From an uncultured Alphaproteobacteria bacterium (lineage in GTDB: Bacteria > Pseudomonadota > Alphaproteobacteria > RF32 > CAG-239): a stretch of 64,000 bases of DNA. The translations under genes and the position numbers were made by a program. This document shows, piece after piece, positions 1 through 64,000 of the stretch. The first letter of the stretch is position 1. Every line of letters begins with the position of its first letter. The DNA is taken from positions 2,523 to 66,522 of the forward strand of contig CALXTD010000005.1 in the NCBI GenBank assembly GCA_944391315.1, given 5' to 3'. The notes below the pieces were generated by a model. That model was given only the letters and a program-made list of their open reading frames with translations, searched no databases and had not been told where the DNA came from.

Positions 1-253
1 GCGTTCCATCCGGCAGCTTTAACATCTGCAAAACCGTGGCCAGTGTTCCCACATGATAAACATCATCGCTTTTCGGATCTTCTACCGAAGCATCTTTCTG
101 CGTGAGCAAGATGATATTATCATCCGTATCGACCACTTCCTGCAACGCACTGATTGACTTTCCTCTTCCGACAAACAAAGGAACAATCATTTTCGGATAA
201 ACGACAATATCACGTAACGGAAGCACCGGATGAATTTCTTTTTTAGCAGCCAT
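1..253 (-). CDS. lon: Lon protease, N-terminal part (partial; gene continues left of the window)
   Basis: Own minus-strand translation from ATG at 253 gives MAAKKEIHPVLPLRDIVVYPKMIVPLFVGRGKSISALQEVV...VGTLATVLQMLKLPDGT, the typical Lon N-domain opening. It is absent from the ORF track because there is no stop inside the window. Confidence 0.8.
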   Translation of the reverse strand, partial: MAAKKEIHPVLPLRDIVVYPKMIVPLFVGRGKSISALQEVVDTDDNIILLTQKDASVEDPKSDDVYHVGTLATVLQMLKLPDGT

Positions 254-399
254 AATACCCTCGATTCTGAGATGAAACGAACCATAATGATTATATAAGC
301 CCTCCTCTCATATGATGCAAGAGGGCAAGACACAGAATGGCACAGAAGAAAGATTCGGGCAAACGCCAAAACCGTTTAATCCACAGTCATAAAAAAAGA

Positions 400-771
400 T
401 TACATTTTATTGACAAACGACTGCATTTTTAACAAAGCCTGTTGATATTTTTGATACAAGGTTGAACGATGATGCTTAAACCTGACACACAATAACTTCC
501 AAGAAACATTGCACGAGCGCTTCCACACCAATTTAGTTTCAAAAGCATTAAGGCACTGATACCAATCCAAAATTCTTTCCATACGAGAGATTTCTTCCGG
601 CGTCGGCCGATAATAATAAGATTGCAGCTTTTGCGCCGAAACTTCTTCTGACGTATAGATTAATCTCGGCCAAGAAGATCGACACTTCTGCACCCGAACC
701 GGCGGTAAAAAACGCATAACAAATGCCGCAAAGACCAAGTCCTTTTTCAAACTTTCCAAACTTTTACGCAT
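400..771 (-). CDS. hypothetical protein (possible phage-type regulator, C-terminal HTH-like segment)
   Basis: 123-aa ORF with an ATG start, same strand and operon-like spacing with 785..1216. No motif I can name with confidence. Confidence 0.5.
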   Translation of the reverse strand: MRKSLESLKKDLVFAAFVMRFLPPVRVQKCRSSWPRLIYTSEEVSAQKLQSYYYRPTPEEISRMERILDWYQCLNAFETKLVWKRSCNVSWKLLCVRFKHHRSTLYQKYQQALLKMQSFVNKM

Positions 772-784
772 AACAAAAAAATCC

Positions 785-1216
785 TTAGCTTAAAACATTT
801 AACTTTGAAACTTTTGCCACCATTTTATCTATCCGGCGCAAGATGTCAGAACTCAAATTTCGCTTTAACACGGCAGAATAAAAATGCGGTGTCTGAAGCA
901 CTTTCAGAGTCACCGCAATCAAAGCCTTTCGCTGCCAAAAGCGATAATCAAACCCAGTCAAATCACACCACCGCATAAAATCTCTGTAATTTTTGCTCTT
1001 TTTATCAAAAAAGAAATGATAAGCCCCCAACCGACAATATTTATAATAAATATCGTTCTTAGTTTTTTCCCACGGAAAAACATCCATCACAATGTCTAAA
1101 GTCAAATCATCGATTAAACGTTCAAAAATCGCATGAACCAAGTTCAAATACGGACAAGTATAAACCATCAAATTGCGGTTATCTTCATCATCCGGTTCTT
1201 TTTTCTTTCTACCCAT
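785..1216 (-). CDS. hypothetical protein
   Basis: 143-aa ORF with an ATG start, divergent from the CI-like repressor gene. No recognisable motif. Confidence 0.5.
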   Translation of the reverse strand: MGRKKKEPDDEDNRNLMVYTCPYLNLVHAIFERLIDDLTLDIVMDVFPWEKTKNDIYYKYCRLGAYHFFFDKKSKNYRDFMRWCDLTGFDYRFWQRKALIAVTLKVLQTPHFYSAVLKRNLSSDILRRIDKMVAKVSKLNVLS

Positions 1217-1426
1217 AGCAACTCACCTAAATAAATCAGTTAAGATTTAAAGTCCAAGTCGAAAAAAAGTCCGTGATAGTCAAAAAAATTATCTGATAGC
1301 TCTTTAAAATTCAAAAAGAAGAAATAAATAAAAAGAATAAAAAATTCAGATAACGAATAAATAATATTCTGAATTTAAATTTAAGTCAACGCCACAATAA
1401 GAGTTATCCTCAAGAAAAATTATTAT

Positions 1427-1455
1427 TTGACAAGAAGATATCTCTAAAATAACTT
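1427..1455 (+). promoter_or_regulatory. candidate sigma70-type promoter of the repressor gene
   Basis: TTGACA at 1427-1432, 17-nt spacer, TAACTT at 1450-1455, about 30 nt upstream of the ATG at 1488. The -10 element is weak. Confidence 0.3.
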
Positions 1456-1487
1456 AAAACAAACAACAAACTGTCGGGAAAAAAAAC

Positions 1488-2090
1488 ATGAATAATATTC
1501 GCCGCCTAAGAGAAAAAAAACACCTCACTGCCAAAGAGCTTGGCCAAGCAATCGGAAAATCACAACCCACCATCTGCAAATGGGAAAAAGCCCCATCATT
1601 GCGCTATGAACACGCAAAGCTGATTGCAGATTATTTTAAGGTTCCGGTCTATGAAGTCATAGGCGAAAAGCCGGAACAATACCTTGAAGACATAAGACAA
1701 GACATGGTCTCTATTGACATCATAAATCTTCAAAAAGGCAGCTCAAAAATTCTCGGCAGACAGCTCATGCCGGCCACTATTTTAAAAGAATATACCACCA
1801 CTGCCCCCGAAAGCATTAAAATCATAAAAATAGACAGCGAAGCCATGAAACCCACCATCAGCCCCAATGACATGGTTTGGGTTGACACCGCCTGCAAATC
1901 ACCTGACAGTGACGGCATTTACCTATTGAATATCGGTGATAAACCTACGCTTAAAAGAATACAAATAAAACCTCTGGAAAATTCCGCCGTCATAAAATCT
2001 GACAACCCGCAATACGGCAGCTTTGACTATGATGACTACCGTCGCATAAAAGTATTGGGCAAAGTTATTTTTCATATTCAAAAACTCTAA
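1488..2090 (+). CDS. CI/LexA-like repressor: XRE-family HTH plus S24 peptidase domain (Ala at the catalytic Ser position)
   Basis: N-terminal LREKKHLTAKELGQAIGKSQPTICKWEK is an XRE HTH. C-terminal IDSEAMKPTISPNDMVWVD...PTLKRIQ matches the S24 G-x-S-M-x-P...K-R pattern. Confidence 0.8.
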   Translation: MNNIRRLREKKHLTAKELGQAIGKSQPTICKWEKAPSLRYEHAKLIADYFKVPVYEVIGEKPEQYLEDIRQDMVSIDIINLQKGSSKILGRQLMPATILKEYTTTAPESIKIIKIDSEAMKPTISPNDMVWVDTACKSPDSDGIYLLNIGDKPTLKRIQIKPLENSAVIKSDNPQYGSFDYDDYRRIKVLGKVIFHIQKL

Positions 2091-2172
2091 TCCTGTGGAT
2101 AAGGGAATTGATTTTAATTCCTAAAATTGGTACGATTTATTCGTTTTCTGAATATTTGAAAAGGACGCGAAT

Positions 2173-2484
2173 ATGAATAAGATTTCGACGGACTATTTTG
2201 CTTTTCCGGCCGTAAATAGCCTAAAAAAAGCTTATAAAGAATATATCAATAAAAACAACAACCCCTATCTCCAACATTTTATGCCCGAAGAAGAAGAATT
2301 ACTCATTGATGAAGAACGAAAAATCGTTATTCCGCTCAGCAAAGAAGACCAGCACCGCGAAGCCGAAATGGAACTCTTATATGATAACGACGGCTGGTTT
2401 GATGAACTCGTGCATGACAGCCCGCTAAGAGAAGACGTTACCGAAGTCATCAGAACAATATTAAAAGACTTTAGCTGCCATTAA
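2173..2484 (+). CDS. hypothetical acidic protein
   Basis: 103-aa ORF with ATG start and a GGA-rich RBS region, followed by a hairpin terminator. Confidence 0.45.
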   Translation: MNKISTDYFAFPAVNSLKKAYKEYINKNNNPYLQHFMPEEEELLIDEERKIVIPLSKEDQHREAEMELLYDNDGWFDELVHDSPLREDVTEVIRTILKDFSCH

Positions 2485-2513
2485 AAAAATCGGCTCTTAG
2501 AGCCGATTTTCTT
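2484..2513. terminator. bidirectional rho-independent terminator (shared by 2173..2484 and atpC)
   Basis: The hairpin aaaaaaatcggctc-tta-gagccgattttctttt has an A-run on one side and a T-run on the other. Confidence 0.6.
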
Positions 2514-2522
2514 TTGATGCTC

Positions 2523-2894
2523 TTACTTGAAAGAAAGAGTGAACTCATCAATAATAACTTTGTAATAATCTTTAATTTCATCTGTCGCAGCTTTTTCATA
2601 ACACTGTTTAGCCTCTTCAAGCGTCATATCGTCATAAGCATGAACAATCTCTGCTTCAACACGGCAAACATCTTGCGCAATATCTGTCACACCGCCATGA
2701 ACAAAAAAACGACGAACAATATGATTATCCGCATCCAGAGCTTTTACCTGACCATTGCGCAACAAAAGATAGGTCGGAGCTCTATCAGGCAAAACTGTCA
2801 AATCGCCGGCCGCTGACGGAACAATAATCTTCGCGGCCTTAACTTCCGGAAATTCCGACATCGGACGAGAAATCTTCAACACAACAGTCATCAA
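2523..2894 (-). CDS. atpC: F1 ATP synthase subunit epsilon
   Basis: Last gene of the atpHAGDC order. The sequence IIVPSAAGDLTVLPDRAPTYLLLRNGQVK fits the epsilon beta-sandwich pattern. Confidence 0.88.
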   Translation of the reverse strand: MMTVVLKISRPMSEFPEVKAAKIIVPSAAGDLTVLPDRAPTYLLLRNGQVKALDADNHIVRRFFVHGGVTDIAQDVCRVEAEIVHAYDDMTLEEAKQCYEKAATDEIKDYYKVIIDEFTLSFK

Positions 2895-2965
2895 TCAAAC
2901 TCCTACATAACCGGCGCATCTCAGCTTTGCTATCCTCCCCCGAGATACGCCGACAAAATCTTAGA

Positions 2966-4546
<1,581 letters not shown>

Positions 4547-4565
4547 TTATAATAATTCAATAAAA

Positions 4566-5486
4566 CTAAATCGCCTCTGCACCGGAAATAATCTCGGTCA
4601 ACTCGGTTGTAATCGCAGATTGACGAATACCATTGTAGCGAAGCGTCAATTTTGAAATCATATCCGAAGCATTGCGTGTTGCATTATCCATCGAAGCCAT
4701 ACGCGCCCCCTGCTCTGAGGCTTGCGCCTGCACCAAAGCATTAAACATCTGGGCCTTAACCAACATAATCAACAAAGCATCAAGCAAAACCGTCTTTTCT
4801 GGCTCATAATCATAGAAAGCATCTCCGGCCATATTAATCGGAGTCTGAATCTCTTGAGCAGAAACTTCCGGAAACACAGCAGGCAAAAACGGACGAGACT
4901 TTGTTTCGCAACTGATTGCGGAGATAAAAAAGCTGCTGACGATTTCAATTTTATCATATTCACCAGCTTCAAAAGCTTTAAGAATAGGATGCAAAATTTC
5001 TACTGCTTCATCAAAATCAGCACCTTTGCGCGCAATTCCTTCATAAGATTGTACGATAAGCTCAGCATAACGACTTTTAAGAATATCGCGTGCTTTTTTA
5101 CCGATACAAATAAGCTTAACTGCTTTTCCCTCAGCCTCAAGCTCCTTAATGCGCTGACCGGCAGCTCGTGCAACATGAGCATTATAGCTGCCGCACAACC
5201 CTTTATCAGAAGAGATAACGATTAACAAATAGTTCTTATCTTCTCCCGTTCCGGTCAACAAAGCCGGAACATCAAAAGTAATACCTTTTGTCAGTTCGTC
5301 TTGCTTCAAATCAAAGGCAACGCGCTGCGCACCACGAAGCAAAGATTCGTAGTACGCAGAGCTTTTACCGATAAGACCTTGGGCACGACGCAAACCGGCA
5401 GCTGCCACCATCTTCATTGCTGAAGTAATTTTTTTGGTAGACTTAATCGCCTCAATGCGTGTCCTTAATTCTTTCAAGCCGGCCAT
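4566..5486 (-). CDS. atpG: F1 ATP synthase subunit gamma
   Basis: N-terminal MAGLKELRTRIEAIKSTKKITSAMKMVAAA and C-terminal ITTELTEIISGAEA are gamma hallmarks. Confidence 0.95.
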   Translation of the reverse strand: MAGLKELRTRIEAIKSTKKITSAMKMVAAAGLRRAQGLIGKSSAYYESLLRGAQRVAFDLKQDELTKGITFDVPALLTGTGEDKNYLLIVISSDKGLCGSYNAHVARAAGQRIKELEAEGKAVKLICIGKKARDILKSRYAELIVQSYEGIARKGADFDEAVEILHPILKAFEAGEYDKIEIVSSFFISAISCETKSRPFLPAVFPEVSAQEIQTPINMAGDAFYDYEPEKTVLLDALLIMLVKAQMFNALVQAQASEQGARMASMDNATRNASDMISKLTLRYNGIRQSAITTELTEIISGAEAI

Positions 5487-5495
5487 GATTATTCC

Positions 5496-7046
5496 TTACG
5501 CTGCTTGTTTTTGGTTAGCAAATTCCTGAGTATACTTTTCAAAGAAAGCTGTCAGCTTCTTGTCAAGCTCATCAGGAATCACCTTGGTGTTACGAATTTC
5601 TTCCAAAAACTCCGGATAGTTTGCTTTGATGTTAGCCAAAGCCTGAGCTTCAAAAGCTTTAACATCAGACACAGCTATCGAATCAAGAAAGCCGCGCACA
5701 CCGGCAAAAATAGAAACGACCTGATCTTCAACACTCATCGGATGATAAACCGGTTGCTTCAACAACTCAGTCAAACGCTCACCTCGAGCCAAGAGTTGCT
5801 TTGTTGCCGGATCCAAATCGGAAGCAAACTGAGCAAAGGCTGCCATTTCACGATATTGAGCCAAGTCAAGTTTAATTTTACCGGCCACCTGCTTCATTGC
5901 TTTAATCTGAGCGGCAGAACCAACACGGCTAACGGAAATACCAACATTAACCGCCGGACGTACGCCTTGATAAAACAGCGAGCTCTCCAAAAAGATCTGA
6001 CCATCCGTGATTGAAATAACATTTGTCGGAATATAGGCCGAAACGTCACCGGCTTGGGTTTCAATAACCGGCAAAGCGGTCAAAGAACCGGCCCCGAGCT
6101 CATCACTCATCTTAGCAGCACGTTCCAACAAACGAGAGTGCAGATAGAACACGTCTCCCGGATAAGCCTCACGCCCTGGCGGACGACGAAGAAGCAAAGA
6201 CATCTGACGATAAGCCGTAGCTTGCTTCGATAAGTCATCATAAAAGATAGTTGCATGCATTCCGTTATCACGGAAATACTCACCCATTGCACAACCTGAA
6301 TAAGGAGCAATATACTGCATCGGTGCCGGATCAGAAGCCGTTGCAGCAACCACAATGGTATAATCCATTGCACCATAGTCTTTCAAGGTTTGAACAACGC
6401 GAGCCACGGTTGAGCGCTTTTGCCCAACAGCAACATAGATGCAATACATTTTATCTTTTTCAGACTTTGCTGCATCATTAATTTTTTTCTGATTAATAAT
6501 GGTGTCTACGATAATAGAGGTTTTACCTGTCTGACGGTCACCAATGATTAATTCACGTTGCCCTCTTCCGATAGGGATAAGAGAGTCAACGATTTTCAAA
6601 CCGGTCTGAACAGGTTCATGAACACTACGGCGAGCAACAATACCCGGAGCTTTAATTTCAGAGTTGCTATACTCTTTTGCCTTAATGGCACCTTTGCCGT
6701 CTATGGGCTCACCCAAAGCATCGACCACACGCCCCAAAAGCTCTTTTCCAACCGGAACGCTCACGATTTTGTCAGTACGTCTAACCGTATCGCCCTCTTT
6801 AATATCATCATCGGAACCGAAGATAACAACACCGACATTATCCTCTTCCAAGTTAAGAGCCATACCTTTAACGCCGGATTCAAATTCAACCAATTCATTT
6901 GCCTGAACTTTATCCAAGCCATAGACATGGGCAATTCCGTCACCAACGGACAAAACCTTACCTACCTCAGCCATGTCAAGCGTCACTTTGGCATTAGTGA
7001 TTCTATCCTTAATGATGGAAGAAATTTCGCTGGCAACTACAGACAT
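5496..7046 (-). CDS. atpA: F1 ATP synthase subunit alpha
   Basis: Walker A GDRQTGKT is present, with alpha-subunit conservation throughout. Confidence 0.97.
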
Positions 7047-7600
7047 TATTGTCCACCTTTCATTATTGATTCCAAACGATTTAATTTTCCTTTGAGTGAA
7101 TCATCGATCATATCCGAACCGAAAGACACGGTCAGGCCGCCCAAAATTTCGGGCTTAATGACATAATTCACAAGGACATCTTTTTTAAGAAAAGCCTTAA
7201 GATTCTCTCTCAAAGCTTTGTCCTGAGCAACAGAAAGCTCTTTTACGGTTTCAACCGAAACCTCAACAATATTATGCTTTTGCAAATAAAGACTGCGATA
7301 AGCTTTCAAAATGAGTTCAAACTCGGAAAAACGATTATTTTCGGCCATAACATTAAGACAACGCAATATCTCGGGCGCCAATTTCAGCTTTCCGGCCACT
7401 TCTTTAAGAGCCGCCTTTTTATCATCGATTTCCCATAGCGGATTCGCAAGCATCACAATAGCCTGACGATACTCTGCGGCCTGATCCAACAACAAATCAA
7501 TGTCGCGAATAACGGCTTTTGCATCACCATCTTGCAAAGCTCCTTGGAAAAGAGCTTCGGCATAAGTTGTAGCAATTTTAATTTTAGATTCTTTTTTCAC
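7046..7600 (-). CDS. atpH: F1 ATP synthase subunit delta (OSCP)
   Basis: Position in the operon, and [12 protein letters not shown] near the N-terminus. I prefer the GTG at 7600 (184 aa) over the track start at 7678, which adds 26 atypical residues. The start remains uncertain. Confidence 0.8.
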
Positions 7601-7782
7601 GAGCAAACTCTGAATACTGATTAGGTTAAATCTGCAAAGACTATAACCTAAAATTATTTCTATTTTATTAAGATTCATAAAATCGAAAATCGAAATTTCA
7701 ACTTACGCACAAGAAAACATCAAGTTTTAATAAAAATCATAATTTTAGGATAAAAAGAAAAGAATAAGATTTAACTTTTACA

Positions 7783-9969
7783 TTACATAAAGGAGTAAGG
7801 ATCAATATCCACCTCAACCCGCACCCGAGGAGAATGAGGCACGCGCGAAAGCCATGTCCGAATAACTTCTTGGATATTAATAGTTCGCGCGGTTTTGAGC
7901 AGCAAGCGAAAACGATATTTTCCGCGCAGCATAAATATTGGCGCCGGAGCCGGACCAAGCGTAGTAATCATATCGGTATTTGGGGCACATTTTCCAAGAG
8001 AAACGGCTGTTTTTTCAACCATATCCTGATTATCTCCGGAAACAATCAGCGCCGCTAATTTTCCAAAAGGCGGCAACTTAAGCAACCGCCGGCTCTGTTT
8101 TTCAAGCTCAATAAAAGAAGCACGATTATTGTCTAATAAGGCTTTCAAGACCGCATTTTCAGGATAAAGCGTTTGCAAATAGACCACACCTTTTTTGGCA
8201 CCGCGACCGGCACGACCAGATACCTGAGAAAGCAGCTGATAAGTCCGCTCTGAGGCGCGCAAGTCACTTCCCATCAACCCCAAATCCGCATCAACGATTC
8301 CCACCACGGTCAAACTCGGAAAATTATGCCCTTTGGCTAGAATTTGCGTTCCGATAAGAATGTCAATTTCATGATTTTCCATCTTGCGAATAACTTCCGA
8401 AACCTCGGAAAGAGTTGAGGTAATATCGCTGGACAAGATACCGATTCGAGCCATCGGGAAACGCTTTGAAACTTCTTCGGCAATCCGCTCTACCCCAGGG
8501 CCGCAAGCCGTAAGCCCCTCTTCGGAACCACAAGACGGACAGCGTGGCGGAATAGAAGTCGTATAACCGCAGTGATGGCAAATCAACGACTTTGTTTTAC
8601 GATGCTCAGTCAGCCAAGAAGTGCAGTTTGGACATTGGATTCGGTGGCCGCAATCACGACAGATTGTTAAAGGTGCATACCCTCGCCGATTCAAAAACAG
8701 CATAGACTGCCCGCCGATTTCAAGATTTTCGGCCAAAGCCTTAACCAAGCTCGGCGACAACCATGCCACCGACATTTGCCCTTTGTCATTCGGAAATTTC
8801 TGCGGCTTGTCTTTTTTCAAGTCGATAATTTTGACATCAGGCAAAACCGCTTCGGCAAAACGAGAGGTCAATTTAACGCTGTCATATTTTCCCGATTCGA
8901 CATTACAAATCGTTTCCAAATCCGGCGTCGCGGTAGATAAAATCAGCGGAATTTGCTCCATTTTGGCACGTACCACCGCCATATCACGCCCTTGATAGTT
9001 CACCACATCTTCTTGCTTGAACGACGCATCATGACTTTCATCAATCACAATCAGCCCCAAATCGGCATAAGGCAAAAATAAAGACGAGCGTGCCCCGACC
9101 ACAACCTTAGCCCGATTCTCAATAATTCCTTTCCATGTATCGATTCTCTCGCGTGTTCCCAAGGCCGAATGCCAGCAAGCCGGCTTAACACCAAACCGCT
9201 TTTCAAAACGACCAAGCCATTGCGTGGTTAAAGAAATTTCAGGCACCATGATCAAAACCTGCTTACCTTGCGCCAAGGCATCGGCCACGGCTTCAAAATA
9301 AACCTCGGTCTTACCCGAACCGGTCACTCCGTCAAGCAAAGTCACCGAAAACCCCTGCCCGACTTTTGAACAAAGCAAATCAGCAGCATCTTGCTGCTCA
9401 GATGTCAAATTCACTTTTGAAAAATCAGGATTCGGAGTACCAAAATCGCGTTTCAAGGCCACCACCTCCGGCTCCAAGACACCGGCATCAATCATGGTTT
9501 TAATCACCGCCTGCCCAACACCGGCACCTTTGGCAATTTCCGCACGCGTGTAAGGATAATGCCGCAACAAATCCATCACTCTCCAGCGCGCATCAGAGTT
9601 TTTAAGCTTCGCCTCGGCTAAAGTTTTGCCCGAAAGTTTGTAAAGCGTTGTTGTTTTCTCATCATCAAACACTGCTTTAACACTCAGCACCATTTTTAGC
9701 ACCAAGCCCAAATAAGCCATATTATAGCTTGCCACAAATGCCACAAATTTCATTAACTCGGCAGATAATGGCGGCATATCAATCTTAGAGATAATCGGCT
9801 TGATTTTTGCCAGCGGCAAATCCGAATTTTTACCAAGCTTCCAGACCACACCGACCAAAACCTCACGCCCAAACGACACACGAACCATCTCGCCGAGAAC
9901 CACATCGCCCTCGACTTGATAGTCAAACACATCATTAAACGGCAGCGGAAGCAAAACGCCGACAATCAT
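7783..9969 (-). CDS. priA: primosomal replication-restart helicase PriA
   Basis: Walker A GVTGSGKTEVY, a DESHD box, and the Cys-rich zinc module CRDCGHRIQCPNCTSWL...CHHCGY...CPSCGS. Confidence 0.93.
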   Translation of the reverse strand: MIVGVLLPLPFNDVFDYQVEGDVVLGEMVRVSFGREVLVGVVWKLGKNSDLPLAKIKPIISKIDMPPLSAELMKFVAFVASYNMAYLGLVLKMVLSVKAVFDDEKTTTLYKLSGKTLAEAKLKNSDARWRVMDLLRHYPYTRAEIAKGAGVGQAVIKTMIDAGVLEPEVVALKRDFGTPNPDFSKVNLTSEQQDAADLLCSKVGQGFSVTLLDGVTGSGKTEVYFEAVADALAQGKQVLIMVPEISLTTQWLGRFEKRFGVKPACWHSALGTRERIDTWKGIIENRAKVVVGARSSLFLPYADLGLIVIDESHDASFKQEDVVNYQGRDMAVVRAKMEQIPLILSTATPDLETICNVESGKYDSVKLTSRFAEAVLPDVKIIDLKKDKPQKFPNDKGQMSVAWLSPSLVKALAENLEIGGQSMLFLNRRGYAPLTICRDCGHRIQCPNCTSWLTEHRKTKSLICHHCGYTTSIPPRCPSCGSEEGLTACGPGVERIAEEVSKRFPMARIGILSSDITSTLSEVSEVIRKMENHEIDILIGTQILAKGHNFPSLTVVGIVDADLGLMGSDLRASERTYQLLSQVSGRAGRGAKKGVVYLQTLYPENAVLKALLDNNRASFIELEKQSRRLLKLPPFGKLAALIVSGDNQDMVEKTAVSLGKCAPNTDMITTLGPAPAPIFMLRGKYRFRLLLKTARTINIQEVIRTWLSRVPHSPRVRVEVDIDPYSFM

Positions 9970-10083
9970 AAAAAAAACCTCACAAAAAATTTATCAAAGT
10001 ATAAAACAAAAGAACCAAAGAACCAAGCGTAATCTCACTTTTCCGCAAACACTTTTTTAACCAAACCGAGATAGAATAAACTC

Positions 10084-11016
10084 ATGAAACAGGAAATAAA
10101 ATACAATACCGACAATGAGTTAAAAGCCAAGATTGAGAAATGGCTTGAAGAATTGAGCTCAGAACGCCGCTATTCACCGCACACGATTGATGCCTACGCG
10201 CGCGATTTGTCATTCTTTACCGAATTTTTTGAAACGCCGCTAAGCTTAAAAAAACTAAGCCGACTTGATGTCAAAGACTTCAGAGCTTATATCAGCCGTC
10301 GTGCAGCCAAACATTTAAGCAAAAGCTCTCTAGCGCGAGAAATCTCAACTCTAAGAAGTTTTTTTCGCTGGCTGGATAAAAATGATATTGTTAAAAACAC
10401 CGCCATTGATGTGATTAACTCCCCAAGGCAAGACAAGATACTTCCGCGTTCATTAGATGTTTCACAAGCTTTTGAACTATTGAATGAATCCCCCAACTTT
10501 TCAAAAAAGAGCTGGACAGGCCTCCGTGACCGCGCCATTTTCACATTACTTTACGGCTGCGGCCTACGAATATCAGAGGCCTTATCCCTAAATTTTGGTG
10601 ACATTGAGCCAAACACTCAGCTTTTAAGAATTACCGGTAAAGGCAATAAAACAAGATTAGTTCCGATACTTTCTGAGGTTATTGACACTATCACGGCTTA
10701 TATCAACGAATGCCCTTATAATTTTAACCAAGGAGATGCTTTATTTTTGGGCACGCGCGGCGAACGTCTAAGCCCACGCATAATACAGCGCCAAATGCAA
10801 AAGATAAGAGCTTATCTCGGTTTACCGGATAATTTGACGCCCCATGCCCTAAGGCATTCCTTTGCCACACATTTACTGGCCGAAGGCACTGACCTACGCT
10901 CAATTCAAGAGCTTTTGGGCCATGCCTCATTAACCACCACCCAGCGCTATACAGATGTTGAAATTGAAACCTTGCAAAAAGAATATCGCAAAGCACGGCT
11001 TCTTGATGAAGAATAA
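10084..11016 (+). CDS. xerC: tyrosine site-specific recombinase, XerC/XerD family
   Basis: HALRHSFATHLL...LGHASLTTTQRYT contains the R-H-R-Y catalytic signature. The LGHAS variant resembles XerC more than XerD, so the symbol is tentative. Confidence 0.8.
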   Translation: MKQEIKYNTDNELKAKIEKWLEELSSERRYSPHTIDAYARDLSFFTEFFETPLSLKKLSRLDVKDFRAYISRRAAKHLSKSSLAREISTLRSFFRWLDKNDIVKNTAIDVINSPRQDKILPRSLDVSQAFELLNESPNFSKKSWTGLRDRAIFTLLYGCGLRISEALSLNFGDIEPNTQLLRITGKGNKTRLVPILSEVIDTITAYINECPYNFNQGDALFLGTRGERLSPRIIQRQMQKIRAYLGLPDNLTPHALRHSFATHLLAEGTDLRSIQELLGHASLTTTQRYTDVEIETLQKEYRKARLLDEE

Positions 11017-11059
11017 CCTTCTTTATAAAAAATCCTAACCGGACAGCTAAGGTATAAAA

Positions 11060-11096
11060 ACAAAAAAAAGCCGGCGGAAAACATTTTCTCCACCGA
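11060..11096 (-). terminator. rho-independent terminator downstream of rpmG
   Basis: On the minus strand: cggtggagaaaatgttttccgccgg followed by a run of eight T residues. Confidence 0.5.
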
Positions 11097-11127
11097 CACT
11101 TTTCTTCACGAAAAAACAAACGAGAAA

Positions 11128-11295
11128 TTACTTTAACTTTTTCTCAACGAACTCTTCATGCTTTTTAGACTTCTTGTCATATTTTTTCAAAGTCAGTTTT
11201 TCAGGATGAGTTCTTGGATTTTTTTCAGCCAGATAAAAAGTGCCTGTACCGGCGGTGCTTTCCAATTTAACTTTAACTTTAACTGCTTTAGCCAT
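11128..11295 (-). CDS. rpmG: 50S ribosomal protein L33
   Basis: Own translation (55 aa, below the track cutoff): MAKAVKVKVKLESTAGTGTFYLAEKNPRTHPEKLTLKKYDKKSKKHEEFVEKKLK. Confidence 0.85.
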   Translation of the reverse strand: MAKAVKVKVKLESTAGTGTFYLAEKNPRTHPEKLTLKKYDKKSKKHEEFVEKKLK

Positions 11296-11389
11296 TTTCA
11301 ATACTCTTTTCTAAAAGATTACAAAACAAACATTTGAGCGTAATATACATAAAATTAGATGAATGTCAACCCTAATTTTGCAAAAAAGG

Positions 11390-12511
11390 CTATTTTGCGT
11401 TCAGATTCGTCAAAAGAAAGCTTTTGGCAAGGTCAATATCAATACGCCTGTCACCGCGAACCTCTTTCGGACAAACCGAAAACTCTTGCATCACATCATC
11501 AAGCTTTGCCGAGTCTTTAGCGCGATTCAAACAAACATCGGGCAAAATGCCGACACCGTTTATCTCCTTTCCCGAGGGCGAATAAACATAAGCATTGGTC
11601 AAAAGCATTTTGTTATCATCGGGCAAAGAAACAATATTTTGCACAGTGCCTTTACCATAGGTCTGCGTTCCCCAAACGGTAGCCAAAGCATTTTCCTGCA
11701 TGGCGGAGGCAAACACCTCGGCCGAAGAAGCCGTTGCCGCATCAACCAAAATCACCATCGGCACACCGGCAATCACACCGCTTTCATCTGACATAAAGAC
11801 GGCTTTATCGGACTGATTTTTCCCTTTTGTAACCGCAATCACACCATAATTCATAAATAACTTAGCCGTATCAATCGCCGCGGCTAAAGCCCCACCCTTG
11901 CAGTCGCGCAAATCAATAATAATTGCTTTAAGCAAAAACTGATTCTGCATAAGAGCATTTTTAACATTCTGCGGCGTAATTTTGGTAAATGCTTTAATTT
12001 TTATATAGAGGACATCACCATCCAACATTCTCGCGGCAAAATCGCGAGAAAAGCGCAATTTCTCATCATCGGGAAAAAGCGCGGACAAATATTTTGAATT
12101 TCCATCAAGGGAAGAAACCGCTTTTTTGAGCATAACATCAATAAGCTCAAAGTCTTTGCTTTTAATCACGGGAGAAGCCGCTTTGGCCGCATCAACTGAC
12201 TTCAATACCAAACGCACCCAAGCGTTGACATCATACTGTTTCTGTCCGAAAGGTTTTTGAATACTGCGAAAGACTTTTGAGTTATAATAAAGCGTTACGC
12301 GAGATTTATCATCTGCCACTATAAGATTAGGATCAATCTGGGTCAACCCCTGCAAGGCGGCAATCGAAAAAGAATCATATCCTGTCTGCCCCAAAAAAGA
12401 ATCATGCACTTCTTGCATAACCTCTGTCAGCAACGCGCGACTGTCCGCCCTCGCTTCAGCGGAAAAAAATAAAGAACCCAAACTCAAAACTAAGAAACAG
12501 AGCAGTCGCAT
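11390..12511 (-). CDS. S41-family C-terminal processing peptidase, secreted
   Basis: Signal peptide MRLLCFLVLSLGSLFFSAEA. IIDLRDCKGG and ASSAEVFA match the S41 Ser/Lys-dyad regions. Confidence 0.78.
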   Translation of the reverse strand: MRLLCFLVLSLGSLFFSAEARADSRALLTEVMQEVHDSFLGQTGYDSFSIAALQGLTQIDPNLIVADDKSRVTLYYNSKVFRSIQKPFGQKQYDVNAWVRLVLKSVDAAKAASPVIKSKDFELIDVMLKKAVSSLDGNSKYLSALFPDDEKLRFSRDFAARMLDGDVLYIKIKAFTKITPQNVKNALMQNQFLLKAIIIDLRDCKGGALAAAIDTAKLFMNYGVIAVTKGKNQSDKAVFMSDESGVIAGVPMVILVDAATASSAEVFASAMQENALATVWGTQTYGKGTVQNIVSLPDDNKMLLTNAYVYSPSGKEINGVGILPDVCLNRAKDSAKLDDVMQEFSVCPKEVRGDRRIDIDLAKSFLLTNLNAK

Positions 12512-12596
12512 ATTGCCTCAACAAACAGATATATCTTTATCTTATGTAGCGGATAAGCACCAAAGACGCAAGCACGGAAAGCAAACAATCCACCGC

Positions 12597-13388
12597 TCAT
12601 TTAAAAACGGCAACCAACGGCGCATGATCAGAAGGTTTGTCACCACTGCGGGTCTGTCGGTCAACATAACAAGCGTCCAGAGCATCAACCGCCTTGGCGG
12701 ACAGGAGCAAATAATCGATTCTCATCCCCTGATCCATTGCTAAAGCACTTCCGGCATAATCCCAATAAGTATAGCCGACCTCCGTCGGATGAAGGCAACG
12801 ATATGCATCATAATATCCAAGATATTCAATGGCTTTGAGCCGCTGTTTAACTTCTTCTCTAAACAAAGCATTATTGCGAAACATCTCAGGATTATAAACA
12901 TCAAAATCAGTCAAAATCACATTATAATCCCCACCCAGAATAACTTTTTTGCCGCTTTCTAACAACTGTGCTGCCCGTGCATAAAAAGCATTCATCCAGT
13001 TGAGCTTATACAAAAACTTCGATTCATCATCAGGATTATTATAAGGCGGATTACCATTCGGCAAATAAAGCGACGCCACTCGAACCTCATCGCCCTCAAC
13101 CATAACGTCCGCTTCAATATAGCGCGCGTTTTCATCATCAAACTTCGGCAATCCTTCAATCACGTTCAAAATCTTGTGCGGACTGAGTATCGCCACGCCG
13201 TTATAGCTTTTCTGGCCGATAAATTTGACATTATATCCGGCTGAGTTCAGCTCAAACAACGGAAAATCATTAAAACTACATTTAATTTCCTGCAACATAA
13301 GGATATCCGGCTTTTCTCGCGCTAAAAACGCAAGCAAGTTCGGCAACCGTGCATTGATAGAATTAACGTTATACGTAGCAACTTTCAT
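12597..13388 (-). CDS. xthA: exodeoxyribonuclease III
   Basis: MKVATYNVNSINARL...DILMLQEIK...SDHAPL are the EEP-nuclease / Xth motifs. Confidence 0.9.
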   Translation of the reverse strand: MKVATYNVNSINARLPNLLAFLAREKPDILMLQEIKCSFNDFPLFELNSAGYNVKFIGQKSYNGVAILSPHKILNVIEGLPKFDDENARYIEADVMVEGDEVRVASLYLPNGNPPYNNPDDESKFLYKLNWMNAFYARAAQLLESGKKVILGGDYNVILTDFDVYNPEMFRNNALFREEVKQRLKAIEYLGYYDAYRCLHPTEVGYTYWDYAGSALAMDQGMRIDYLLLSAKAVDALDACYVDRQTRSGDKPSDHAPLVAVFK

Positions 13389-13455
13389 ATCTTAACCTTT
13401 AATAAATGATAATTGAGTATAAAACAAATAAAGCAAAAGGAAAGGAAAAAAAGCG

Positions 13456-14613
13456 ATGAAGTTAGCAACTTATGCCACCAAGGCCGAAAACAGCAAAGGA
13501 AGAATGTATCCGGACTTCCCGATTGTCAACCGCTCTCCTTTTCAAAGAGATCGAGACCGACTAATTCACTCAGCTTCTTTCAGAAGACTTGACGGTAAGA
13601 CCCAAGTTTTTGCCTACCACGAAGGCCGAAACTATCGCACCCGCCTAACTCACAGCATTGAGGTATCGCAAATCACTCGCACCTTATGCAAAAGCCTTAA
13701 TTTAAATGAAGAATTAGGCGAAGCCATTGCTCTGGCTCATGATTTAGGACACTCTCCTTTTGGCCATGCCGGCGAAAGAGCACTGCAAAATGCCATGAAA
13801 AACTTCGGCGGATTTGATCATAATATCAATTCGCTTAAAATTATCACCAAGCTTGAAGAACGCTATCCCGAATTTCCGGGGCTGAATCTGACATGGGAAA
13901 CCATCGAAGCCACGGTCAAACACCACGGCCCGATGAAAAAAATAGAGTCTCAATACTTAAAAGACTTCAACAAAAAATTTGATTTGGATTTAAAGAATTA
14001 TCCATCATTGGAAGGACAGGTCGGAGCCATAGCTGACGACATCGCTTACAACAATCATGACATTGATGACGGTTTCCGCGCCGGATTTTTCACTCTGGAA
14101 CAATTAAGAGAGCTTCCGTTTATTGATAAAATCGTTACTACATTTAACAAAAAATATCCTAACGTTACCAACCCTGAAATAAAAATCTACGGCATCACCC
14201 GCAGCCTCATCGCTCAAATGATATTTGACGTTATGGACAATGCCAAAAACAACATAAAAACTTATAAAATAGAAACACCGGAAGATGCGCGCAAACAAAA
14301 GCTTTTTATCATTGATTTTTCAGATTCGATGAAGCAAAACATCAAAGAACTCAGAAGTTTTCTTAAAGAAAATTTCTACACCACCACGCCGATTGCCCGC
14401 ATGGACATGAAGTCTCAGCGCTTGGTCGAAGAACTATTCGGATTATTTATGGAAAACCCCAAACTTCTGCCCATGGATATCAGAAAAAAACTTTCAGCCA
14501 AGAGCAAAGATAAAGAACTGGCAGAAACCATCTGCGATTACATTGCCAACATGACCGACATCATGGCGATTGAAGAACACACGCGCCTTTTTGATCCAAA
14601 CACACGATTTTAA
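13456..14613 (+). CDS. dgt: dGTP triphosphohydrolase-like HD-domain protein
   Basis: RSPFQRDRDRLIHS, RTRLTHSIEVSQI and LAHDLGHSPFGHAGE are dGTPase family motifs. Confidence 0.88.
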   Translation: MKLATYATKAENSKGRMYPDFPIVNRSPFQRDRDRLIHSASFRRLDGKTQVFAYHEGRNYRTRLTHSIEVSQITRTLCKSLNLNEELGEAIALAHDLGHSPFGHAGERALQNAMKNFGGFDHNINSLKIITKLEERYPEFPGLNLTWETIEATVKHHGPMKKIESQYLKDFNKKFDLDLKNYPSLEGQVGAIADDIAYNNHDIDDGFRAGFFTLEQLRELPFIDKIVTTFNKKYPNVTNPEIKIYGITRSLIAQMIFDVMDNAKNNIKTYKIETPEDARKQKLFIIDFSDSMKQNIKELRSFLKENFYTTTPIARMDMKSQRLVEELFGLFMENPKLLPMDIRKKLSAKSKDKELAETICDYIANMTDIMAIEEHTRLFDPNTRF

Positions 14614-14690
14614 GCTGCGTTAAGGTATTATAAATGATTCGGAAATATACTGTAAAAAAATAAATTTAATTCTAAAGAGGAATAGCAACA

Positions 14691-15692
14691 ATGTTTCAAG
14701 AGTTTCCTGAAGATAACACAACAGATAATTATCTAAACGAACGCCGTCAAAAAATTGCGGAAGAAGGCTTCATGAGCTACGAAGAACAGCGCAATGACTT
14801 AAAACGCTCACGTAGTGTATTTATCGGAGCAGTTTCAGGCTTGGCTCTTGCGGCAGTTGTCGGATGGTTTGCCCTTTCACCACGCTATGCTGTTGAAAAC
14901 GCCACCCAGATTCCCACCATACGTCGTCCGCAAACAGCCGTAAAAGTAAAACCGGAAAACCCCGGCGGCATGGAAATTTTAAACCAAGACAAAACCGTCT
15001 ATGATATTATAGAAAAAGAACCGCAAAAAGCAGAGATTGAGAGTGTTCTTCCGCCTCCGGAACAACCGATTCTCCCAACCATAAATGCTGAAACGATTCA
15101 AGCTCAGGCCGAAGCCGCTGCAGAGCAAGTAAAAACAACGGCCGAACTTCCGCCTGTTGCAGAAAGCAAAAGCGTCGCAACAGCTGAAGTCAAAACCGTT
15201 GCAGAACCCAAAGCCGTTGTAAACGAAGTTGCTGAACAAAAATTACCAACCATTAAAGAAGCCTCAGTCGCCCAAAATGAGCCCAAAGAAATTAAGGCAC
15301 CGACAGCGCCCAAAGAAATAAAAGCAGCGGCACAACCGATTGCAGCCAAACCAACTGAAGCTGTTTCAAAATCAACCGCCAGCATCTTAGAAAATATTGC
15401 ACAAAACAAAACAGCAGAACCTGCTCCTCAGACAGCAGCAAAAGGCGGTGACTGGCAAGTACAGTTAATGTCTTCGCCGAATCCAAAAGCTGTTAACGGC
15501 GCATGGAGTGGATTAGTCAAAAAACATCCGCAACTTGCATCCGAACCTCATGAGGTTGAAACAGCTGACTTAGGTGCTAAAGGAACCTATTACCGTCTGA
15601 AAGCCGGTGCATTCTCAAGCCGTGACGGCGCAGATAAATTATGCAATTCAATCAAAGCTCAAGGCGGCAGCTGCATTGTAAAGAAAAAATAA
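14691..15692 (+). CDS. SPOR-domain membrane protein
   Basis: A single TM segment (FIGAVSGLALAAVVGWFAL), a Pro/Ala/Glu-rich linker, and a C-terminal SPOR-like GDWQVQLMSS...YYRLKAGAFSSRDGADKLCNSIKAQGGSCIVKK. Confidence 0.75.
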   Translation: MFQEFPEDNTTDNYLNERRQKIAEEGFMSYEEQRNDLKRSRSVFIGAVSGLALAAVVGWFALSPRYAVENATQIPTIRRPQTAVKVKPENPGGMEILNQDKTVYDIIEKEPQKAEIESVLPPPEQPILPTINAETIQAQAEAAAEQVKTTAELPPVAESKSVATAEVKTVAEPKAVVNEVAEQKLPTIKEASVAQNEPKEIKAPTAPKEIKAAAQPIAAKPTEAVSKSTASILENIAQNKTAEPAPQTAAKGGDWQVQLMSSPNPKAVNGAWSGLVKKHPQLASEPHEVETADLGAKGTYYRLKAGAFSSRDGADKLCNSIKAQGGSCIVKKK

Positions 15693-15693
15693 A

Positions 15694-16356
15694 ATGAACT
15701 TACTGATACAAACAGGCGTTACTTTCATTCCCGCACTTATTGCCATCATTGCGCATGAAGTTGCTCATGGCTGGATGGCCGATAAGCTCGGGGATGATAC
15801 CGCCAGACGAGCCGGAAGATTATCATTAAATCCGATAAATCACATAGATGCTGTCGGCATCATCATTCTCCCTGCTCTTCTGATAATGGCACATACCGGA
15901 TTAATTTTCGGTTGGGCACGTCCGGTTCCGATTGACTATCGCAATTTTTCAAAACCCAAAAGAGACATCATTTTGGTTGCCTCTGCCGGAATTATGATGA
16001 ATATATATTTGGCCGTTATCGGGGCTCTGATGAGTTATCTCTGCTCATTCATTCCATCTCCGAACATCCAGCTTTTCTGCGCAATATTTTTCATCAACTT
16101 TATGATATTTAACATCATTTTAGCAGTATTTAATGCTCTTCCGATTCCTCCGTTAGACGGCTCAAAAATTCTTTTTGGCTGGAACGACAAAGAATGGGCA
16201 CAAAAATATGTTAATGCAGAAAAAGAAGGCATGATAGCAATCATCGCACTGGCATTCGTTATTCCTCTTTTGCTGCAAAGCTTTGGTATAAATTTTGACT
16301 TATTCGGCTGGTACATCAGAAACATGACAAGAGCCATAAGCTCAATTTTGATGTAG
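15694..16356 (+). CDS. site-2 protease family (M50) membrane metalloprotease
   Basis: HEVAHG (HExxH) in TM1 and NALPIPPLDGSKI (NxxPxxxLDG). Confidence 0.8.
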   Translation: MNLLIQTGVTFIPALIAIIAHEVAHGWMADKLGDDTARRAGRLSLNPINHIDAVGIIILPALLIMAHTGLIFGWARPVPIDYRNFSKPKRDIILVASAGIMMNIYLAVIGALMSYLCSFIPSPNIQLFCAIFFINFMIFNIILAVFNALPIPPLDGSKILFGWNDKEWAQKYVNAEKEGMIAIIALAFVIPLLLQSFGINFDLFGWYIRNMTRAISSILM

Positions 16357-16364
16357 GGATAATC

Positions 16365-17438
16365 ATGACAAAAGAAATCGGAGCTGCTTTATTATCACTT
16401 TCCGGCTTTGAGCTAACATTGCAGGAAAAAGAGCTCATAAAGACAGCTAATCCGCTCGGATTTTGCTTTTTTGGCAGAAACATACAAAACAAAACCCAGC
16501 TCCGAGGTTTAACTCATGAAATTTCCGACCTTTTACAAAGAGATGACGTTATCTTTGCCATAGACCAAGAAGGTGGCCGCGTCAGACGCCTCCATGAGCC
16601 CGAATTCAACGCTTATGCTAGCCAACAAACTATCGGCCGACTTTATACGGAAACCTCACCCGAAACAGCAAAAAAAGCAGCTCAGCTTCATGCTGAATTG
16701 ATTAGCCAAGATCTAAAAGATTGCGGCATAAACATGAACTTAGCACCGGTTTTAGATATCGGACATAAAGAAACCACACCAGCCATTGCCAGTCGTTGCT
16801 TTTCATCTTCGGCAACAATTGTTTCCGAACTCGGAAAAATCATGGTAGACGAATACATCAAAAACGGCATAATCCCTTGTATCAAACACCTTCCAGGGCA
16901 TGGGCGTGCCGCCGTTGATCCACATTTGGCGCTTCCGGTTATATCACAACCTCTCGAAAAATTAGAAGAAGATTTCATCCCATTCAAAAAACTAAATGAT
17001 TGTCCTTGTGGGATGACAGCCCATGTTATCGTAAAAGAAATCGATTCTGAAAATCCAATAACCTTAAGTTCTGCCGGAATAAAAGAGTTGATTAGAAAGC
17101 ATATTGGATTTAACGGATTTCTGTTTTCAGATGCCATTGAAATGCACGCCTTAAGCGGCAGCTTAAGCAGCCGCGGGCAAAAAAGCTTAGCCTCAGGCTG
17201 TGACGCATATTGCTATAGCCGCGGAGACATAAATGAGCTCAAAGAACTTTGTGCCAAACTACTGCCATTAAGACAAGACAGCAAAGCACGATTTGATTCC
17301 ATGAAAAAAATCCTAAAAAACAAAACCTCAACCCCCAATAAAGATGCCCGTCACGACTATGAAAGCTTACTAAACAACATTACCCCTTATGAAGAAAGCT
17401 ACGATTCAACGCTAGTCTTGATGCAAATGAACAAATAA
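16365..17438 (+). CDS. nagZ: beta-N-acetylhexosaminidase (GH3), peptidoglycan recycling
   Basis: IDQEGGRVRRL and KHLPGHGRAAVDPH are GH3 NagZ signatures. Confidence 0.85.
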   Translation: MTKEIGAALLSLSGFELTLQEKELIKTANPLGFCFFGRNIQNKTQLRGLTHEISDLLQRDDVIFAIDQEGGRVRRLHEPEFNAYASQQTIGRLYTETSPETAKKAAQLHAELISQDLKDCGINMNLAPVLDIGHKETTPAIASRCFSSSATIVSELGKIMVDEYIKNGIIPCIKHLPGHGRAAVDPHLALPVISQPLEKLEEDFIPFKKLNDCPCGMTAHVIVKEIDSENPITLSSAGIKELIRKHIGFNGFLFSDAIEMHALSGSLSSRGQKSLASGCDAYCYSRGDINELKELCAKLLPLRQDSKARFDSMKKILKNKTSTPNKDARHDYESLLNNITPYEESYDSTLVLMQMNK

Positions 17439-17532
17439 TAAATTATTTCAATAATATATACCATTTTTTTATAGCATTTTATAAAAAAACGTGATAAGAT
17501 GATAAAAGAAAATCAGAAACACGGAGAGTGCT

Positions 17533-17991
17533 ATGAATATATCCGCTACCAGAAGAGTATCCGGTTCATCAAGCACCAGAAAGGCCTCAAGCTCCCGTGC
17601 AAGTAAGAGTACGGGCTCTTTCAATGCTAATGAACAGAATGTTGAAATGATAGACGTCTCAAACAAAGTGCAGGTTAATGCTGACACTTATAATGATGAG
17701 CGCGGTCAAAAAAATAAAGAAAAATCTCCTAAAGAAAAAACTGATAAAAACTTAATCAGTCAAAACACCTATGTCCCCGGTGCAGTTGAAGCCTTAACCG
17801 CAAACGGAGTTTATGACGGTTCAAGCGCAGCCGGCCGCAGCCAAAACCAAAAAGTCGGCGTTTATAATACCAATCAAAATATCTATGACCGAGAAGAAAA
17901 CGCCGAACTCGACCGCTATTATAACGAGAATTACGTTAAACACCTTTACGAAAAAAACGAACCCTTGGAAGAAATCGACGAGCTTGTATAA
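17533..17991 (+). CDS. hypothetical Ser/Asn-rich protein
   Basis: 152-aa ORF with ATG preceded by GGAGAG. Low-complexity N-terminus, no known motif. Confidence 0.5.
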   Translation: MNISATRRVSGSSSTRKASSSRASKSTGSFNANEQNVEMIDVSNKVQVNADTYNDERGQKNKEKSPKEKTDKNLISQNTYVPGAVEALTANGVYDGSSAAGRSQNQKVGVYNTNQNIYDREENAELDRYYNENYVKHLYEKNEPLEEIDELV

Positions 17992-17993
17992 AG

Positions 17994-18018
17994 AAAGCGC
18001 CCCCAAACGAGGCGCTTT
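17994..18018. terminator. hairpin between the convergent hypothetical gene and tRNA-His
   Basis: aaagcgcc-(9 nt)-ggcgcttt, an 8-bp stem. The flanking T-runs are short. Confidence 0.4.
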
Positions 18019-18022
18019 AATC

Positions 18023-18099
18023 TGGGGCGAACGATCGGGCTCGAACCGACGACAACCGGTACCACAAACCGGGGCTCTACCAACTGAGCTACGTTCGCC
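18023..18099 (-). tRNA. tRNA-His (anticodon GTG) with encoded G-1, C73 and CCA
   Basis: Hand-folded cloverleaf: G(-1) GCGAACG TA GCTC AGTTGGTA GAGC C CCGGT TTGTGGT ACCGG TTGTC GTCGG TTCGAGC CCGAT CGTTCGC C CCA. Confidence 0.9.
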
Positions 18100-18251
18100 A
18101 TTGACAACAGAACTTATTTACAAATAAAAGAAAAAAAAGTCAAGCATAAAAAATCACAAAACATCATTTTTTATTGTCCCGATATTAACACTTTATTTTA
18201 TATTTCAGAATTACAATAGCTCAAATCATAAAATTCAGGAAATAAAAATTT

Positions 18252-19553
18252 ATGATAAGCTCATGGAAGACACTTTATAAACAAGCAGGTCTCGCACTGG
18301 TTAGTGCGATGTTTTTTGTTGCCGGCGCCACTCCAGCCAAAGCCGACGTCTCATCTATTATGATAAACGCCGAAACCGGAGAAGTTTTATCGGCCCAGCG
18401 TGCAGACAAATTAAGATACCCTGCTTCATTAACAAAATTAATGACCTTATACATTGCCTTCGATGCGCTTGATAGAGGAATCATAAAAATGGATGACGAG
18501 CTTCCCGTCTCCAGAAAAGCGGCCAACCGCTCTCCTTCCCGTCTGGGCTTAAAACCGGGGAGTAAAATCACCGTAAGAAAAGTTATTGAAGCCTTGATTG
18601 TAAAATCAGCCAACGACTGCGCCACAGTTTTAGCAGAAGGCCTCGGATATTCAGAAGAAAACTTTGCTAAAACCATGACCCTTGTTGCCAAAGAACTCGG
18701 CATGAAAAATACAACATTTAAAAATGCCTCAGGTCTTCCCAACCGCCAACAAAAAACAACCGCTCGTGATATGGCCATGCTGGCAGCCGCCATGTATCAC
18801 CACTTTCCGCAATACTATGACCTTTTTTCTCTAAGAAAATTTTCTTATCAAGGCAAAACTTATTATACTCATAATCATATTTTGAAAAATTTTGAAGGCG
18901 CAGATGGCATGAAAACCGGTTTCACGAATGCTGCCGGCTATAACATTGTCACCTCAGCCCAAAGAGACGGACAAAGAGTAATCGCAGTCACCATGGGGCA
19001 CAACACCATCAAATCCAGAGATAAAAAAGTTGCTCAAATGATGGATCAAGGCCTGACCAAACTTGCTTTGAACAGCAAGATGAAAGACGCCAACCTCTAT
19101 GCTGAAATTCTAAAAGAAGAAAACAAGCCGAACGACATCGAAAAACAGCTTGCAGATAACAGCATTTCAACAACAGACAATACGGAAGAAGAAGAAAACG
19201 CCAATCCTCAAATTGAACAAGGCAGTGCCGATACGGAACAAACAATTGCCGCCATAGAAAAAGAACTGGAAGCCACACCAAGCTGGGACATCCAGATCGG
19301 CGCCTTCTCAAACTACGCTAAAGCGCGTCAATATGCACAAAAAATTCAAAACAAACAATTCAAAAATTGTAAAGATTGTGAGATAAAAGTTGAAGCCGCC
19401 GAAAGCGCTTCCGCCATTGTCTACAGAGCCAAAATCGTTGGATTCGAAAAAAATGATGCTGATAAAGCATGTAAGCGTTTGAAAAACGCGAGCATATCTT
19501 GTATAGTTGTTAAGAACGATTCGGAAACAACTGTAACTATGGCATCAAGGTAA
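18252..19553 (+). CDS. D-alanyl-D-alanine carboxypeptidase (PBP5/6, S11) fused to a C-terminal SPOR domain
   Basis: Signal peptide, then SLTKLMT (SxxK), KSANDCA (SxN) and KTGFT (KTG). C-terminal WDIQIGAFSNYAKARQYAQ...YRAKIVGF...ACKRLKNASISCIVVK is SPOR-like. Confidence 0.88.
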   Translation: MISSWKTLYKQAGLALVSAMFFVAGATPAKADVSSIMINAETGEVLSAQRADKLRYPASLTKLMTLYIAFDALDRGIIKMDDELPVSRKAANRSPSRLGLKPGSKITVRKVIEALIVKSANDCATVLAEGLGYSEENFAKTMTLVAKELGMKNTTFKNASGLPNRQQKTTARDMAMLAAAMYHHFPQYYDLFSLRKFSYQGKTYYTHNHILKNFEGADGMKTGFTNAAGYNIVTSAQRDGQRVIAVTMGHNTIKSRDKKVAQMMDQGLTKLALNSKMKDANLYAEILKEENKPNDIEKQLADNSISTTDNTEEEENANPQIEQGSADTEQTIAAIEKELEATPSWDIQIGAFSNYAKARQYAQKIQNKQFKNCKDCEIKVEAAESASAIVYRAKIVGFEKNDADKACKRLKNASISCIVVKNDSETTVTMASR

Positions 19554-20365
19554 TGACACTAAAAACCCCCACCCACAAAGGGCATGTAATCGTCGTCAGC
19601 AACGAAAAAGGCGGCACCGGAAAATCAACAATCTCCATGCATCTGGCAATCACCCTTCTGCAAGAAGGCTATAGTGTTGCTACTGTTGATTTAGATGGAC
19701 GCCAAGGTACACTAAGCAAATATATTGAAAACCGCAAAAAATATTGCCGAACCAAAAATATTGACCTGCCGACACCGGCCTCTTTCACTTATGCCCCGCA
19801 GGAAGATTTGAGCCTGCTTGAGGCCAGCAAAGAAAATATTAACAATCGCATAGAAGAATTAAGCCGCGAATACGATGCCGTTATTATAGACACCCCCGGC
19901 ACCAAAAATTATCTGTTTGAAGAAGCTCATAAGCATGCGGACACACTCATAACACCGATGAGCGACAGCCTAATCGATCTAAACGTAATGGCAGACATTG
20001 ATTTTGCCTCCTCTACCATTGGCAAACCCGGCCATTACGCAAACTTCATCTGGGAAGTTAAAAAGAAAATGGCAATCGAAAATCGTGGCTACCTGAACTG
20101 GATTGTTGTTGGCAATAAGACCTCAAATTATAATTCTAAAAACAAAAATCTTGTTTTTGAATACCTTGAAAAACTTGGAAAACTTTTCGGCTTCCGCTTC
20201 ACCCCCGGATTAAAAGATCGTATTATTTATAAAGAACTCTTTTTAATGGGGCTAACGGTTATGGACATGCAACACCCCCAACTTCAGATGAAAATGACCA
20301 TGTCGCATCTGGCCGCCAAAAGAGAAGTCAAATCCATCGCCGAATTTATCTGTCCGGAAGAATAA
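19553..20365 (+). CDS. mipZ: ParA-type ATPase MipZ (division-plane positioning)
   Basis: VIVVSNEKGGTGKSTISMHLA, IIDTPG, TPMSDSLIDLN, GFRFTPGLKDRIIYKELF and SHLAAKREV are collinear with Caulobacter MipZ as I remember it. Confidence 0.85.
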   Translation: MTLKTPTHKGHVIVVSNEKGGTGKSTISMHLAITLLQEGYSVATVDLDGRQGTLSKYIENRKKYCRTKNIDLPTPASFTYAPQEDLSLLEASKENINNRIEELSREYDAVIIDTPGTKNYLFEEAHKHADTLITPMSDSLIDLNVMADIDFASSTIGKPGHYANFIWEVKKKMAIENRGYLNWIVVGNKTSNYNSKNKNLVFEYLEKLGKLFGFRFTPGLKDRIIYKELFLMGLTVMDMQHPQLQMKMTMSHLAAKREVKSIAEFICPEE

Positions 20366-20386
20366 TATCATCATAAAGGAAAAAGA

Positions 20387-20923
20387 ATGAAAGAATTAAG
20401 CTTTTTAATGTTTATGGTCGGCTTGTTTTTTGGCCTGACCGTTTTATGCCGTCGTATAACCAATCCCAACCATCCGGACAGAGCAGCATTTTTCATTCCC
20501 TCACGCATGATTTTTAACTTGCTCTGGGGCAGCATTTTTTATATCGGCTACGGCATTCTGATGTTTCCGGATTTTTGGCTCCGCCTCTGCCTCAGCTTAT
20601 TGGTAGCCATTTTGCTCGTTTATATACTGATAATGAACAACTTAAAGAAAAAATTATTATCCCCTGACGCTAACATTTCGCAAAGAGCTAAAAAAATTTT
20701 TGACCGCGCTATCGAAAAACAAAAATTGCTCGATAAAAATACCAAAAATTATTCTCGGCGCAAAGCTGCAAAAATATTAGGACTTGCCGCTTATGATTTG
20801 GAAACACCGGAGCTAATTAACAAAAGATTGACCGCTCTTGAAAATGCCAAAAAACAAGGGCAAATCAGCAACGATTACCTGGACGAAATCATAAAGCACA
20901 TCAAGCAAGCGCTGCAAAATTAA
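20387..20923 (+). CDS. hypothetical membrane protein
   Basis: 178-aa ORF with three hydrophobic segments in the N-terminal half and a charged helical C-terminus. Confidence 0.55.
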   Translation: MKELSFLMFMVGLFFGLTVLCRRITNPNHPDRAAFFIPSRMIFNLLWGSIFYIGYGILMFPDFWLRLCLSLLVAILLVYILIMNNLKKKLLSPDANISQRAKKIFDRAIEKQKLLDKNTKNYSRRKAAKILGLAAYDLETPELINKRLTALENAKKQGQISNDYLDEIIKHIKQALQN

Positions 20924-21019
20924 GTAACAGTCAATAAAACAAACTTTTATCTTGTTTTTCGGCAGCAAACTGCTAACTTATAAAAAATAAATATCGAGAA
21001 AGATAAAAGGAGTCCCGAG

Positions 21020-22639
21020 ATGATAAACATTGTCAAAACCCAGCCTTATTCTGATCAAAAAATGGGCACCGGCGGCTTACGCAAAAAGACTAAAGTCATG
21101 ATGCAGCCCAACTATTTTGAAAACTTTATCCAAAGTGTGTTCAACGCCATCGGCGGGGTAAAAGGCAAGACCTATGTTGTCGGCGGTGACGGCAGATTTT
21201 TCAATGCCGAAGCAATCCAAAGATTCATTAAAATGGCAGCCGCTAACGGCGTAAAAAAATTAATCATCGGGCAAAACGGCTTCATGTCAACACCGGCCGG
21301 CTCCAATGTTATGCTGAAAAATCATACCGATGGTGGCTTCATCTTTTCGGCTTCGCATAACCCCGGAGGCGAAAACGGCGACTTTGGCGTAAAATATGCT
21401 AACGAAACAGCCGGACAAGTCCCTACCTCTGTCACAGATAGAATATTCGAAGAATCAAAAAAAATCAGCGAATATAAAATCTGCGATTCTAAAGACATTG
21501 ATTTAAGAAATTTAGGACTGCAAAAACTTGAAGACATGGACATTGAAGTAATAGATCCTGTTGCTGATTATGTTGAAATGATGCAAAGGATTTTTGACTT
21601 TGATGCTCTTAAACAACTGTTCAAAAGTGGCTTTACGATTCGCTTTGACGCAATGAACGCCGTTACCGGCCCCTATGCGATTCGTATTTTTGAAGAAATT
21701 TTAGGCGCAGCCAAAGGCTCGGTTATCCGCGCCACCCCGCTGCCGGATTTTGGAGGCCTTCACCCTGACCCGAACCTAATTTATGCCAAAGATTTGGTTG
21801 ACTTTATGTATTCGAATAAAGCCACCGATTTTGCCGCAGCCAATGATGGCGACGGCGACCGCAATATGATATTGGGACGCAAGTTTTTTGTAACACCGAG
21901 CGATAGTCTGGCGATTTTAACCGATAATTGCAAACTCATCCCTGCTTACAAAAACGGAATATACGGCGTTGCAAAATCAGCAGCCACTTCAACGGCTGTC
22001 TGCCGCGTTGCCGAAAAGAACAACATTCCTTATTATGTTGTTCCGACCGGTTGGAAATACTTTGTAAACCTGATGGATTCTAACAGAATTACACTTTGCG
22101 GAGAAGAAAGCTTCGGTACCGGCTCCTCCCACATCCGCGAAAAAGACGGCATTTGGGCGATTCTGTTTTGGTTAAGCATCATTGCCAAAACAGGCAAAAC
22201 CGTTGAAGAAATCACACGTGAAAACTGGAAAAAATACGGCCGCAGCTATTATATGCGTTTTGACTACGAAGGGCTCGATACCACAGTTGCCGACAAGTTA
22301 ATGGCCGACTTAGAAGCCAAACTTCCGTCACTCAAAGGCCAAAAATTCGGCAGTTACGAAGTCAAAGAAGCCGCTCCTTTTGTATACAATGATCCGGTTG
22401 ATGGCTCCGTCACCAAAAACGGTTTGGTAATTGATTTCACCAACCAGTCCAAAATCACTTACCGCTTATCAGGCACTGGCTCCAGTGGCGCAACCTTACG
22501 CGTTTATCTGGAACAACCGGAATACAACGACTTTGACCAAGACACATTCGAAACATTGCAACCTCTTCTGAAAATTGCGTCAGACGTTGCAGAAATTCAA
22601 CAAAGAACAGGTAAGACCAAAGCGGATGTTAATACCTAA
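21020..22639 (+). CDS. pgm: phosphoglucomutase, alpha-D-glucose phosphate-specific
   Basis: The SASHNPGG phosphoserine loop, the GDGDRN metal loop, and GEESFG. Confidence 0.93.
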   Translation: MINIVKTQPYSDQKMGTGGLRKKTKVMMQPNYFENFIQSVFNAIGGVKGKTYVVGGDGRFFNAEAIQRFIKMAAANGVKKLIIGQNGFMSTPAGSNVMLKNHTDGGFIFSASHNPGGENGDFGVKYANETAGQVPTSVTDRIFEESKKISEYKICDSKDIDLRNLGLQKLEDMDIEVIDPVADYVEMMQRIFDFDALKQLFKSGFTIRFDAMNAVTGPYAIRIFEEILGAAKGSVIRATPLPDFGGLHPDPNLIYAKDLVDFMYSNKATDFAAANDGDGDRNMILGRKFFVTPSDSLAILTDNCKLIPAYKNGIYGVAKSAATSTAVCRVAEKNNIPYYVVPTGWKYFVNLMDSNRITLCGEESFGTGSSHIREKDGIWAILFWLSIIAKTGKTVEEITRENWKKYGRSYYMRFDYEGLDTTVADKLMADLEAKLPSLKGQKFGSYEVKEAAPFVYNDPVDGSVTKNGLVIDFTNQSKITYRLSGTGSSGATLRVYLEQPEYNDFDQDTFETLQPLLKIASDVAEIQQRTGKTKADVNT

Positions 22640-23741
22640 AATACTATATGGCGTTTTACTTGGACTGTTCATTTCCGTACCGGCAAGTCAAGCACTTGCC
22701 GGACTATACGGTTTTACGGAAGGAACGCCACTCTCGCCTAACGAAAAAATCTTAAATATGCCCTATCCTCCGGCAAATATTCCAAATTATCGCAGCTTAA
22801 TGCGTGATAATATCGAAATGCTGATTGGCTATGCTCAGGCCAGAAAACCAGATTTTCAAATCATTCTTCACGAAGGCGCCGACATTTTATATAAAGGCTT
22901 GTGGGAATACCATTTAAGCGGTTATCAAAACGCCCGCGGAAATGGCGACGATAAATCCGACCCCAGCTTTCTAAGCGGTAAAGATTTAACACTGCCCAAA
23001 GAATATCAATTAGGCAGCCACTTGGACAACCCGTTTTTCAAAAAAATAAATGCCATAATTTTTAACGACTTATATTGCTCTCCGCGAAAATTAGATAAAG
23101 TCCTGTTAAAAACAAACATACGCCTCGGAGCAATCAGCCACTGCCCTTCCATAGAAGCTTATGACCAAGCCACCGCTCTTTCGGTAAAAGAAAATCTGTT
23201 ATTTTACGGATTTTTGAATTTATCAACTGCCTTTGGCTATATTGCCAACCAACCGATAATCAACGAAAATGCACGCAATATTTTCAGCGTAAAAGACGCA
23301 TCGAATATATCTTTCTTATTGGATAACAGCCGCTACAAAAACAGAGACGAACTTATCAGTGATGTGCGCAAATCAAACTATGATATTGTTGTTATTGACC
23401 CGATTTTTCATGACGGCAGCATTTTCACCCAAGAAGAAGTTGATTTAATGAAGTTCAAAAAAAGCGGTCCTAAACGCCTCATAATTGCCCGACAAAACAT
23501 TACCGAAGCCTTCACCAAAGACTACTATTGGCAAGATGACTGGAACAAACATCTTCCCTCTTGGATAAAAAGAGCTTCTTTAAGCAGTAAAAACGGCTAC
23601 ATCACCGAATACTGGCAAGAAGAATGGAAAAAGATTATATCACAATATTTCCGCGGTATTGTATTAAGCCGTTATGATGGTGTTTTCCTAACCGGCATAA
23701 ACAACCACCAATATTTTGAATCATTAACCCCACTGGAGTAA
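22626..23741 (+). CDS. secreted protein, possibly a GH114/TM1410-like TIM-barrel glycoside hydrolase
   Basis: I use the ATG at 22626, which gives the signal peptide MLIPKILYGVLLGLFISVPASQALA; the track start at 22575 is TTG inside pgm. DIVVIDPIF...ARQNITEA...YWQDDW...EYWQEEWKKII...YDGVFLTG resembles that family. The functional call is tentative. Confidence 0.55.
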   Translation: MLIPKILYGVLLGLFISVPASQALAGLYGFTEGTPLSPNEKILNMPYPPANIPNYRSLMRDNIEMLIGYAQARKPDFQIILHEGADILYKGLWEYHLSGYQNARGNGDDKSDPSFLSGKDLTLPKEYQLGSHLDNPFFKKINAIIFNDLYCSPRKLDKVLLKTNIRLGAISHCPSIEAYDQATALSVKENLLFYGFLNLSTAFGYIANQPIINENARNIFSVKDASNISFLLDNSRYKNRDELISDVRKSNYDIVVIDPIFHDGSIFTQEEVDLMKFKKSGPKRLIIARQNITEAFTKDYYWQDDWNKHLPSWIKRASLSSKNGYITEYWQEEWKKIISQYFRGIVLSRYDGVFLTGINNHQYFESLTPLE

Positions 23742-23745
23742 AAGC

Positions 23746-24012
23746 ATGAACGAAGTAGAAATATTAGACATCTCTCGTGAGGCCGTATTCACCTTGCTTA
23801 AGGTTGTAACACCTGTTCTTCTGGTTGCTTTGTTTGTGGGTTTAATTATCGGTATTTTTCAGGCCTTGACACAAATCCAAGAAATGACTTTGGCTTTTGT
23901 GCCTAAAATAATCTGTGTATTTTTAGCAATCATTATCCTCTTTCCGTTTATGGTAAACCAAATGAGAATGTTATCAGAAACCTTGTTTGATAAAATAACC
24001 AGTGGCGGTTAA
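23746..24012 (+). CDS. fliQ: flagellar export apparatus protein FliQ
   Basis: 88 aa with two TM segments, the typical FliQ length and sequence (ALTQIQEMTLAFVPKI), directly upstream of fliR. Confidence 0.9.
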   Translation: MNEVEILDISREAVFTLLKVVTPVLLVALFVGLIIGIFQALTQIQEMTLAFVPKIICVFLAIIILFPFMVNQMRMLSETLFDKITSGG

Positions 24013-24021
24013 AGAAAATAA

Positions 24022-24777
24022 ATGCAGCAGCTTTTACACATAGAAGTCTATAAATACCTGCTGATATTTCTGCGTATCGGCTCGGCTATTATGCTCATGC
24101 CGGGCTTTATGACGACCTATATCAACATGAGATATCGCCTAAGCATTGCCCTAGGGATAAGTGTTGTGCTGTATCCATTTTTAGCTGATATTCTGCCGCC
24201 GCCGCCAACAGATTACCTTGACCATGTCAAAATGTATATGCTTGAAATCACTTACGGTGTTTTCTTTGGATTAATGATGCAAGTCACTTTCACCGCATTG
24301 AGTCTGGCGGGCAATTTTGCCGGTACGGCAATCGGCTTTTCAAACGCCCAACTCTTTGACCCCAGCACACAAACCCAATCCATCGTACTCGAAAGCTTTT
24401 TCAGCATAACCGCACTTACAATCATATTTGTAACAGACTTGCACCACACAATGCTGTCTGCCGTTATATCCAGTTATGAATTATTTCCGGCCGGTTCATC
24501 GCTACCCGACAGAGACATGGCCAACTACATGGGCCAAGCGCTTGGAGAAAGCTTTGCCACGGGCTTCCGCTTAGCCTCACCATTTATTGCTTTCACGATA
24601 ATATTTTACTCCGGCATGGGACTAATATCACGATTAATGCCGCAACTAAACATTTTCTTTTTATCATTGCCCTTGCAATTATATTTAGGCATCGGCTTGT
24701 TGTTTATCACCCTTCCGGCCATAATATTCTGGTTTGTAGAATATTATGAGCGAAGCCTTATGGCCTTTCAAAATTAG
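24022..24777 (+). CDS. fliR: flagellar export apparatus protein FliR
   Basis: 251-aa polytopic membrane protein located between fliQ and flhB. Confidence 0.88.
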   Translation: MQQLLHIEVYKYLLIFLRIGSAIMLMPGFMTTYINMRYRLSIALGISVVLYPFLADILPPPPTDYLDHVKMYMLEITYGVFFGLMMQVTFTALSLAGNFAGTAIGFSNAQLFDPSTQTQSIVLESFFSITALTIIFVTDLHHTMLSAVISSYELFPAGSSLPDRDMANYMGQALGESFATGFRLASPFIAFTIIFYSGMGLISRLMPQLNIFFLSLPLQLYLGIGLLFITLPAIIFWFVEYYERSLMAFQN

Positions 24778-24786
24778 GAGCGCTTC

Positions 24787-25863
24787 ATGGTAGCCGAAGA
24801 CGAAGATGAAGCCTCCAAAACGGAAGAACCGTCGGAACGAAAAATCAGCAAAGCCAAAGAAGAAGGCGACATTGCGATTTCGCAAGACGCCAAAAGCTTT
24901 ATCATGCTAACCGGTATGCTGTTTGTTGTATGGCTAATAATCCCGCTCATGGGCAAAATGTTCTATGATTACTTTGGCAAATTCATCTTGGTACCGGAAA
25001 CCATTCCTACCGATTCGCGCCATTTAAGACTGCTTTTTTTCAACTGTTTTGTAGATTTAATAAAGATATTGGGAATTCCTCTGGCAATTTTTATGATTTT
25101 AGGCATAGCCGCCAGCTTGATGCAAACCGGTTTCATTTACGCCCCAAAAAAATTAATGCCTGATTGGAATAGACTAAACATTTTTGCAGCTTTGACTAAA
25201 TTCATTAATATGAAAAAAATTGTTGAAAGCTTAAAAGGCATTATCAAAATAGCCGTCATAAGCTGGATTGCTATTGTTGTCTTAACGCCTTATTTGAGCA
25301 AAAGCGAACTCATGCCTGATATGGCAACACAACATATCTTAAAATTAATTCACCATATTGTAATATTACTGATATTCACAGTCGTCATTGCCGTATTGGT
25401 TATCGCAGTTGCCGACTATGCCTACCAAAAATACACTCATTTGAAAAAACTGCGCATGACCAAACAAGAGGTCAAAGAAGAATACAAACAAACCGAAGGT
25501 GATCCTTTGGTAAAATCGCGTATCAGACAAATACGCAATGAAAGAGCCCGCCGCCGCATGATGGACAATGTTCCCAAAGCAGATGTTGTCATCGTCAACC
25601 CGACGCATTATGCCGTTGCTCTTGAATATAAAATGGAAAAAATGGATGCCCCTGTTGTTGTTGCCAAAGGTCTTGACAACATCGCCTTAAGAATTCGTGA
25701 GATTGCAGAAGAACACGATATTCCGATTGTCGAAAATCCACCTTTAGCAAGAGCACTTTTCGCATCTGTTGAATTAGATCACACCATACCGGAAGAACAT
25801 TTTAAAGCCGTAGCCGAGGTAATAGGATATGTTATGCAGCTTAAAAACCAAACGACCCGATAA
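24787..25863 (+). CDS. flhB: flagellar export switch protein FlhB
   Basis: SKTEEPSERKISKAKEEGDIAISQD at the N-terminus, and the NPTH autocleavage site (VIVNPTHYAVAL). Confidence 0.92.
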   Translation: MVAEDEDEASKTEEPSERKISKAKEEGDIAISQDAKSFIMLTGMLFVVWLIIPLMGKMFYDYFGKFILVPETIPTDSRHLRLLFFNCFVDLIKILGIPLAIFMILGIAASLMQTGFIYAPKKLMPDWNRLNIFAALTKFINMKKIVESLKGIIKIAVISWIAIVVLTPYLSKSELMPDMATQHILKLIHHIVILLIFTVVIAVLVIAVADYAYQKYTHLKKLRMTKQEVKEEYKQTEGDPLVKSRIRQIRNERARRRMMDNVPKADVVIVNPTHYAVALEYKMEKMDAPVVVAKGLDNIALRIREIAEEHDIPIVENPPLARALFASVELDHTIPEEHFKAVAEVIGYVMQLKNQTTR

Positions 25864-28483
25864 ATATCTTGAAAAGCGCCTGCTTTTCTTGTCATACGCT
25901 CTTGTCGGACTAATGACCACCGTGATAATGTTCATGCTTTATCCGCAATACTCGGTATATTTATTGCTGTTAACATTGTTCATCAGCTCTTTTTGCCTAT
26001 GGTCAACCATAAAAACCTTACAAGCCGGAGAAGAAGCCATCAGCTACGGCGGCTTTGCCAATGAGCTGTTAAAAGAAGAACATCAAGGCGAAAGAATTGA
26101 CAATTCTTCCGGAGAGGCCGTTTTAGAAAACGATTACGCCCGAGACTTTTTTAAGGGAGAAACAGTGCTAAGCACACTGCGCCGCCGCATGAGTGAAAAC
26201 CGCCAAAACAAAACGGCTTGCGAATTGCTTGAAAGAGCCCTTGAAAATTTAAGCAAAGAAAAAGTAAACATCGCACTTTACAGAAACGAAGACAACACCA
26301 GAGGCTATGTTCCGGAAGAATGGTACGAAATCACCCTCCGCCCGATGTATCTGAAAAAAACAGATATATTCTCCGGCGCTTATTCCATAAAAAAAATAAA
26401 AAAAGATACCTACTTTTATTGGACAATAAAAGACGTCACGGCACAAAAAAACATGGAGCAAATCTTTCAAAGTGAAAGCCGTGGCCTGCACGATTTTCTA
26501 GACTACTTGCCAGCCGGATTATATATATGCAATAAAGACTATAAAATAGAATACGTCAATCATGCCTTGGCTAAACTTCTGCAAAGCAGCCGCGAAGACT
26601 TGACCGGAAAAAATCTGAAAGACTATTTAGCCACCAACTCCCCTCTTCCGCCGTCCCACACGGCTTCTTGGCAAGGCAACCTCTACCTTCTGAGCGGAAA
26701 CGAGGTAAAAGAATGCTATGCCGCCCAAGAAAACTTCCGCGAAAACTCTGAAATAAAGACCAGAGGTGTCATTATAAACGGCCTCATCAGCAGCAAAGAA
26801 TTGAGCGAACAACATAAAGAAGACGTTGACCGCATCAGCTGGTTGTTTGACTTTGCACCGATAAGTATCATTCACTGCAATAAAGAAGGAACAATAATAG
26901 AGCTCAATGATGCTTCATCAAAATTTTTAGGACAAGACAGCGCAAAACTTAATGGCAAAAACATTTTAGAGATTATAAAAGACGAAGAAAAAGAAAGCCT
27001 GAGAGAAGAACTGAGCAAACTCCAGAGCAAAGAAAAATCATCTTCCTGCATTGATGTTCACCTAAACATCACTCGCGACGAAAAAGTTGCCACTTTTTAC
27101 ATTTCTCCGATTCGCGGACTTCATGAAGGACCTGAAGCAGAACCTTGCGGATTCAGCATATACTTTTTAGACGCAACCTCCAGAAAAAATCTTGAGCTCC
27201 AATATGCTCAAGCCCAAAAGATGCAAGCTTTGGGACAAATGGCCGGCGGCGTTGCCCATGACTTTAACAACCTCTTGACCGCAATGATAGGATTTTGCGA
27301 CTTGCTCATGCAGCGTCATGGCGTCGGAGACCCATCATTCAGCGATATTATACAAATCAAAAACAACGCCAACCGCGCAGCCGGATTAGTCCGACAGCTT
27401 TTGGCTTTTTCGCGCAAACAACCCTTAAAACCAAAACTGATTGACGTAACCGAAAACTTTGTTGAACTAAATCACATGCTCAAGCGAGTTATTGGAGAAC
27501 AAGTCACTCTGAAATTTTATCATGGAAGCGACTTAGGCTATATAAGAGTTGACCCCGTACAGTTTTCTCAAGTTATAATAAATTTAGCGGTTAATGCCAA
27601 AGATGCAATGAACAACCGCGGCACTTTGACCATCTCCACCCATACGGAAACCTTGTTGGAGCCCTACCAATTCGGAGCAGACACAATCGCTCCCGGAGAC
27701 TTTGTCGTTATTGAGGTTAAAGACACCGGCTGCGGTATTCCGATAGAAAATCTGAGCCGTATTTTTGAACCATTTTTCTCAACCAAACAAAATGTTGTTG
27801 GCTCCGGAACCGGACTGGGTCTGGCAATGGTTTATGGTATTGTACGCCAAACCGAAGGCTTTATAAAAGTTCAAAGCATCATCGGCAAGGGAACAACTTT
27901 TTCAATATATCTTCCTCGCTTTGAAAATAATGAAGAAGAAACCAAGAACATTCAGAACGAAACCAAAGAGATCATAAAAGCCAGCAACGGCTCTCCGATT
28001 CTTACTGTTCAAGAAAAAATTGTCCCAACACAAGGCTCAAATGCAAAATTGATTTTCGGGCTAAATGTTTCCGCAATTGACCGCAATCACGAAAACAGCC
28101 TTTCCGAAAACGAAAATATCAGAATACTTTTTGTTGAAGACGAAGATTCTGTTCGTACTTTTGCCGTCCGAGCACTAAAGAAAAAAGGCTATGAAGTAAT
28201 CGGCTGCAATTCGGCAGAAAACGCACTTGACTTTATCAAAGATGACAAAGATTTTCAAATGATGATAACAGATATGGTTATGCCGGGAATGAACGGCGCC
28301 GAGCTTGCCAAAACAGTCAAAGAGCAGATTCCCAACATAAAAATAATCTTAGCTTCCGGCTATTCAGAAGAAATCGCCCGCAGAGAACTTGCTGGCTCAG
28401 ACGAATTTGCCTTTATCGCCAAACCATTCAGCTTAGGAGACTTGACTAAAAAAGTATTTGATGTCTTAAATAGTAAAGACTAA
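25829..28483 (+). CDS. cckA: hybrid sensor histidine kinase / response regulator, CckA-like
   Basis: N-terminal TM segments and PAS-like regions. H-box [16 protein letters not shown]-box [11 protein letters not shown]-boxes DTGCGI and [11 protein letters not shown], and a receiver with DMVMPGMNG. Orthology to CckA is inferred from the family look and the alphaproteobacterial context only. Confidence 0.75.
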
Positions 28484-28507
28484 AACCCAAACAGGACATC
28501 AAACCAC

Positions 28508-29224
28508 ATGAGCACAACACAGCTTCCGTTGGAATTCTACCATCGCCCATATATGAGCAAAGACGACTTTATGCCGGCCGCCTGCAATTTTGAAGCATAC
28601 CGGCTTATCGATTCGTGGCCGGTCTGGACCTACTTTGCTGCTTGCATATACGGCCCCGAAGGCTGTGGCAAAACCCATTTGGCCAATATATTTTCAGAAA
28701 AAGTATCTATTATTGAACATTATCCATATAAGATTCCATACATCAAAGCCCAAGAATTAACCCTAGAGATGCCGCGCAAACTTCTGAGTAAACACTTCTG
28801 CCTGATAGTCGAGGACCTAAACAACAACATCAATCAAGAAGCACTGTTTAACCTATATAACATATATCGTGATGAAGGCGGCTGTATTTTATTCACCAGC
28901 AACGAGGCCCCTGCCAGAATAAACTTCAGCTTACCGGACCTACGTTCGCGAATGAATATTGTTCCGAGCATTGAAATTAAAGAACCGGACGATGACTTGC
29001 TCTCTGCTCTGCTGATAAAATTATTCATGGACAGACAGATAACAATTACTCCAGATTTAATAAAATATATCCTTGCCAACATGCAACGATCCTTCTCCTA
29101 CGCGCGAAAATTAGTAGCCGAAACAGATCGTGTCTCACTGGCAAACAAACGTGCAGTTAGCCTTCAGATTATAAAGGAAGCAATGAGCAATCTTGCGGAC
29201 AAACGCCAAGGCGAACTTTTCTGA
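28508..29224 (+). CDS. hdaA: DnaA-related regulatory inactivator HdaA
   Basis: QLPLEF...DFMPAACNFEAYRLIDSWPVW...IYGPEGCGKTHLANIF matches the Hda/HdaA pattern. Confidence 0.8.
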   Translation: MSTTQLPLEFYHRPYMSKDDFMPAACNFEAYRLIDSWPVWTYFAACIYGPEGCGKTHLANIFSEKVSIIEHYPYKIPYIKAQELTLEMPRKLLSKHFCLIVEDLNNNINQEALFNLYNIYRDEGGCILFTSNEAPARINFSLPDLRSRMNIVPSIEIKEPDDDLLSALLIKLFMDRQITITPDLIKYILANMQRSFSYARKLVAETDRVSLANKRAVSLQIIKEAMSNLADKRQGELF

Positions 29225-29282
29225 TAAATAAAAATTTTTTTGAAGTTAAGAAAAAAATTAACTTGATTTTTAATATTTTTAC

Positions 29283-29310
29283 TATATACATACGAGCGTG
29301 AATGTATATA
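29283..29310. promoter_or_regulatory. candidate TetR operator (perfect 9-bp inverted repeat)
   Basis: tatatacat-(10 nt)-atgtatata ends 14 nt upstream of the tetR ATG at 29324. Confidence 0.4.
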
Positions 29311-29323
29311 TAGGGAATTTGAA

Positions 29324-29947
29324 ATGGCACGCAGAACGAAAGAAGAAGCAGAGCAAACCCGCAAAGACATTGCACTGGCAGCTCTCGAAGTTTTTTGTGA
29401 AAAAGGCTATTCCAAAACAACTTTTGATGAAATAGCTAAAAGAATAAATCTAACCAAAGGCGCCGTCTACTGGCATTTTCGCAACAAAGCTGATATTTTA
29501 ACAGCCATAATCAGAAAAGCCTTTGAAATTACAAGAAAAGAAATAGAACAGCGAATACCCAATAAAGTTGATTCGATTCGCGTCATCCAACAATATCTAA
29601 AAGAAGAAATTGCACTGATAAAAAAAAGCAAAATTTTTCACCAATTTTTATTTTTTGTGATATACCAAATGGAGTGGTCTGAAGCGATTCTCAATAAAGT
29701 AAGCTCCGAAATAAAAGACATAGAAAATTTCAACGGAGACTTTATAAAACAAGCACTGATAAACGCAAAAGAAAGCGGAGAAATCAGCGCCGATATTGAT
29801 ATAGAAGAAACCAGAATTATGATAACCTGTCTATGGCAGGGAATAATCAAACAAGCCGTCGACCCTAAAGCCGATAGCTCACGAATTGAAAAATTAATTG
29901 ACACCAGCTTTGATATCTTAATCAAAGGCATGCAAGAAGGAAGGTAA
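29324..29947 (+). CDS. TetR/AcrR-family transcriptional regulator
   Basis: TRKDIALAALEVFCEKGYSKTTFDEIAKRINLTKGAVYWHFRNK is the TetR HTH signature. Confidence 0.88.
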   Translation: MARRTKEEAEQTRKDIALAALEVFCEKGYSKTTFDEIAKRINLTKGAVYWHFRNKADILTAIIRKAFEITRKEIEQRIPNKVDSIRVIQQYLKEEIALIKKSKIFHQFLFFVIYQMEWSEAILNKVSSEIKDIENFNGDFIKQALINAKESGEISADIDIEETRIMITCLWQGIIKQAVDPKADSSRIEKLIDTSFDILIKGMQEGR

Positions 29948-29951
29948 GACG

Positions 29952-31265
29952 ATGAAAGTAGGAAAAGTAAGCAACAGAAGAATCTTAAAACAAACAGCAG
30001 TTCTGCTGCTGTGTGTCGGTGCAGGCTGGTACCTCAAAGGAAAAATGACACCCTCCATGGGTGGCATGGCCGGCATGAACCGTGAAGCTTTTGTTTTAAT
30101 CCAAGGACTAGAAGAAGCAGACATCAGTGCAAAACAAAGCTACATCGGACACGTAGAAGCCATTAAAAGCGTTAATGTTATTCCGCAAGTCAGCGGCTAT
30201 GTTGAAAAAGTTTTGTTCCAAGAAGGTAGCTACGTTGAAGAAGGCGACATTCTGTTCATAATTGAACAAAAGAAATATCAAGCTACCGTAGAGCTCAGAA
30301 AAGCAGAACTTGAAAGCGCAAAAGCAAATTTAGTCCGTGCAGAAAGAGACTTCAAACGTCAGGCCCAACTTTCTAAGCAAAACTACGCATCAAAAGCAAC
30401 CTTTGATACGGCAGAAAGCAATTATTTACAAGCAAAAGCTGCCGTCGCACAAGCTGAAGCAAACTTGGATCTGGCCGAAATCGACTTAGGCTACACCGTT
30501 ATTAAAGCCCCGATTAGCGGCTATATAGGAAAAGCCTTGGTTACAGAAGGAAACTACGTCAGCTCCTCTGCCCAAAACTTAGCCCGCATAGTTCAAACCA
30601 ATCCGATTCGTGTTGCTTTCTCGGTATCTGATAAAGAATATCTGACCAGCAAACTTCTCAGACAACAAAACGGTGAAGGAAGCATCCGCAGCGAGATTAT
30701 TCTGCCAAATGGTCAAACAATCGAAAATCACTTCAAATCACGCTTTACGGATAATGAAATCAACACAGATACAGCAACAATCGCTGTCTATGCTGAATAC
30801 AAAAATGACGAAGGATTATTAATCCCCGGAAACTACGTTGACGTAAAAATCGGACCTAAAGAAATGCAAAGAAGCCTGTTGGTTCCACAATCAGCAGTGG
30901 CTCAAGACGAACACGGAAACTATGTTATGGTTGTCAAAGATGGCATAGCCGAAGAACGTCGCGTTACTTTGGGCGAAACAATTGGCACCAAACAGGTTGT
31001 TAAAAGCGGCTTAACCAAAGATGACAAAGTTATCATCCAAGGCTTACAAAAAGCCAGCAACGGAGCTAAGGTTAACGCTCAACTGATTGTCGAAGAAAAA
31101 CTTCCGACTATCAGCAGCGATGATGAACCCACCAAAGTTGAAGAAAATCATCCGGTAGCAAGAACACTCCAAGCCCAAGAAGTTGATGTTGATTCTCCTA
31201 TCATAAATAACACCGTTGGCTTTGAACAAAAAGCACAAGAAGAACAATCGGAAGTGGAGGAATAA
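29952..31265 (+). CDS. RND efflux periplasmic adaptor (membrane fusion protein)
   Basis: A coiled-coil hairpin (ELESAKANLVRAERDF...QAEANLDLAEIDLGYTVIKAPISGYIG) typical of the HlyD/AcrA family. Confidence 0.9.
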   Translation: MKVGKVSNRRILKQTAVLLLCVGAGWYLKGKMTPSMGGMAGMNREAFVLIQGLEEADISAKQSYIGHVEAIKSVNVIPQVSGYVEKVLFQEGSYVEEGDILFIIEQKKYQATVELRKAELESAKANLVRAERDFKRQAQLSKQNYASKATFDTAESNYLQAKAAVAQAEANLDLAEIDLGYTVIKAPISGYIGKALVTEGNYVSSSAQNLARIVQTNPIRVAFSVSDKEYLTSKLLRQQNGEGSIRSEIILPNGQTIENHFKSRFTDNEINTDTATIAVYAEYKNDEGLLIPGNYVDVKIGPKEMQRSLLVPQSAVAQDEHGNYVMVVKDGIAEERRVTLGETIGTKQVVKSGLTKDDKVIIQGLQKASNGAKVNAQLIVEEKLPTISSDDEPTKVEENHPVARTLQAQEVDVDSPIINNTVGFEQKAQEEQSEVEE

Positions 31266-31271
31266 GAGTAA

Positions 31272-34200
31272 ATGTTTTCAAGAATATTCATTGAACGCCC
31301 ACGTCTGGCAATGGTCATTTCCATTGTCTTGACCCTGGCGGGAGCAATCTCTGTATTCTCACTCCCGATTTCATTATATCCGGAAATCACCCCGCCGATG
31401 GTAACGGTATCCGCCAACTACCCCGGCGCCAGCGCCGACGTTTTGGCTAAAACAGTCGGTATTCCGATTGAACAAGAAATCAATGGTGTTGAAGACATGT
31501 TATACATGGACTCAACATCACAAAATAATGGCTCATATTCTTTGTCTGTTTCTTTTGAAGTTGGAACAGATCCGGATATGGCACAAGTTAAGGTGCAAAA
31601 CCGCGTTCAACAAGCTACCCCGAAACTTCCGAGCGAAGTTCAAAGACAAGGTATCAGCGTCACCCGTCGTTCGTCCGATATTTTAGGCTTTTTGAGTGCA
31701 CGTTCACCGAAAGGAACTCATGACAGAAAGTTTATCAGTAACTATGTTGAAAACAACATCAAAAACAACTTGGCTCGTATTAACGGTGTTGGTGAAGTTA
31801 GCGTACACGCTTCTCCTCTGAGCATGCGTGTTTGGTTAAATGCCAACAAACTCAGCGCCTTAAACTTGCCGGTAGCAAATGTCATTGCCGCGATAGAAGG
31901 CCAAAACTATCAACCGTCTTTAGGTAGTATTGGTGCCATGCCGGGTGACGGCGACCAACAAATGGTCTATACCCTACAAACGCAAGGGCGTATTAACGAG
32001 GCTGAAGAATTCGGAAACATCATTGTCCGCACAGCCGAAGATGGCGGCTTAGTCAAACTAAAAGACGTTGCCAAAGTTGAAATCGGAACAGAAAGCTATA
32101 GTGTTGAATCAACCCTTGATGGAGGACCATCTGTTGCAATCTCACTAAACCTTTCATCGGGTGCGAACGCTTTGGAAACCATGGAAGCCGTAAAACAAGA
32201 ATTAAAGAGAATGGAACAACTCTATCCGGAAGACTTCCAAGTTGATATCACCTATGATGCAACCCTGTACATTGTCTCATCAATTGAAGAAGTTATCTTC
32301 ACTTTGGTTTTGACCTTTGCATTGGTTATCGGTGTATGCTATCTGTTTTTACAAGACTGGCGTGCAACTTTGGTTCCGTCATTAACCATTCCGGTATCAT
32401 TATTTGCGACCTTTGCCGTCATGATGGCCTTAGGCTACAGCATCAACTTGCTCACCTTGTTCGGTTTGGTTTTGGCAATTGGTTTGGTGGTTGATGACGC
32501 GATTGTGGTTGTTGAACGTGTTTTGTATTTAATGGAAACAGAAAACTTAACCCCGAAAGAAGCAACGATTAAAGCCATGGAACAAGTTTCCAGCGCCGTT
32601 GTCGCCACGACATTGGTGTTGTTAGCTATTTTCGTTCCGGTCGGCTTCATGGGTGGTATTACCGGTAAAATTTATCAACAATTTGCGGTTACGATTTCAA
32701 CATCAGTTGCTTTCTCAGCCTTAAATGCGTTGACCTTATCTCCGGCATTATGTGCAACCTTACTCCGCCCGATAAAAGAAGTAACATCAGGCCCCTTGCA
32801 CATATTCAATATCATTTTGAACAAAGCCCGCAATCGCTATATTGGTGTTATAGCAATTATCGCACGAAAAGTCAGCGTTATTGCGCTTATTCTCGGGATG
32901 TTAATTCTTGGAAACTATGCATTTCTGAAAACCAGCCAAACCTCATTCATTCCAAATGAAGACCAAGGCGTTATCTTGGCCAACTTCCAATTACCGGAAG
33001 GAGCATCATTTGAAAGAACGAGAGAACTGATAAAGAAACTCTATCCGACCATTAAAGCCGAACCTGGCGTCAGCAATGTCATGTCGATTATCGGCTTCAG
33101 CTTGATTGGCGGTAGCGGTGAAAACGTAGCCTTCTCCGTCATTACACTGGATCCATGGAACAAGCGTAAAGACGAAGAGCTTTATTCTACCAACATCTTG
33201 AACCGTATTAAGGCTAAGATAGCCAACACACCGGAAGCAGAAATCAACATGTTTGAATTTCCGGCCATTCCGGGCTTAGGTACAAGCGGGGGTATGGATT
33301 ATCGTTTGCAATCTTTGGATAGCTCAGACGCAAATGAGTTATATAGCACGATGCAAGGCTTTTTAGGACGGTTAAACTCCTCACCGGCCATCAACTACGC
33401 CTACTCGACTTATACCTCACAAACGCCGCACATAAACATCGAAATTGAGAAAGAAAAAGCTGAAAGTATGGGTATTTCTATCGGAGATATTTATACCATT
33501 CTGCAAAACTACCTCGGTTCAACTTATGTAAACGACGTAAACTTCGGAACACAGGTTAATAAGGTTATTATTCAATCAGATTGGCCGTTCCGTAAGGATG
33601 TTGATTCGATTAAGAACTTATATGTTCAAAACAAAAACGGCGACATGGTTCCTCTGGGAACGGTTGTTAAATTGGATAAAGTTTTAGCTCCGAGAACAAT
33701 CGAACGCTATAACCAATATCCGGCAGCAACGATTACAGCCGTACAAAGTCAGGATATGAGTACCGGTCAAGCCATGGCAGAGGTTGAAGAATTGTCAAAA
33801 CTCTTGCCCAAAGGCTACAGCTACCAGTGGTCAGGAATGAGCTTCCAAGAAAAAGGAACTGAAGGACAAATCGGTTACCTGATTATCTTGGCTATTACCT
33901 TTGGTTATTTGTTCTTGGTTGCACAATATGAAAGCTGGGCAATGCCTCTGCCGGTATTGACATCAATCACCGTCGCAATGTTAGGTGCCTTTGCCGGATT
34001 GTTCATCACCGGATTACCCTTGAGTATTTACGCTCAATTAGGCTTAATCTTGTTGGTCGGTTTGGCCAGTAAGAACGCTATTTTGATTGTTGAGTTCTCT
34101 AAAGAAGAACGTGAAAGAGGCTCCTCAATCGTCAAAGCGGCCACCACCGGCACAAAAGAACGTTTCCGTGCGGTTTTGATGACAGCCTTCACCTTCATTT

Positions 34201-34373
34201 TGGGTGTATGGCCGATGATTGTCGCCACGGGCGCCGGTGCCTCAAGCCGTATTGCGATCGGTGTTCCGGTATTCTACGGCATGTTGCTGGGAACCGCCGG
34301 CGGCTTGCTCGTCATTCCGCTGCTTTACGTTTTGTTTGAAACAATCCGTGAAAAAGTAAGCAGAAAAAAATAA
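31272..34373 (+). CDS. RND efflux transporter, AcrB/HAE1 family
   Basis: 1033 aa. [24 protein letters not shown] at the N-terminus and a 12-TM pattern with two large periplasmic loops. Confidence 0.95.
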
Positions 34374-34391
34374 AAAAACACAAACAACAAA

Positions 34392-34421
34392 AATACCTCA
34401 CAGAACGTGAGGTATTTTTTT
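34392..34421 (+). terminator. rho-independent terminator of the efflux operon
   Basis: 10-bp stem aatacctcac/gtgaggtatt, 5-nt loop, then a T-run. Confidence 0.7.
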
Positions 34422-34470
34422 ATATAAAATAAAGAAATTTGTGTTATAATAAAACAAAAAGGAAAAAAAG

Positions 34471-36489
34471 ATGAACGATGCAATACTAAAAAAAGAATAT
34501 CAAGACAAAAAACAAAAAGTGCAGTATTGCACAATTGGAAAAGAAACACTTATAATCCCCATCATCTATAAAGGCAACAAAGACCTATTTGCCGATGACC
34601 TCTTCAGCTATGAAGAAGAAGCTGAAAAATATAGAAAACATAATCAAACCTGCGCACAGGGAAAAGAACTTGACCCTCAAATGTTGTTCACAGGAGACAT
34701 ATCTTTTCTCCCACCTTTTGACCTCATAAGATCAAATTGCTCTCAGCAAGAAATCATCAAAAAAGCCACACAAAGGGCCCTAAGAAAATATAAAGCGGCA
34801 CTAAAAAAAATAAATCGCCATAATGAAAAAGAATATCCAGCCTCACCTGTTTTGGCAAAAATGGATAAAGAAACTTTGGAAAATTTAGATAAAAAGCATC
34901 AACGCTACTGCGCCGATAAACTACTGCAAAAATTCGGACAAACAGCAAAGTTCAGTACCCAGCAAATAGCTCAAATAAGTGCCGGTATTACAGGAATTTT
35001 ACCGGTTGTCGCCTATCATTTTATGGATAAAAAATTTCACTTTGCAAATTCCAAAACCAAAAACACTATTGATAAAAAAGTTGTTCCTTATATATGCAAA
35101 GGCGCCTTAAAAAGCTTCATTCCATTAGCCATATATAGCGCGCCCAAACTCATCCCAGATAAAGCCCCAGAGACAACAAGCAATAATAAGGAAACACCAA
35201 CGATTACTATTGTGCAAACGCCTCAAAAAACAACTGAGACAGAAAGCTCACAAATCAATAAAAAATATAAAATAGACGACCTCAAAAGCTTTCATCAACT
35301 TTATAATGACGCCCTTAATTTTATGGCATTATCAATGTTTCCAACTGAAGTTTTGGTAAACGAGGCTTATACCGATAATGGCAAAACAATTAACACCATC
35401 GGACTTGGCAGCTTTTGGTTTCCCAAAGACGGCAATCCGCAAAGCAGTGAATGGATATTAACATCTAACTATGTTAAAAAGAAAAAAATAAAACTCACAG
35501 GCCCTCAAGCCTTGGCCTTAACAGATGGTTGGTACCGCCACCGTGAAAACGGAAGAGTCTACAAAGACATGTACAAAAGACTAAAAGGCTGTGAACTAAA
35601 GGCACATGAATTTGCCGCCATTGCAACCGTTATGTATAACAATGAAGTCAACGGTAAAGAACTATGCGACTTTGTAAAGAAAAACTACCAAACCCCAACC
35701 AAATGTGCAGCCAAAATTATGGATTTAAAACCACAAAATTCACGTTTTAATGACGGCATTCTCAAGCGCCATGCTCATGAAGCCCTTATCTATTTAAACT
35801 GTAATGACTACGCTGAAAAAATTCCTTATTTTGTTATCAAAAAAGGAAAAACATCTAAAGGAAAAACTTATTATGTAACATCCGTAACTCAGCTATCTCC
35901 TCAAGACTGTCACCCCATGTTGCAAGGGCTTAAAAACGGCAGCATCAAAGAAGCAGAACAATTAGCTCAAAAGATTGAAAACTATCGCTGCAAAGGCGGC
36001 AAAACCGTTTATAAAATTGCAGACCAAAACAACATAAGCCAACTTTATAGCTACACTGGAAAAGACGTAAAATTTTATGAAATGTCACGCATAAATCTTG
36101 CTGAAAACAGCTATAAACAAGCATTAGATTATTATAAAAATAAAGACTACGAACAAGCCCTATCTTGTTTTAATGAAATGAGAAAAAACGGTTTTGACGG
36201 AGCTGACATTCGCAATGACATGGCCATTACCTACTATAACATGGGTGAATATGAAAACTGCATAAAAGAATGCCAAGAGGTTTTAAAAACCGGAGAAAAA
36301 GAGCTTTACGCCGCCGCCAACTATAATGCCGGCAAAGCCTACGAAAAACTCGGCAATAAAGACAAAGCCTTAAAAAATTATCAACTTGCTCAGCAAAGAG
36401 ATCCTGAAGAAAAAGCCTACCAAAGCGCCGTTCAACGATTGTCAAAACTGGCACATAATTTTTCAAACAATGGCAAATCAAGGGGATAA
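34471..36489 (+). CDS. large hypothetical protein with a GH24 (phage-type) lysozyme-like core and C-terminal TPR repeats
   Basis: FPTEVLVNEAYTDNGKTINTIGLG gives E293-x8-D302-x6-T309 followed by IGLG, as in T4/P22 lysozymes. HEFAAIATVMYNNEV and GILKRHAHEALIYL align with later GH24 helices. The TPR-like repeats run YKQALDYYKNKDYEQAL...AGKAYEKLGNKDKALKNYQLA. Confidence 0.6.
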   Translation: MNDAILKKEYQDKKQKVQYCTIGKETLIIPIIYKGNKDLFADDLFSYEEEAEKYRKHNQTCAQGKELDPQMLFTGDISFLPPFDLIRSNCSQQEIIKKATQRALRKYKAALKKINRHNEKEYPASPVLAKMDKETLENLDKKHQRYCADKLLQKFGQTAKFSTQQIAQISAGITGILPVVAYHFMDKKFHFANSKTKNTIDKKVVPYICKGALKSFIPLAIYSAPKLIPDKAPETTSNNKETPTITIVQTPQKTTETESSQINKKYKIDDLKSFHQLYNDALNFMALSMFPTEVLVNEAYTDNGKTINTIGLGSFWFPKDGNPQSSEWILTSNYVKKKKIKLTGPQALALTDGWYRHRENGRVYKDMYKRLKGCELKAHEFAAIATVMYNNEVNGKELCDFVKKNYQTPTKCAAKIMDLKPQNSRFNDGILKRHAHEALIYLNCNDYAEKIPYFVIKKGKTSKGKTYYVTSVTQLSPQDCHPMLQGLKNGSIKEAEQLAQKIENYRCKGGKTVYKIADQNNISQLYSYTGKDVKFYEMSRINLAENSYKQALDYYKNKDYEQALSCFNEMRKNGFDGADIRNDMAITYYNMGEYENCIKECQEVLKTGEKELYAAANYNAGKAYEKLGNKDKALKNYQLAQQRDPEEKAYQSAVQRLSKLAHNFSNNGKSRG

Positions 36490-36588
36490 TCAAAAACATC
36501 TTGACAATCTTCCCTTGCGTGATACAAACACAATGTAAACTATATTATTAATTTTAAACAATATCATTATGGAAAAAAAGATGTTATA

Positions 36589-36774
36589 TCAGCTATAGAA
36601 CAATGGATTGATATCAGAAAATTCCAACAATTTTCCACCCAACCGATCACGATAAAGTGCAACTGATGACGGTTTAGTCCGTTGCACTCGAGAGTGAATA
36701 ACAAAACTTGGAGAAATTCGGTAACCGATAATCCGCCCGTTTTCAGGAAGATACTTAGTAGATTCAATTTTCAT
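36589..36774 (-). CDS. small hypothetical protein (start overlaps the stop of the upstream small ORF)
   Basis: The ATG at 36774 lies inside the sequence ATGAAAATTGA that contains the upstream TGA. 61 aa, no motif. Confidence 0.3.
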   Translation of the reverse strand: MKIESTKYLPENGRIIGYRISPSFVIHSRVQRTKPSSVALYRDRLGGKLLEFSDINPLFYS

Positions 36775-36991
36775 AAACATAGCGCGGCTCAGTATAGTCA
36801 TCTACTTTCTCAGGCAATTTTCCATTCCAAATCAGCTCACCTGCCGGACCAACATAAACACCAGCCTTACCGGAAAGCTCATCTTGAATCCGTTTCCGTT
36901 GCTTTGAAACATTACGCAAACAAACAATAAAAAAAGCAACAAAAATAACAGCAGAAACAATAATAGTCCCTAACAAAAGGTTTTGATCCAT
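36764..36991 (-). CDS. small single-pass membrane protein, hypothetical
   Basis: 75 aa, N-terminal TM segment LLGTIIVSAVIFVAFFIVCL followed by a basic stretch. Confidence 0.4.
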   Translation of the reverse strand: MDQNLLLGTIIVSAVIFVAFFIVCLRNVSKQRKRIQDELSGKAGVYVGPAGELIWNGKLPEKVDDYTEPRYVYEN

Positions 36992-37171
36992 AATTATACC
37001 GGAATATTTATTGAGGCTTATATGACCGGATCCTCAGAGATTATACATAATGATATTTATTTCGATTTTTAACCTACCATCTCCCTTAAAATTGTCAACT
37101 CAAAACACCGGAGAATTTTGCATGAATGATAAAGAGCAAAAAATTTTAGTATGCTAAATACCAAAAAGCTC

Positions 37172-37669
37172 GGAGAACGAGACGAATAATAAGATTTAAG
37201 GAAGGAAAAAGCGCAGCGTACAAAATAGTACGTGAACATTTTTCCTATCCGTAAAATCTGTATTAGTCGACCACAGTGCGAACTTGTAAAACTGGGTAGA
37301 ATAGTACAGATAGAGGCATTTCTAGCTGCGAGAAAAATTTTAGTGTACAGAGTAGTACATGAATTTTTCGAGACAGCGTAAAATGCCTCTAGATGTGCTG
37401 TTATACACAGTTTTATTAAAACTGGGGAGAACGAGACAAATAATAAGATTTAAGGAAGGAAAAAGCGCAGCGTACAAAATAGTACGTGAACATTTTTCCT
37501 ATCCGTAAAATCTGTATTAGTCGACCACAGTGCGAACTTGTAAAACTGGGTAGAATAGTACAGATAGAGGCATTTCTAGCTGCGAGAAAAATTTTAGTGT
37601 ACAGAGTAGTACATGAATTTTTCGAGACAGCGTAAAATGCCTCTAGATGTGCTGTTATACACAGTTTTA
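37172..37669. repeat. tandem direct repeat, 2 copies with a 254-bp period, each made of two diverged ~125-nt hairpin modules (A-B-A-B)
   Basis: By hand alignment, 37172-37415 and 37426-37669 are identical except for one position (37184 g versus 37438 a). Confidence 0.92.
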
Positions 37670-37672
37670 CTT

Positions 37673-38122
37673 TTATTTGGCAATCATCGCCGTAAACTCA
37701 GCCTCCGACACCACCTTGCCATCAACAAGGGATTGTCCACGGAAAACATAAACACGACCATGCTCTTTGATTTTTTCAACATGCATTCTGAGCTGATCTC
37801 CGGGTTTTACCGGCTTGCGGAATTTTACACCGTCAATTGACATAAAGAAAACGCCTTTTTTGTTTTCTTTATAGTTTTCAAAACTTGAGATAACCAAGGC
37901 ACCGGCTGTTTGAGCCATTGCTTCAATTTGCAAAACACCAGGCATTACCGGATTTCCGGGGAAATGTCCTTGGAAAAATTCTTCATTCATGGTAACATTT
38001 TTAAGACCAACACCTTTTTCACCGGGAATTTCAACCTCAAGACGGTCAACCAACAAAAACGGATAGCGGTGTGGAAGCATATCCATAATTTCTTCAACAG
38101 TATAAATTTTATTTTCAGCCAT
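37673..38122 (-). CDS. fabZ: 3-hydroxyacyl-ACP dehydratase FabZ
   Basis: LPHRYPFLLVDR, FFQGHFPGNPVMPGVL. Confidence 0.95.
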   Translation of the reverse strand: MAENKIYTVEEIMDMLPHRYPFLLVDRLEVEIPGEKGVGLKNVTMNEEFFQGHFPGNPVMPGVLQIEAMAQTAGALVISSFENYKENKKGVFFMSIDGVKFRKPVKPGDQLRMHVEKIKEHGRVYVFRGQSLVDGKVVSEAEFTAMIAK

Positions 38123-38152
38123 TTTCTTTCCTTTACTATATCAAAATAAAAA

Positions 38153-39166
38153 CTATTTTTTACCAACCTTTTGCAAATATGCAACTTGGCGCATAAAATC
38201 TTTAAACTTAACGGCGGGGGAACCCATCATGATCTCTCCGGGAGCAATATCGCGCATAATACCGGATTGAGCGGCAATCTGTGCACCACTGCCAATATTC
38301 AGATGATCAGCAAAACCAGTCTGCCCACCACAAACCACATAATCGCCAAAAGTGCAGCTTCCGGCAATTCCGGTTTGTGAGACAACAACGCAACAATTCC
38401 CCAAACGATCATTATGAGCAATTTGAACCAAATTATCAATCTTGGTACCGTCTCCGATAACCGTATCATCAAGCGCACCACGGTCGATACAGGTATTAGC
38501 CCCGACCTCAACATTATTTCCAATAATCACACGACCGACTTGCGGAATTCTCTTATGATGGCCTTCCACCATCATAAAACCAAAACCATCTTGTCCTATG
38601 CGTGCCCCGCAATAAATATAACAATTATCACCGATAATAGAATAAGAAATTGAGGCATTGGCACCGATTCTGGTATTATTACCGATTTGGCAATGATGCC
38701 CGATAACAACATTTGGCTCAATACAACAATTTTCACCGATACGAACACCTTCGCCGATAACCACACCGTCCGATACAATTGAACCTTGTCCAATAATTGC
38801 CGTCGGATGAATTTTTGCAGTCGAAGCAATATTTGAAAATTGCTGCTGCTCAGCATATAATTCCTGATTTAATTTCAAGAAAGCCAGCTTCGGATTAGCT
38901 GCCACTAAAACGGCAACACTCTCCGGCACAAAAGGTGCAAGCTCTTCTGTGGTAACACACGCCGAAGCTTTTATTTCAGCTGCTTTTTCTTTAGCCTTTT
39001 TATCATAGAAAAAGCAGATTTCAGCCTCTTGCGCTTTTTCCATCGGCGCAATATTTTCAATCATTATCTGGGCCTTGGAAGGCTGCTTAAGCTCTGCTCC
39101 GCAGATTTCAGCAACCGTTGCCAAAGCAAAAGGACCATTATTGATATAAAAGCGAGTATCAACCAT
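38153..39166 (-). CDS. lpxD: UDP-3-O-(3-hydroxyacyl)glucosamine N-acyltransferase
   Basis: Left-handed beta-helix hexapeptide repeats and the position between bamA and fabZ. Confidence 0.92.
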
Positions 39167-39175
39167 AACTTTCTC

Positions 39176-41440
39176 CTACAGTCTTGCACCAAAGTTCAAG
39201 CGGAAAATTTCTGTTTCATCATAGCTCTTCTTAACAACCGGAATAGCAAAGTCAATATCGATATTACCCATCGGAGACTGCCAGGTCAAACCGACACCGG
39301 TAGCTACACGCGGCGAAGAAGAATAGTAAACATCTTCGGTATTAATACCATCCGGCTTACCAATCATACCGACATCAATAAAGGTACGACCGCGAATTCC
39401 TAGCTCATCCAATCCCATCGGGAACGAAAGCTCGGTTCCGCCATAGAACATCCAGTTTCCGCCCAAAGCATCATCTGTCTTTTTATCTCTTGCGCCAACG
39501 CCACCATATTCAAAACCGCGCATGTTATAGCCACCCAAGAAATAACGGTTCATTAAACGAACATCTTTTCCGTTATAACCGGTAATATAACCACCGTTAG
39601 CAAAGAACTTTAAGGTGTAATAATCGGCAAAAGTATAATACTTATAAGCCTTGGCATCAAATCTCAAGAATTTTTCGTCACCACCGGCACCGGCAATATC
39701 ATTACCAAATGACAGATAGTAACCTTCTTTTGGATTAATTGCGCTGTCACGTTTGTCATAAACTGTGGTCTGACCAAAGATAGATCCGGTATATTCACCT
39801 TCTTCATCTTTAATGTATTGAGAAGCATCAGAGTCAACATTGCTGATTTTATCCTGACGCAAAGTATAGCGAACATACTGAGACAAATCATCGGTATAAT
39901 TCCACCCCAGACGCAAACGACCACCGGTTGCTTCGGTATCATAAGAACCTTCATCTTGATAATCTTCTTCCGTGCGGAACAAATCAATACCGGCACTTAA
40001 AGGACGTCCCATAAAATAAGGCTCGGTAAAGCTGAGGTTATAATCCTGAGCACGTTGAGAAACACCAAGATCAAGAGCAAGTTGCTGTCCCTTACCCAAG
40101 AAGTTATTTTCAGTAATACCGGTTCTGATTAACGCACCATTAACGGTAGAATAACCAACACCGACATTAAAATATCCGGTAGATTTTTCTTCAACATTAA
40201 CATCAACATCAGCGCTATTACCGTTGGCTTTCGGCACAGTCTTAATATCAACTTTGCTGAAATAATCCAGATTTTCAACATTACGACGAGAAGCTCTGAT
40301 TTTAGCCGCATTAAAGGCATCGCCTTCGGCAATGCGGAACTCACGACGAATAACCTCGTCTTCGGTACGTGTATTTCCGGTAATATTAATACGGTCAACA
40401 AACACACGTTCGCCTTCTTTTACTCTGAAAGTCAGATTAATTTTTGACTGAGCGGCATCACGAGAAAGTTCCGGCTCCACATCAACAAAAGCAAAACCAT
40501 GCTTACCAAGCGCATCGGTAATAGCATAAACGGATTTCTCAACCTTGTCGGCATTATACCAATCACCCTGCTCAAGCAAAACCTCTTCTTGCAAATAAGA
40601 GCCGTCAACATCTCTCAGCTCAGAAACAACGGCAATATCTCCGATTTCATAGCGAGGACCTTCATCAACAACATAAGTCAAAACAAAAGACTTTTTATCC
40701 GGACTAAGTTCTGCGATAGCTGATACCACGCGAAAATCAGCATAACCGTTTTTCAGATAAAAACGACGCAACAACTCTTTATCATAGTTCACACGATCGG
40801 CATCATAATTTTCCGAACTTGAAAAAACACGATACCAACGGCTTTCTTTACTCATAATCTCGCTCTGGAGTTCACTTCCGGTATAATGAGTGTTGCCGAT
40901 AAAATTAACTTTATCAATCGTCGCCAAAGGACCTTCATCAATTTCATAAACAAGATCAACACTGTTGTTTTCACGTTTAATAATCTTCGGCTCAACCACA
41001 ACGGCATAACGCCCCGTGCGTTTATAAACTTCAAGAATACGTTGAACATCATCTTGGGCCTTGGCTTTGCTGAAAGTCGAGCGTGGAGCCAACTGAACCT
41101 CAGAAGCCAACATATCGCTGTCCACATTGTCATTACCGTCAAAATAGCGTTCATTGATAATCGGACTTTCAACCACAGAGATAACCAACTCACCGCTTGG
41201 TGTAACATTAAAAGCCACATCATCAAACAAACCGGTAGCATAAAGCTGTTTCAAAGCATCGTTAAGTTTCTCTTCCGAAACACTTTGCCCCGACTGAATG
41301 TTCAAATAAGACATCACCGTTTCGTTCTCAACACGATCAAGCCCCGAAACAGAAATATCCCGAACATAAACATCAGCTGCCGCAACTTGCGACGCCAACA
41401 GCAAACTGAACAATGAAGCCCCTAAATATAATTTTTTCAT
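39176..41440 (-). CDS. bamA: outer membrane protein assembly factor BamA
   Basis: Signal peptide, POTRA repeats (IRDISVSGLDRVENETV...), and a C-terminal barrel ending FRLNFGARL. Confidence 0.95.
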   Translation of the reverse strand: MKKLYLGASLFSLLLASQVAAADVYVRDISVSGLDRVENETVMSYLNIQSGQSVSEEKLNDALKQLYATGLFDDVAFNVTPSGELVISVVESPIINERYFDGNDNVDSDMLASEVQLAPRSTFSKAKAQDDVQRILEVYKRTGRYAVVVEPKIIKRENNSVDLVYEIDEGPLATIDKVNFIGNTHYTGSELQSEIMSKESRWYRVFSSSENYDADRVNYDKELLRRFYLKNGYADFRVVSAIAELSPDKKSFVLTYVVDEGPRYEIGDIAVVSELRDVDGSYLQEEVLLEQGDWYNADKVEKSVYAITDALGKHGFAFVDVEPELSRDAAQSKINLTFRVKEGERVFVDRINITGNTRTEDEVIRREFRIAEGDAFNAAKIRASRRNVENLDYFSKVDIKTVPKANGNSADVDVNVEEKSTGYFNVGVGYSTVNGALIRTGITENNFLGKGQQLALDLGVSQRAQDYNLSFTEPYFMGRPLSAGIDLFRTEEDYQDEGSYDTEATGGRLRLGWNYTDDLSQYVRYTLRQDKISNVDSDASQYIKDEEGEYTGSIFGQTTVYDKRDSAINPKEGYYLSFGNDIAGAGGDEKFLRFDAKAYKYYTFADYYTLKFFANGGYITGYNGKDVRLMNRYFLGGYNMRGFEYGGVGARDKKTDDALGGNWMFYGGTELSFPMGLDELGIRGRTFIDVGMIGKPDGINTEDVYYSSSPRVATGVGLTWQSPMGNIDIDFAIPVVKKSYDETEIFRLNFGARL

Positions 41441-41475
41441 ATTTCAGTATCCCTTTAATTCAAAATTACACCACA

Positions 41476-42609
41476 TTAAGCGAACCAACGATTAATAAGT
41501 CTGGCAACATCATTCCATGTTGCATAAATCATCAATGCCATAATCAAAACAAAGCCTGAGCGAAACAGTGCTTCTTTAAAAGACGGGCTGAGCTCTCTTC
41601 TGGCCACCATTTCCAAAAAGCAGATAACGATATGTCCACCATCCAACAACGGAATTGGAAACAGGTTAATAAGCCCGAGGTTAATAGAAAGCAAGGCCAT
41701 AAAGACCACAAAGTCGATCCATCCGCTTTGCTTAGAAATATCACCGGACAACTCAGCAATACGAATAATACCGCCCACATCTTCACCGCCGCGTTTTCCG
41801 GTCAACATCTGACCAACACCACGAAGTGTCGCAACCGTAATATCCCAAGTTTCAACCGAAGCATCACGAACAGCCTCCGCCAAAGACAACGGTTCTTGGC
41901 CAAGCTCAACCACATTAACCGACTTAATCCCCAGCATCGGACGCACATTCTCAGAATTTTCACCTTCGGAAGCATCAATTTTTTCCAAAACAAAGTTCAG
42001 TGTTTTAACCGCATCACCGCGTTGAACAACAACCTCAACCTTGCCGTCAACAGCCAAATCAACTTCATAACGAATGTCATTAAAGTCTTTTATCTTTTTG
42101 CCATTAATCTCAAGAATTCTGTCATCTTTGAGAATACCGGCCTTCTCTGCCGCTCCACCGGAAATAACTTCACCAACAACCGGAGGAAACGTCATTTTGC
42201 CAAAGCTCCAAAAGATAGCGGCAAAAACCAAAATAGCAAACAAATAGTTAGCTGCCGGTCCTGCCAGCGCAATCAAAATTCGGCGAGACGGCGGCATAAG
42301 CTGAAAAACATGCTTTTTCTCTTCGTCAGATAAACTGTTCAGCTTTTCCGATTCGGAAACAGAAGAAGCATCTTCATCACCAAAAAACTTGCAATATCCG
42401 CCCAAAGGAACAGCGCAAACTTTCCATCTTGTCCCCTTCTTATCATTACGCCCCCACAGCTCCTTACCAAAGCCAAGGGAGAACTCATCAACCTTCACAC
42501 CCAAGGCTCTAGCCACAAGAAAATGCCCGAGCTCATGAACAAAAACAAGCACACCGAGCAGAACAACAAACGGAACAATATAGTAAAGAATATTGCTGAT
42601 AATTTCCAT
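41476..42609 (-). CDS. rseP: RIP zinc metalloprotease RseP (M50, with PDZ)
   Basis: HELGHFLVA, a PDZ segment, and NLFPIPLLDGGH. Confidence 0.9.
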   Translation of the reverse strand: MEIISNILYYIVPFVVLLGVLVFVHELGHFLVARALGVKVDEFSLGFGKELWGRNDKKGTRWKVCAVPLGGYCKFFGDEDASSVSESEKLNSLSDEEKKHVFQLMPPSRRILIALAGPAANYLFAILVFAAIFWSFGKMTFPPVVGEVISGGAAEKAGILKDDRILEINGKKIKDFNDIRYEVDLAVDGKVEVVVQRGDAVKTLNFVLEKIDASEGENSENVRPMLGIKSVNVVELGQEPLSLAEAVRDASVETWDITVATLRGVGQMLTGKRGGEDVGGIIRIAELSGDISKQSGWIDFVVFMALLSINLGLINLFPIPLLDGGHIVICFLEMVARRELSPSFKEALFRSGFVLIMALMIYATWNDVARLINRWFA

Positions 42610-42616
42610 AACCTAA

Positions 42617-43411
42617 CTATCCTACCATAACAAAGAACACAACAAAACCGACAATAGCAAAAGGCGCAGCAAAAATAAGCCCATCGACACGATCAAAAAT
42701 TCCGCCATGTCCGGGGATTAAATCGCTTGAATCTTTCAAATTCAAATGACGCTTAATTTTTGATTCAATTAAATCACCACATTGAGCAATAACAGCCAAC
42801 AAACCTGCAAATGCAGCAAAGTAAGGAGCAAAATTAATTCCTAATGCAACAAAATAAACATAAGAAACAATTGCAGACACACATACACCGCCAATTAAAC
42901 CGGACCAAGTCTTGTTCGGACTGATTGAAGGCGCAAGCTTTGGCCCTTTAACGGTTGTCCCCACGATGAAGGCACCGACATCAACACCCCAAACAATAAG
43001 CACAAACCAAATAAGCAACAAGCTGTTTGTTAAAGCAAAAAACCAAACCAAAGAACCGATTCCTAAAGAAATATAGGGAACCCCCAAAACCAATAAAGCT
43101 CGATGCTCTTCACCTTTTGATTTAATTGCAACAATAATGGTCGCAATTGCCATAACTGCCAAAGTTAAGAAAATAAACTCAGCCGGCATCATACAAATCA
43201 CAACCACAGAAGATGTATAAGCTGCGGCATACAAAGCATTTTTCTTATTTGGCACCATTGTAGCCCATTCCCAAGAAAGAAGCGTTCCGCACAAAATAGC
43301 AAACAGATTTACAAACGGGGCTCCAAGAAAAAGCAAAAACAGCGTCACCGGCGCCAATATAACCGAAGAAACGGCACGTTTAATCAAAGAGCTTTTTTTA
43401 GACTTTTCCAT
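42617..43411 (-). CDS. cdsA: phosphatidate cytidylyltransferase
   Basis: The C-terminal SKIKRHLNLKDSSDLIPGHGGIFDRVDG signature. I use the ATG at 43411 with a GGAGAG RBS instead of the TTG at 43432. Confidence 0.88.
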   Translation of the reverse strand: MEKSKKSSLIKRAVSSVILAPVTLFLLFLGAPFVNLFAILCGTLLSWEWATMVPNKKNALYAAAYTSSVVVICMMPAEFIFLTLAVMAIATIIVAIKSKGEEHRALLVLGVPYISLGIGSLVWFFALTNSLLLIWFVLIVWGVDVGAFIVGTTVKGPKLAPSISPNKTWSGLIGGVCVSAIVSYVYFVALGINFAPYFAAFAGLLAVIAQCGDLIESKIKRHLNLKDSSDLIPGHGGIFDRVDGLIFAAPFAIVGFVVFFVMVG

Positions 43412-44108
43412 ATCTTCTCTCCCGAGAACCAAAATTCTCTATAATTTCATCAAGTTCTTGTGCAGTAAAATCAGGCCATAAAGTCGAGCTGAAAAACAAT
43501 TCGGCATAAGCCACCTGCCACAACAAAAAATTACTGATTCGCTGTTCACCGCTGGTTCTGATGAGCAAATCCGGATCAGACATATCTTGCGTATAGAGCA
43601 TATCAGAAAACAATTTAATATCAACATCACTTTCTGACATATCACCTTTTTTTACTAAAGCTGCAATTTTTTTAGCTGCATTAACTATTTCATGACGTCC
43701 GCCATAACTGATAGCCAGACACAAAACCATTCCGGTATTTTGCGCGGTATCATTCTCAAGCTTAGCAATCTGAGCCACAATATCCTTATCAAGCATATTG
43801 CGCTCACCGATAACGCGAATTCGAATATTATTCTTCTGCAGCTCAGAAAAATCAGATTTCAAATACTGACGCAACAACCCCATAAGAGTATCAACTTCAT
43901 CTTTAGGGCGATTCCAATTTTCGGTCGAAAAAGCATAAAGCGTCAAAAACTTAATACCGCGTTTATTCGCCTCCTGAGCAATCTCTTTAACAACTTCCGC
44001 ACCTTTTTTATGGCCGGCAGCACGAGGAAGATTGCGCTTCTGCGCCCAACGCCCATTACCGTCCATAATAATGGCAATATGTTCTAAACTATTTTTTTTC
44101 TCAGACAT
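43398..44108 (-). CDS. uppS: undecaprenyl diphosphate synthase
   Basis: HIAIIMDGNGRWA and RTSGEQRISNFLLWQ. Confidence 0.93.
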   Translation of the reverse strand: MSEKKNSLEHIAIIMDGNGRWAQKRNLPRAAGHKKGAEVVKEIAQEANKRGIKFLTLYAFSTENWNRPKDEVDTLMGLLRQYLKSDFSELQKNNIRIRVIGERNMLDKDIVAQIAKLENDTAQNTGMVLCLAISYGGRHEIVNAAKKIAALVKKGDMSESDVDIKLFSDMLYTQDMSDPDLLIRTSGEQRISNFLLWQVAYAELFFSSTLWPDFTAQELDEIIENFGSRERRYGKV

Positions 44109-44140
44109 TAATCAATAATAAAAAAATTTTTTTCAGGTTA

Positions 44141-44174
44141 CAACAAAAGCGGCAAAGGCCCAAAGGCCTGCCGC
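44141..44174 (-). terminator. possible terminator after frr
   Basis: On the minus strand: gcggcaggcc-tttg-ggcctttgccgc followed by ttttgttg. The stem is imperfect. Confidence 0.4.
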
Positions 44175-44190
44175 CATCAATCTAAAAGAA

Positions 44191-44754
44191 CTACACTTGC
44201 AAAATATCTTTTTCTTTCTGAGCCAAAAGCTCTTCAATTTTCTTAACGGCTTCATCCGTAAGCTTTTGGATTTCACCTTCAAAACGCTTTTCATCATCTT
44301 CAGAAATAGCGTTATCTTTTTTAAGTTTTTTAATTTCATCAAGCGCTTCACGACGCAGATTGCGAACAGCAACTTTGTTGTTTTCAGCATATTTACCGGC
44401 CACTTTTGTAAGCTCTTTGCGGCGCTCTTCGCTAAGTGGCGGAATAGGAATACGAATAAGCTGTCCGTCTGATGCCGGATTAAGCCCCAAGTCCGATTCC
44501 ATAATGGCTTTTTCCACAGCCTTAGCCAAACCTCTGTCCCAAACTGAAATTGATAAAGTTCTTGCATCGGGCACACTGATTGTCCCGACCTGAGAAAGCG
44601 GCGTCATGCTGCCATAAGCTTCGACCATAATTCCATCTAACAGACTAACATGAGCCCTTCCGGCACGCAACCCACCAAAATCAGACTTCAAAGAGTCAAT
44701 TGTTTTATCCATTTTTGCTTTTGTTTCAGACTTAATTTGATTAAAATCAGACAT
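44191..44754 (-). CDS. frr: ribosome recycling factor
   Basis: 187 aa, LRAGRAHVSLLDGI...PIPPLSEERRKEL. Confidence 0.95.
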   Translation of the reverse strand: MSDFNQIKSETKAKMDKTIDSLKSDFGGLRAGRAHVSLLDGIMVEAYGSMTPLSQVGTISVPDARTLSISVWDRGLAKAVEKAIMESDLGLNPASDGQLIRIPIPPLSEERRKELTKVAGKYAENNKVAVRNLRREALDEIKKLKKDNAISEDDEKRFEGEIQKLTDEAVKKIEELLAQKEKDILQV

Positions 44755-44848
44755 GAGGTTAACACCCTATAAAAAAGTTTACGTTGATTACAATAATATT
44801 TATTTTAGCGCCTTTGGCAAGAAGTTTTTAAACCACGCGGAAAAAAGC

Positions 44849-45559
44849 CTATTTAATGACTGTGAAATTCCCCTTTCCTGCCAACACTTTTTGCAAAGCA
44901 TTTTTTTCATGCTGAGAAAACACGATGATTGGGAGTTTATTTTCACGAGCCATGGCAATGGCGGTCAAATCCATCACACCGAGCCGCTTTTCAATAACCT
45001 CGTTATAAGAGATTTCATCAAACTTTTTAGCTTTTGGATTTTTCAACGGATCGGAATCATACACCCCATCAACTTGTGTAGATTTAAGCAATGCATCACA
45101 GTCCATCTCCGAAGCTCTGAGCACCGCACCGGTATCTGTCGTAAAAAACGGATTACCGGTACCACCGGCAAAAATCACGATTCGTTTTTTCTCCAGATGA
45201 CGCTTTGCGCGGCGATAACGATAGCTTTCGCACACTTGCGGAATTTCCAACCCCGAAAGCACTCTGACATCAAGCCCCATATTTTCCATAACATTTTGCA
45301 AATAAACAGCATTCATAACCGTTGCCATCATGCCGATATAATCGCCGACCGTGCGCTTAATTCCCTTAGATGCCTCTTTCACGCCGCGAAAGATATTTCC
45401 GCCGCCGACCACAATACAAACCTCAACACCGGCCTCATAAACTTCTTTAATCTGCGTCGCCACTTTTTTAACCGCATCTACCGAAATCCCATAGGCGCCA
45501 TCACCCATAAGCCCTTCGCCAGAAACCTTAATCAGCACGCGTTTATAAATTGATTTCAT
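44849..45559 (-). CDS. pyrH: UMP kinase
   Basis: [14 protein letters not shown] use the ATG at 45559 with an AGGAGAAGG RBS; the track start at 45673 is an upstream TTG. Confidence 0.92.
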
Positions 45560-45730
45560 GAACCTTCTCCTTGCATTCCGCCCCAAAACTTTTGCTAATA
45601 ATATAAAATAAAATTTTCTAAAGTCAAAGTCATTATCGGCACCATACACAAACCCGCAAAGAGATTCTTGCAAAAGAAAATAAATTGTGCAATAACAAAC
45701 AAAAGTTTAATTATCTTCAAGGAAAATATC

Positions 45731-46375
45731 ATGAGCATATCAGTTATATTCGGTTTATCGGCACTCGGCGGATATTTATTGGGTTCGATTCCGTTCGGAC
45801 TGGTTTTAACCAAAATGTGCGGTCTTGGCGACATCCGCAAAATCGGCTCCGGCAACATCGGCGCCACCAATGTTCTGCGCACCGGACGCAAAGACCTTGC
45901 CCTGTTAACCGTATTGCTTGATGCTTTCAAAGCCGGTATTGCCGCTTGGGTTGCCACAACCTTTGCACCGGATTCTTTTTACAGCTTTTTTGGATACATC
46001 ACCACAACCAATATCGTAGCTGGATTAATCGCCGGCATCTGCGGTTTTCTCGGACACAACTTCCCGATTTGGCTAAAGTTTAAAGGTGGCAAAGGCGTCT
46101 CTTCTGCTTTTGGTTTTATCTTATTCACTTATTGGCCTTTGGCTTTGGTTGCGCTTGGCGTTTGGTTGATTGTTGCCTTCACCAGTCGCTACTCATCTTT
46201 GTCAGCCTTAACCGCTTGCGCCTGCGTTCCGTTTTTTTCTTTCTTTATGACCGATCCGGTACATACCGGCTTTTACACCATTATGGCGCTGATAATCATT
46301 CTCAGACATCATGCAAATATATATCGCCTTCTGCATGGTGAAGAAAGCAAAATTTCATTTAAGAAAAAAGCCTAA
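45731..46375 (+). CDS. plsY: glycerol-3-phosphate acyltransferase PlsY
   Basis: GSIPFG...GDIRKIGSGNIGATNVLRTG. I use the ATG at 45731 with an AAGGA RBS; the track start is an upstream TTG. Confidence 0.9.
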   Translation: MSISVIFGLSALGGYLLGSIPFGLVLTKMCGLGDIRKIGSGNIGATNVLRTGRKDLALLTVLLDAFKAGIAAWVATTFAPDSFYSFFGYITTTNIVAGLIAGICGFLGHNFPIWLKFKGGKGVSSAFGFILFTYWPLALVALGVWLIVAFTSRYSSLSALTACACVPFFSFFMTDPVHTGFYTIMALIIILRHHANIYRLLHGEESKISFKKKA

Positions 46376-47490
46376 TGATTACAGATAAGGAACGCATCGC
46401 CCAACTTCGCTTAATCAACACCGAAAACATCGGTGCAGTAACTTATCACAAATTAATAAAACATTTCGGCAGCGCGGAAAAAGCCCTTGAAAACCTTCCT
46501 CCGCGCTTTACCCCTTTTGCCAAAGACAAAGCCGAAGCCGAGCTTAAAAAAGCGCATAAAATCGGCTGCCACATCATCAGCTATGACGATGAAACCTATC
46601 CACAAATGCTGAAACACATTGCCGACGCCCCGCCGATTATTTATGCCTTGGGCAATATTGAGCTGCTAAATCACACCCCTTCCGTAGCAATAGTCGGCTC
46701 CAGAAACGCAACAGTAAACGGCCGCAAAATGGCCTCCAGAATTGCCTATGAGCTAACCGAAGAAAACGTCATCGTTGTTTCCGGCATGGCGCGAGGTATC
46801 GATTCGTCTGCCCACAAAGGCGCATTATATGCCAAAGGCCAGCAAGGCGCGACCATCGCAGTTTTAGGCACCGGCATAGATATTGTTTATCCTGAAGAAA
46901 ATTCAGACCTTTACCAACAAATCGTCAAACAAGGTTTGATTATTTCCGAATTCCCGCTGGGAATCACACCGCAAGCCCAAAACTTTCCGCGCCGCAACCG
47001 CATTGTCGCCGGCATAAGCTCGGGCACTTTGGTGGTTGAGGCAAACTTGCAGTCAGGATCACTGATTACCGCCCGCTTAGCCTTAGAACAAAATCGCGAT
47101 GTTTTTGCCGTCCCCGGATCTCCGCTGGAATCTCGCTCAAGCGGCACGAATAAACTGATTAAAGAAGGCGCGATTTTGGTTGACAGTGCCGAAGATATCT
47201 TGCCTCACTTATCCAAACCTCTTCGCCCTCTGCCGCAAAAACAAACACCCCCAGAACAAGAATTATTTGATAATCTCCTTGACAAAGACAAAAATAATGT
47301 CGATATTCCTCAAGAGCAAGAAGGCGAAAATCTTCTGGATTATCTGAGTCGAGACGGAACATATATAGATGACCTCCTCCGCCAAAGCAGCTTAGATTCG
47401 GGCACTTTATCGGCAAAATTGCTTGATTTAGAGCTTGAAGGAAAGATAGAGCGTCTTCCGGGCAACAAAGTAGCATTATTAAAGAAATAA
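46375..47490 (+). CDS. dprA: DNA processing protein DprA (Smf)
   Basis: VAIVGSRNAT...VVSGMARGIDSSAHKGAL...FPRRNRIVAG. Confidence 0.9.
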   Translation: MITDKERIAQLRLINTENIGAVTYHKLIKHFGSAEKALENLPPRFTPFAKDKAEAELKKAHKIGCHIISYDDETYPQMLKHIADAPPIIYALGNIELLNHTPSVAIVGSRNATVNGRKMASRIAYELTEENVIVVSGMARGIDSSAHKGALYAKGQQGATIAVLGTGIDIVYPEENSDLYQQIVKQGLIISEFPLGITPQAQNFPRRNRIVAGISSGTLVVEANLQSGSLITARLALEQNRDVFAVPGSPLESRSSGTNKLIKEGAILVDSAEDILPHLSKPLRPLPQKQTPPEQELFDNLLDKDKNNVDIPQEQEGENLLDYLSRDGTYIDDLLRQSSLDSGTLSAKLLDLELEGKIERLPGNKVALLKK

Positions 47491-47504
47491 GTGGAAAAAG
47501 AGCC

Positions 47505-49967
47505 ATGAAATTAGTTATCGTAGAGTCTCCTGCCAAAGCCAAAACCATTAACAAATACCTTGGTTCAGACTATAAGGTTCTGGCAAGCTTCGGCCATATC
47601 AGAGATTTGCCGAGCAAAGACGGCTCGGTTGATCCGGATCATGACTTTGCCATGAAATGGGAACTAAGCCCCGGAGGCAAAAAGCGCCTTGCAGACATCA
47701 TTAAAGCCGTAAAAGAATGTGACACGATTGTACTGGCATCAGACCCGGATAGAGAGGGAGAAGCAATCGCATGGCATATTTTAGAAGAACTGCACGCTCA
47801 TAAGGTTTTGAAAGATAAAAAAATAGAGCGCGTTGTCTTCCACGAAATCACCAAACATGCTGTCACTGACGCAATTAAAAACCCAAGAAGCATTGATGAT
47901 AATTTAGTATCGGCTTACATGGCACGCCGCGCACTTGATTATCTGGTAGGATTTACCTTATCACCGGTTTTGTGGCGCAAGTTGCCGGGCTCAAAATCGG
48001 CCGGCCGCGTCCAGTCAGTTGCCTTGAGACTGATTTGCGACCGCGAAACTGAGATTGAAAAATTCAAGCCCGAAGAATATTGGAGCATTGACGTTGATTT
48101 ATTGACCGCCAAACAAGCTCTGATAACTTCGCATTTAATCCAGCTTGACGGCAAAAAGCTCGAGAAATTTGACATTCCAAACCAAACCTCCGCCGAAGAA
48201 GCCAAGGCTAAGATTGAGGCACAAGAATTCAGCGTTGCCTCGATTGAAAGAAAGAAGGCCAACCGCTATCCGGCACCGCCGTTCACCACCTCAACCCTGC
48301 AGCAAGAAGCCGCGCGTAAGCTCCGTTTCTCAGCCAAGAAAACCATGCAGATTGCGCAAAAGCTTTACGAAGCCGGTTTGATAACTTATATGAGAACCGA
48401 CGCGGTCAATCTGTCTGAAGAAGCAATTGCCGCCTGCCGTGAAGCGATTACCAAATACTTTGGCCCTGATTATCTTCCAAAACAAGCCAAAGAATATAAA
48501 ACCAAGAGCAAAAACGCCCAAGAAGCTCACGAGGCAATTCGTCCGTCTGATGTCATGAACACCCCCAAAAAGATGGAAGGAAAACTTGACCCTGACGGCT
48601 ATAAGCTTTATGAACTGATTTGGAAGCGTACGATTGCCTGCCAGATGAATCCAGCAATTTTGGATAAAGTCAGCATTGACTTTAATTCTGATGATAAACA
48701 AATTGTTTTAAGAGCCAGCGGACAAGTCATTGCCTTTGACGGATTCTTGCGTTTGTACCAAGAAAGCAAAGATGACGATAACGAAGATGAAGAAAACCGC
48801 ATTTTGCCAAAGGTTGATGAAGGCGAACGCATGACCAAAGGTGAAATTCGCGCTGATCAACACTTCACCACCCCGCCACCGAGATTTACCGAAGCTAGTC
48901 TGGTTAAAAAGCTTGAGGAATTAGGCATCGGACGTCCGTCAACTTATGCGACGATTATTTCGGTTTTGCAAGAGCGCAAATATGTAAGAGTTGAAAAATT
49001 GAGATTTATACCGGAAGACCGTGGCCGCATTGTGACCGTGTTCTTAGAAAACTTCTTCCGCAAATATGTTGAATATGACTTCACCGCACAGCTGGAAGAA
49101 TTTTTAGATGACATCTCCGCCGGTGAAATGGAATGGAAAAAGCTTTTGAGCGGTTTTTGGGCCAAGTTTATCAAAAACATTGACGCAGTAAAACCATTAC
49201 AAATCACCGAGGTTATTGACCGCATTGATGAGGCTTTGTCGCATCACCTGTTCCCGCCGCGTGAAGACGGCAGCGACCCACGCTCCTGCCCAATGTGCGG
49301 ACAAGGCAAATTGAGCGTTAAGTTTGGTAAATTCGGCGCCTTTATCGGCTGCTCAAATTATCCGGAATGCAAATACACCAAACCTTTGACCGATGTCAAA
49401 GACGAGGAAGAAAAAGACACACCGCGTCCGGCCTCTGCCGAAGACAAAGAATTGGGCGAAATGAATGGCTTAAAAATATATCTTAAGAAAGGCCCTTACG
49501 GTTTTTACGTCCAGTTAGGTGAAGACGCCACGGCCACAACCGAAAAACCCAAACGTGCCTCGCTGCCCAAAAACATCACGGCAGAAGAAATCACCTTGGA
49601 ACAAGCCCAAAGATTATTGAGCATGCCTTTTGATTTAGGCGAAGGAATAATCGTCAGCAGCGGCAAATTCGGCCCTTACATCAAACAGGGAAACAAGTCA
49701 AAATCCCTAACCGGAACCGATACGATATTTAATATCACGCTGGAACGCGCTAAAGAGATTTTATCCGGCGCGGTTGAACGTCCGGCCGGTGTTGCCCTTG
49801 GCACCCACCCGAAGTTAAAGGCCGAAATCACATTGAACAACGGGCGCTACGGCCCTTACCTCAAATGCGGCAAGAGCAACTTCGCAATTCCGAAAGATAT
49901 GCAGGGCAAACCCTTGAGCTTGGAAGACGCTCTTAAGATCATCGACGCCAAACAAACGGCAAAATAG
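47505..49967 (+). CDS. topA: DNA topoisomerase I
   Basis: Toprim N-terminus KLVIVESPAKAKTI, a catalytic-Tyr region, and the C-terminal zinc ribbon CPMCGQGKL...CSNYPECKY. Confidence 0.96.
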   Translation: MKLVIVESPAKAKTINKYLGSDYKVLASFGHIRDLPSKDGSVDPDHDFAMKWELSPGGKKRLADIIKAVKECDTIVLASDPDREGEAIAWHILEELHAHKVLKDKKIERVVFHEITKHAVTDAIKNPRSIDDNLVSAYMARRALDYLVGFTLSPVLWRKLPGSKSAGRVQSVALRLICDRETEIEKFKPEEYWSIDVDLLTAKQALITSHLIQLDGKKLEKFDIPNQTSAEEAKAKIEAQEFSVASIERKKANRYPAPPFTTSTLQQEAARKLRFSAKKTMQIAQKLYEAGLITYMRTDAVNLSEEAIAACREAITKYFGPDYLPKQAKEYKTKSKNAQEAHEAIRPSDVMNTPKKMEGKLDPDGYKLYELIWKRTIACQMNPAILDKVSIDFNSDDKQIVLRASGQVIAFDGFLRLYQESKDDDNEDEENRILPKVDEGERMTKGEIRADQHFTTPPPRFTEASLVKKLEELGIGRPSTYATIISVLQERKYVRVEKLRFIPEDRGRIVTVFLENFFRKYVEYDFTAQLEEFLDDISAGEMEWKKLLSGFWAKFIKNIDAVKPLQITEVIDRIDEALSHHLFPPREDGSDPRSCPMCGQGKLSVKFGKFGAFIGCSNYPECKYTKPLTDVKDEEEKDTPRPASAEDKELGEMNGLKIYLKKGPYGFYVQLGEDATATTEKPKRASLPKNITAEEITLEQAQRLLSMPFDLGEGIIVSSGKFGPYIKQGNKSKSLTGTDTIFNITLERAKEILSGAVERPAGVALGTHPKLKAEITLNNGRYGPYLKCGKSNFAIPKDMQGKPLSLEDALKIIDAKQTAK

Positions 49968-49996
49968 AAAAAAACCTCGCGAAATGCGAGGTTTTT
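49968..49996. terminator. bidirectional terminator shared by topA and the convergent 713-aa Cys-rich gene
   Basis: aaaacctcgc-gaaat-gcgaggtttt, a 10-bp stem flanked by an A-run and a T-run. Confidence 0.65.
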
Positions 49997-50006
49997 CAAA
50001 ATTCTG

Positions 50007-52148
50007 TTACAAATAGCTTACAATAGGGCAATATCCTCCACAATCAGCGTACGTTCTAAAATAAAGAACCGGATAGATTGTATAGCTTTGTGACCGAGAT
50101 GTACTCAATAAATATCCTCCACCTTTGGTACAGTACCACGCTTTATCATCATTTCCCCCATACGCAATTGCCGTCCAAAAAGAAGAATATGAAGATGATA
50201 CCATTTCACAATGCTTAGCCCCAGGAAGTTTCCAATGTCCTTTTGTTTCAGAAGCTCCCGACGGAGCATAATTAACAGCAATATTCACCGACGGAAAGTT
50301 TTCTGAAGAACTTTGATAACAAGAGGTACAATTTGATCCGTCAAGATGCTCAATAGACGCAGATGCATTTCCAGAACACCATTGAGAACCAACACTACAC
50401 GTGCTAGCGCTAAAACCGACAGGTCCCCATTGTGCAGTTCCTGCCGATTCTAAAGATATAAGATTAAATTTAAAATAACTTCCGACATCACGTATTTCAA
50501 TAATTTTTCCTAAAGCCACTTTTCCGCTTTCTAAAGAACGAGAACAGGTTCCGTCTTTATAATAAATATCCCCTTCATGACATGTATAATTGCATCTTTG
50601 ATTTTTATCGCTATAAACATATCCAGAATTACACTTATTATAACAATACTTATTACTACATTCTTCATAATCACAATCAGCATTTTCAGGACAAGAAGAA
50701 AGTTCACAACGATTAGGGCAATAACACCCTTTTGCATAATCCCAATTATATCCACCGGAACATTCACAAATACTATATTTTCCTTCACAAGAAGTTCCGT
50801 ATCCAACTTCATAACTTCCTGTACAGCTATATGTATAGTAAGAAGGATTGCACACACAACGAGATCCATCCCAAATTTCAGCGGCAGAACAACTGATTTC
50901 GCATTGGCTTCCGTTCCATGCATAATCTCCTGTACAGTAGCATCTTTCATATTTTCCGTTACACGAAGACCCATACGGGCTTTCGTGGCTGCCATTACAA
51001 CTGTAAGAGTAATAGTATGGATCACAAACACAACTACTTCCGTTCCATACTTCTTTGTACCCACAATTTACAATACAGCTATATCCGTTCCACGAGTAAG
51101 GAGAAGAACAATTACATGATTTATATTTTCCATTACAAGCTTCCCCAACGCCCCCGGCATAGCCTGAACCTGTGCAAGTATATTTGTAAGAACTTTCACA
51201 TTGAGCCGTACAAGTCTGTGTCGTTTCGTTCCAATCATAACCGGATTGACAGCCGGATTTGTAATAACGATTTGAACATTCCTCATAAGTGCAAGTGTAA
51301 GGGCTCGGACAAGAAGTTAAAGTTCCCAAGTTCGGACAAGGTTTGCAATTATCGTATTTTATTTGCGAACCGGATTGACAAGAACTTGCTCCGGCTGCCG
51401 GTCCCATTGAGCCGCAATTCAAAAATCCGTCGCAGGGGTTCATTTTAACTTTATATTTTGTCTGACCGTTACAATCCGTGCAAGCGGCACCGTCTTGAAC
51501 ATAGCCCTCGGGAATTGTCGTGTAGTCATAACCTTTACACAAATTGCAGCACGTTCCGAAAGTTTCATCGTATTTGCACTTGTCATTCGGATTTATCTGC
51601 CACCCGCTTTCGCAAGTATTGGTATAATCGGGATTAAGCTCTTTACAGGCACGTTCGGTATCTTTTTCACATGACGCGTATTTATTTCCGCAAGCCTGCC
51701 CGACGCCGTAATAAGGCGGCTCACAAGTTTTATAACCCGATGGGCAAACGCAACGGGCAAAATAATTGCTGTTATAAATACAAAATCCTTCTGGTGTTTC
51801 TCCGGCAGCACAAGAAGTCAGTCCATAACCTTCTTTGCGACAACGTTCGGCATCATTCAAATCATAATCAGGCGCTCCACCGGAGCCACCATTTCCGCCA
51901 CTGTTTTCATTATTACCAAACGCTTCGCCGCTACAAGCTGAGGTATCATTAATAAAGCAAACTGCAGCTAATTTAATCTCATCAGAAGAAGACAAGCTCG
52001 AGGAGGGAGAATAGAGGTGTGTGTGAAGTGTGTTGATAAGTCGTTCTCCACCCTCGGTAAAAGAAATATCTGCCATTGCGCTCATCGGCAACAATCCTGC
52101 CGCCGACAGCATTGCGGTTAAAACCGCATAATTACGAGAATTCAACAT
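50007..52148 (-). CDS. cysteine-rich secreted protein, 713 aa (paralog C): conserved N-domain, Cys repeats, DUF1566-like C-terminus
   Basis: ATG with an AAAGGTG RBS. Signal peptide MLNSRNYAVLTAMLSAAGLLPMSAMA. 68 Cys by my count. The N-terminal half aligns with the 271-aa neighbour. Confidence 0.8.
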   Translation of the reverse strand: MLNSRNYAVLTAMLSAAGLLPMSAMADISFTEGGERLINTLHTHLYSPSSSLSSSDEIKLAAVCFINDTSACSGEAFGNNENSGGNGGSGGAPDYDLNDAERCRKEGYGLTSCAAGETPEGFCIYNSNYFARCVCPSGYKTCEPPYYGVGQACGNKYASCEKDTERACKELNPDYTNTCESGWQINPNDKCKYDETFGTCCNLCKGYDYTTIPEGYVQDGAACTDCNGQTKYKVKMNPCDGFLNCGSMGPAAGASSCQSGSQIKYDNCKPCPNLGTLTSCPSPYTCTYEECSNRYYKSGCQSGYDWNETTQTCTAQCESSYKYTCTGSGYAGGVGEACNGKYKSCNCSSPYSWNGYSCIVNCGYKEVWNGSSCVCDPYYYSYSCNGSHESPYGSSCNGKYERCYCTGDYAWNGSQCEISCSAAEIWDGSRCVCNPSYYTYSCTGSYEVGYGTSCEGKYSICECSGGYNWDYAKGCYCPNRCELSSCPENADCDYEECSNKYCYNKCNSGYVYSDKNQRCNYTCHEGDIYYKDGTCSRSLESGKVALGKIIEIRDVGSYFKFNLISLESAGTAQWGPVGFSASTCSVGSQWCSGNASASIEHLDGSNCTSCYQSSSENFPSVNIAVNYAPSGASETKGHWKLPGAKHCEMVSSSYSSFWTAIAYGGNDDKAWYCTKGGGYLLSTSRSQSYTIYPVLYFRTYADCGGYCPIVSYL

Positions 52149-52182
52149 AATATCACCTTTCTTAGCTTGTCTTCACGAATCT

Positions 52183-52211
52183 AATATAGCATAAATTCGA
52201 TTTACTTGCAA
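52183..52211 (-). promoter_or_regulatory. candidate sigma70 promoter of the 713-aa Cys-rich gene
   Basis: On the minus strand: TTGCAA, 17 nt, TATATT. It is paralogous to the promoter at 54071-54099. Confidence 0.45.
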
Positions 52212-52242
52212 CAGGCATTTTTAAGAAAAGTGAAAGTGTGGC

Positions 52243-52271
52243 GCAAAAAAAGGAGCAACTAATTGCTCCTT
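52243..52271 (-). terminator. rho-independent terminator after the 300-aa Cys-rich gene
   Basis: On the minus strand: aaggagcaa-ttag-ttgctcctt followed by ttttttgcg. Confidence 0.6.
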
Positions 52272-52296
52272 ATACAATATCTTATTTTTTTAAAAC

Positions 52297-53199
52297 CTAA
52301 AAAGCGAGGACGGGGCGGAACTCGAGGTTGTTGTACTTAGTGTCGTCGAGCAAGCCGTAACTGGCGTCAAAGTTTGAGTACCACGCGTAGCCGTCATTGT
52401 ACTCGGACGACGACCAAGCGTAGGGGCTGTCTGTGAATTGTGTCCCATTTGCTCGGCTGAATCCTGTGTTTATCGCGTCTTGGTTATTATAATATGAGGT
52501 AAATATTCCTGCTGCCGGTAAGCACCAATCTCCCGCACTTGTTCCTTCCGTTTTATATTCATGTGCCGCCCATGCTGCCGGATAAGTGCTCTTATTGCCT
52601 GCTGCCAGTATCTTTTCTGAATTACCGCAACTATCATAATCTTTTGATGCCGCTTCTGCTGATGTTTTGTTCGGCAATGTCGAAATATCTGTACCATACC
52701 CGCCCCACTCATAGTTGCCTATTGACTTTAATGCCATCGCCCATCTTTTGCCATCACTGCCTATATAGACCACAACACCAATAGCCTTTTTTGTTCCTAC
52801 ATCATTATCATATCCTGATGATGAACAAGTTCTATCTTCGTACACTATAGCACCAATTTTGCATTCTGATGAAATTTCCACACAGCCCTTGCCGTCTTGC
52901 CATTCAAATCCTGCATAGCATTCACATTTCGCATATTTACCATTGCAATCAGCCCCAATTCCGGCCGCTTCAGCATATCCTCTTCCTATGCACAAATACG
53001 GAAAGTCAGCACATTCTCCGCCGCTGTTGCTTGGGCAATACCAATAACTTCCAAACGGGCATTTTAAGCCGCCGTCGCAAGAGCTTGTACTGGTATATCC
53101 CATTGCCGTACAGCTCGGGGTGGCGATACAGGCCGCATTTGCTTGCACAATGCCGCCACAAAGAACAAATGCTGTTGTTGTATAGAGTAATTTTTTCAT
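52297..53199 (-). CDS. cysteine-rich secreted protein, 300 aa (paralog B): one Cys module plus a DUF1566-like C-terminal domain
   Basis: I use the ATG at 53199 (RBS GGAGAAAGAAG, signal peptide MKKLLYTTTAFVLCGGIVQANA); the track start at 53241 would overlap the upstream gene. The C-terminus reads GDWCLPAAG...YAWSSSEY...AWYSNF...EFRPVLAF. Confidence 0.75.
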   Translation of the reverse strand: MKKLLYTTTAFVLCGGIVQANAACIATPSCTAMGYTSTSSCDGGLKCPFGSYWYCPSNSGGECADFPYLCIGRGYAEAAGIGADCNGKYAKCECYAGFEWQDGKGCVEISSECKIGAIVYEDRTCSSSGYDNDVGTKKAIGVVVYIGSDGKRWAMALKSIGNYEWGGYGTDISTLPNKTSAEAASKDYDSCGNSEKILAAGNKSTYPAAWAAHEYKTEGTSAGDWCLPAAGIFTSYYNNQDAINTGFSRANGTQFTDSPYAWSSSEYNDGYAWYSNFDASYGLLDDTKYNNLEFRPVLAF

Positions 53200-53219
53200 C
53201 TTCTTTCTCCTTTGTTTTC

Positions 53220-54035
53220 TTACATTGCGCAATAGTCGCAATAATCCGTGTAACCGCTTTTACATCCGGTGGCATACCACAAACCCGAACAGTCTTCATA
53301 TTCGCAGACTGAACCACTAGGGCAACTCGTATAAGTTCCTAAATTCGGACAAGCTTTGCAGTTATCATATTTCGTGATTGTGCCGGACAAACAAGTCGCG
53401 GCACCGGCTGCGCCGCCCATAGAACCGCAATCTTGAAACCCGTTACAAGGATTGATTTTGACTTTATATTTTGTTTGACCGTCACAATCGAGGCAGGCTT
53501 CGCCGTCTTGGATATAACCTTCTGGAATAGTGGTATAATCGTAACCGGCACCACAAGGTGTGCAGGTGCAAGACACATATTTTCCGTCGCAAGCCTCACC
53601 CACCCCGACATTCGGCTCTTCACAAGTCACATAATCACTCGGACAAGAAGCCACGCATTCGGAATAATACGGACCGTATGGGCATTTCTTGCCACCGACC
53701 TTATAACCGTCGGGGCAATCACTCACGGTATAACCTTCATTATAACAACGCTCATTGGGATTAAGGTCAAAACTTGGAACATCATCACTTGTCCCACTAC
53801 CAAAGCCAAAACCGGCGCAAGCTTCTGTATCATTAATAAAACAGACTGCTGCGATTTGAAATTTATCAGAAGAAGGCAAACTTGGTGACGAAGCGTAAAG
53901 GTGTGTGTGAAGTGTGTAGACAAGCTGCTCGTCACTCTTGATAACAGAATTATCAGCTCTCGCGCCAGTCGGCGATATTCCTACAGCCAAACAAAACGCC
54001 GCGGCCAGAACCGCCTTTTGTCGTGAGATAAACAT
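53220..54035 (-). CDS. cysteine-rich secreted protein, 271 aa (paralog A): conserved N-domain only
   Basis: ATG with an AGGAGAAG RBS. Signal peptide MFISRQKAVLAAAFCLAVGISPTGARA. YTLHTHLYASSPSLPSSDKFQIAAVCFINDTEAC aligns with INTLHTHLYSPSSSLSSSDEIKLAAVCFINDTSAC of the 713-aa protein. Confidence 0.75.
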   Translation of the reverse strand: MFISRQKAVLAAAFCLAVGISPTGARADNSVIKSDEQLVYTLHTHLYASSPSLPSSDKFQIAAVCFINDTEACAGFGFGSGTSDDVPSFDLNPNERCYNEGYTVSDCPDGYKVGGKKCPYGPYYSECVASCPSDYVTCEEPNVGVGEACDGKYVSCTCTPCGAGYDYTTIPEGYIQDGEACLDCDGQTKYKVKINPCNGFQDCGSMGGAAGAATCLSGTITKYDNCKACPNLGTYTSCPSGSVCEYEDCSGLWYATGCKSGYTDYCDYCAM

Positions 54036-54070
54036 AATACTTCTCCTATCTCGTTTGCCTTCACGACTCG

Positions 54071-54099
54071 ATTATATCATAATTTCGCCATACTTACAA
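54071..54099 (-). promoter_or_regulatory. candidate sigma70 promoter of the Cys-rich A-B operon
   Basis: On the minus strand: TTGTAA, 17 nt, TATAAT (consensus -10), about 35 nt upstream of the ATG at 54035. Confidence 0.5.
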
Positions 54100-54188
54100 G
54101 AGTATTTTTATTTTAAGATAAATTTATCGCGAAAAAAAAGAGCAATCTTTTACAAGAATGCCCTTTTATAAAATCATTATCAAAAAAA

Positions 54189-54809
54189 CTAAGAAGCCTT
54201 TTTATCAGTAGCTTTTGTTTTTTCTTGCAGATTTTTAATCAAACCGGCAACACCGTCCGGAGACTGCTTAATAAATGCTGTATATTCATTACGTGCCGTT
54301 ATCGCAAGGCTAACATTTTCGATAATGATATCAACAATTTTGAACTCATTACCGGTTTGCTTAACACGCCAAACAACTTTTGCCGGCTCACCTTGTTCCA
54401 TCGGCACGGTTGAGTTTACAAAAATCTGATTAGCAGAGTTTGACGCATCCGTACCCTTGAAAATAAAGTTACGTCCCTTAAATTCATCAAAGCGCTTTGA
54501 CCAGGTCTGAACATTCAGTTCACGATAAGCATCAATAAATTCTTGACGTTGTTCAGGTGTAGCCGTACGCCAATAACGCCCCAAAACAAACTGCCCGATA
54601 AATTGAATATCCAACGCACTGTTAAACAACTTTGCAAAGCGTTTGTCTTTTTCTGCCTGCGGAATATTTGCATTGATAATATTTTCAATACCGTCTTCGG
54701 TCACACCTTTAACAAAAGCCTCAGCCTTTGCCGCATCAACGGCAGCCTGCGCTCCAAAAGCCCAAACGCAAGACAATGCAGCAACCAAAGATAATAAAAA
54801 TTTATTCAT
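54189..54809 (-). CDS. mlaC: phospholipid-binding periplasmic protein MlaC (Ttg2D family)
   Basis: Signal peptide MNKFLLSLVAALSCVWAFGAQA, family-like sequence, adjacent to mlaA. I use the ATG at 54809 with an AGGAG RBS. Confidence 0.78.
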   Translation of the reverse strand: MNKFLLSLVAALSCVWAFGAQAAVDAAKAEAFVKGVTEDGIENIINANIPQAEKDKRFAKLFNSALDIQFIGQFVLGRYWRTATPEQRQEFIDAYRELNVQTWSKRFDEFKGRNFIFKGTDASNSANQIFVNSTVPMEQGEPAKVVWRVKQTGNEFKIVDIIIENVSLAITARNEYTAFIKQSPDGVAGLIKNLQEKTKATDKKAS

Positions 54810-54828
54810 AAAGTCCAACTCCTAAAAA

Positions 54829-55602
54829 TTATTCAATATCAAAATCAAAATCATAACTGGCTGTCGCGTTTACAACATCATCAGAACTCCGGCAGCCCAT
54901 ATTTTTACGATTTTGCAAATATGCAGAACGAACGGCAGTATAATAATCAACAGAGTTTCTTTCCAGATCGTTCAAGAAATCCATATTAGCTTCCATAATG
55001 GTAATCGCCTGCAAAGCAGCATAAGCATAAGTTGCTTTATCACTAACATTTGCGTCATGACGTGTTCCCCAATATACCGGATCAAACACAAAGCCCAAGC
55101 CCATACCAACGGTTGAGCGAGGTGTTGCAGAACCAATGAACGGCAAGACCAAATACGGCCCGTCAGGAATACACCATTTAGCAAAAGTTTCATCAAAACC
55201 GGTTGTCTTCTTTTTCAAGCCCCAGCCTTCGGCAACATCAAACAAACCAAATAAACCGAGCGTAGAGTTAATAGCAAAACGAGCAAGTGTTATTCCCGAT
55301 TCTTTCAAATTACCTTGCAACAAGAAGTTTCCGGTAGAAAGAGGCTCACGAATATTATCCAATGAGTTCCGCACGCTACGACGAACAGACGGGGTTGTAA
55401 CATAGCGATAACCACGAGCAACCGGCATCAACAAATAATGATAAAAATAATTGTTAAAATCAAACATTGCGCGGTTATAACTTTCCAACACACTATTCTC
55501 GCGTGTTTGATCAAAAGCGTCACTATCTGGCTCAGACGCATAAGATTGTCCGGCAACTAAACCAAAAACCAAAAACAGTCCAAGCAGCAGCTTTTTATTC
55601 AC
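54829..55602 (-). CDS. mlaA: MlaA/VacJ family outer-membrane lipid asymmetry protein
   Basis: NRAMFDFNNYFYHYLLMPVARGYRYV is the VacJ signature. I prefer the GTG at 55602 with an AAGGA RBS; the start is uncertain. Confidence 0.8.
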   Translation of the reverse strand: MNKKLLLGLFLVFGLVAGQSYASEPDSDAFDQTRENSVLESYNRAMFDFNNYFYHYLLMPVARGYRYVTTPSVRRSVRNSLDNIREPLSTGNFLLQGNLKESGITLARFAINSTLGLFGLFDVAEGWGLKKKTTGFDETFAKWCIPDGPYLVLPFIGSATPRSTVGMGLGFVFDPVYWGTRHDANVSDKATYAYAALQAITIMEANMDFLNDLERNSVDYYTAVRSAYLQNRKNMGCRSSDDVVNATASYDFDFDIE

Positions 55603-55703
55603 GGTGATATCCTTTCCTCTGTACAACAAGCAACTCTTCCATTACATATAACGTATAAAGTTTGTTTTATCAACCATAAAAAAAGATTCTTAAGGAAAAA
55701 AAC

Positions 55704-56471
55704 ATGAATATTTTTCACATATCGGACATTCACTACGATACACAAAATCCCGAAGGCATAAAAAAATTACAAAAAATCATTCAAAACATAAACGACCAAA
55801 CAACAAAACCGGATGTTGTCGCCATCACCGGAGACTTAATCTGGAAATGCAATAAAGAACTTTACAAACCCTGCTTCCAAGAACTAAACAAATTGCAAGC
55901 TCCCTACCTCGTCATCACCGGAAATCACGACAAATCACAAGATTTGCAAAAGGCACTGAAACAATTTTCCCCCACTCATCCTCAATCAGAAGATAACCAC
56001 AAACTGCAATATGTCTGCGACAAATTTCCCGTTCGTATTATCGGACTTGATACATTTAAAGCAAACATCGGCGGCGGAGATTTAAGCGAGGAAAGCCGTC
56101 TCTGGCTGGAACAAAAACTTGAGGATAACTCCGAAGGTAAACCAACCATAATCTTAATTCATCAATACACACTACCCACAGGGTCAGGATTTTTTGACCG
56201 CAACGCTGCCCCTTGGTATAAGGAATTTAATAAAATAATTGAAAAACACAAAGATACGGTAAAACTCGTCCTCTGCGGCCATCTGCACAATTCACTGAGC
56301 TCTCAAATATCCACCGTTCCGATAATCTCAGGCTTTAGCACCAACTGGGGCGAAGAATTGCTTAATCCGTCCAATCCCGACCCCAAAAGAGATTTCAAAC
56401 GCCCGCTGTCTTACTTAATTCATCGCTGGGAAGATGAGCGCTTTACGACTTATGTCGCCGAACTTAGCTAA
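55704..56471 (+). CDS. calcineurin-like metallophosphoesterase (CpdA-like)
   Basis: The motif series ISDIHYD, TGDLIW, GNHD and GHLH. Confidence 0.8.
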   Translation: MNIFHISDIHYDTQNPEGIKKLQKIIQNINDQTTKPDVVAITGDLIWKCNKELYKPCFQELNKLQAPYLVITGNHDKSQDLQKALKQFSPTHPQSEDNHKLQYVCDKFPVRIIGLDTFKANIGGGDLSEESRLWLEQKLEDNSEGKPTIILIHQYTLPTGSGFFDRNAAPWYKEFNKIIEKHKDTVKLVLCGHLHNSLSSQISTVPIISGFSTNWGEELLNPSNPDPKRDFKRPLSYLIHRWEDERFTTYVAELS

Positions 56472-56564
56472 ATTTGTTACAATGTCGAAATCTTTTGTGT
56501 TTTGCCAAGCAAAATTTTTTGCTCTAATATCCGAAACAGTTAAAACATTTGTGAGGAAAATAAA

Positions 56565-57725
56565 ATGACCAATAAACCTGCAAAACCGATTATGCTTTTT
56601 GACTGCAAAACATCTCAAAATGTTTTTGGCAGAGAAAACTTGATGAAAGCCTTTGAAAAAATTTTGGATCACGGTGGCTATTGCCAAGGACCTGAAACCA
56701 AAGAACTCGATGAGAAATTGGCTGCTTATTGCGGCGCTAAATATTGCTCAACCTGCGGTTCCGGAACAGATGCCTTGACATTGGCTTTAATGGCTTGGGA
56801 CGTAAAACCGGGAGACGCCGTATTTGTATCTTCTTTCACCTTTGTTGCCTCAGCTGAAGCTCCGGTTTTGCTCGGTGCTACACCGATATTCGTTGACTCT
56901 GATCCGAATACCTACAACATGGATCCGGAAGATTTGCAACGTGCAATTGATGAAGTCAAAAAAGAAGGCAAGCTGAACTTAAAAGCTGTTGTTGCTGTTG
57001 ATATTTTCGGCTCCCCTTGCGACTATGACAAGATTATCAAAATCGCTCATGACAACGGCATGAAAGTTTTGGCCGATTCTTGCCAATCATTTGGTTCTGT
57101 TTACAAAGGCAAACACGCCGGAAACATTGCTGATATGACCGCCACATCTTTCTACCCGACCAAACCGCTCGGCGGCTATGGTGACGGCGGTGCCACATTC
57201 TCAAATACCAATGAAGAAAACGAGTTGGTAAAATCTTGCCGCGTTCACGGTATGAGCCCAGAAGACCACTATGACAATGTTCGCTTGGGCATGACTGGCC
57301 GTATGAACACATTCCAAGCTGCCGTTTTGTTACAAAAACTCTCAATTCTTGATCAAGAATTAAAAGATCGTTTCAGAGTAGCTTCTCGCTATGACAACGA
57401 ACTCGATTCTTATTTTAATAAACAAAAGATTTTGGATGGTTGCAAATCTGCTTATGCACTTTACACCATCACCTGCCCTGACAGAGATGAGTTAATGGCT
57501 TATCTGAAAGACAACGGCATTCCTTGCGGTGCATATTATCCTCGTCCGGTCAACACTCAAACCGCTTATGCAAAGTGGAACACCCGCAGCGTTCCTGTTT
57601 GTGAAAAATTATCCAAGACCGCATTGTCTATCCCGATGACCCCGTATTTGGATAACGAAGATCTTGACTACATCATCAAGACCATGAACGAGTTTGCCGC
57701 TCAGAAAAAAGACAAAGCCGCATAA
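56565..57725 (+). CDS. DegT/DnrJ/EryC1/StrS-family sugar aminotransferase
   Basis: PLP fold type I, with the Lys in SFYPTKPLG and family-wide similarity. Confidence 0.9.
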   Translation: MTNKPAKPIMLFDCKTSQNVFGRENLMKAFEKILDHGGYCQGPETKELDEKLAAYCGAKYCSTCGSGTDALTLALMAWDVKPGDAVFVSSFTFVASAEAPVLLGATPIFVDSDPNTYNMDPEDLQRAIDEVKKEGKLNLKAVVAVDIFGSPCDYDKIIKIAHDNGMKVLADSCQSFGSVYKGKHAGNIADMTATSFYPTKPLGGYGDGGATFSNTNEENELVKSCRVHGMSPEDHYDNVRLGMTGRMNTFQAAVLLQKLSILDQELKDRFRVASRYDNELDSYFNKQKILDGCKSAYALYTITCPDRDELMAYLKDNGIPCGAYYPRPVNTQTAYAKWNTRSVPVCEKLSKTALSIPMTPYLDNEDLDYIIKTMNEFAAQKKDKAA

Positions 57726-57745
57726 AGAGCAGCTTTGAAAATAAT

Positions 57746-57783
57746 AAATCCCTCTTTGAAAAATTTCAAAGAGGGATTTTTTT
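57746..57783 (+). terminator. rho-independent terminator after the aminotransferase gene
   Basis: aaatccctctttgaa-loop-ttcaaagagggattt followed by a T-run. Confidence 0.75.
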
Positions 57784-57909
57784 GACCTTTATCGACAACG
57801 TTATCCCGAAAAAAAATTTTGCTAAGGTAAGATAAAAATTAGTTTCAGCCCCGAAAACACCTATCTAAGCAACGCGACTTCTTGTCCCAATCAGAAAACA
57901 GCCAAGTGA

Positions 57910-58566
57910 TGCCCGCGGGGGCCCCCCGCTCCTCAATATGGTACTAATTTCTGGGGTAATTCTGACAATAATTACGGCTTTGGTTCTTCAAATATTCACG
58001 ACAATATTGAGAATAGAGAGAACCAAACCGAACAGAGTTATGGGTTGGAAAACAGTAACACACCCCAATGGAGACTGAACAACACAGCTTTAGTGCAAAA
58101 TAATAATGCGTATCTTGATTTTAATGGAAAGGAATTACGTTGGCATCAAAATAATAAGGTAACTAATTCTTGGAAAGCAATGTCGGGGCAGCCTGATTAT
58201 CAATGTAAAGAATATGACCGCGTAAAAAATAAAGGTCCATTACCAGAAGGAAAATGGTTGGTAAGACAATCTCAACATCAGAATTATGACCAAACTCAAA
58301 CGATATGGGACAAATTAAAAAATAATCTTGGAGGAGGTGAATGGAGAGGTGGAAAAGCTTCTTGGGGAAACAACCGCATTTGGTTGGAACCAGCGCCTGG
58401 AACAGATAATAAAGACCGCACAGGCCTCTCTATTCATGGTGGTAAAGAGTATGGTTCTGGTGGATGTATTGATTTAACAGATAAGATGGATGATTTCACC
58501 GATAAATTTAAGAGATATGGACAAGACATGATTCTTAATGTAAAATATGATAAAGATTGTTGGTGA
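57910..58566 (+). CDS. orphan polymorphic-toxin C-terminal cassette 1; toxin domain Tlde1/DUF2778-like (L,D-transpeptidase fold)
   Basis: The frame opens right after TGA at 57907 and has no in-frame ATG (TTG at 58045 is possible). LDFNGKELRWH...AMSGQPDY...NKGPLPEGKWLV...WLEPAP...RTGLSIHGGKEYGSGGCIDL...ILNVKY fits the DUF2778 pattern as I remember it. Confidence 0.6.
   Translation, partial: CPRGPPAPQYGTNFWGNSDNNYGFGSSNIHDNIENRENQTEQSYGLENSNTPQWRLNNTALVQNNNAYLDFNGKELRWHQNNKVTNSWKAMSGQPDYQCKEYDRVKNKGPLPEGKWLVRQSQHQNYDQTQTIWDKLKNNLGGGEWRGGKASWGNNRIWLEPAPGTDNKDRTGLSIHGGKEYGSGGCIDLTDKMDDFTDKFKRYGQDMILNVKYDKDCW
57941..58032 (+). repeat. conserved pre-toxin junction, copy 1
   Basis: It matches 58963-59054 (offset 1022 nt) with about 7 mismatches in 92 nt by hand alignment. 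Confidence 0.9.
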
Positions 58567-58629
58567 TTTTTATTGTATCTTGGATAAATGCTCAATATAC
58601 TAAAAGCAAATTTAACCGAAGGTGTAATT

Positions 58630-58950
58630 ATGAAAAGAATTAAGCTGATACCTTTTTATCTCCTATTAGCTTTAAACGGATTTATAGTTTTTATATATAC
58701 TATAACATATCCAAAAGAAATGAGCAGCGACCAAATGCCTTGGAACTCTGAGGCTTTAGGTTGGGCATATGAAAACAAAATTAATTATACCATTTTTACA
58801 ATAATAGATATGCTGATAATAATTGCTCCTTCGGTTTATGCTTGGAAGAGCCATAAAACAAATCTGGTAAAATCCTATATAGTACTATCCATTCCTGCTT
58901 TTGTTTATCTTATACGCTATATATATTTTACTAACTTTTTTAACATATAA
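58630..58950 (+). CDS. candidate immunity protein 1 (small 3-TM membrane protein)
   Basis: ATG at 58630 with a GAAGGTG RBS. 106 aa, very hydrophobic, immediately downstream of toxin cassette 1. Confidence 0.5.
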   Translation: MKRIKLIPFYLLLALNGFIVFIYTITYPKEMSSDQMPWNSEALGWAYENKINYTIFTIIDMLIIIAPSVYAWKSHKTNLVKSYIVLSIPAFVYLIRYIYFTNFFNI

Positions 58951-58961
58951 ATATATCATAA

Positions 58962-59273
58962 AGTACAAACTTTTGGGGTAATTCTGACAATAACTATGGC
59001 TTTGGTTCTTCAAATATTCACGACAATATTGAGAATAGCGAGAACCAAACTGAATATGTGGGAAATTGCACTCCTTTTGGTATTGCCAAAAGAGCTTTTG
59101 AAGTGTATAAAATGTCTAATATCTCAAATCCTGTTAAAACCGGAAATAATGCAGTTGATTTTGCATTAGGAAAAATTCCAGCCATAAAAAAATGGAATAC
59201 TGGTTTTAATATAGGTAAATTGGGATTTGTAGCACAACAAACATATAATGATACATGTAAGCACAAAAATTAA
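58962..59273 (+). CDS. orphan polymorphic-toxin C-terminal cassette 2 (short, unknown toxin domain)
   Basis: The frame opens right after TAA at 58959 and has no in-frame ATG before the variable part (GTG at 59058 is possible). After the shared junction it diverges into a ~72-aa Gly/Asn/Lys-rich tail. Confidence 0.5.
   Translation, partial: STNFWGNSDNNYGFGSSNIHDNIENSENQTEYVGNCTPFGIAKRAFEVYKMSNISNPVKTGNNAVDFALGKIPAIKKWNTGFNIGKLGFVAQQTYNDTCKHKN
58963..59054 (+). repeat. conserved pre-toxin junction, copy 2
   Basis: See copy 1. It encodes TNFWGNSDNNYGFGSSNIHDNIENSENQTE. Confidence 0.9.
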
Positions 59274-59318
59274 TAACCAGATTTTTTTGCAAAAGCTATT
59301 ATAAAGGAGATAATATTT

Positions 59319-59741
59319 ATGAAAACGTTTGCTTGGCATGTTTTAATTTTAGGTGGATTTTACTTTATTATCTCCTTGCTCTCTTTTTTTCCGGAAAATT
59401 CCATTTTAAATACCATAAACATAGCGGCATTTATTATTTTTGCCTTAATGTTTTTCATTTTATGCTTTAAGAAAAAATATAATTTCATCAGCAGATTTCA
59501 AAACAAATTTACTAAAACAAGTATTTATTTGGCCGCTCTCGGTATTGGTGAATATTTTAGTATTATATTCATCACTATTCCCGGAACAATTTATGGATAC
59601 AAAGTCGCTATGGCACAGTATAACGGAGAGGAAATACCTTTAGCACCAATAAGCTATTTAAATAACATCTATTCCATATATCTTATTATTTCATGCATTT
59701 CCCTTATCTGGGCAACCTATAAAAGCTTTATAAAAAAATAG
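59319..59741 (+). CDS. candidate immunity protein 2 (4-TM membrane protein)
   Basis: ATG with an AAGGAG RBS. 140 aa, four hydrophobic segments, directly downstream of cassette 2. Confidence 0.5.
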   Translation: MKTFAWHVLILGGFYFIISLLSFFPENSILNTINIAAFIIFALMFFILCFKKKYNFISRFQNKFTKTSIYLAALGIGEYFSIIFITIPGTIYGYKVAMAQYNGEEIPLAPISYLNNIYSIYLIISCISLIWATYKSFIKK

Positions 59742-59794
59742 ATTTTTATTATCATAAATATACGCAGCCCCAACTTTCTAAACATCTTTATTGA

Positions 59795-59857
59795 ATTTTG
59801 CGCCGCCAAATGCTCGGCCTTTCACAAGAAAAATTAGCCGCCGCGCTTTCAGCTTAG
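59795..59857 (+). pseudogene. possible relic of an XRE-family HTH gene
   Basis: A 20-codon open stretch between stops reads ILRRQMLGLSQEKLAAALSA, a classic XRE helix-turn-helix core. It is GC-richer than the neighbouring islet. Confidence 0.3.
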
Positions 59858-60588
59858 CTTTTTTTGAAGAGTTTTTTCTTAGATTTTGATTTTACTTTTG
59901 CCTCAAGCTTTTCCGGCTCAACAATTCCGCATGAAACAACAAACTTCAGTCCTTCTTCAACCGACATATCTAATTCAATCACATCTTTCTTCGGTACAAA
60001 GATTAAAAAACCGGAGGTTGGATTTGGCGTTGTCGGCACAAACACATTCAGCATTTCGTCTTGCAGTTTTTTCTTCACTTCACCTTTTGTTTCCGCCCCG
60101 AGGAAGCCGATAACCCATAGCCCCTTGCGCGGATATTCCAGCAAAACACATTTTGAAAAAGCTCTGTCCTGATTAGAAAAAATCGTCTCAAAAACTTTTT
60201 TCAATAATGAATAGACACTGGAGACAACCGGCAACCGCCGCACCATCCAATCGCCGAGATGCACAAAAAACCGCCCGACAAATCCGGCCGCAAACATCCC
60301 GACAACAATCAAAAACAGCACCAGCAAAATAATTCCGATCCCCGGAACCGTCATCGGAATATTATACCGCTCCATAATCTCGGGAGGAATCAACTTATGA
60401 ACCGAGTTGTCAATCCACAAAAAGATTTCATAGGCAATATAAAAGGTAATGGCCACCGGCGCCGTCACCAAAATTCCGGTGAAGAAATAAGCTCTGATTT
60501 TTTCACCCAGCTTCATAAAAACCGCGCGCTCACGTTCCAAACGAATACGTTTGATATTTTTAGCACGTTCCTTCACAACATCACTCAT
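59854..60588 (-). CDS. DUF502-family membrane protein
   Basis: YFFTGILVTAPVAITFYI and a second TM segment, then VPTTPNPTSGFL, typical of DUF502. The start abuts the recJ stop. Confidence 0.75.
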   Translation of the reverse strand: MSDVVKERAKNIKRIRLERERAVFMKLGEKIRAYFFTGILVTAPVAITFYIAYEIFLWIDNSVHKLIPPEIMERYNIPMTVPGIGIILLVLFLIVVGMFAAGFVGRFFVHLGDWMVRRLPVVSSVYSLLKKVFETIFSNQDRAFSKCVLLEYPRKGLWVIGFLGAETKGEVKKKLQDEMLNVFVPTTPNPTSGFLIFVPKKDVIELDMSVEEGLKFVVSCGIVEPEKLEAKVKSKSKKKLFKKS

Positions 60589-62364
60589 TTATTGTCCACC
60601 TTTCCGCGCATCTTCAATAATAAACTGAAGAGAATTCCGCCCCTGCCACGTATCACGACGCAAAACGCCGACCACATCATAAAGAGAAACACTTGGCGCC
60701 AATAACTCTTTGCCAAGTTCAGTATCCGCCACCCGAAAAGCCATTGCCTTTAAGGAAGCGCCGTTATCACCGGATAAAAAGCAGCGCACATGCCCGCTAC
60801 CAAACAACGCCGACTTTTTAATATGTACATTTTTTAACATCAAACGCGGCTCGGCATTTCCGGCCCCAAAGGGCTCAAGCTTTTCCAGCTGTTCAACCAA
60901 AGACAAGGATGCCCCACCAACATCAAGACAAGCATCAATTTCCAAAACCGGAACAATTTTCTCATCACCGAGCTTTTCTTTAACATAAGACCCGACAAAC
61001 GCACGAAACTCTTCAACCTTATCTTCATTAAGAGAGAAACCGGCCGCCATAATATGCCCACCGCCTTTAGTTAAAAGGCCGCGCTCTTTAGCTGCAATAA
61101 TCAACGCCCCCAAATCGACATTCGGAATAGAGCGCGCAGATCCCTTGACTTCATCCGCCTCAATCGACATCACAAAAGCCGGTAAATTATAGCGCTCTTT
61201 CAGCTTTCCGGCCACAATTCCGATAACGCCTTGATGCCAGTCTTTTCCAATAGCAAAAGCAATCGGATAAGATTGCGGCTTTCCTTCCAGTTGCTCAATA
61301 GCCTCAAGCAAAACATAGGCCTCAATTTCTTTGCGTTGATCATTAAATTGATTAAGTTTATCAGCCAGCAGATTCGCTTCAACCTCTGTCTTTGCGCACA
61401 AAAGTTTATTACCGAGAGCCGCCTCGCCCACACGCCCGCAAGCATTAATTCTTGGCCCAAGAACAAAGCCTAGATGATAAGCGCGCGGCGCTTCTGACAC
61501 ATTAGACTTGTCAAACAAAGCCTTCAACCCCAGATTACGACGCTGCGCCATAACCTTTAACCCTTGCCGCACAAAAGCCCGATTAAGCCCGAGCAAAGGC
61601 ACCACATCACAAACCGTCCCCAGAGCCACCAAATCAAGCCAGTTCATCAAAGACGGCTCTTTATGTGTCTGATAAAACCCTCTTTGCCGCAAAAACCGAT
61701 TAACCGCCACCACGGTCATAAAGACAACCCCGACCGCCGCCATATATTTAAGATACGGATAGTCTGAATCTTCCTCATCGAGCCGCTTGGGGTTAACCAG
61801 CGCCAAAACATTCGGCAGCTTAACTTCGGCCTCGTGATGATCAAGCACCACTACTTCAAAACCCTTTTCACGAGCATAATTAAAAACATCAAAAGCCGTT
61901 GTTCCGCAGTCCACTGTCACCACAAACTTTATTCCCAGCGCGGCAAATTCATCAAAAGCCATCACACTCGGGCCATAACCTTCCTCTCGCTCGGGAATAT
62001 GAATAAAAGGCTCAATCCCGTTTGCCTCCAAAAATGAGCGCAAAACCGAAGTTGACGTCGCACCGTCAACATCATAATCGCCGATAATACCGATTTTTTC
62101 GTTATTTTGAATAGCCTCTGCGATTCTCTCTGCCGCAATCTGCATCCCCTTAAGACAATAAGGATCAGGCATAAGCCTCTGCAGCTTGGGCTCAATAAAA
62201 TCTTCAACCTCGTCGGGAGCAACCCCCTTTGCGGCCAATATCGCGCTCACAATATAAGACAGCCCATACCTCTGAGCAATAAGCTCTGCATTGCGCTCTG
62301 AAAATGAGCACATCTTCCACAAATTTCCGGCAAGAGATTTTTCGCTATCCGATACAGGCGTCAA
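60589..62364 (-). CDS. recJ: single-stranded-DNA-specific exonuclease RecJ
   Basis: DHH motifs GDYDVDGATS, VDCG and VVLDHHE, plus a DHHA1 GGGHIMAAG. The start is TTG at 62364, preceded by GAGGTGA. Confidence 0.93.
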   Translation of the reverse strand: MTPVSDSEKSLAGNLWKMCSFSERNAELIAQRYGLSYIVSAILAAKGVAPDEVEDFIEPKLQRLMPDPYCLKGMQIAAERIAEAIQNNEKIGIIGDYDVDGATSTSVLRSFLEANGIEPFIHIPEREEGYGPSVMAFDEFAALGIKFVVTVDCGTTAFDVFNYAREKGFEVVVLDHHEAEVKLPNVLALVNPKRLDEEDSDYPYLKYMAAVGVVFMTVVAVNRFLRQRGFYQTHKEPSLMNWLDLVALGTVCDVVPLLGLNRAFVRQGLKVMAQRRNLGLKALFDKSNVSEAPRAYHLGFVLGPRINACGRVGEAALGNKLLCAKTEVEANLLADKLNQFNDQRKEIEAYVLLEAIEQLEGKPQSYPIAFAIGKDWHQGVIGIVAGKLKERYNLPAFVMSIEADEVKGSARSIPNVDLGALIIAAKERGLLTKGGGHIMAAGFSLNEDKVEEFRAFVGSYVKEKLGDEKIVPVLEIDACLDVGGASLSLVEQLEKLEPFGAGNAEPRLMLKNVHIKKSALFGSGHVRCFLSGDNGASLKAMAFRVADTELGKELLAPSVSLYDVVGVLRRDTWQGRNSLQFIIEDARKGGQ

Positions 62365-62382
62365 TGAATCACCTCAATCTTC

Positions 62383-63294
62383 TTAGTAGCTAAGAAAGAC
62401 TTCAACACGACGGTTAAGGCGTTCACCCTCCGGCATAACTTCCAGATAAGCCGGCGCACTGTCTGATAATGCTTCAACCGAGATCAGCTCAGCCGGCATA
62501 CCGGCGCGACGCAGTTCTTCAGCCACAGCCTCAGCACGCTTCTGCGAAACCTTAAAGTTTGCAAGTTTATGAGAAACGATGTCCGTATCATTGGTACGGC
62601 TTGAAGCATGACCGACAACCCGAACATGAGCATTATCTTTCTTTGCGGCTCTTACGATTTTTCTGATTCTTTCACGATAATCGGCATCAAGGAATGAGCT
62701 TCCGTTCTCAAAATAAAATGTATCAAGCTGATAAGTCACACTCGGCACAAAAGCCTTTTCGGGCAAAGCCTCGGCTGTTGCAACTTCTTCCTCCGTCACA
62801 ACCGACAGCTCTTCTGTTTCAACGGGAGTCGTTTTAGCAGAACCGACCCGCTCCATTGATGCAATAAACTCCTCATCGGACAGATATTTTATATCCGGCA
62901 TTTTGCTGGTTTCTTCAGGTGTTTCTTCGGCAATTTTATCAACCAGCGGCTTTTCTTCTTCAGGCTCCGGCGCAGCTTGTTCTTCTTTTGGCTCAGGCTT
63001 TACATCATCTGCTTTTGCCTGAGACTTTTCTTCTTTAGCCACAACCTTTTTTTCCGATTCTTTCTTTTCCGGCTGTACTTTTTCTTTAGGCTCTTCTTTA
63101 GCTTCCGAAGCCGAAACTTTTTCCTCTGCCACAGCCACTTTTGCCTCTTCATCAAACTCATGTGCGGCAGAAGGCAAGCCCTCGCCCGCTACGATTTTAT
63201 TTCCGTCAGCTGCCGTATTTTTATCAAAAAACACAGCACAACCTGAGACCATAAACACACTCGACAAAAGCGCAATAGCATAAAAATTTTTCAT
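62383..63294 (-). CDS. OmpA-family peptidoglycan-associated lipoprotein with an acidic Lys/Glu-rich linker
   Basis: Lipobox-like FMVSGC. The C-terminal OmpA-like domain reads VVGHASSRT...VSQKRAEAVAEELRRAG...NRRVEVF. Confidence 0.8.
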   Translation of the reverse strand: MKNFYAIALLSSVFMVSGCAVFFDKNTAADGNKIVAGEGLPSAAHEFDEEAKVAVAEEKVSASEAKEEPKEKVQPEKKESEKKVVAKEEKSQAKADDVKPEPKEEQAAPEPEEEKPLVDKIAEETPEETSKMPDIKYLSDEEFIASMERVGSAKTTPVETEELSVVTEEEVATAEALPEKAFVPSVTYQLDTFYFENGSSFLDADYRERIRKIVRAAKKDNAHVRVVGHASSRTNDTDIVSHKLANFKVSQKRAEAVAEELRRAGMPAELISVEALSDSAPAYLEVMPEGERLNRRVEVFLSY

Positions 63295-63461
63295 ATCCAA
63301 ACCCTATATTTTATCCATAACTAAAGATATAGATATAATATAATCTTCCGTTAGACAAGCACAAATCGCAATAAAAAAACAAAAAAAACAATAAAGATTG
63401 TATTTTAAAGAGAAGTCGGTATAATTTCAAAAAAAAGACCTCAACCATAAAGGAGCCCCCA

Positions 63462-63989
63462 ATGAATGCAAGCGCAGTCGATTCGGCAATAGATGTAGCC
63501 TATTGGTTTTTTGACCGAGCAGAAGCCGACAAACAACTTCTTGAGGAAGAAAAACTTCAACCGCTTCTTTATTTATCCCAAGTATATTATGCGCGCACCT
63601 ATAACGGCGCGACATTGATGCCATCATTGTTCATCTGTGACGAAAACGGATTCTACGAACCCAATATCAAAAAGATATTAACACTCGGCCGCCCGTTTAT
63701 GCCGCGTGCAAAATTTGATAAAACCGTAAATAATTTTCTTGAAGAAATATGGGATAAATACGGCACCAGCAGCATTTCCTCGCTTGAAAAAACGGTCAAA
63801 GACAGCCTTCTTTATCGCAACAAATATAAAAAGAACACAAAAACCTTGGTTGAAAATAAAACAATAGTTGAATTTTTAAATAAGGATAGTAGAATATTTG
63901 AGAGCGAGGGAGAAAAAAACACCACCAAGGTTTTGCTCTCCCAAAACGGACCTGTCGTTGTCTCACGGTGGCAACCGAGAAAGATATAG
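63462..63989 (+). CDS. DUF4065 (Panacea/SocA-like) domain protein, possible antitoxin
   Basis: AIDVAYWFFDRA...KLQPLLYLSQVYYA...NGFYEPNI resembles the GepA/SocA pattern (dvA.yf...KLQKLLY...GPV.p.vY). AAGGAG RBS. Confidence 0.5.
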   Translation: MNASAVDSAIDVAYWFFDRAEADKQLLEEEKLQPLLYLSQVYYARTYNGATLMPSLFICDENGFYEPNIKKILTLGRPFMPRAKFDKTVNNFLEEIWDKYGTSSISSLEKTVKDSLLYRNKYKKNTKTLVENKTIVEFLNKDSRIFESEGEKNTTKVLLSQNGPVVVSRWQPRKI

Positions 63990-64000
63990 ACTTTGGTCTC

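Follow-up and report, generated by a model that had tools for sequence, protein, structure and literature searches.

The 498-bp tandem repeat beside fabZ in the window (the whole 64,000-nt stretch of DNA analysed here) probably consists of four copies of a ~125-bp intergenic repeat that folds as an imperfect hairpin and belongs to a lineage-specific family of the REP/BIME/ERIC kind. This repeat family is previously undescribed, and the repeat at fabZ is not a unique RNA gene. The 125-nt repeat is dispersed in many copies per genome, and its arrays are, with few exceptions, anchored in one fixed polarity to the stop codon that ends the upstream gene.

The segments 37172-37415 and 37426-37669 were found by blastn to differ by a single mismatch, 37184 (G) versus 37438 (A), which bears out the 254-bp repeat with a one-base difference reported by an initial sequence-only reading. 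Tandem Repeats Finder returned a period of 254 with 2.0 copies, 99% matches and a score of 989, and a period of 127 (63-64%) nested within it. Each 254-bp unit consists of two ~125-nt hairpin modules having a common architecture and the apex GTAC-N6-GTAC but different stems, and the order of the 498-bp repeat is A-B-A-B, i.e., four element copies. Unit boundaries were set from the family alignment and covariance model, refining those first proposed; every unit begins with an A-run followed by 5 nt and ends with the complementary 5 nt followed by a T-run. Element A1 (37163..37287, + strand, which is the model orientation) matched covariance model R1 with 116.1 bits (E = 3.7e-27). Element B1 (37288..37416, +), delimited by fold and alignment, is a diverged, closer-to-perfect hairpin with the outer stem AAAACTGGG/CACAGTTTT; it can be aligned column by column with the A, C and D types, and its orientation was read from the apex asymmetry AGTGTACA...GTACATGA. 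Element A2 (37417..37541, +; R1 100 bits, E = 5.2e-23) differs from A1 by the base at 37438 (A, versus G at 37184) and by its first 9 nt, while element B2 (37542..37670, +) is 100% identical to B1 over 120 nt (blastn) and has its 3' end 2-3 nt away from the fabZ stop codon. The near-symmetry of B explains why the R1 match to B2 (37542-37669) is weak (28 bits) and assigned to the minus strand. A degenerate B-like remnant (37137..37162, +) occupies the array end distal to fabZ; its 12-nt AAAAATTTTAGT at 37139-37150 exactly matches 37333-37344 and 37587-37598, in keeping with the partial copy initially noticed around 37137-37160. The apex palindrome GTAC-N6-GTAC, located at 37218..37231 in A1, recurs at 37345-37358, 37472-37485 and 37599-37612; these four occurrences are the only ones observed in the 64-kb window, against 0.13 expected by chance. 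The outer and inner stems named by the sequence-only reading are all present, as are its central palindromes CGTAC-AAAATA-GTACG (37217-37232) and TGTAC-AGAGTA-GTACA (37344-37359) and the conserved CGTAAAAT that follows each inner stem.

According to the ORF list, fabZ (37673..38122, minus strand) is the final gene of a cdsA-rseP-bamA-lpxD-fabZ string, and its stop codon (37673-37675, minus strand), which anchors the array, lies at the distance of 3 nt from the repeat end that had been stated. Contigs encoding an identical FabZ carry Pfam matches to FabA and related families together with the neighbouring genes. The same two-unit array occurs in L001, an assembly from a different sample, and the fabZ array is thus not an assembly artefact. 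Neither blastn nor the covariance model detected further element copies in the 64-kb window besides this array.

Dozens of copies were found elsewhere. A strict module pattern, for which ~3 chance matches are expected, identified 48 loci in ~15 MAGs of uncultured gut Alphaproteobacteria, with a maximum of 9 loci per genome, and 27 contigs in human-gut metagenomes. At these 48 + 27 loci the element is intergenic or overlaps just the final codons of genes. The search with a covariance model, suggested by the sequence-only reading as a source of further copies, yielded 65 arrays, each of 1-4 units and together comprising ~110 elements; the units are arranged head-to-tail with a single orientation within each array. 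The B-type pattern had 0 matches in IMG/VR, which was searched for a viral origin.

Anchoring was counted on loci matched by the pattern; an array end was scored as anchored if an opposite-strand ORF of at least 100 aa had its stop codon between -30 and +15 nt from that end. This was so for the model-3' end of 48 of 61 arrays and for the other end of 1 of 54, and in a replication set the figures were 28/30 for the anchored end and 0/26 for the other. Contact with a stop codon is thus seen in 79-93% of arrays, with a polarity of ~50:1. The stop codon usually overlaps the A-run of the element (taa|AAAAG, ta|AAAAG or t|AAAAG); in other frames the stop is supplied by the element itself, 14 or 25 nt inside. 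Genes upstream of arrays include ftsH, htpG and an H+-pyrophosphatase gene, recognized with Pfam, and infB, pnp, atpG, atpD, def, pheT and ruvA, recognized by reading the sequences by eye. Some arrays are located inside operons, separating atpG from atpD in L023, L070 and L084 and, in L054, ruvA from the following gene (ruvA-ruvB intergenic region). Arrays at infB, pepF and htpG occupy orthologous positions across species, which suggests retention and not continual random insertion. The proposal that the repeat could be a 3'-UTR element thus survives in general terms, since in most arrays the start coincides with the stop codon of the preceding gene, but a role particular to the lpxD-fabZ transcript finds no support.

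Both modules fold better than shuffled controls, module A with -32.6 kcal/mol (z = -4.1) and module B with -57.6 kcal/mol (z = -11.0), as expected from the hairpins drawn by the sequence-only reading. Its other structural claim, that both sides of the stems changed together within a common architecture, was upheld over 37 further copies: double compensatory changes affect 26 of 41 pairs, and 96.3% of cells are paired, as compared with 79% after shuffling and 35-44% in slid controls. As a single, uninterrupted 125-nt imperfect hairpin, the element comprises five helices and has fixed bulges. Its stems vary while its apex, AG-Y-GTAC-A-N5-GTAC-R-TGA, is invariant in the 37 family members, and a conserved purine-purine mismatch switches from G.A to A.G. 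Single-sided (G.U) intermediates are rare (16 cells versus 301 double changes), so that the covariation looks less like stepwise compensation of the RNA type than like an exchange of contiguous segments as blocks. The model strand, opposite the host mRNA, carries an invariant G.U beside the apex and has a mean fold of -47.2 kcal/mol versus -43.8 kcal/mol for the host-mRNA strand; it is the better-folding strand in 73 of 99 elements, the host-mRNA strand in 26. G.U counts are otherwise equal between strands (192 versus 199), and G.U and A.C counts are symmetric. Although the slightly better fold and the invariant G.U of the opposite strand are unlike what a function in mRNA sense would predict, a preference of ~3 kcal/mol in MFE is not decisive as to the functional strand.

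Array make-up at fabZ varies from strain to strain. Ten strains with identical FabZ have at least 6 different arrays, of which the first ~20 nt are constant, and gene content past the fabZ array also varies among strains. Arrays decay at their gene-distal end, where remnants are seen. Arrays are rebuilt quickly through recombination between units, and the A-B-A-B order found here is a recent duplication of the A-B form of other strains. One genome contains three copies at three loci that are 98.4% identical to each other and at most 73% identical to any element of other genomes. Identity among the three begins and ends exactly at the element ends: the copied unit is the 125-nt element. New copies may originate through transposition by some enzyme or through gene conversion between arrays. 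No target-site duplication was found at the filled/empty allele pair (L061 versus L040/L064), the filled allele reading GCCTGCCTAAT[ATGTT...ACGCAA]TTAAGGGCAGG and the empty allele GCCTGCCTAATTTAAGGGCAGG, nor were consistent flanking repeats seen around single copies. A hairpin-forming mobile or recombinogenic repeat comes closest among the alternatives of the sequence-only reading, but a classical MITE is not supported, given the lack of target-site duplication.

Clustering of the ORFs from 48 loci showed that recurrent array neighbours are an 80-aa HTH protein and Lcl_C-domain or variable proteins of no assigned family, and revealed no recurrent transposase or integrase. No integrase or recombinase was found near any array, and no parent insertion sequence with matching ends was present in the sampled DNA of these 48 loci. 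A tblastn search with E. coli RayT gave nothing at E < 1 in the window and 85 loci (~0.7 Mb), a sample of only a few percent per genome, and RAYTs occur as single copies. The 80-aa protein, a small XRE-type regulator (HTH_3/HTH_19), is encoded beside arrays at at least 12 loci in 5 genomes, in all cases on the model strand and directed into the array; its gene is absent near most arrays, including that of the window. The protein family is lineage-restricted (27 clusters among 5.8 billion proteins) and matches defence-system models only weakly, as generic HTH or 'control protein'. Its gene carries its own ~150-nt structured leader RNA, the whole unit is cassette-like and bracketed by element 3' ends, and the promoter of the unit lacks GTAC-N6-GTAC.

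The family resembles REP/BIME/REPIN sequences, which are likewise extragenic, palindromic and many-copy, form arrays of mixed subtypes, fold as hairpins in ssDNA or mRNA, and are placed in 3' UTRs and between operon genes. BIME units alternate in orientation, whereas all units of an array are head-to-tail here, and where these known systems have two short REPs and a spacer, the element is one continuous imperfect hairpin. REPINs are hairpins of similar total length that persist vertically, and their placement in extragenic space has been reported as random (Bertels & Rainey 2011, PMC3116915), unlike the stop-codon anchoring and ~50:1 polarity of the element. In REP-RAYT systems the RAYT gene is typically flanked by repeats; no RAYT match was obtained near the arrays sampled. 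ERIC/IRU sequences are ~127-bp single long imperfect palindromes in transcribed intergenic regions, and their RNA hairpin reportedly influences how stable the flanking messages are. Compared by size and general architecture, they have nearly the same length as the element and are also long imperfect palindromes, but belong to another host lineage; ERICs have been reported in both orientations and with a TA target duplication, while the element has one orientation and no duplication. The Correia/NEMIS MITEs of Neisseria are small, non-coding and dispersed, possess terminal inverted repeats, as does the element (AAAA + 5 nt / complementary 5 nt + TTTT), and, as a further likeness, can alter the expression of neighbouring genes. 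Unlike in a classical MITE, the inverted repeat spans the full element, internal stems covary and there is no target-site duplication. Finally, the integron attC sites (e.g., the 123-126-bp repeats of Vibrio cholerae) have a like length, keep their fold while their sequence varies, conserve unpaired bases and follow an ORF immediately in a fixed orientation, but they are gathered in a cassette platform whereas the arrays are dispersed behind core housekeeping genes.

The element probably influences mRNA stability or translation termination by forming an RNA hairpin at the 3' end of the cistron upstream. It would be transcribed as the tail of this cistron, the fabZ mRNA corresponding to the reverse complement of the window + strand, and would fold into a long RNA hairpin starting at or a few nt from the stop codon. 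Such a hairpin could block 3'-to-5' exonucleases, by analogy with E. coli REPs; RNase R and PNPase act on REP-containing mRNAs (PMC12320835). The distance to the stop codon being no more than 15 nt, the hairpin could also interfere with the terminating ribosome and thereby tune the output of the upstream gene. Many E. coli REPs are located at most 15 nt from a stop codon, stall ribosomes and lower translation, according to the summary given in PMC12306157. Contigs from metatranscriptome runs cover the array and its unit junctions, these contigs being unstranded and open to DNA carry-over. A terminator scan flags the apex hairpins only; elements end in T4-T6, and the element's own A-run is able to pair with that T-run. 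The element would not be a strong terminator, because arrays also occur inside operons: those within atpG-atpD and ruvA-ruvB argue against efficient termination. A plain stabilising hairpin leaves the invariant apex, the G.A/A.G mismatch and the fixed bulges unexplained, and these conserved features suggest recognition by a specific putative protein.

Other explanations must be weighed against this one. The elements could be purely selfish, non-autonomous REPIN-type or foldback-MITE-type DNA without host function that a single-copy transposase mobilises in trans, their position at stop codons reflecting tolerated insertions or a preference for A/T-rich gene ends. A dispersed multi-copy family whose copy units have exactly the element length, near-identical copies at three loci and gene-distal array decay with remnants all agree with this, and the absent target-site duplication would suit HUH/Y1-type or other non-duplicating enzymes. 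Yet REPINs were reported to be placed randomly (PMC3116915) while 79-93% of the arrays touch a stop codon, and array positions at infB, pepF and htpG are orthologous across species; the absence of a RayT homologue (window and 85 loci, ~0.7 Mb) and of a recurrent transposase-like ORF is a weak negative. On balance we regard a purely selfish nature as rather unlikely. Another, unlikely possibility would account for the conserved features through a partner: the elements, far from being passive REP-like DNA, would be the cis part of an undescribed system whose dedicated partner reads the apex and the G.A/A.G mismatch and sets or maintains elements at stop codons in one polarity, exerting genome-wide control over translation termination or mRNA fate of housekeeping genes. 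This partner could be the 80-aa HTH protein with its leader RNA, or another enzyme.

It seems improbable that the elements are instead bound as double-stranded DNA by a dimeric protein, which would contact GTAC half-sites one helical turn apart and have the arrays as its platforms in regulation, nucleoid organisation or recombination. The 80-aa HTH protein would be the candidate, its family being tiny and lineage-restricted and its gene adjoining at least 12 arrays, and the stems vary around an invariant GTAC-N6-GTAC apex; but most arrays lack a neighbouring HTH gene, the motif is missing from the promoter of the HTH unit, ~14 bp would suffice in place of a 125-bp hairpin with compensated stems, and such binding would not account for the polarity with respect to the upstream gene. 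Independent structured small or antisense RNAs, transcribed from the window + strand toward the fabZ 3' end, were the leading idea of the sequence-only reading and appear very improbable despite the somewhat better fold and invariant G.U of the + (model) strand and the HTH cassette that, where present, is transcribed in the + direction into the array. The elements keep to the end of the upstream gene rather than to any conserved upstream promoter, they also occur between co-directional operon genes, and their G.U and A.C counts are symmetric. A promoter scan found no convincing promoter for a + strand RNA before the array. Rfam 15 at gathering score gave one match over the whole window, a tRNA; a permissive Rfam scan of 36900-37800 returned sub-threshold miRNA/sRNA noise only, and the neighbouring cassette in L002 had no match. 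The sequence-only reading, too, had recognised no known RNA family. An array of discrete small-RNA genes is not supported, in view of the dozens of other loci behind unrelated genes in ~15 genomes, the lack of a promoter before the array and the lack of an Rfam match. Recombination sites folded as single strands, like integron attC, and marking the capture of small cassettes (the ncRNA-HTH unit, variable genes) would share with the elements a length of ~125 nt, a conserved fold with variable sequence, conserved extra-helical bases and a fixed orientation after ORF stops, and might explain the HTH unit bracketed by element 3' ends and the strain-variable gene content beyond the fabZ array. We consider them extremely improbable, because the outer stem varies in sequence (GTTCG, GTTTG, CTGTG, GCGCG, CCGCG and others), the attC boxes R''(RYYYAAC)/R'(GTTRRRY) are absent, GTT and AAC come in reversed order where present, no integrase lies near the arrays and the arrays are dispersed behind core genes.

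The family adds a well-defined repeat, with alignment, consensus fold and covariance model, to a clade of gut Alphaproteobacteria known from metagenomes only (chicken, human, mouse and ruminant guts). Its arrays break short-read assemblies and vary by strain, which makes them both strain markers and a source of mis-assembly. Near-absolute polarity and stop anchoring behind ftsH, infB, htpG, atp genes and fabZ provide a clean natural system, suited to testing the effects of REP-type hairpins at stop codons on translation and mRNA decay outside E. coli, and the conserved apex and mismatches offer a concrete starting point in the search for the protein by which such elements are recognised or moved. 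Should the elements prove to be the cis part of a larger system, they would represent a genome-wide layer of control over termination or mRNA fate of housekeeping genes.

Two coding interpretations of the repeat were rejected: the 45-56-aa ORFs that run across it are repeat artefacts, and the GGAG-N-ATG of one stem variant, which might have indicated a peptide gene, is ATG-TGA or absent in others. A tRNA/tmRNA scan of the window detected only tRNA-His at 18023-18098. Beyond the array, the ORF list shows a split gene for a small membrane protein (36589..36991, minus strand; ORFs 36764..36991 and 36589..36801). This gene is intact elsewhere, encoding 187-192 aa in L002 (6249-6827) and L003 (5885-6448), and 5 nt (TTGGT) of the L003 gene are missing from the window.

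The sequence-only reading had described a tandem 254-bp repeat of hairpin modules behind fabZ, and this description stands. The unit occurs twice between the stop codon of fabZ (37673..38122, minus strand) and a small membrane-protein ORF. Positions 37172-37415 and 37426-37669 show a single difference (37184/37438), Tandem Repeats Finder scored the repeat 989 in the window with a nested 127-nt period of 63-64% identity, and the same two-unit array is present in L001, an independently assembled metagenome contig from another sample. Each unit is made of two hairpin modules, A and B (A1 37163-37287, B1 37288-37416, A2 37417-37541, B2 37542-37670); the stems, the CGTAAAAT motif, the GTAC-N6-GTAC centres and a 12-nt remnant at 37139-37150 are all present as first described. 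Folded as single strands, both modules form strong hairpins, module A reaching -32.6 kcal/mol on the plus strand (z = -4.1) and -31.5 on the minus strand, module B -57.6 (z = -11) and -41.5 kcal/mol, respectively. GTAC-N6-GTAC was counted four times in the window versus 0.13 expected, always within the array. No Rfam family matched the array.

The array is one of many. A search pattern for the A/C/D module types, TGGTCGAYTART-N24-28-TCAYGTAC-N5-6-TGTACRC, for which about 3 chance matches are expected in 596 Gb, recovered 48 loci. These lie in about 15 MAGs, each carrying the label uncultured Alphaproteobacteria, Rhodospirillales or "Azospirillum sp.", that originate from human, chicken, mouse, rumen and deer gut. 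The maximum was 9 loci per genome, reached in CASFMW, whose fabZ locus is among them (L025, identical to L003). The same pattern retrieved 27 contigs from human-gut metagenomes, and a B-type pattern found no match in viral contigs. R1, a covariance model built from 37 copies, detected about 110 elements in 65 arrays at the 48 loci (32 singles, 24 doubles, 6 triples and 3 quadruples, with units head-to-tail in 63 of the 65) and, run on the 64-kb window, no element outside the fabZ array. Among the earlier proposals of a small RNA, a 3'-UTR element or a mobile repeat, the hairpin-forming repeat comes closest, and a special role at fabZ is not supported, the fabZ array being an ordinary member.

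The element is a constrained hairpin of 125 +/- 2 nt, bounded by AAAA plus 5 nt and the complementary 5 nt plus TTTT, with five helices, fixed bulges and internal loops between them, and an invariant apex, AG-Y-GTAC-A-N5(6)-GTAC-R-TGA. Across 37 distinct copies, standard pairs fill 96.3% of cells versus 79.2% after shuffling and 35-44% when the partner is slid, and 26 of 41 pairs have changed on both sides (301 cells in total). A conserved purine-purine mismatch also flips, between TCGA-G-TAAT/ATTA-A-TCGA and TCGA-A-TAAT/ATTA-G-TCGA. Swapping of continuous stretches, central or terminal, between copies in a way that preserves the hairpin fits the stem variation better than slow stepwise compensation, since one-sided intermediates are scarce (16 cells), the stems fall into a few alternative "alleles" and there are nested chimeras, such as the L022 locus with D outside and B inside. 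The G.U pair adjoining the apex is invariant on the plus strand of the window, G.U and A.C counts are balanced, and both strands fold strongly (mean -47.2 kcal/mol on the model strand, which is the plus strand for the window array, versus -43.8 on its complement); the fold by itself does not single out a functional strand.

Copying and turnover of the element were both observed. The CALXUE genome holds three copies at three loci that are 98.4% identical to one another, at most 73% identical to anything in other genomes, and whose identity starts and stops exactly at the element ends; a second genome holds three copies that are 100% identical. Recent copying has therefore acted on the 125-nt element as a unit. 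Behind fabZ, arrays turn over between strains of an organism found in chicken-gut metagenomes. At least 22 metagenome contigs encode an identical FabZ protein, and ten of them keep a constant cdsA-rseP-bamA-lpxD-fabZ operon and differ in the DNA that follows: the window and L001 carry B-A-B-A, L003 and L009 have B-A, L008 has B and a B/D chimera, L010 has a chimeric A and then D, L005 and L006 have A, C and D, and in L002, L004 and L007 a small cassette with an HTH gene interrupts the array. Types C and D retain the geometry with stem sequences that differ again. As all compared fabZ arrays share about 20 nt after the stop codon as well as their distal end, the changes lie inside the arrays, which is what recombination between units would produce. 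With a single base separating its two units, the A-B-A-B form is a recent duplication of A-B.

Position and polarity are the most telling result of the analysis. Arrays were considered anchored when the model-3' end lay -30 to +15 nt from the stop codon of an opposite-strand ORF of at least 100 aa. This was found in 48 of 61 assessable arrays, mostly at distances of -3 to +5, while the model-5' end abutted a stop codon in only 1 of 54; the human-gut metagenome set gave 28/30 and 0/26, with many contigs representing the same locus and about 10 distinct contexts. The window element B2 ends 2-3 nt from the fabZ stop codon in the same polarity. In gene sense the usual junction reads taa/AAAAG, ta/AAAAG or t/AAAAG, such that the stop codon overlaps the A-run of the element; in other frames the ORF stops 14 or 25 nt inside it, at a TAA or TAG the element supplies. 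Genes ahead of arrays are housekeeping genes, with FtsH, HtpG and H+-pyrophosphatase confirmed by Pfam and others that, from reading the sequences, we take to be IF-2, PNPase, AtpG, AtpD, Def, PheT, PpdK, LepA, RuvA, MutL and ThyA, among others. The same gene ends hold arrays of differing element types in different species, as at infB in L014, L020, L021 and L056. Elements also lie inside operons, in the atpG/atpD gap (L023 3823-4073, L070 2942-3192, L084 10844-11092) and in the gap that follows ruvA, 10 nt short of the start of the next gene (L054 708-831), which speaks against efficient termination. These atpG-atpD and ruvA elements lend themselves well to tests of read-through and of differential expression inside operons.

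Assembled contigs from four metatranscriptome runs, unstranded and with DNA carry-over possible, cover parts of the array and cross A/B junctions, at a depth similar to or above that of fabZ. Several run off into sequences resembling other family members, which fits a multi-copy transcribed element.

What kind of repeat this is can be judged against known families. Copies elsewhere exist, as for a classical MITE, but the duplicated target sites of a plain MITE were visible neither around single copies nor at the one comparable filled/empty site, the terminator loop of an HTH-gene leader (GCCTGCCTAAT/TTAAGGGCAGG in L040 versus an insert of about 133 nt in L061). As an integron attC site the element fails on both the R-boxes and the integrase, and no transposase or integrase family recurs beside the arrays, a weak negative with a few percent of each genome sampled. 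ERIC elements resemble the present ones only in size and general style. All but two of the features that define REP/REPIN systems are shared. One is RAYT, as tblastn with E. coli RayT against the window and 85 loci gave no match, again a weak negative on a few percent of each genome. The other is placement, REPINs being reported as randomly placed in extragenic space (PMC3116915) whereas the present element is not. We therefore file it as a new member of the extragenic palindromic repeats, outside every named family.

That the element is a dispersed REP-like repeat is nearly certain, and the family is a new, lineage-specific one of the REP/BIME/ERIC kind. An RNA-level function, argued by analogy, is about evenly balanced. 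E. coli REP hairpins are barriers whose degradation needs RNase R and PNPase (PMC12320835), and a REP no more than 15 nt from a stop codon stalls the ribosome as it terminates and reduces translation, as summarised in PMC12306157; about 80-90% of arrays in the present family have such placement. The best available mechanistic guess is that the element would act likewise, folding into a hairpin in the RNA where the upstream cistron ends. Taken as a whole, a new family of this kind with that hairpin role is the account we moderately favour. An RNA hairpin leaves unexplained why the apex is invariant, why the G.A mismatch flips and why the bulges are fixed, features that suggest a specific protein; that the strand opposite the host mRNA folds slightly better, and the origin of the extreme polarity, also fall outside that explanation.

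Five genomes carry an 80-aa XRE-type HTH gene (Pfam HTH_3, HTH_19, HTH_31) beside arrays, at 12 or more loci, and three strains have it at the fabZ locus itself. Always on the model strand, it reads into the array, convergent with the host gene. The cassette comprises a sigma-70-like promoter, a conserved structured leader of about 150 nt, an intrinsic terminator and the HTH gene. It lies at L002 5631-6113, in the fabZ locus of other strains, and also in L014, L015, L034, L040, L041, L047, L049, L056, L061 and L064, and is absent from the window. For the leader 47 pairs are predicted, of which 10 show double compensatory changes; it also contains an invariant 15-nt loop, TAATATATTGAATAA, and a GGCGGAG able to pair either with upstream sequence or with the terminator on its 5' side. 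No Rfam family matched the leader, which resembles an attenuator or riboswitch of an undescribed type. The HTH protein belongs to a tiny family (27 clusters). Genomes have several copies of the cassette, in most cases lying within hairpin arrays, and one sub-family carries a hairpin element within the leader terminator loop. L061 has a cassette with no array behind it and most arrays have no cassette; the cassette is a possible partner of the element, not part of it.

The gene neighbourhood of the fabZ array is itself variable. lpxD-fabZ-lpxA is a common gene arrangement; in the window (37673-39166) no lpxA follows fabZ, and the hairpin array and then unrelated genes are found. Between the array and an AcrB-type efflux gene (31272..34373), gene content varies among the window (34400-37100) and L001-L010 despite identical FabZ: the window encodes a 672-aa TPR protein, and in other strains there are proteins of 146/183 aa or 185/256/136 aa whose function is unknown, one of them weakly matching Lcl_C. 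Paralogues of these proteins occur beyond arrays elsewhere, e.g., after infB. Small islets of hypervariable gene content are bordered by the hairpin arrays. The small membrane-protein gene beside the array (36589-36991, minus strand) is split in the window into 75-aa and 70-aa ORFs by the deletion of 5 nt, compared with L002 and L003, where the gene is intact (187-192 aa), and is probably a pseudogene in the window strain, L001, L008 and L009. A 20-nt tandem repeat (34772-34830; 2.9 copies, 78% matches) lies within the TPR protein gene.

Follow-up and report, generated by a model that had tools for sequence, protein, structure and literature searches.

Genes A, B and C of the window (the whole stretch of 64,000 nucleotides analysed here) belong to what, judged from sequence, is an undescribed, lineage-restricted multigene family of exported, modular proteins. 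Our main reading, to which we give a probability of roughly 0.55, is that the family supplies a repertoire of adhesin-like proteins, exported by Sec and built of a stalk and a head, that bind ligands. In each unit, a signal peptide and a flexible linker precede a Cys-rich rod of small beta-hairpin modules, and a C-terminal C-type-lectin-like head is carried either on the same chain, as in C, or on a second chain that would be exported separately and is encoded directly downstream, as in A and B. The family was found in 6 of 185,579 species genomes, all of them uncultured Alphaproteobacteria or Proteobacteria; in two of these MAGs we counted at least 82 and at least 31 genes. The original prediction had described a locally expanding family; the expansion is instead genome-wide and not mainly local, relatives having dozens of copies dispersed between housekeeping genes. 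Within the window, BLAST found no family members besides A, B and C. An ordinary Xer-type integrase lies near a family gene in L069 and is the sole recombinase seen beside family genes.

The ORF list and translations place gene A at positions 53220-54035 (271 aa), gene B at 52297-53199 (300 aa, ATG start) and gene C, a fused form, at 50007-52148 (713 aa), all intact and in one orientation on the minus strand. An RBS-like purine tract precedes each of them, in keeping with the good ribosome-binding sites predicted originally. The genes had been taken for three tandem paralogs, and they are indeed paralogous, exported and Cys-rich, but they form a two-gene cassette and a fused gene rather than three equivalent tandem duplicates. 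There are two transcription units: the bicistronic A-B cassette, with an RBS inside its 20-nt intergenic gap, and C by itself. Intrinsic terminators on the minus strand lie 3' of B (52250-52271, 9-bp stem) and 3' of C (49969-49997, 12-bp stem), each followed by a T run, the latter within the 39 nt that separate C from the convergent topA. The local neighbours of the three genes include the envelope genes mlaC, mlaA and bamA.

Both units are preceded on the minus strand by promoter elements with a 17-nt spacer and a TG ahead of the -10 hexamer. The A-B promoter (54071-54099; TTGTAA, TATAAT) is sigma-70-like, with 10/12 matches in a consensus scan, and is joined directly 3' of its -10 hexamer by the leader element GAGTCGTGAAGGCAA (54055-54069, minus strand); the C promoter (52183-52211; TTGCAA, TATATT) is accompanied by the leader GATTCGTGAAGACAA (52167-52181, minus strand). 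This family-specific 15-nt leader, with consensus GAkTCGTGAAGrCAA, occurs together with the promoter on nearly every family copy. In relatives, 79 family copies are preceded by the same promoter architecture, the leader being the most conserved upstream stretch (79 distinct sites, 5 MAGs and the window), and the strict leader motif was found upstream of family genes only. Each unit has its own sigma-70-type promoter and leader of this kind.

The Sec-type signal peptides originally predicted were called again by reading the sequence, as n-h-AXA signals in all three proteins (A ...TGARA/D, B ...VQANA/A, C ...MSAMA/D). In A, the signal peptide (aa 1-27) is followed by a linker containing LHTHLY and AAVCFINDT, modelled at low confidence, and by a Cys-rich N-core (aa ~97-271). 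In protein B, the signal peptide (aa 1-22) leads into a 5-Cys 'GYT' module and a single 'GKY' module, with the head domain last; in C, a signal peptide (aa 1-26) and linker precede an A-like N-core, further Cys modules and a head. This arrangement is reflected in BLAST alignments of A with residues 1-304 of C (49% identity, E 7e-95) and of B with residues 372-697 of C (24% identity, E 5e-16). The long common blocks LHTHLY, AAVCFINDT and GYDYTTIPEGY, attributed earlier to all three proteins, are present in A and C but missing from B, while the recurring 'C-GKY--C-C' module is borne out in all three. Likewise, 'extremely Cys-rich' describes A and C but not B, which has 5.3% Cys and consists mostly of a non-Cys-rich alpha/beta domain. 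Including the signal peptide, A has 26 Cys, B 16 and C 68, the last count agreeing with the earlier one; since one Cys of A and one of B lie inside the signal peptide, the mature proteins hold 25, 15 (both odd) and 68.

According to models and profile comparisons, a divergent C-type-lectin-like domain of the Lcl_C/DUF1566 type makes up most of B and the C-terminal ~190 aa of C. The predicted heads span 52300-52863 in B (minus strand, aa ~113-300), with the motifs DWCLPAAGI, AWSSSE and FRPVLAF, and 50010-50582 in C (minus strand, aa ~523-713). In Foldseek searches the head of C matched 8q4e_A, the C-terminal domain of Legionella Lcl (prob 1.00, TMt 0.61), DUF1566 phage proteins in BFVD (prob 1.00, E 4e-8 to 3e-3) and further C-type-lectin-like folds; with hhalign it matched the B-family profile (prob 96%, E 2e-9). 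Pfam Lcl_C was matched by 19/69 B-family members (best E 1.2e-7); two remote members of the family score above its gathering cutoff, and B and C themselves reach no Pfam threshold for it. The B-family profile aligns with a protein holding Lcl_C above the Pfam threshold, and aa 153-299 of B match phrog_4245 (E 7e-10). In the AlphaFold2 model of C the alpha/beta head and the Cys modules are both confident. The heads are acidic (median pI ~5) and contain 4 Cys in B and more in C. Because of these heads, part of the locus falls in a known domain superfamily, which the original prediction had overlooked.

The original prediction could assign the Cys-rich part to no described domain, and this stands. 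The stalk of C (50583-51860, minus strand, aa ~97-522) is modelled as small beta-hairpin modules of a few recurring types; block-mean pLDDT is mostly 76-92 in two stretches, aa 101-230 and aa 271-470, and drops at aa 231-270 and 471-520. In A, confidence is low at aa ~196-224. Pfam and NCBIfam returned no match to A, B or C at E<=1, including the EGF, TNFR and furin-like Pfam families, and profile searches of PDB sequences with the Cys-rich part gave none; A had no match in Pfam, NCBIfam, PHROGs or PDB. Pfam searches with 76 family members produced marginal matches only, among them five EGF/TNFR-like ones in homologues (cEGF 2/69, ADGRF3_N 1/69, RANK_CRD_2 2/76). Structure searches yielded weak matches of the stalk of C to EGF/TNFR-type arrays (best E 1.3e-3, prob 0.41), and the best fold match of the A model had E 0.28. 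Of 20 invariant columns, 13 are Cys, set beside Gly, Tyr and Pro in short beta-hairpin modules. The Cys-rich stalk is a new sequence family.

Comparison of split and fused forms in relatives bears on how these Cys may pair. Both partners are odd in Cys in 23/29 adjacent N-then-B pairs, as is the window pair (25 + 15), with six pairs breaking the rule, and Cys is even in 18/24 fused genes whose N-core anchor is recognisable, as well as in all long head-less forms; drawn from related paralogs, these counts represent few independent events. Since split partners are mostly odd and fused forms mostly even, the pattern suggests an intermolecular A-B disulfide in split cassettes, likely between a residue near the C-terminus of A and residue 2 of mature B. 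The lone unpaired Cys of each chain would thereby rebuild the fused architecture, and the other Cys would pair as disulfides in the periplasm; in two relatives, a DsbA-family protein (Pfam DSBA, E 1.2e-19) is encoded beside family genes. Both the disulfide-knotted and the surface or extracellular character ascribed to A, B and C in the original prediction we infer. The stalk would hold out the head as a tip that binds ligands, giving a lollipop shape as in the Legionella adhesin Lcl or in phage fibres with DUF1566 tips, and the many paralogs would provide a germline repertoire of specificities for ligands, probably glycans, on host, mucus or other cell surfaces.

The original prediction had named gene decay as evidence against it, and A, B and C are not decaying: dN/dS is 0.12-0.49 over the three genes, indicating purifying selection, with values of 0.12-0.18 for A against its closest paralogs, 0.25-0.49 for B and 0.12-0.29 for C. 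The identities of pair partners are correlated (r = 0.60, reached in 0/2000 permutations); copies duplicate as cassettes, and heads diverge faster than stalks, the N-terminus being conserved and the C-terminal part variable across the family. In the close relative L057, with flanks 93% identical and flanking genes 96-99% identical in protein, only an A-B pair lies beside topA and C is absent. Its positional A is 87% identical and its positional B 55%, with a dS of 1.45 against 0.15-0.43 in the flanks. Between close relatives, synteny is broken at the family locus, and copies come and go or are exchanged. Local change does occur here, with C missing and B different in L057, but the expansion as a whole is genome-wide.

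Such turnover also raises the possibility, which we hold to be a minority one, of a variant surface coat for antigenic or phase variation against host immunity, phage or predators, with one or a few copies expressed at a time, binding secondary and the common leader as a would-be switching handle. The very high copy number (at least 82 and at least 31 genes in two MAGs), conservation of promoter and 15-nt leader at every copy, the conserved N-terminus with a variable C-terminal part, the replacement, gain and loss of copies with broken synteny, and a resemblance to the Cys-rich variant surface families that protists have all speak for it. However, the promoter is intact at every copy, which leaves no silent cassettes; the window lacks invertible-promoter repeats, tandem or simple-sequence tracts and template/variable-region repeats of diversity-generating retroelements (DGRs), and no reverse-transcriptase motif was found there or in the relatives' loci. 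The sole recombinase near a family gene is the ordinary integrase in L069, overall selection is purifying, and the surface location is one that we infer. We consider it unlikely that the proteins are instead periplasmic or envelope components, exported by Sec only, that might have peptidoglycan or envelope glycans as ligands or assemble into a layer cross-linked by disulfides, like the chlamydial Cys-rich envelope proteins. They could stay in the periplasm, since nothing that would carry them across the outer membrane was identified: the signal peptides are of plain type I, A, B and C show neither a lipobox nor a beta-barrel nor a sorting signal, and a motif search of 1.27 Mb of relatives, crude and covering part of the genomes, found no GspE/PilB-type or other type II secretion/pilus ATPase and no pilin-like N-terminus or pseudopilin motif. 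The DsbA gene in relatives and the neighbouring envelope genes fit this explanation as well, but other family loci lie among unrelated housekeeping genes, so the envelope neighbourhood is probably incidental. Fast head divergence and copy turnover are moreover more typical of outward-facing proteins, and Lcl and the phage DUF1566 proteins, to which the head is structurally closest, are external binding tips.

That the Cys form no disulfide scaffold and instead bind metals, in zinc-knuckle-like CxxC sites, or buffer redox or sulfide appears improbable. A Cys content of 9.5%, several CxxC/CxC motifs in A (e.g. C181-C184, C226-C229, C266-C269), the low-confidence segment of A at aa ~196-224 and the greater difficulty of forming disulfides, should the organism live in an anoxic gut, are compatible with such a role. 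The invariant Cys columns in beta-hairpin modules are, however, typical of disulfide-rich extracellular modules; the weak fold neighbours (EGF, TNFR, insulin-receptor Cys-rich region) are all disulfide-rich arrays, the parity pattern fits pairing and not metal sites, and relatives carry DsbA. Least credible is an origin in phage or bacterial competition, as fibre or tailocin remnants or polymorphic toxins with a conserved N- and variable C-terminus. The family shows that pattern, and its head resembles C-terminal parts of phage proteins (phrog_4245, BFVD DUF1566), but all the proteins, unlike those of virions, bear a Sec signal peptide, and no phage genes were seen flanking A, B and C or the relatives' copies. 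The N-core had no relative in 2.9 million viral contigs and no PHROG match, no Pfam toxin domain appeared in any protein or family member scanned, and B, downstream of A, is a predicted exported lectin-like head and not an immunity protein.

The proposed repertoire of adhesin-like proteins shares features with several known systems. Like the big families of paralogous surface proteins in host-associated bacteria, such as Chlamydia Pmp, Helicobacter Hop and Anaplasma Msp2, it comprises many paralogs amounting to several percent of a small genome and evolves fast with the involvement of recombination; those proteins are outer-membrane beta-barrels or autotransporters, whereas no barrel or anchor is present here and the domains are unrelated. 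As beta-hairpin-module rods, the stalks recall EGF-like repeats (NELL2, LRP2, Pfs25/Pvs25), TNFR domains and the Entamoeba Gal/GalNAc lectin; the weakly matching EGF/TNFR-type eukaryotic arrays are their only fold neighbours, and the modelled likeness is one of type, homology not being demonstrated. The heads share a superfamily with DUF1566/Lcl_C (PF07603) proteins, including the DGR-diversified CLec2 protein LdtA of Legionella and phage DUF1566 proteins, although B and C fall under Pfam thresholds. Domains of this C-type-lectin type serve as variable ligand-binding tips and as a scaffold diversified by DGRs in surface proteins (PMC5758913). Unlike these systems, the window has no template/variable-region repeats and the sampled DNA no reverse-transcriptase motif, diversity being stored here as many germline paralogs; unlike LdtA-type surface proteins, ours have no lipoprotein signal. 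A parallel in design is Legionella pneumophila Lcl (PDB 8q4e), a lollipop adhesin whose DUF1566 head binds the ligand (PMC11162425): it too is exported, with an N-terminal signal, a long stalk and a C-terminal Lcl_C/DUF1566 head, on which the head of C superimposes (prob 1.0, TMt 0.61). Its ligand is not simply transferable, since the heads here are acidic and the glycosaminoglycan-binding face of Lcl is basic. The Lcl stalk is a collagen triple helix and its C-terminal domain has no disulfides, whereas the present proteins combine a stalk of Cys-rich beta-hairpin modules with heads holding four or more Cys; the head can here be a separate polypeptide, and dozens of paralogs stand against a single gene for Lcl.

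The three open reading frames (ORFs) of the original prediction were recovered at exactly the positions it gave, all on the minus strand: A (53220-54035, 271 aa), B (52297-53199, 300 aa, starting at the ATG that follows a AAGGAGAAAG ribosome-binding site) and C (50007-52148, 713 aa). A recount of C again gives 68 cysteines (9.5% of its residues), against 26 (9.6%) in A and 16 (5.3%) in B; removal of the signal peptide takes one cysteine each from A and B and leaves 25, 15 and 68 in the mature chains. Putative Sec-type signal peptides, with one or two basic residues, a hydrophobic stretch and an AXA-type cleavage motif, are recognizable in all three, as had been claimed. The sequence blocks reported as shared by the three genes are distributed differently: the long ones are common to A and C and missing from B, whose likeness to C lies in the short C-GKY-C-C module and in C's C-terminal domain. 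A aligns with residues 1-304 of C at 49% identity (E 7e-95) and B with residues 372-697 at 24% (E 5e-16), and no further relatives of A, B or C were found among the other ORFs of the 64-kb window. The observation behind the original prediction is real but was misdescribed in part, and its interpretation proved right in part only.

The locus is flanked by topA on one side and by mlaC and mlaA on the other. A promoter (TTGTAA-17 nt-TATAAT, 54099-54071, minus strand) precedes A, a gap of 20 nt separates A from B, and a terminator with a hairpin and T run (52271-52250, minus strand) follows B; C has a promoter (TTGCAA-17 nt-TATATT, 52211-52183, minus strand) and a terminator (49997-49969, minus strand) of its own. 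The separate promoters and terminators, together with the short A-B gap, indicate an A-B operon plus a monocistronic C. Upstream of 79 distinct family copies, from the window and five MAGs of relatives, we find a -35 hexamer TTTACA, TTGCAA or TTGAAA, a 17-nt spacer and a -10 hexamer followed at once by the 15-nt leader GAkTCGTGAAGrCAA. This leader is the most conserved upstream stretch, above the -35 and -10 hexamers; it is not palindromic, and the strict motif occurs only ahead of family genes, some of them cut off at locus ends. No Rfam family was detected at the leaders, the weak matches there being terminators. From this arrangement we infer that the leader may serve a family-wide regulator as its operator or 5'-leader element.

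The original prediction could assign no described domain to the Cys-rich part and overlooked the head, which makes up most of B and the end of C. Searches of A, B and C against Pfam and NCBIfam give zero matches, even at E ≤ 1. The AlphaFold2 model of C (76 aligned sequences, mean pLDDT 74.9) has a pTM of 0.38, low as expected with an extended multi-domain chain, and contains a confident alpha/beta domain at aa ~523-713, the head. This domain matches the Lcl C-terminal domain (8q4e_A, prob 1.00, TMt 0.61), as well as CD94/NKG2A and LOX-1 and, among viral models (BFVD), DUF1566 proteins of tailed phages (prob 1.00, E 4e-8 to 3e-3). The fold match is that of the C model, to which the head of B is tied by hhalign with the B-family profile (prob 96%, E 2e-9). 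Pfam Lcl_C (PF07603) matches 19 of 69 B homologues at E < 0.01 (best 1.2e-7), below its gathering score of 34.9 bits wherever the score was checked; scores above it come from two remote members of the family, P0328 (56.5 bits) and P0311 (35.6 bits). Residues 153-299 of B match phrog_4245 (E 7e-10), PHROGs giving no match outside the head of B. The Lcl_C core motifs (W-x-LP, WSS and a C-terminal V/F-R-P/C-V strand) appear in B as DWCLPAAGI, AWSSSE and FRPVLAF and in C as HWKLPGA and YPVLYF, and their positions are almost invariant across the B-family alignment. On the fold, Pfam, phrog_4245 and hhalign matches, the head is a divergent member of the known Lcl_C/DUF1566 superfamily. Matches of Phage_base_V to six B homologues were rejected as spurious, covering ~25 residues below threshold. 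The heads are aromatic-rich and acidic, with a pI of 4.6 in B, 6.1 in C and a median of 5.0 over 39 family heads.

For the Cys-rich stalk, which includes the A-like N-core, the original view stands that no described domain applies: Pfam and NCBIfam fail, PDB sequences give 0 matches to profiles built from the N-core and B alignments, and fold matches are weak. The Pfam EGF, cEGF, TNFR and furin-like models give 0 matches to A, B and C; among 76 N-core members Pfam returns a few marginal matches, including RANK_CRD_2 in two (E 0.0055), and cEGF is found in 2 of 69 B members (E 2e-4). In the model of C the N-terminal ~96 residues have low confidence and are probably disordered, a helix predicted at aa 34-45, in the conserved L-x-x-T-L-H-T-H-L region, has a pLDDT <50, and confident small beta-hairpin modules occupy aa ~97-240 and ~270-480. 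The fold matches of the stalk are generic, the best being the NELL2 EGF1-6 array (E 1.3e-3, prob 0.41, RMSD 30 Å), with TNFR, Pfs25, the insulin-receptor Cys-rich region and an Entamoeba lectin among the others. A separate model of A was too poor (mean pLDDT 62.8) for its fold search, with a best match at E 0.28, to be usable. Adenovirus-fibre matches to the C model (RMSD >40 Å) were dismissed as an artefact of elongated shape.

Cysteine occupies 13 of the 20 invariant columns of the family alignment, and Gly, Tyr, Pro and Ala the remainder, a pattern that fits a disulfide scaffold. Four modules recur, named here from the sequences: a 4-Cys 'GYT' module (C-x3-GYT-...-CP(Y/F)), a 'GKY' module (Y-x-Y-x-C-x-G...G-x-G-x2-C-x-GKY-x2-C-x-C), a 'GYDYTTIPEGY...NPCDGF' module and a 'CPNLGT...YEECS...C-x-SGY' module. 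B is a short version, consisting of signal peptide, a GYT module with an extra first cysteine, one GKY module and the head. Among the B homologues of ~500 aa (P0147, P0155, P0176, P0197), some head proteins have two heads in tandem. In others, P0147 and P0210, a heptad-like coiled-coil linker (NKITELTNKITEQTNKINEIEQK) takes the place of the GKY module, which hints at oligomeric stalks.

In the two main forms of the family, stalk and head are either fused or split. Fused genes resemble C, with N-core, repeats and head in ~490-890 aa (n = 24 with a recognizable N-core anchor); split pairs have the stalk in a first gene (N-core, ~275-415 aa) and the head in a second one (~265-415 aa), downstream of it on the same strand (29 distinct pairs plus that of the window). 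A hydrophobic leader lies ahead of the first conserved cysteine in 30 of 30 head genes. The identities of partners in pairs are correlated (r = 0.60, a value reached in 0 of 2000 permutations), so that a pair duplicates as a unit, with a mean identity of 78% between stalk partners versus 59% between head partners. That the same parts are fused in some paralogs and split in others argues that A and B act together. In CALYAY, the MAG richest in family members, stalk-head spacers of 300-550 nt are made up of palindromic, GC-rich units, CCTCGCCCTTGAGGGGAGAGG and CCCTCCCTGAAAACTCAGGGAGGG among them (loci L031 11077-11491, L042 11062-11454, L036 1003-1537 and similar). These units look like REP- or MITE-type elements, and their hairpins could set the A:B expression ratio; in the window the corresponding gap is only 20 nt.

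The parity of the cysteines, counted from the first conserved one, follows the architecture. Short N-type proteins have mostly 25 or 31 cysteines and B-type proteins mostly 9, 15 or 17, an odd number in 29 of 33. Adjacent pairs combine odd with odd in 23 of 29 cases (six exceptions, the paralogs not being independent), as does the window pair with 25 + 15; an even count is found in 18 of 24 fused proteins and in all long head-less forms. Divided at the end of its A-equivalent part, C has 29 cysteines there and 39 in the rest, both odd. One disulfide would thus bridge both parts of the fused proteins, and in split cassettes the same bond would be intermolecular, from A to B. The extra cysteine of B sits at position 2 of the mature chain, and the C-terminus of A reads ...CDYCAM, making an end-to-end link plausible. 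Directly upstream of family genes in two different MAGs lies a DsbA-family gene (L054 2017-2742 and L016 8360-9106; Pfam DSBA, E 1.2e-19) whose product has an FDFSCGYCH active site and, at its N-terminus, a hydrophobic segment compatible with export or with anchoring in the membrane. An enzyme for periplasmic oxidative folding is therefore probably present in the clade, and the adjacency may be chance synteny or a functional link to such folding.

Searched against a collection of 5.8 billion proteins, C matched 366, and no name or precomputed Pfam domain is attached to any of the 120 listed, nearly all of which come from ENA metagenome assemblies; B gave 1421 matches. Protein A alone, used in place of a trimmed N-core profile in which its C-terminus aligned far downstream, returned only 272 clusters at E ≤ 1e-3, and 42 at E ≤ 1e-30, among 1.84 billion 50%-identity representatives. 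A scan of one genome per species over 185,579 species yielded 148 confirmed stretches, the best 80 of which form 68 loci, all in six MAGs labelled as uncultured Alphaproteobacteria, Pseudomonadota or proteobacterium. The CckA encoded in the window, its ordinary diderm envelope gene set and a Tim44-type neighbourhood in a relative fit an alphaproteobacterium. The expansion had been described as local, and this count shows it to be not mainly that: copies are scattered among housekeeping genes, with at least 82 distinct family ORFs in the retrieved loci of CALYAY (103 kb coding), at least 31 in CALXTE, at least 7 in CALXPL and at least 1-3 in the others. The family-bearing contigs of CALYAY sum to 1.44 Mb, and we estimate the family at roughly 5% of that genome, probably too low a figure because many copies lie at contig ends. 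In a relative, a family member adjoins an ADP-dependent glucokinase/phosphofructokinase family gene (PF04587; L069 6456-7853), a family that is, to our knowledge, unusual in Alphaproteobacteria.

Relative to their closest paralogs, A, B and C show dN/dS values of 0.12-0.18, 0.25-0.49 and 0.12-0.29; the genes are constrained and not decaying, decay being an outcome that the original prediction had set against itself. Turnover is visible in locus L057 of the MAG CALXTE, which has 93% DNA identity to window positions 39960-49974, from bamA to topA, with five well-aligned flanking proteins at 96-99% identity (dS 0.15-0.43). L057 carries an A-B pair directly after topA, without C. Its positional A is 87% identical (dN 0.079 versus 0.006-0.018 in the flanks), and its positional B, at 55% identity and a dS of 1.45, is therefore a different paralog brought in by recombination. 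Synteny is lost on the mlaC side, the mlaC/mlaA side having no counterpart in L057. An A-B pair after topA is also present in L052, from a more distant MAG, which indicates that the position of the cassette is old and its content turns over; C is a lineage-specific gain or loss. The synteny between the window and L057 stops exactly at the family locus (~50000-54200), and recombination may have its breakpoints at family genes.

Diversity-generating retroelements (DGRs) commonly target lectin domains of the DUF1566 type, which serve as variable tips that bind ligands (PMC5758913), and the absence of a DGR here is notable for that reason. Template/variable-region repeats, inverted promoter repeats or tandem repeats were not found in the window, and the YxDD motif of reverse transcriptases was missing from the window as well as from 1.2 Mb of loci. 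Judged from these sequences, no DGR is involved in the diversification.

Three further features of the window were noted. In an ORF-poor stretch (~36490-38150), a 244-nt segment occurs twice in tandem at 37172-37669, with 100% identity and a start-to-start distance of 254 nt; each copy holds 42-43-nt inverted repeats, no Rfam family reaches its gathering score there, and the repeat may have arisen by recent duplication, represent a mobile palindromic element or be an artefact of assembly. A 97-nt direct repeat of 91% identity (57936-58032 and 58958-59054, 1 kb apart) lies close to the ORF at 58045-58566, where GC content falls to its minimum in the window (32% at 58-60 kb), and may mark another repetitive or recently acquired gene. 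A 266-aa ORF on the plus strand (44753-45553) lacks a Pfam match, overlaps an ORF on the opposite strand (44849-45673) and has as its best counterparts in relatives short ORFs (118-130 aa) with dN/dS >1; one of the two overlapping calls is probably not a gene.

The mechanism we propose is that disulfide-stabilized stalks would present a lectin-like head to bind an external ligand, with A and B joined by a disulfide and the paralogs supplying a repertoire of binding specificities. What the sequences show is Sec-type leaders, the combination of stalk and head, the fused and split forms, the shared promoter and leader, and constraint on the genes alongside rapid head divergence and copy turnover. 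A more far-reaching proposal is a germline library of dozens of two- or single-chain receptors on a previously unseen disulfide-rich bacterial stalk fold, in which the two-chain form would be a stalk protein and a lectin-like head protein, separately exported and joined end to end by one intermolecular disulfide, and the shared 15-nt leader would allow one regulator to choose which members are expressed; we give this roughly one chance in five. Two predictions can be tested, the family-wide regulatory leader and the A-B intermolecular disulfide. The stalk has no collagen repeats, the heads are acidic and an export route across the outer membrane was not found in a crude search, so the proteins may instead act in the periplasm or form a variant coat. 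A metal-binding role would draw on the same abundance of cysteine and is unlikely, the invariant columns fitting a disulfide scaffold. Origin from a phage or a toxin is likewise improbable; the head resembles phage DUF1566 proteins, but the N-core has no relative in the viral contig collection.

If the receptor-library proposal is true, bacteria would have their own equivalent of the variant surface proteins of protists, with paralogs taking the place of DGR hypermutation in varying DUF1566 heads. This head type is diversified by germline paralogs here versus DGRs elsewhere. The stalk defines a new Cys-rich domain family, linked to an Lcl_C/DUF1566 binding head; the family is confined to a small clade of uncultured Alphaproteobacteria and would rank among the largest paralogous protein families in a bacterium relative to genome size. 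It escapes current annotation, A, B and C having no Pfam or NCBIfam match and their homologues no name in any source. Should the organisms be gut-associated, it would be a strong candidate for host attachment or recognition by the host.

Among known systems, EGF-like and TNFR-type repeats may bear a weak fold likeness to the stalk, and A, B and C have no Pfam match to them. Protist variant surface proteins of the Giardia VSP type are densely set with CXXC motifs and end in a transmembrane helix with a conserved cytoplasmic tail, whereas A, B and C end in CDYCAM, RPVLAF and CPIVSYL without a hydrophobic C-terminal segment, and Pfam VSP matches neither them nor other family members. Genes for the variable proteins of DGRs (CLec2/DUF1566 class) have a reverse transcriptase close by and, at their 3' end, a pair of template/variable repeats, neither of which was found in the window. 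Lcl is a trimeric, secreted adhesin of lollipop shape that binds host glycosaminoglycans through its DUF1566-containing head (PMC11162425). Its stalk consists of collagen-like GXY repeats, in contrast to the Cys-rich modules of A, B and C, which lack such repeats. Its head has a basic surface for sulfated glycosaminoglycans, whereas those of B and C are acidic by the pI of the whole domain; at a pI of ~5, charge-based binding of a polyanionic glycosaminoglycan is improbable. Lcl leaves the cell by type II secretion, forms a trimer and is re-anchored on the outer membrane by an N-terminal amphipathic helix; a crude motif search of 1.27 Mb of relatives' DNA, partial and no evidence of absence, found no GspE-like ATPase or pseudopilin. 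Lcl is the closest working analogue of these proteins, followed by phage proteins with DUF1566 C-terminal domains. No described Cys-rich family in gut Alphaproteobacteria was found in the literature, where the Cys-rich stalk, the split and fused cassettes, the pattern of cysteine parity, the leader common to the copies and the size of the expansion appear undescribed; in kind, the family rates with lectin-headed exported binding proteins and contingency-type multigene families.

Follow-up and report, generated by a model that had tools for sequence, protein, structure and literature searches.

An AT-rich islet at the DegT–recJ site of a 64-kb stretch of DNA (hereafter the window) is probably the decayed remnant of a toxin-immunity array whose head gene has lost its front end. 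The array belongs to what is apparently a large, uncurated family of small polymorphic toxins that attack the cell wall, and nearly all members of this family were found in uncultured gut or rumen Alphaproteobacteria. As we picture it, an intact member would consist of an N-terminal domain of ~90 aa, running from a mostly disordered stretch through one helix to an Asn/Gly/aromatic-rich tail (the junction described below), followed by a linker rich in N/Q and by a C-terminal toxin domain (CT) that can be swapped. The toxin gene would be trailed by one or two immunity genes for small membrane or periplasmic proteins and often preceded by an XRE-type regulator gene. New CT-immunity pairs may enter via recombination within the conserved N-terminal coding sequence, with the incoming pair pushing older pairs downstream as 5'-truncated orphans. 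In the window, a 108-bp replacement would have removed the promoter and codons 1 to ~62 of the head gene (carrying CT1), and the module that once followed the second cassette would have been reduced to a 110-bp stub. With the head toxin beheaded, cassette 2 displaced as an orphan and the next module a stub, neither toxin is likely to be makeable in deliverable form. The two immunity genes, imm1 and imm2, retain intact frames and ribosome-binding sites and thus probably continue to confer protection against CT1- or CT2-armed kin strains.

The islet is set off by base composition, with a GC content of 0.27-0.31 over 58400-59800 as compared to 0.40-0.47 in the flanks. Upstream of it lies the DegT-type aminotransferase gene (56565-57725; DegT_DnrJ_EryC1 family match in the related allele L085), which is closed by a hairpin with a 15-bp stem and a T-run (57746..57779, no strand assigned). 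This hairpin, just past the DegT-type gene, forms the left border and is the strong terminator that a preliminary description of this DNA had placed before the islet. Sub-threshold Rfam matches on the terminator were dismissed as noise, and no RNA element exceeded the Rfam threshold in the islet or in the 108-bp replacement segment. The right border is a remnant of the next module (59722..59833, + strand), where a 78-bp stretch of module-start sequence, which includes the motif AAACATCTTTATTGAATTTT (59780-59799), is fused to a fragment of ~12 codons of an XRE/HTH regulator (LRRQMLGLSQEK, 59798-59833, by tblastn). This module-start sequence is 95% identical to positions 4241-4317 of loci L001/L006 and 8441-8517 of locus L005, in L001, L004 and L005 the motif precedes the start of the full-length toxin by 203 bp, and an XRE/HTH gene is found upstream of the toxin in 19 loci. 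A DUF502 gene (59854-60588, minus strand) abuts the right border, and the sole tRNA of the window (18023-18098) is distant from the islet.

Two start-less frames, a shared 92-nt junction, a membrane-protein gene after each frame and an AT-rich islet had been reported at the outset, and all were borne out. The first frame (57910-58566) opens directly after a TGA (57907-57909) and the second (58962-59273) directly after a TAA (58959-58961), the earliest in-frame ATG, GTG or TTG codons being TTG 58045 and GTG 59058. The two junction copies (57941-58032 and 58963-59054) share ~93% identity over 88-92 nt and encode the peptide TNFWGNSDNNYGFGSSNIHDNIEN[R/S]ENQTE; past the junction, the two frames are unrelated to each other. 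A pattern built on the 65-nt core of the junction gave 2 exact matches in the window and 0 in 100 shuffles. No further junction copies and no other family member, full-length copies included, were found anywhere in the 64 kb. It could be argued that the two frames are ordinary small genes initiated at TTG 58045 and GTG 59058, which are the first start codons available, and not toxin fragments at all; gene callers indeed gave similar short products in other assemblies (P0003, P0261 and P0262). We consider this highly improbable. The sequence upstream of both starts is in frame and 97-100% identical to the consensus of the N-terminal domain and therefore represents coding sequence inherited from a longer gene. 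Moreover, TTG 58045 has no Shine-Dalgarno sequence, and a cytoplasmic Tlde1 domain, the type to which CT1 is assigned below, cannot reach its periplasmic substrate without an export signal, Tlde1 being toxic only when targeted to the periplasm (10.1101/2020.02.18.954545).

A profile of the N-terminal domain matched ~266 clusters (50% identity) among 1.8e9 representative proteins, and a scan of species-representative genomes returned 271 loci, several per metagenome-assembled genome (MAG). The domain is ~90 aa long with a mean column identity of 70%, and it almost always begins within the first few residues of the protein. A large parent toxin carrying a delivery domain of the PAAR, Rhs, TPS or LXG type had been anticipated, but full-length members turned out to be small (median 266 aa, range 100-770 aa, longest seen 740-768 aa), with the domain near residue 1. 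Comparison with Pfam, NCBIfam and PDB sequences gave no significant match for the N-terminal domain and no recognizable secretion or delivery module (TPS/FHA, Rhs, PAAR, LXG, MafB-N); its best PDB match, an endoglucanase at E=2, was attributed to chance. As originally stated, the junction is neither VENN nor PxxxxDPxGL. It does mark a conserved boundary of 5'-truncated modules; however, it constitutes the last third of the ~90-aa N-terminal domain and not the pre-toxin motif of a giant toxin. Full-length genes in related MAGs share the junction at 84-92% DNA identity. Of 26 truncated copies in related loci, 21 follow a full-length gene encoded on the same strand. No description of the N-terminal domain was found in the literature on Tlde1/DUF2778, polymorphic toxins and RF32 gut Alphaproteobacteria. 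A phage origin was considered and dropped, as a scan of IMG/VR viral contigs with the domain alignment yielded no relatives.

The CTs joined to the N-terminal domain represent at least 10 Pfam types, besides many that are unannotated. Pfam assignments comprise GH108 (n = 11), PG_binding_3 (n = 6), VgrG3-like_C, SAA and Tlde1 (n = 4 each), YkuD and SLT (n = 2 each), Pesticin and lysozyme (n = 1 each), with one weak nuclease match only. Annotated CTs of the family are almost always predicted to attack peptidoglycan, but since ~60% of CTs carry no annotation, a statement that all of them act in the periplasm would be incomplete.

The beheaded head toxin gene of the window (57931..58566, + strand) is 97% identical to P0001 (271 aa), the full-length form with CT1, and shares 98.2% DNA identity with L085. 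Of the N-terminal domain it retains residues ~63-96, with junction copy 1, followed by the N/Q-rich linker and a Tlde1-like L,D-peptidase CT (CT1, about 58120-58566). The toxins had previously been assigned to an unrecognised family; for CT1 this no longer holds, as Foldseek and a His-Cys alignment, together with a sub-threshold Pfam match, point to a Tlde1/YkuD-like domain. The match of CT1 to the Pfam Tlde1_dom profile (E=5e-6) scores 27.4 bits with a cut-off of 30.1, and close CT1 homologues have precomputed PF10908 and/or PF03734 matches. P0001 was modeled with AlphaFold2 (AF2), its CT reaching pLDDT >90, and the top three PDB matches of CT1 by Foldseek are all Tlde1a (7uo8, 7uma and 7uo3; E=3e-8 to 4e-7), with YkuD next. 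Target TM relative to Salmonella Tlde1a (7uo8/7uma, E=3e-8) is 0.62-0.65. The His-x9-Cys of CT1 aligns with H121/C131 of Tlde1a (IHGGKEYGSGGCI and IHDSTKGYSHGCI, respectively), which are its catalytic residues (10.1101/2020.02.18.954545); H129 of the Tlde1a S-H-G-C motif is replaced by Gly in CT1 (SGGC). Judging from the modeled fold, CT1 is a Tlde1-like L,D-carboxy/transpeptidase with the catalytic His and Cys kept, and its expected target is periplasmic peptidoglycan. Cassette 1 differs from L085 at 14 positions in 636 bp (7 synonymous, 7 non-synonymous). Given its unbroken 218-codon frame and a dN/dS of ~0.3 estimated from only 14 changes, it is not clearly a neutral pseudogene.

Cassette 2 (58962..59273, + strand) is a classic displaced orphan. 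Its junction copy (58963-59054) aligns with residues q67-96 of the N-terminal domain consensus at 97% identity (tblastn) and is followed by CT2, a domain of ~70 aa with two conserved cysteines. CT2 has no match in Pfam and NCBIfam, a search with CT2 alone returned only 4 homologous clusters, and the AF2 model (pLDDT 41) was unusable. The full-length form of CT2 is P0077 (168 aa).

Both small hydrophobic ORFs that had been noted after the cassettes (58630-58950 and 59319-59741) are real and preceded by Shine-Dalgarno-like GAAGGTG and AAGGAG, respectively. The first, imm1 (58630..58950, + strand), is the putative CT1 immunity gene and encodes a 106-aa polytopic membrane protein with at least 2-3 hydrophobic segments; gene callers favor an alternative ATG at 58588, which yields 120 aa. 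The second, imm2 (59319..59741, + strand), is the putative CT2 immunity gene and encodes 140 aa with four hydrophobic segments. No Pfam or NCBIfam family covers imm1 or imm2, and their weak NrfE and RRP5 matches were rejected as hydrophobic noise. Across related loci, imm1 is found solely after CT1-type toxins (6 loci; L005, L006, L025, L049, L050 and L085, with 71-77% amino-acid identity or higher) and imm2 solely beside CT2-type cassettes (2 loci; L026, 62% identity, and L014, 59%). Other CTs have diverse small membrane-protein genes downstream. This supports the original picture of 5'-truncated toxin modules that keep the junction, each with a downstream gene co-varying with its CT.

Two further alleles of the DegT–recJ site bear on how the islet arose. 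In the sister-strain allele L085, an intact 271-aa toxin gene occupies the same site, and the 315 bp of L085 that hold the promoter region of this gene and its first ~60 codons are replaced in the window by 108 unrelated bp (57823..57930, + strand, with a GC-rich 3' end), as delimited by the alignment of the window, L084 and L085 and by BLAST breakpoints. Because L085 carries an intact gene where the window has 108 unrelated bp, cassette 1 is not the stored orphan it was initially taken for but a head gene beheaded in place. The 108-bp segment, common to L084 only (97.6%) and without other matches among 90 loci, is to all appearances the scar of this beheading. Allele L084 in turn equals the window minus 58033-58962, that is, a deletion from junction to junction. 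Since this third allele lost everything between the two junctions, the junction acts as a recombination site. In L085, a different, SAA-type CT is found straight after junction 2, and natural alleles at this locus differ exactly at junctions. As far as allele sequences can tell, the 92-nt junction repeats are thus shown to be active recombination substrates. Identity to L085 is also higher in the cassette block (98.2%) than in the flanks (93.6%, p=3e-9), which indicates recent exchange, and decay is seen at both ends of the islet locus. Seen side by side at one chromosomal site, these three alleles document with unusual clarity how cassettes are gained, lost and beheaded by junction recombination.

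The preliminary description had regarded the start-less cassettes as a silent store, which could recombine into a full-length toxin gene elsewhere in the genome. Such a functional store, acting via the 92-nt junction on an expressed gene, would let the strain switch its toxin and immunity type. Several observations agree with such a role, as full-length genes that share the junction at the DNA identity given above occur at 3-6 or more separate loci per related MAG, both CT types also head full-length genes, alleles differ exactly at junctions and many family orphans keep open CT frames of 170-306 codons. We nevertheless find it unlikely. No full-length copy is present within the window, and cassette 1 results from beheading in place, not from storage. 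The array is eroded at both ends and reduced further in L084 with loss of immunity genes, no recombinase or invertase was found near the islet, and some family orphans are degenerate with 4-29 open codons.

Alternatively, what selection keeps in the islet might be imm1 and imm2, expressed on their own against CT1/CT2-armed neighbors, with the toxin fragments as passengers. Relative to L085, imm1 has 1 substitution in 321 bp whereas CT1 has 14 changes in 636 bp, half of them non-synonymous (Fisher p=0.026), a difference that hints at a relaxed CT1 toxin and a conserved imm1. Both immunity genes are preceded by Shine-Dalgarno sequences of their own and by promoter-like hexamers, and for T6SS, orphan immunity genes protecting against non-kin effectors have been described (PMC10539506, PMC12483513). 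However, promoter-like matches before the small ORFs are no commoner than chance (16, versus 10.8 +/- 3.2 expected in shuffled sequence). Immunity retention is also not universal at the DegT–recJ locus, since L084 lacks imm1 and has imm2 cut to ~14 codons. We give this explanation somewhat less than even credence and favor a decayed remnant.

The payloads of the family are almost all cell-wall enzymes, which suggests delivery ending in the periplasm. Ahead of the CT there is only the ~90-aa domain and a low-complexity linker. AF2 models the N-terminal domain as coil with one helix (pLDDT 65-81) and the junction and linker as disordered (pLDDT <55), and junction plus linker contain 52% N/Q/G/S/T and 12% aromatic residues. 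Our guess, a tentative one that falls short of even confidence, is that the family represents diffusible bacteriocins similar to colicin M and pesticin, in which the disordered N-terminal domain would drive import across the target outer membrane to the periplasm. The domain, predicted to be mostly coil, and its disordered, N/Q/G/S/T-rich junction and linker may hint at this. On the other hand, there is no recognizable receptor-binding domain, TonB box or Tol box, a search of PDB with the domain profile matched no chain of a colicin or pyocin, and the sharing of one N-terminal domain by several paralogues in a genome is more typical of the cargo classes of secretion systems.

The N-terminal domain could instead be the signal by which toxins are loaded as cargo onto a contact-dependent secretion system, for example T6SS, with the cassettes of the window as disabled T6SS-type effectors. 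T6SS suggests itself since its effectors include Tlde1 and muramidases of the VgrG3-C type; structurally, CT1 matches the T6SS effector Tlde1a best, four members have a VgrG3-like C-terminal muramidase domain, and multiple paralogues per genome share one N-terminal domain. Short N-terminal delivery domains are known to define polymorphic T6SS effector classes, often as orphans away from the T6SS cluster, as in PIX (10.1101/2023.07.16.549128). We consider this possibility slightly more doubtful than the bacteriocin one. No secretion-system gene was found among the 10 window ORFs checked, and none recurs within +/-8-10 kb of 80 loci, where large neighbors vary and the annotated ones are mostly housekeeping. 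Clustering of all ORFs of these 80 loci likewise revealed no shared secretion or lysis gene beside the toxins; apart from housekeeping genes, the clusters contained an XRE/HTH gene and genes for small membrane or secreted proteins of diverse kinds. A flagellar FliI-type ATPase is encoded within 8 kb in 4 loci and looks like shared synteny. In addition, T6SS effector classes usually also carry nucleases and NADases whereas the annotated CTs here are almost exclusively periplasm-acting, and the N-terminal domain is predicted to be mostly disordered and not a folded adaptor. Finally, it is conceivable, if again not quite an even bet, that the domain defines an undescribed delivery route, either as minimal protein bacteriocins, devoid of a receptor-binding domain, that would bring peptidoglycan-degrading enzymes through the outer membrane of a competitor by means of a short, mostly disordered import domain alone, or as a new export or loading signal for an apparatus that has yet to be connected with interbacterial killing in these bacteria.

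Although the layout of polymorphic toxins with orphan cassettes is textbook and the window locus a dead remnant, the N-terminal domain family appears to constitute the principal toxin arsenal of a group of uncultured gut and rumen Alphaproteobacteria about which little is known. Defining this domain would open the way to finding new toxin and immunity domains systematically, SAA-like CTs and small unknown ones among them. Another outcome could be a minimal module for import across the outer membrane, of use in engineered lysin-type antibacterials, or else a new secretion signal.

Among known systems, the closest in layout are the orphan CT-immunity arrays of CdiA, Rhs and MafB (Zhang et al. 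2012, PMC3482391). Common to both are a conserved N-terminal part, a hypervariable CT, a cognate immunity gene next to the toxin, and diversification via junction recombination. In both, 5'-truncated cassettes retain the junction and follow the full-length gene on the same strand. In contrast to those arrays, the conserved part here spans only ~90 aa and accounts for everything outside the toxin in proteins of 100-770 aa, not thousands. VENN, PxxxxDPxGL, Rhs/YD, FHA, PAAR and LXG are absent, no secretion genes are linked, and in the window even the head gene is truncated, so that the array has no full-length head because it was beheaded in place. With the Salmonella T6SS L,D-carboxy/transpeptidases Tlde1/Tae5 (DUF2778, PF10908; PMC9638812, 10.1101/2020.02.18.954545), CT1 shares the fold (Foldseek E=3e-8) and His-x9-Cys, but its sequence match is below the Pfam cut-off. 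CT1 is fused behind the 90-aa domain and linker whereas Tlde1 stands alone, imm1 is a polytopic membrane protein in contrast to the Sec-exported soluble Tldi1 (DUF2195), and no T6SS context was seen in the neighborhoods examined. Colicin M and pesticin (PMC5821083) share with the family a small size (170-430 aa), a disordered region at the N-terminus, which in the family is predicted, and a CT directed at the cell wall from the periplasm, and one member of the present family carries a Pesticin-family domain. Polymorphism via domain recombination, cytoplasmic-membrane immunity partners of varied topology and the lack of a linked secretion apparatus are also shared. Unlike them, the family has no ColM domain, recognizable TonB box or separate receptor-binding domain, and it occurs as many paralogues per chromosome as opposed to a plasmid-borne single copy. 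The MIX, FIX, RIX and PIX classes of T6SS effectors (PIX: 10.1101/2023.07.16.549128) show no detectable homology to our N-terminal domain, which is predicted to be largely unstructured, and they are found in Vibrionales or Enterobacterales and not in uncultured gut Alphaproteobacteria. Nevertheless, they resemble the present family in having a short common N-terminal domain on otherwise unrelated effectors and orphan effector-immunity pairs scattered over the genome.

The islet reads on the plus strand much as the preliminary description had it. Translation of 57790-58569 and 58932-59276 confirmed two start-less frames lying directly after in-frame stops: cassette 1 (stop at 57907-57909, then open to 58566) and cassette 2 (stop at 58959-58961, then open to 59273), for which the earliest possible in-frame start codons are TTG at 58045 and GTG at 59058, respectively. 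Both frames contain a copy of a junction of ~92 nt (57941-58032 and 58963-59054, 93% identity) encoding the common peptide TNFWGNSDNNYGFGSSNIHDNIEN[R/S]ENQTE, and are unrelated beyond it. The window contains precisely two copies of the 65-nt core of this repeat, shuffled sequence none. Each frame is followed by a small hydrophobic ORF with its own Shine-Dalgarno sequence, imm1 (58630-58950) and imm2 (59319-59741), the putative immunity genes for the C-terminal toxin domains CT1 and CT2. The AT-richness of the islet (GC 0.27-0.31 versus 0.40-0.47 in the flanks) and the preceding terminator, a 15-bp hairpin at 57746-57779 closing the upstream gene, were also confirmed. Elsewhere in the window, Pfam has no match for three consecutive minus-strand ORFs at 50007-54035 (713, 314 and 271 aa); the 271-aa product (53220-54035) is very cysteine-rich with a signal-peptide-like N-terminus. 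A 175-aa ORF at the window edge (63462-63989, plus strand) has no Pfam match at E<=1e-3.

The junction had been proposed to be the pre-toxin part of a large parent toxin. This did not hold, as a protein search with cassette 1 returned many small proteins and not giant toxins. One of them, P0001 (271 aa), matches cassette 1 at 97% identity and carries ~60 extra N-terminal residues. Among the matches, 83 proteins have one N-terminal sequence in common (MxxYxKYKSPLGYQTGENQIDSYGVDHSGFSTRDELEYQFARQNKENQLIQNYNNQGITKNYPQYGTNFWGNSDNNYGFGSSNIHDNIEN), followed by an N/Q-rich linker and then by unrelated C-termini. The junction is therefore the last third of an N-terminal domain of ~90 aa (N-domain). An N-domain profile run against 1.8 billion representative proteins matched 266 clusters, 200 of them below 1e-10, nearly always from the first few residues of the protein. 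These proteins range from about 60 to 740 aa, with a median of 266 aa for full-length family members; in the largest, L028 338-2644 (768 aa) and P0250 (740 aa), about 670 aa lie beyond the N-domain. Searches of Pfam, NCBIfam and PDB sequences gave no significant match for the N-domain, and it is absent from the viral contigs of IMG/VR. Scanning one genome per GTDB species yielded 271 family loci, hosted nearly exclusively by uncultured gut or rumen Alphaproteobacteria MAGs (record titles include "uncultured Alphaproteobacteria", "Azospirillum sp. 51_20", "uncultured Rhodospirillales" and rumen RUG/RGIG bins), with 3-6 or more loci per individual MAG; N-domain-positive MAGs number roughly 50.

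CT1 of the window scores 27.4 bits against Pfam Tlde1_dom, below the cut-off of 30.1. In an AlphaFold2 (AF2) model of P0001, the CT is folded at pLDDT >90 and, among PDB entries, most resembles the three structures of Salmonella Tlde1a (E=3e-8 to 4e-7, target TM 0.62-0.65); YkuD-type L,D-transpeptidases rank next. H121 and C131, which form the catalytic His-x9-Cys of Tlde1a (10.1101/2020.02.18.954545), align with the CT1 segment IHGGKEYGSGGCI, the His and Cys lying in the motif IHGGKEYGSGGC, while H129 of Tlde1a, the His beside the Cys, is Gly in CT1. On the modelled fold, CT1 thus groups with the Tlde1/YkuD L,D-peptidases. In the same bacterial group, a CT1-like Tlde1 domain is also found behind two other short N-terminal regions (L086-L088 about 9551-10720; L089 10001-10684), of which P0005 (239 aa) has a PG_binding_1 domain and P0009 (227 aa) an unrelated leader, and genes of 105-119 aa follow each type; this CT is therefore exchanged by shuffling between no fewer than three N-terminal types. 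CT2 is a domain of ~70 aa with two conserved cysteines and very few relatives; it is unannotated, its AF2 model is unusable, and a full-length protein joining the N-domain to CT2 exists (P0077, 168 aa).

Toxin type and immunity gene travel together: imm1 lies behind CT1-type toxins in six other loci and imm2 accompanies CT2-type cassettes in two. Both encode polytopic membrane proteins as judged by hydropathy, and neither has a family match in Pfam or NCBIfam. When every ORF of 80 loci was clustered, the recurrent neighbours were diverse small membrane or signal-peptide proteins, with an XRE/HTH regulator gene immediately upstream of the toxin in 19 loci. Large neighbouring genes vary by locus; where annotated, most have housekeeping roles (ATP synthase, Mur ligase, AnmK, TsaD, PPDK, PFOR, FtsK, Rho). 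In 4 loci, an autotransporter gene of ~1066 aa (Pfam Autotransporter beta-domain; e.g. L020 2191-5391) is found a few kb or less from the toxin, which probably reflects shared synteny and not a functional link.

Among 92 representative members, the Pfam-annotated CTs are GH108 (11 members), PG_binding_3 (6), VgrG3-like C-terminal muramidase, SAA-like and Tlde1 (4 each), YkuD and SLT (2 each), and Pesticin, GH46, phage lysozyme and, as a weak match, PBECR2 nuclease (1 each). The annotated repertoire is therefore aimed almost entirely at periplasmic peptidoglycan. The weak PBECR2 match (barnase/EndoU/colicin E5-D-like) lies in the tails of L028 and P0250 and is the only hint in the family of a payload that might act in the cytoplasm. 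Several CTs, P0058, P0072 and P0074 among others, match serum amyloid A (SAA, PF00277) down to E=1.8e-17, apparently giving the bacterial SAA-like domain a role as polymorphic-toxin payload.

Two readings of how intact members are delivered were considered. Tentatively, they may follow a diffusible route ending in the periplasm, like that of colicin M or pesticin. The payloads, nearly all periplasm-acting and one of them a Pesticin-family domain, are consistent with this route, as are the small size of the proteins and the modelling of the N-domain as coil plus one helix (pLDDT 65-81) with disordered junction and linker. Junction and linker together are 52% N/Q/G/S/T and 12% aromatic, a make-up reminiscent of the translocation domains of colicins. 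Toxin loci have no linked secretion genes, and no recurring secretion, spike or lysis gene was present among the clustered ORFs of the 80 loci. The putative immunity proteins lie in the membrane, as do those of the ColM family (PMC5821083). The N-domain could instead be the cargo signal of a secretion system, a reading that we hold to be somewhat doubtful. It would fit with Tlde1 and VgrG3-C being T6SS payloads, with one N-domain being common to several paralogues per genome, and with the definition of orphan polymorphic T6SS effector classes, such as PIX, by short N-terminal delivery domains (10.1101/2023.07.16.549128).

The suggested orphan-cassette layout was borne out across the family. 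Searching all loci with the N-domain consensus (tblastn) identified about 80 full-length starts plus 26 copies that clearly lack their 5' part and begin at N-domain residues 10-70. All 26 share the strand of the full-length genes, and 21 lie 1.2-7 kb downstream of one. Many truncated copies have long open CT frames; others are degenerate.

The chromosomal site of the window, bounded on the left by a DegT-type gene and on the right by DUF502 and recJ genes, was found on two independent metagenome contigs, L084 and L085. Gut samples in which the lineage of the window occurs include ERZ16268063 and ERZ28614228. L085 carries, in order, DegT, the full-length toxin P0001 with CT1, imm1 and an orphan cassette with an SAA-type CT (2986-3441). 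Window 57931-59054 is 98.2% identical to L085, but the left flank (56340-57822, DegT region) only 93.6% (Fisher p=3e-9), which indicates that lineages have recently exchanged the CT1-imm1 block laterally. At 57823-57930, the window has 108 unrelated bp in place of 315 bp of L085 that span the promoter region plus the opening ~60 codons. Cassette 1 is therefore the array's head gene, beheaded in place, and not a stored orphan as first proposed. L084 has the same beheaded boundary (flanks 95.6% identical), but its only junction runs straight into CT2. Window 58033-58962 is missing from L084, through a junction-to-junction deletion or, conversely, an insertion in the window lineage, and so is 59362-59737, most of imm2. 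We take the fact that these alleles differ exactly at the junction repeats as direct evidence that junctions are recombination substrates, in line with the recombination originally envisaged. In L084 1267-1635 (window 57909-58032 plus 58963-59273), a 1-nt deletion in a GC-rich tract puts an ATG in frame, producing a 122-aa ORF (P0055) of truncated N-domain and CT2 next to an imm2 of which only about 14 codons remain. Apparently, then, CT2 does no harm to its carrier when the N-domain is not intact.

At the right end of the islet, 59722-59799 is homologous to sequence that opens modules elsewhere and ends in a 20-nt motif, AAACATCTTTATTGAATTTT (59780-59799), adjoined by a 12-residue fragment of an XRE gene (59798-59833); one more module was therefore deleted there. 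The motif recurs at module boundaries (L001/L006 703, 2614, 4298; L004 7792; L005 6467, 8498; L085 3802). In L001, L004 and L005 it precedes the start codons of full-length toxins by 203 bp; it also lies upstream of the XRE gene, and it may serve as operator, promoter element or recombination landmark.

Because the promoter, the start codon and two-thirds of the N-domain are missing, the window cassettes would yield no deliverable toxin. Relative to L085, CT1 has 7 synonymous and 7 non-synonymous changes in 636 bp and imm1 one in 321 bp (p=0.026), small counts that suggest relaxed constraint on the toxin fragment relative to the immunity gene. imm1 and imm2 may remain expressed and shield against kin strains; promoter-like matches upstream of them were not above chance, and L084 exemplifies that immunity genes of this site can be lost. 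The window locus is a decayed example, hence of limited intrinsic interest, of a family that is worth follow-up.

Polymorphic toxin-immunity systems with orphan cassettes are well known (PMC3482391) and the family described here is of the same kind, with CT1 structurally alike to Tlde1/YkuD L,D-peptidases. What appears new is the N-terminal domain and the family defined by it; no description of this domain was found in the literature on Tlde1/DUF2778, polymorphic toxins or RF32 gut Alphaproteobacteria. The family proteins are very small and have no recognisable delivery module, their payload set is almost purely cell-wall-directed, and they are confined to an uncultured alphaproteobacterial group of the gut and rumen.
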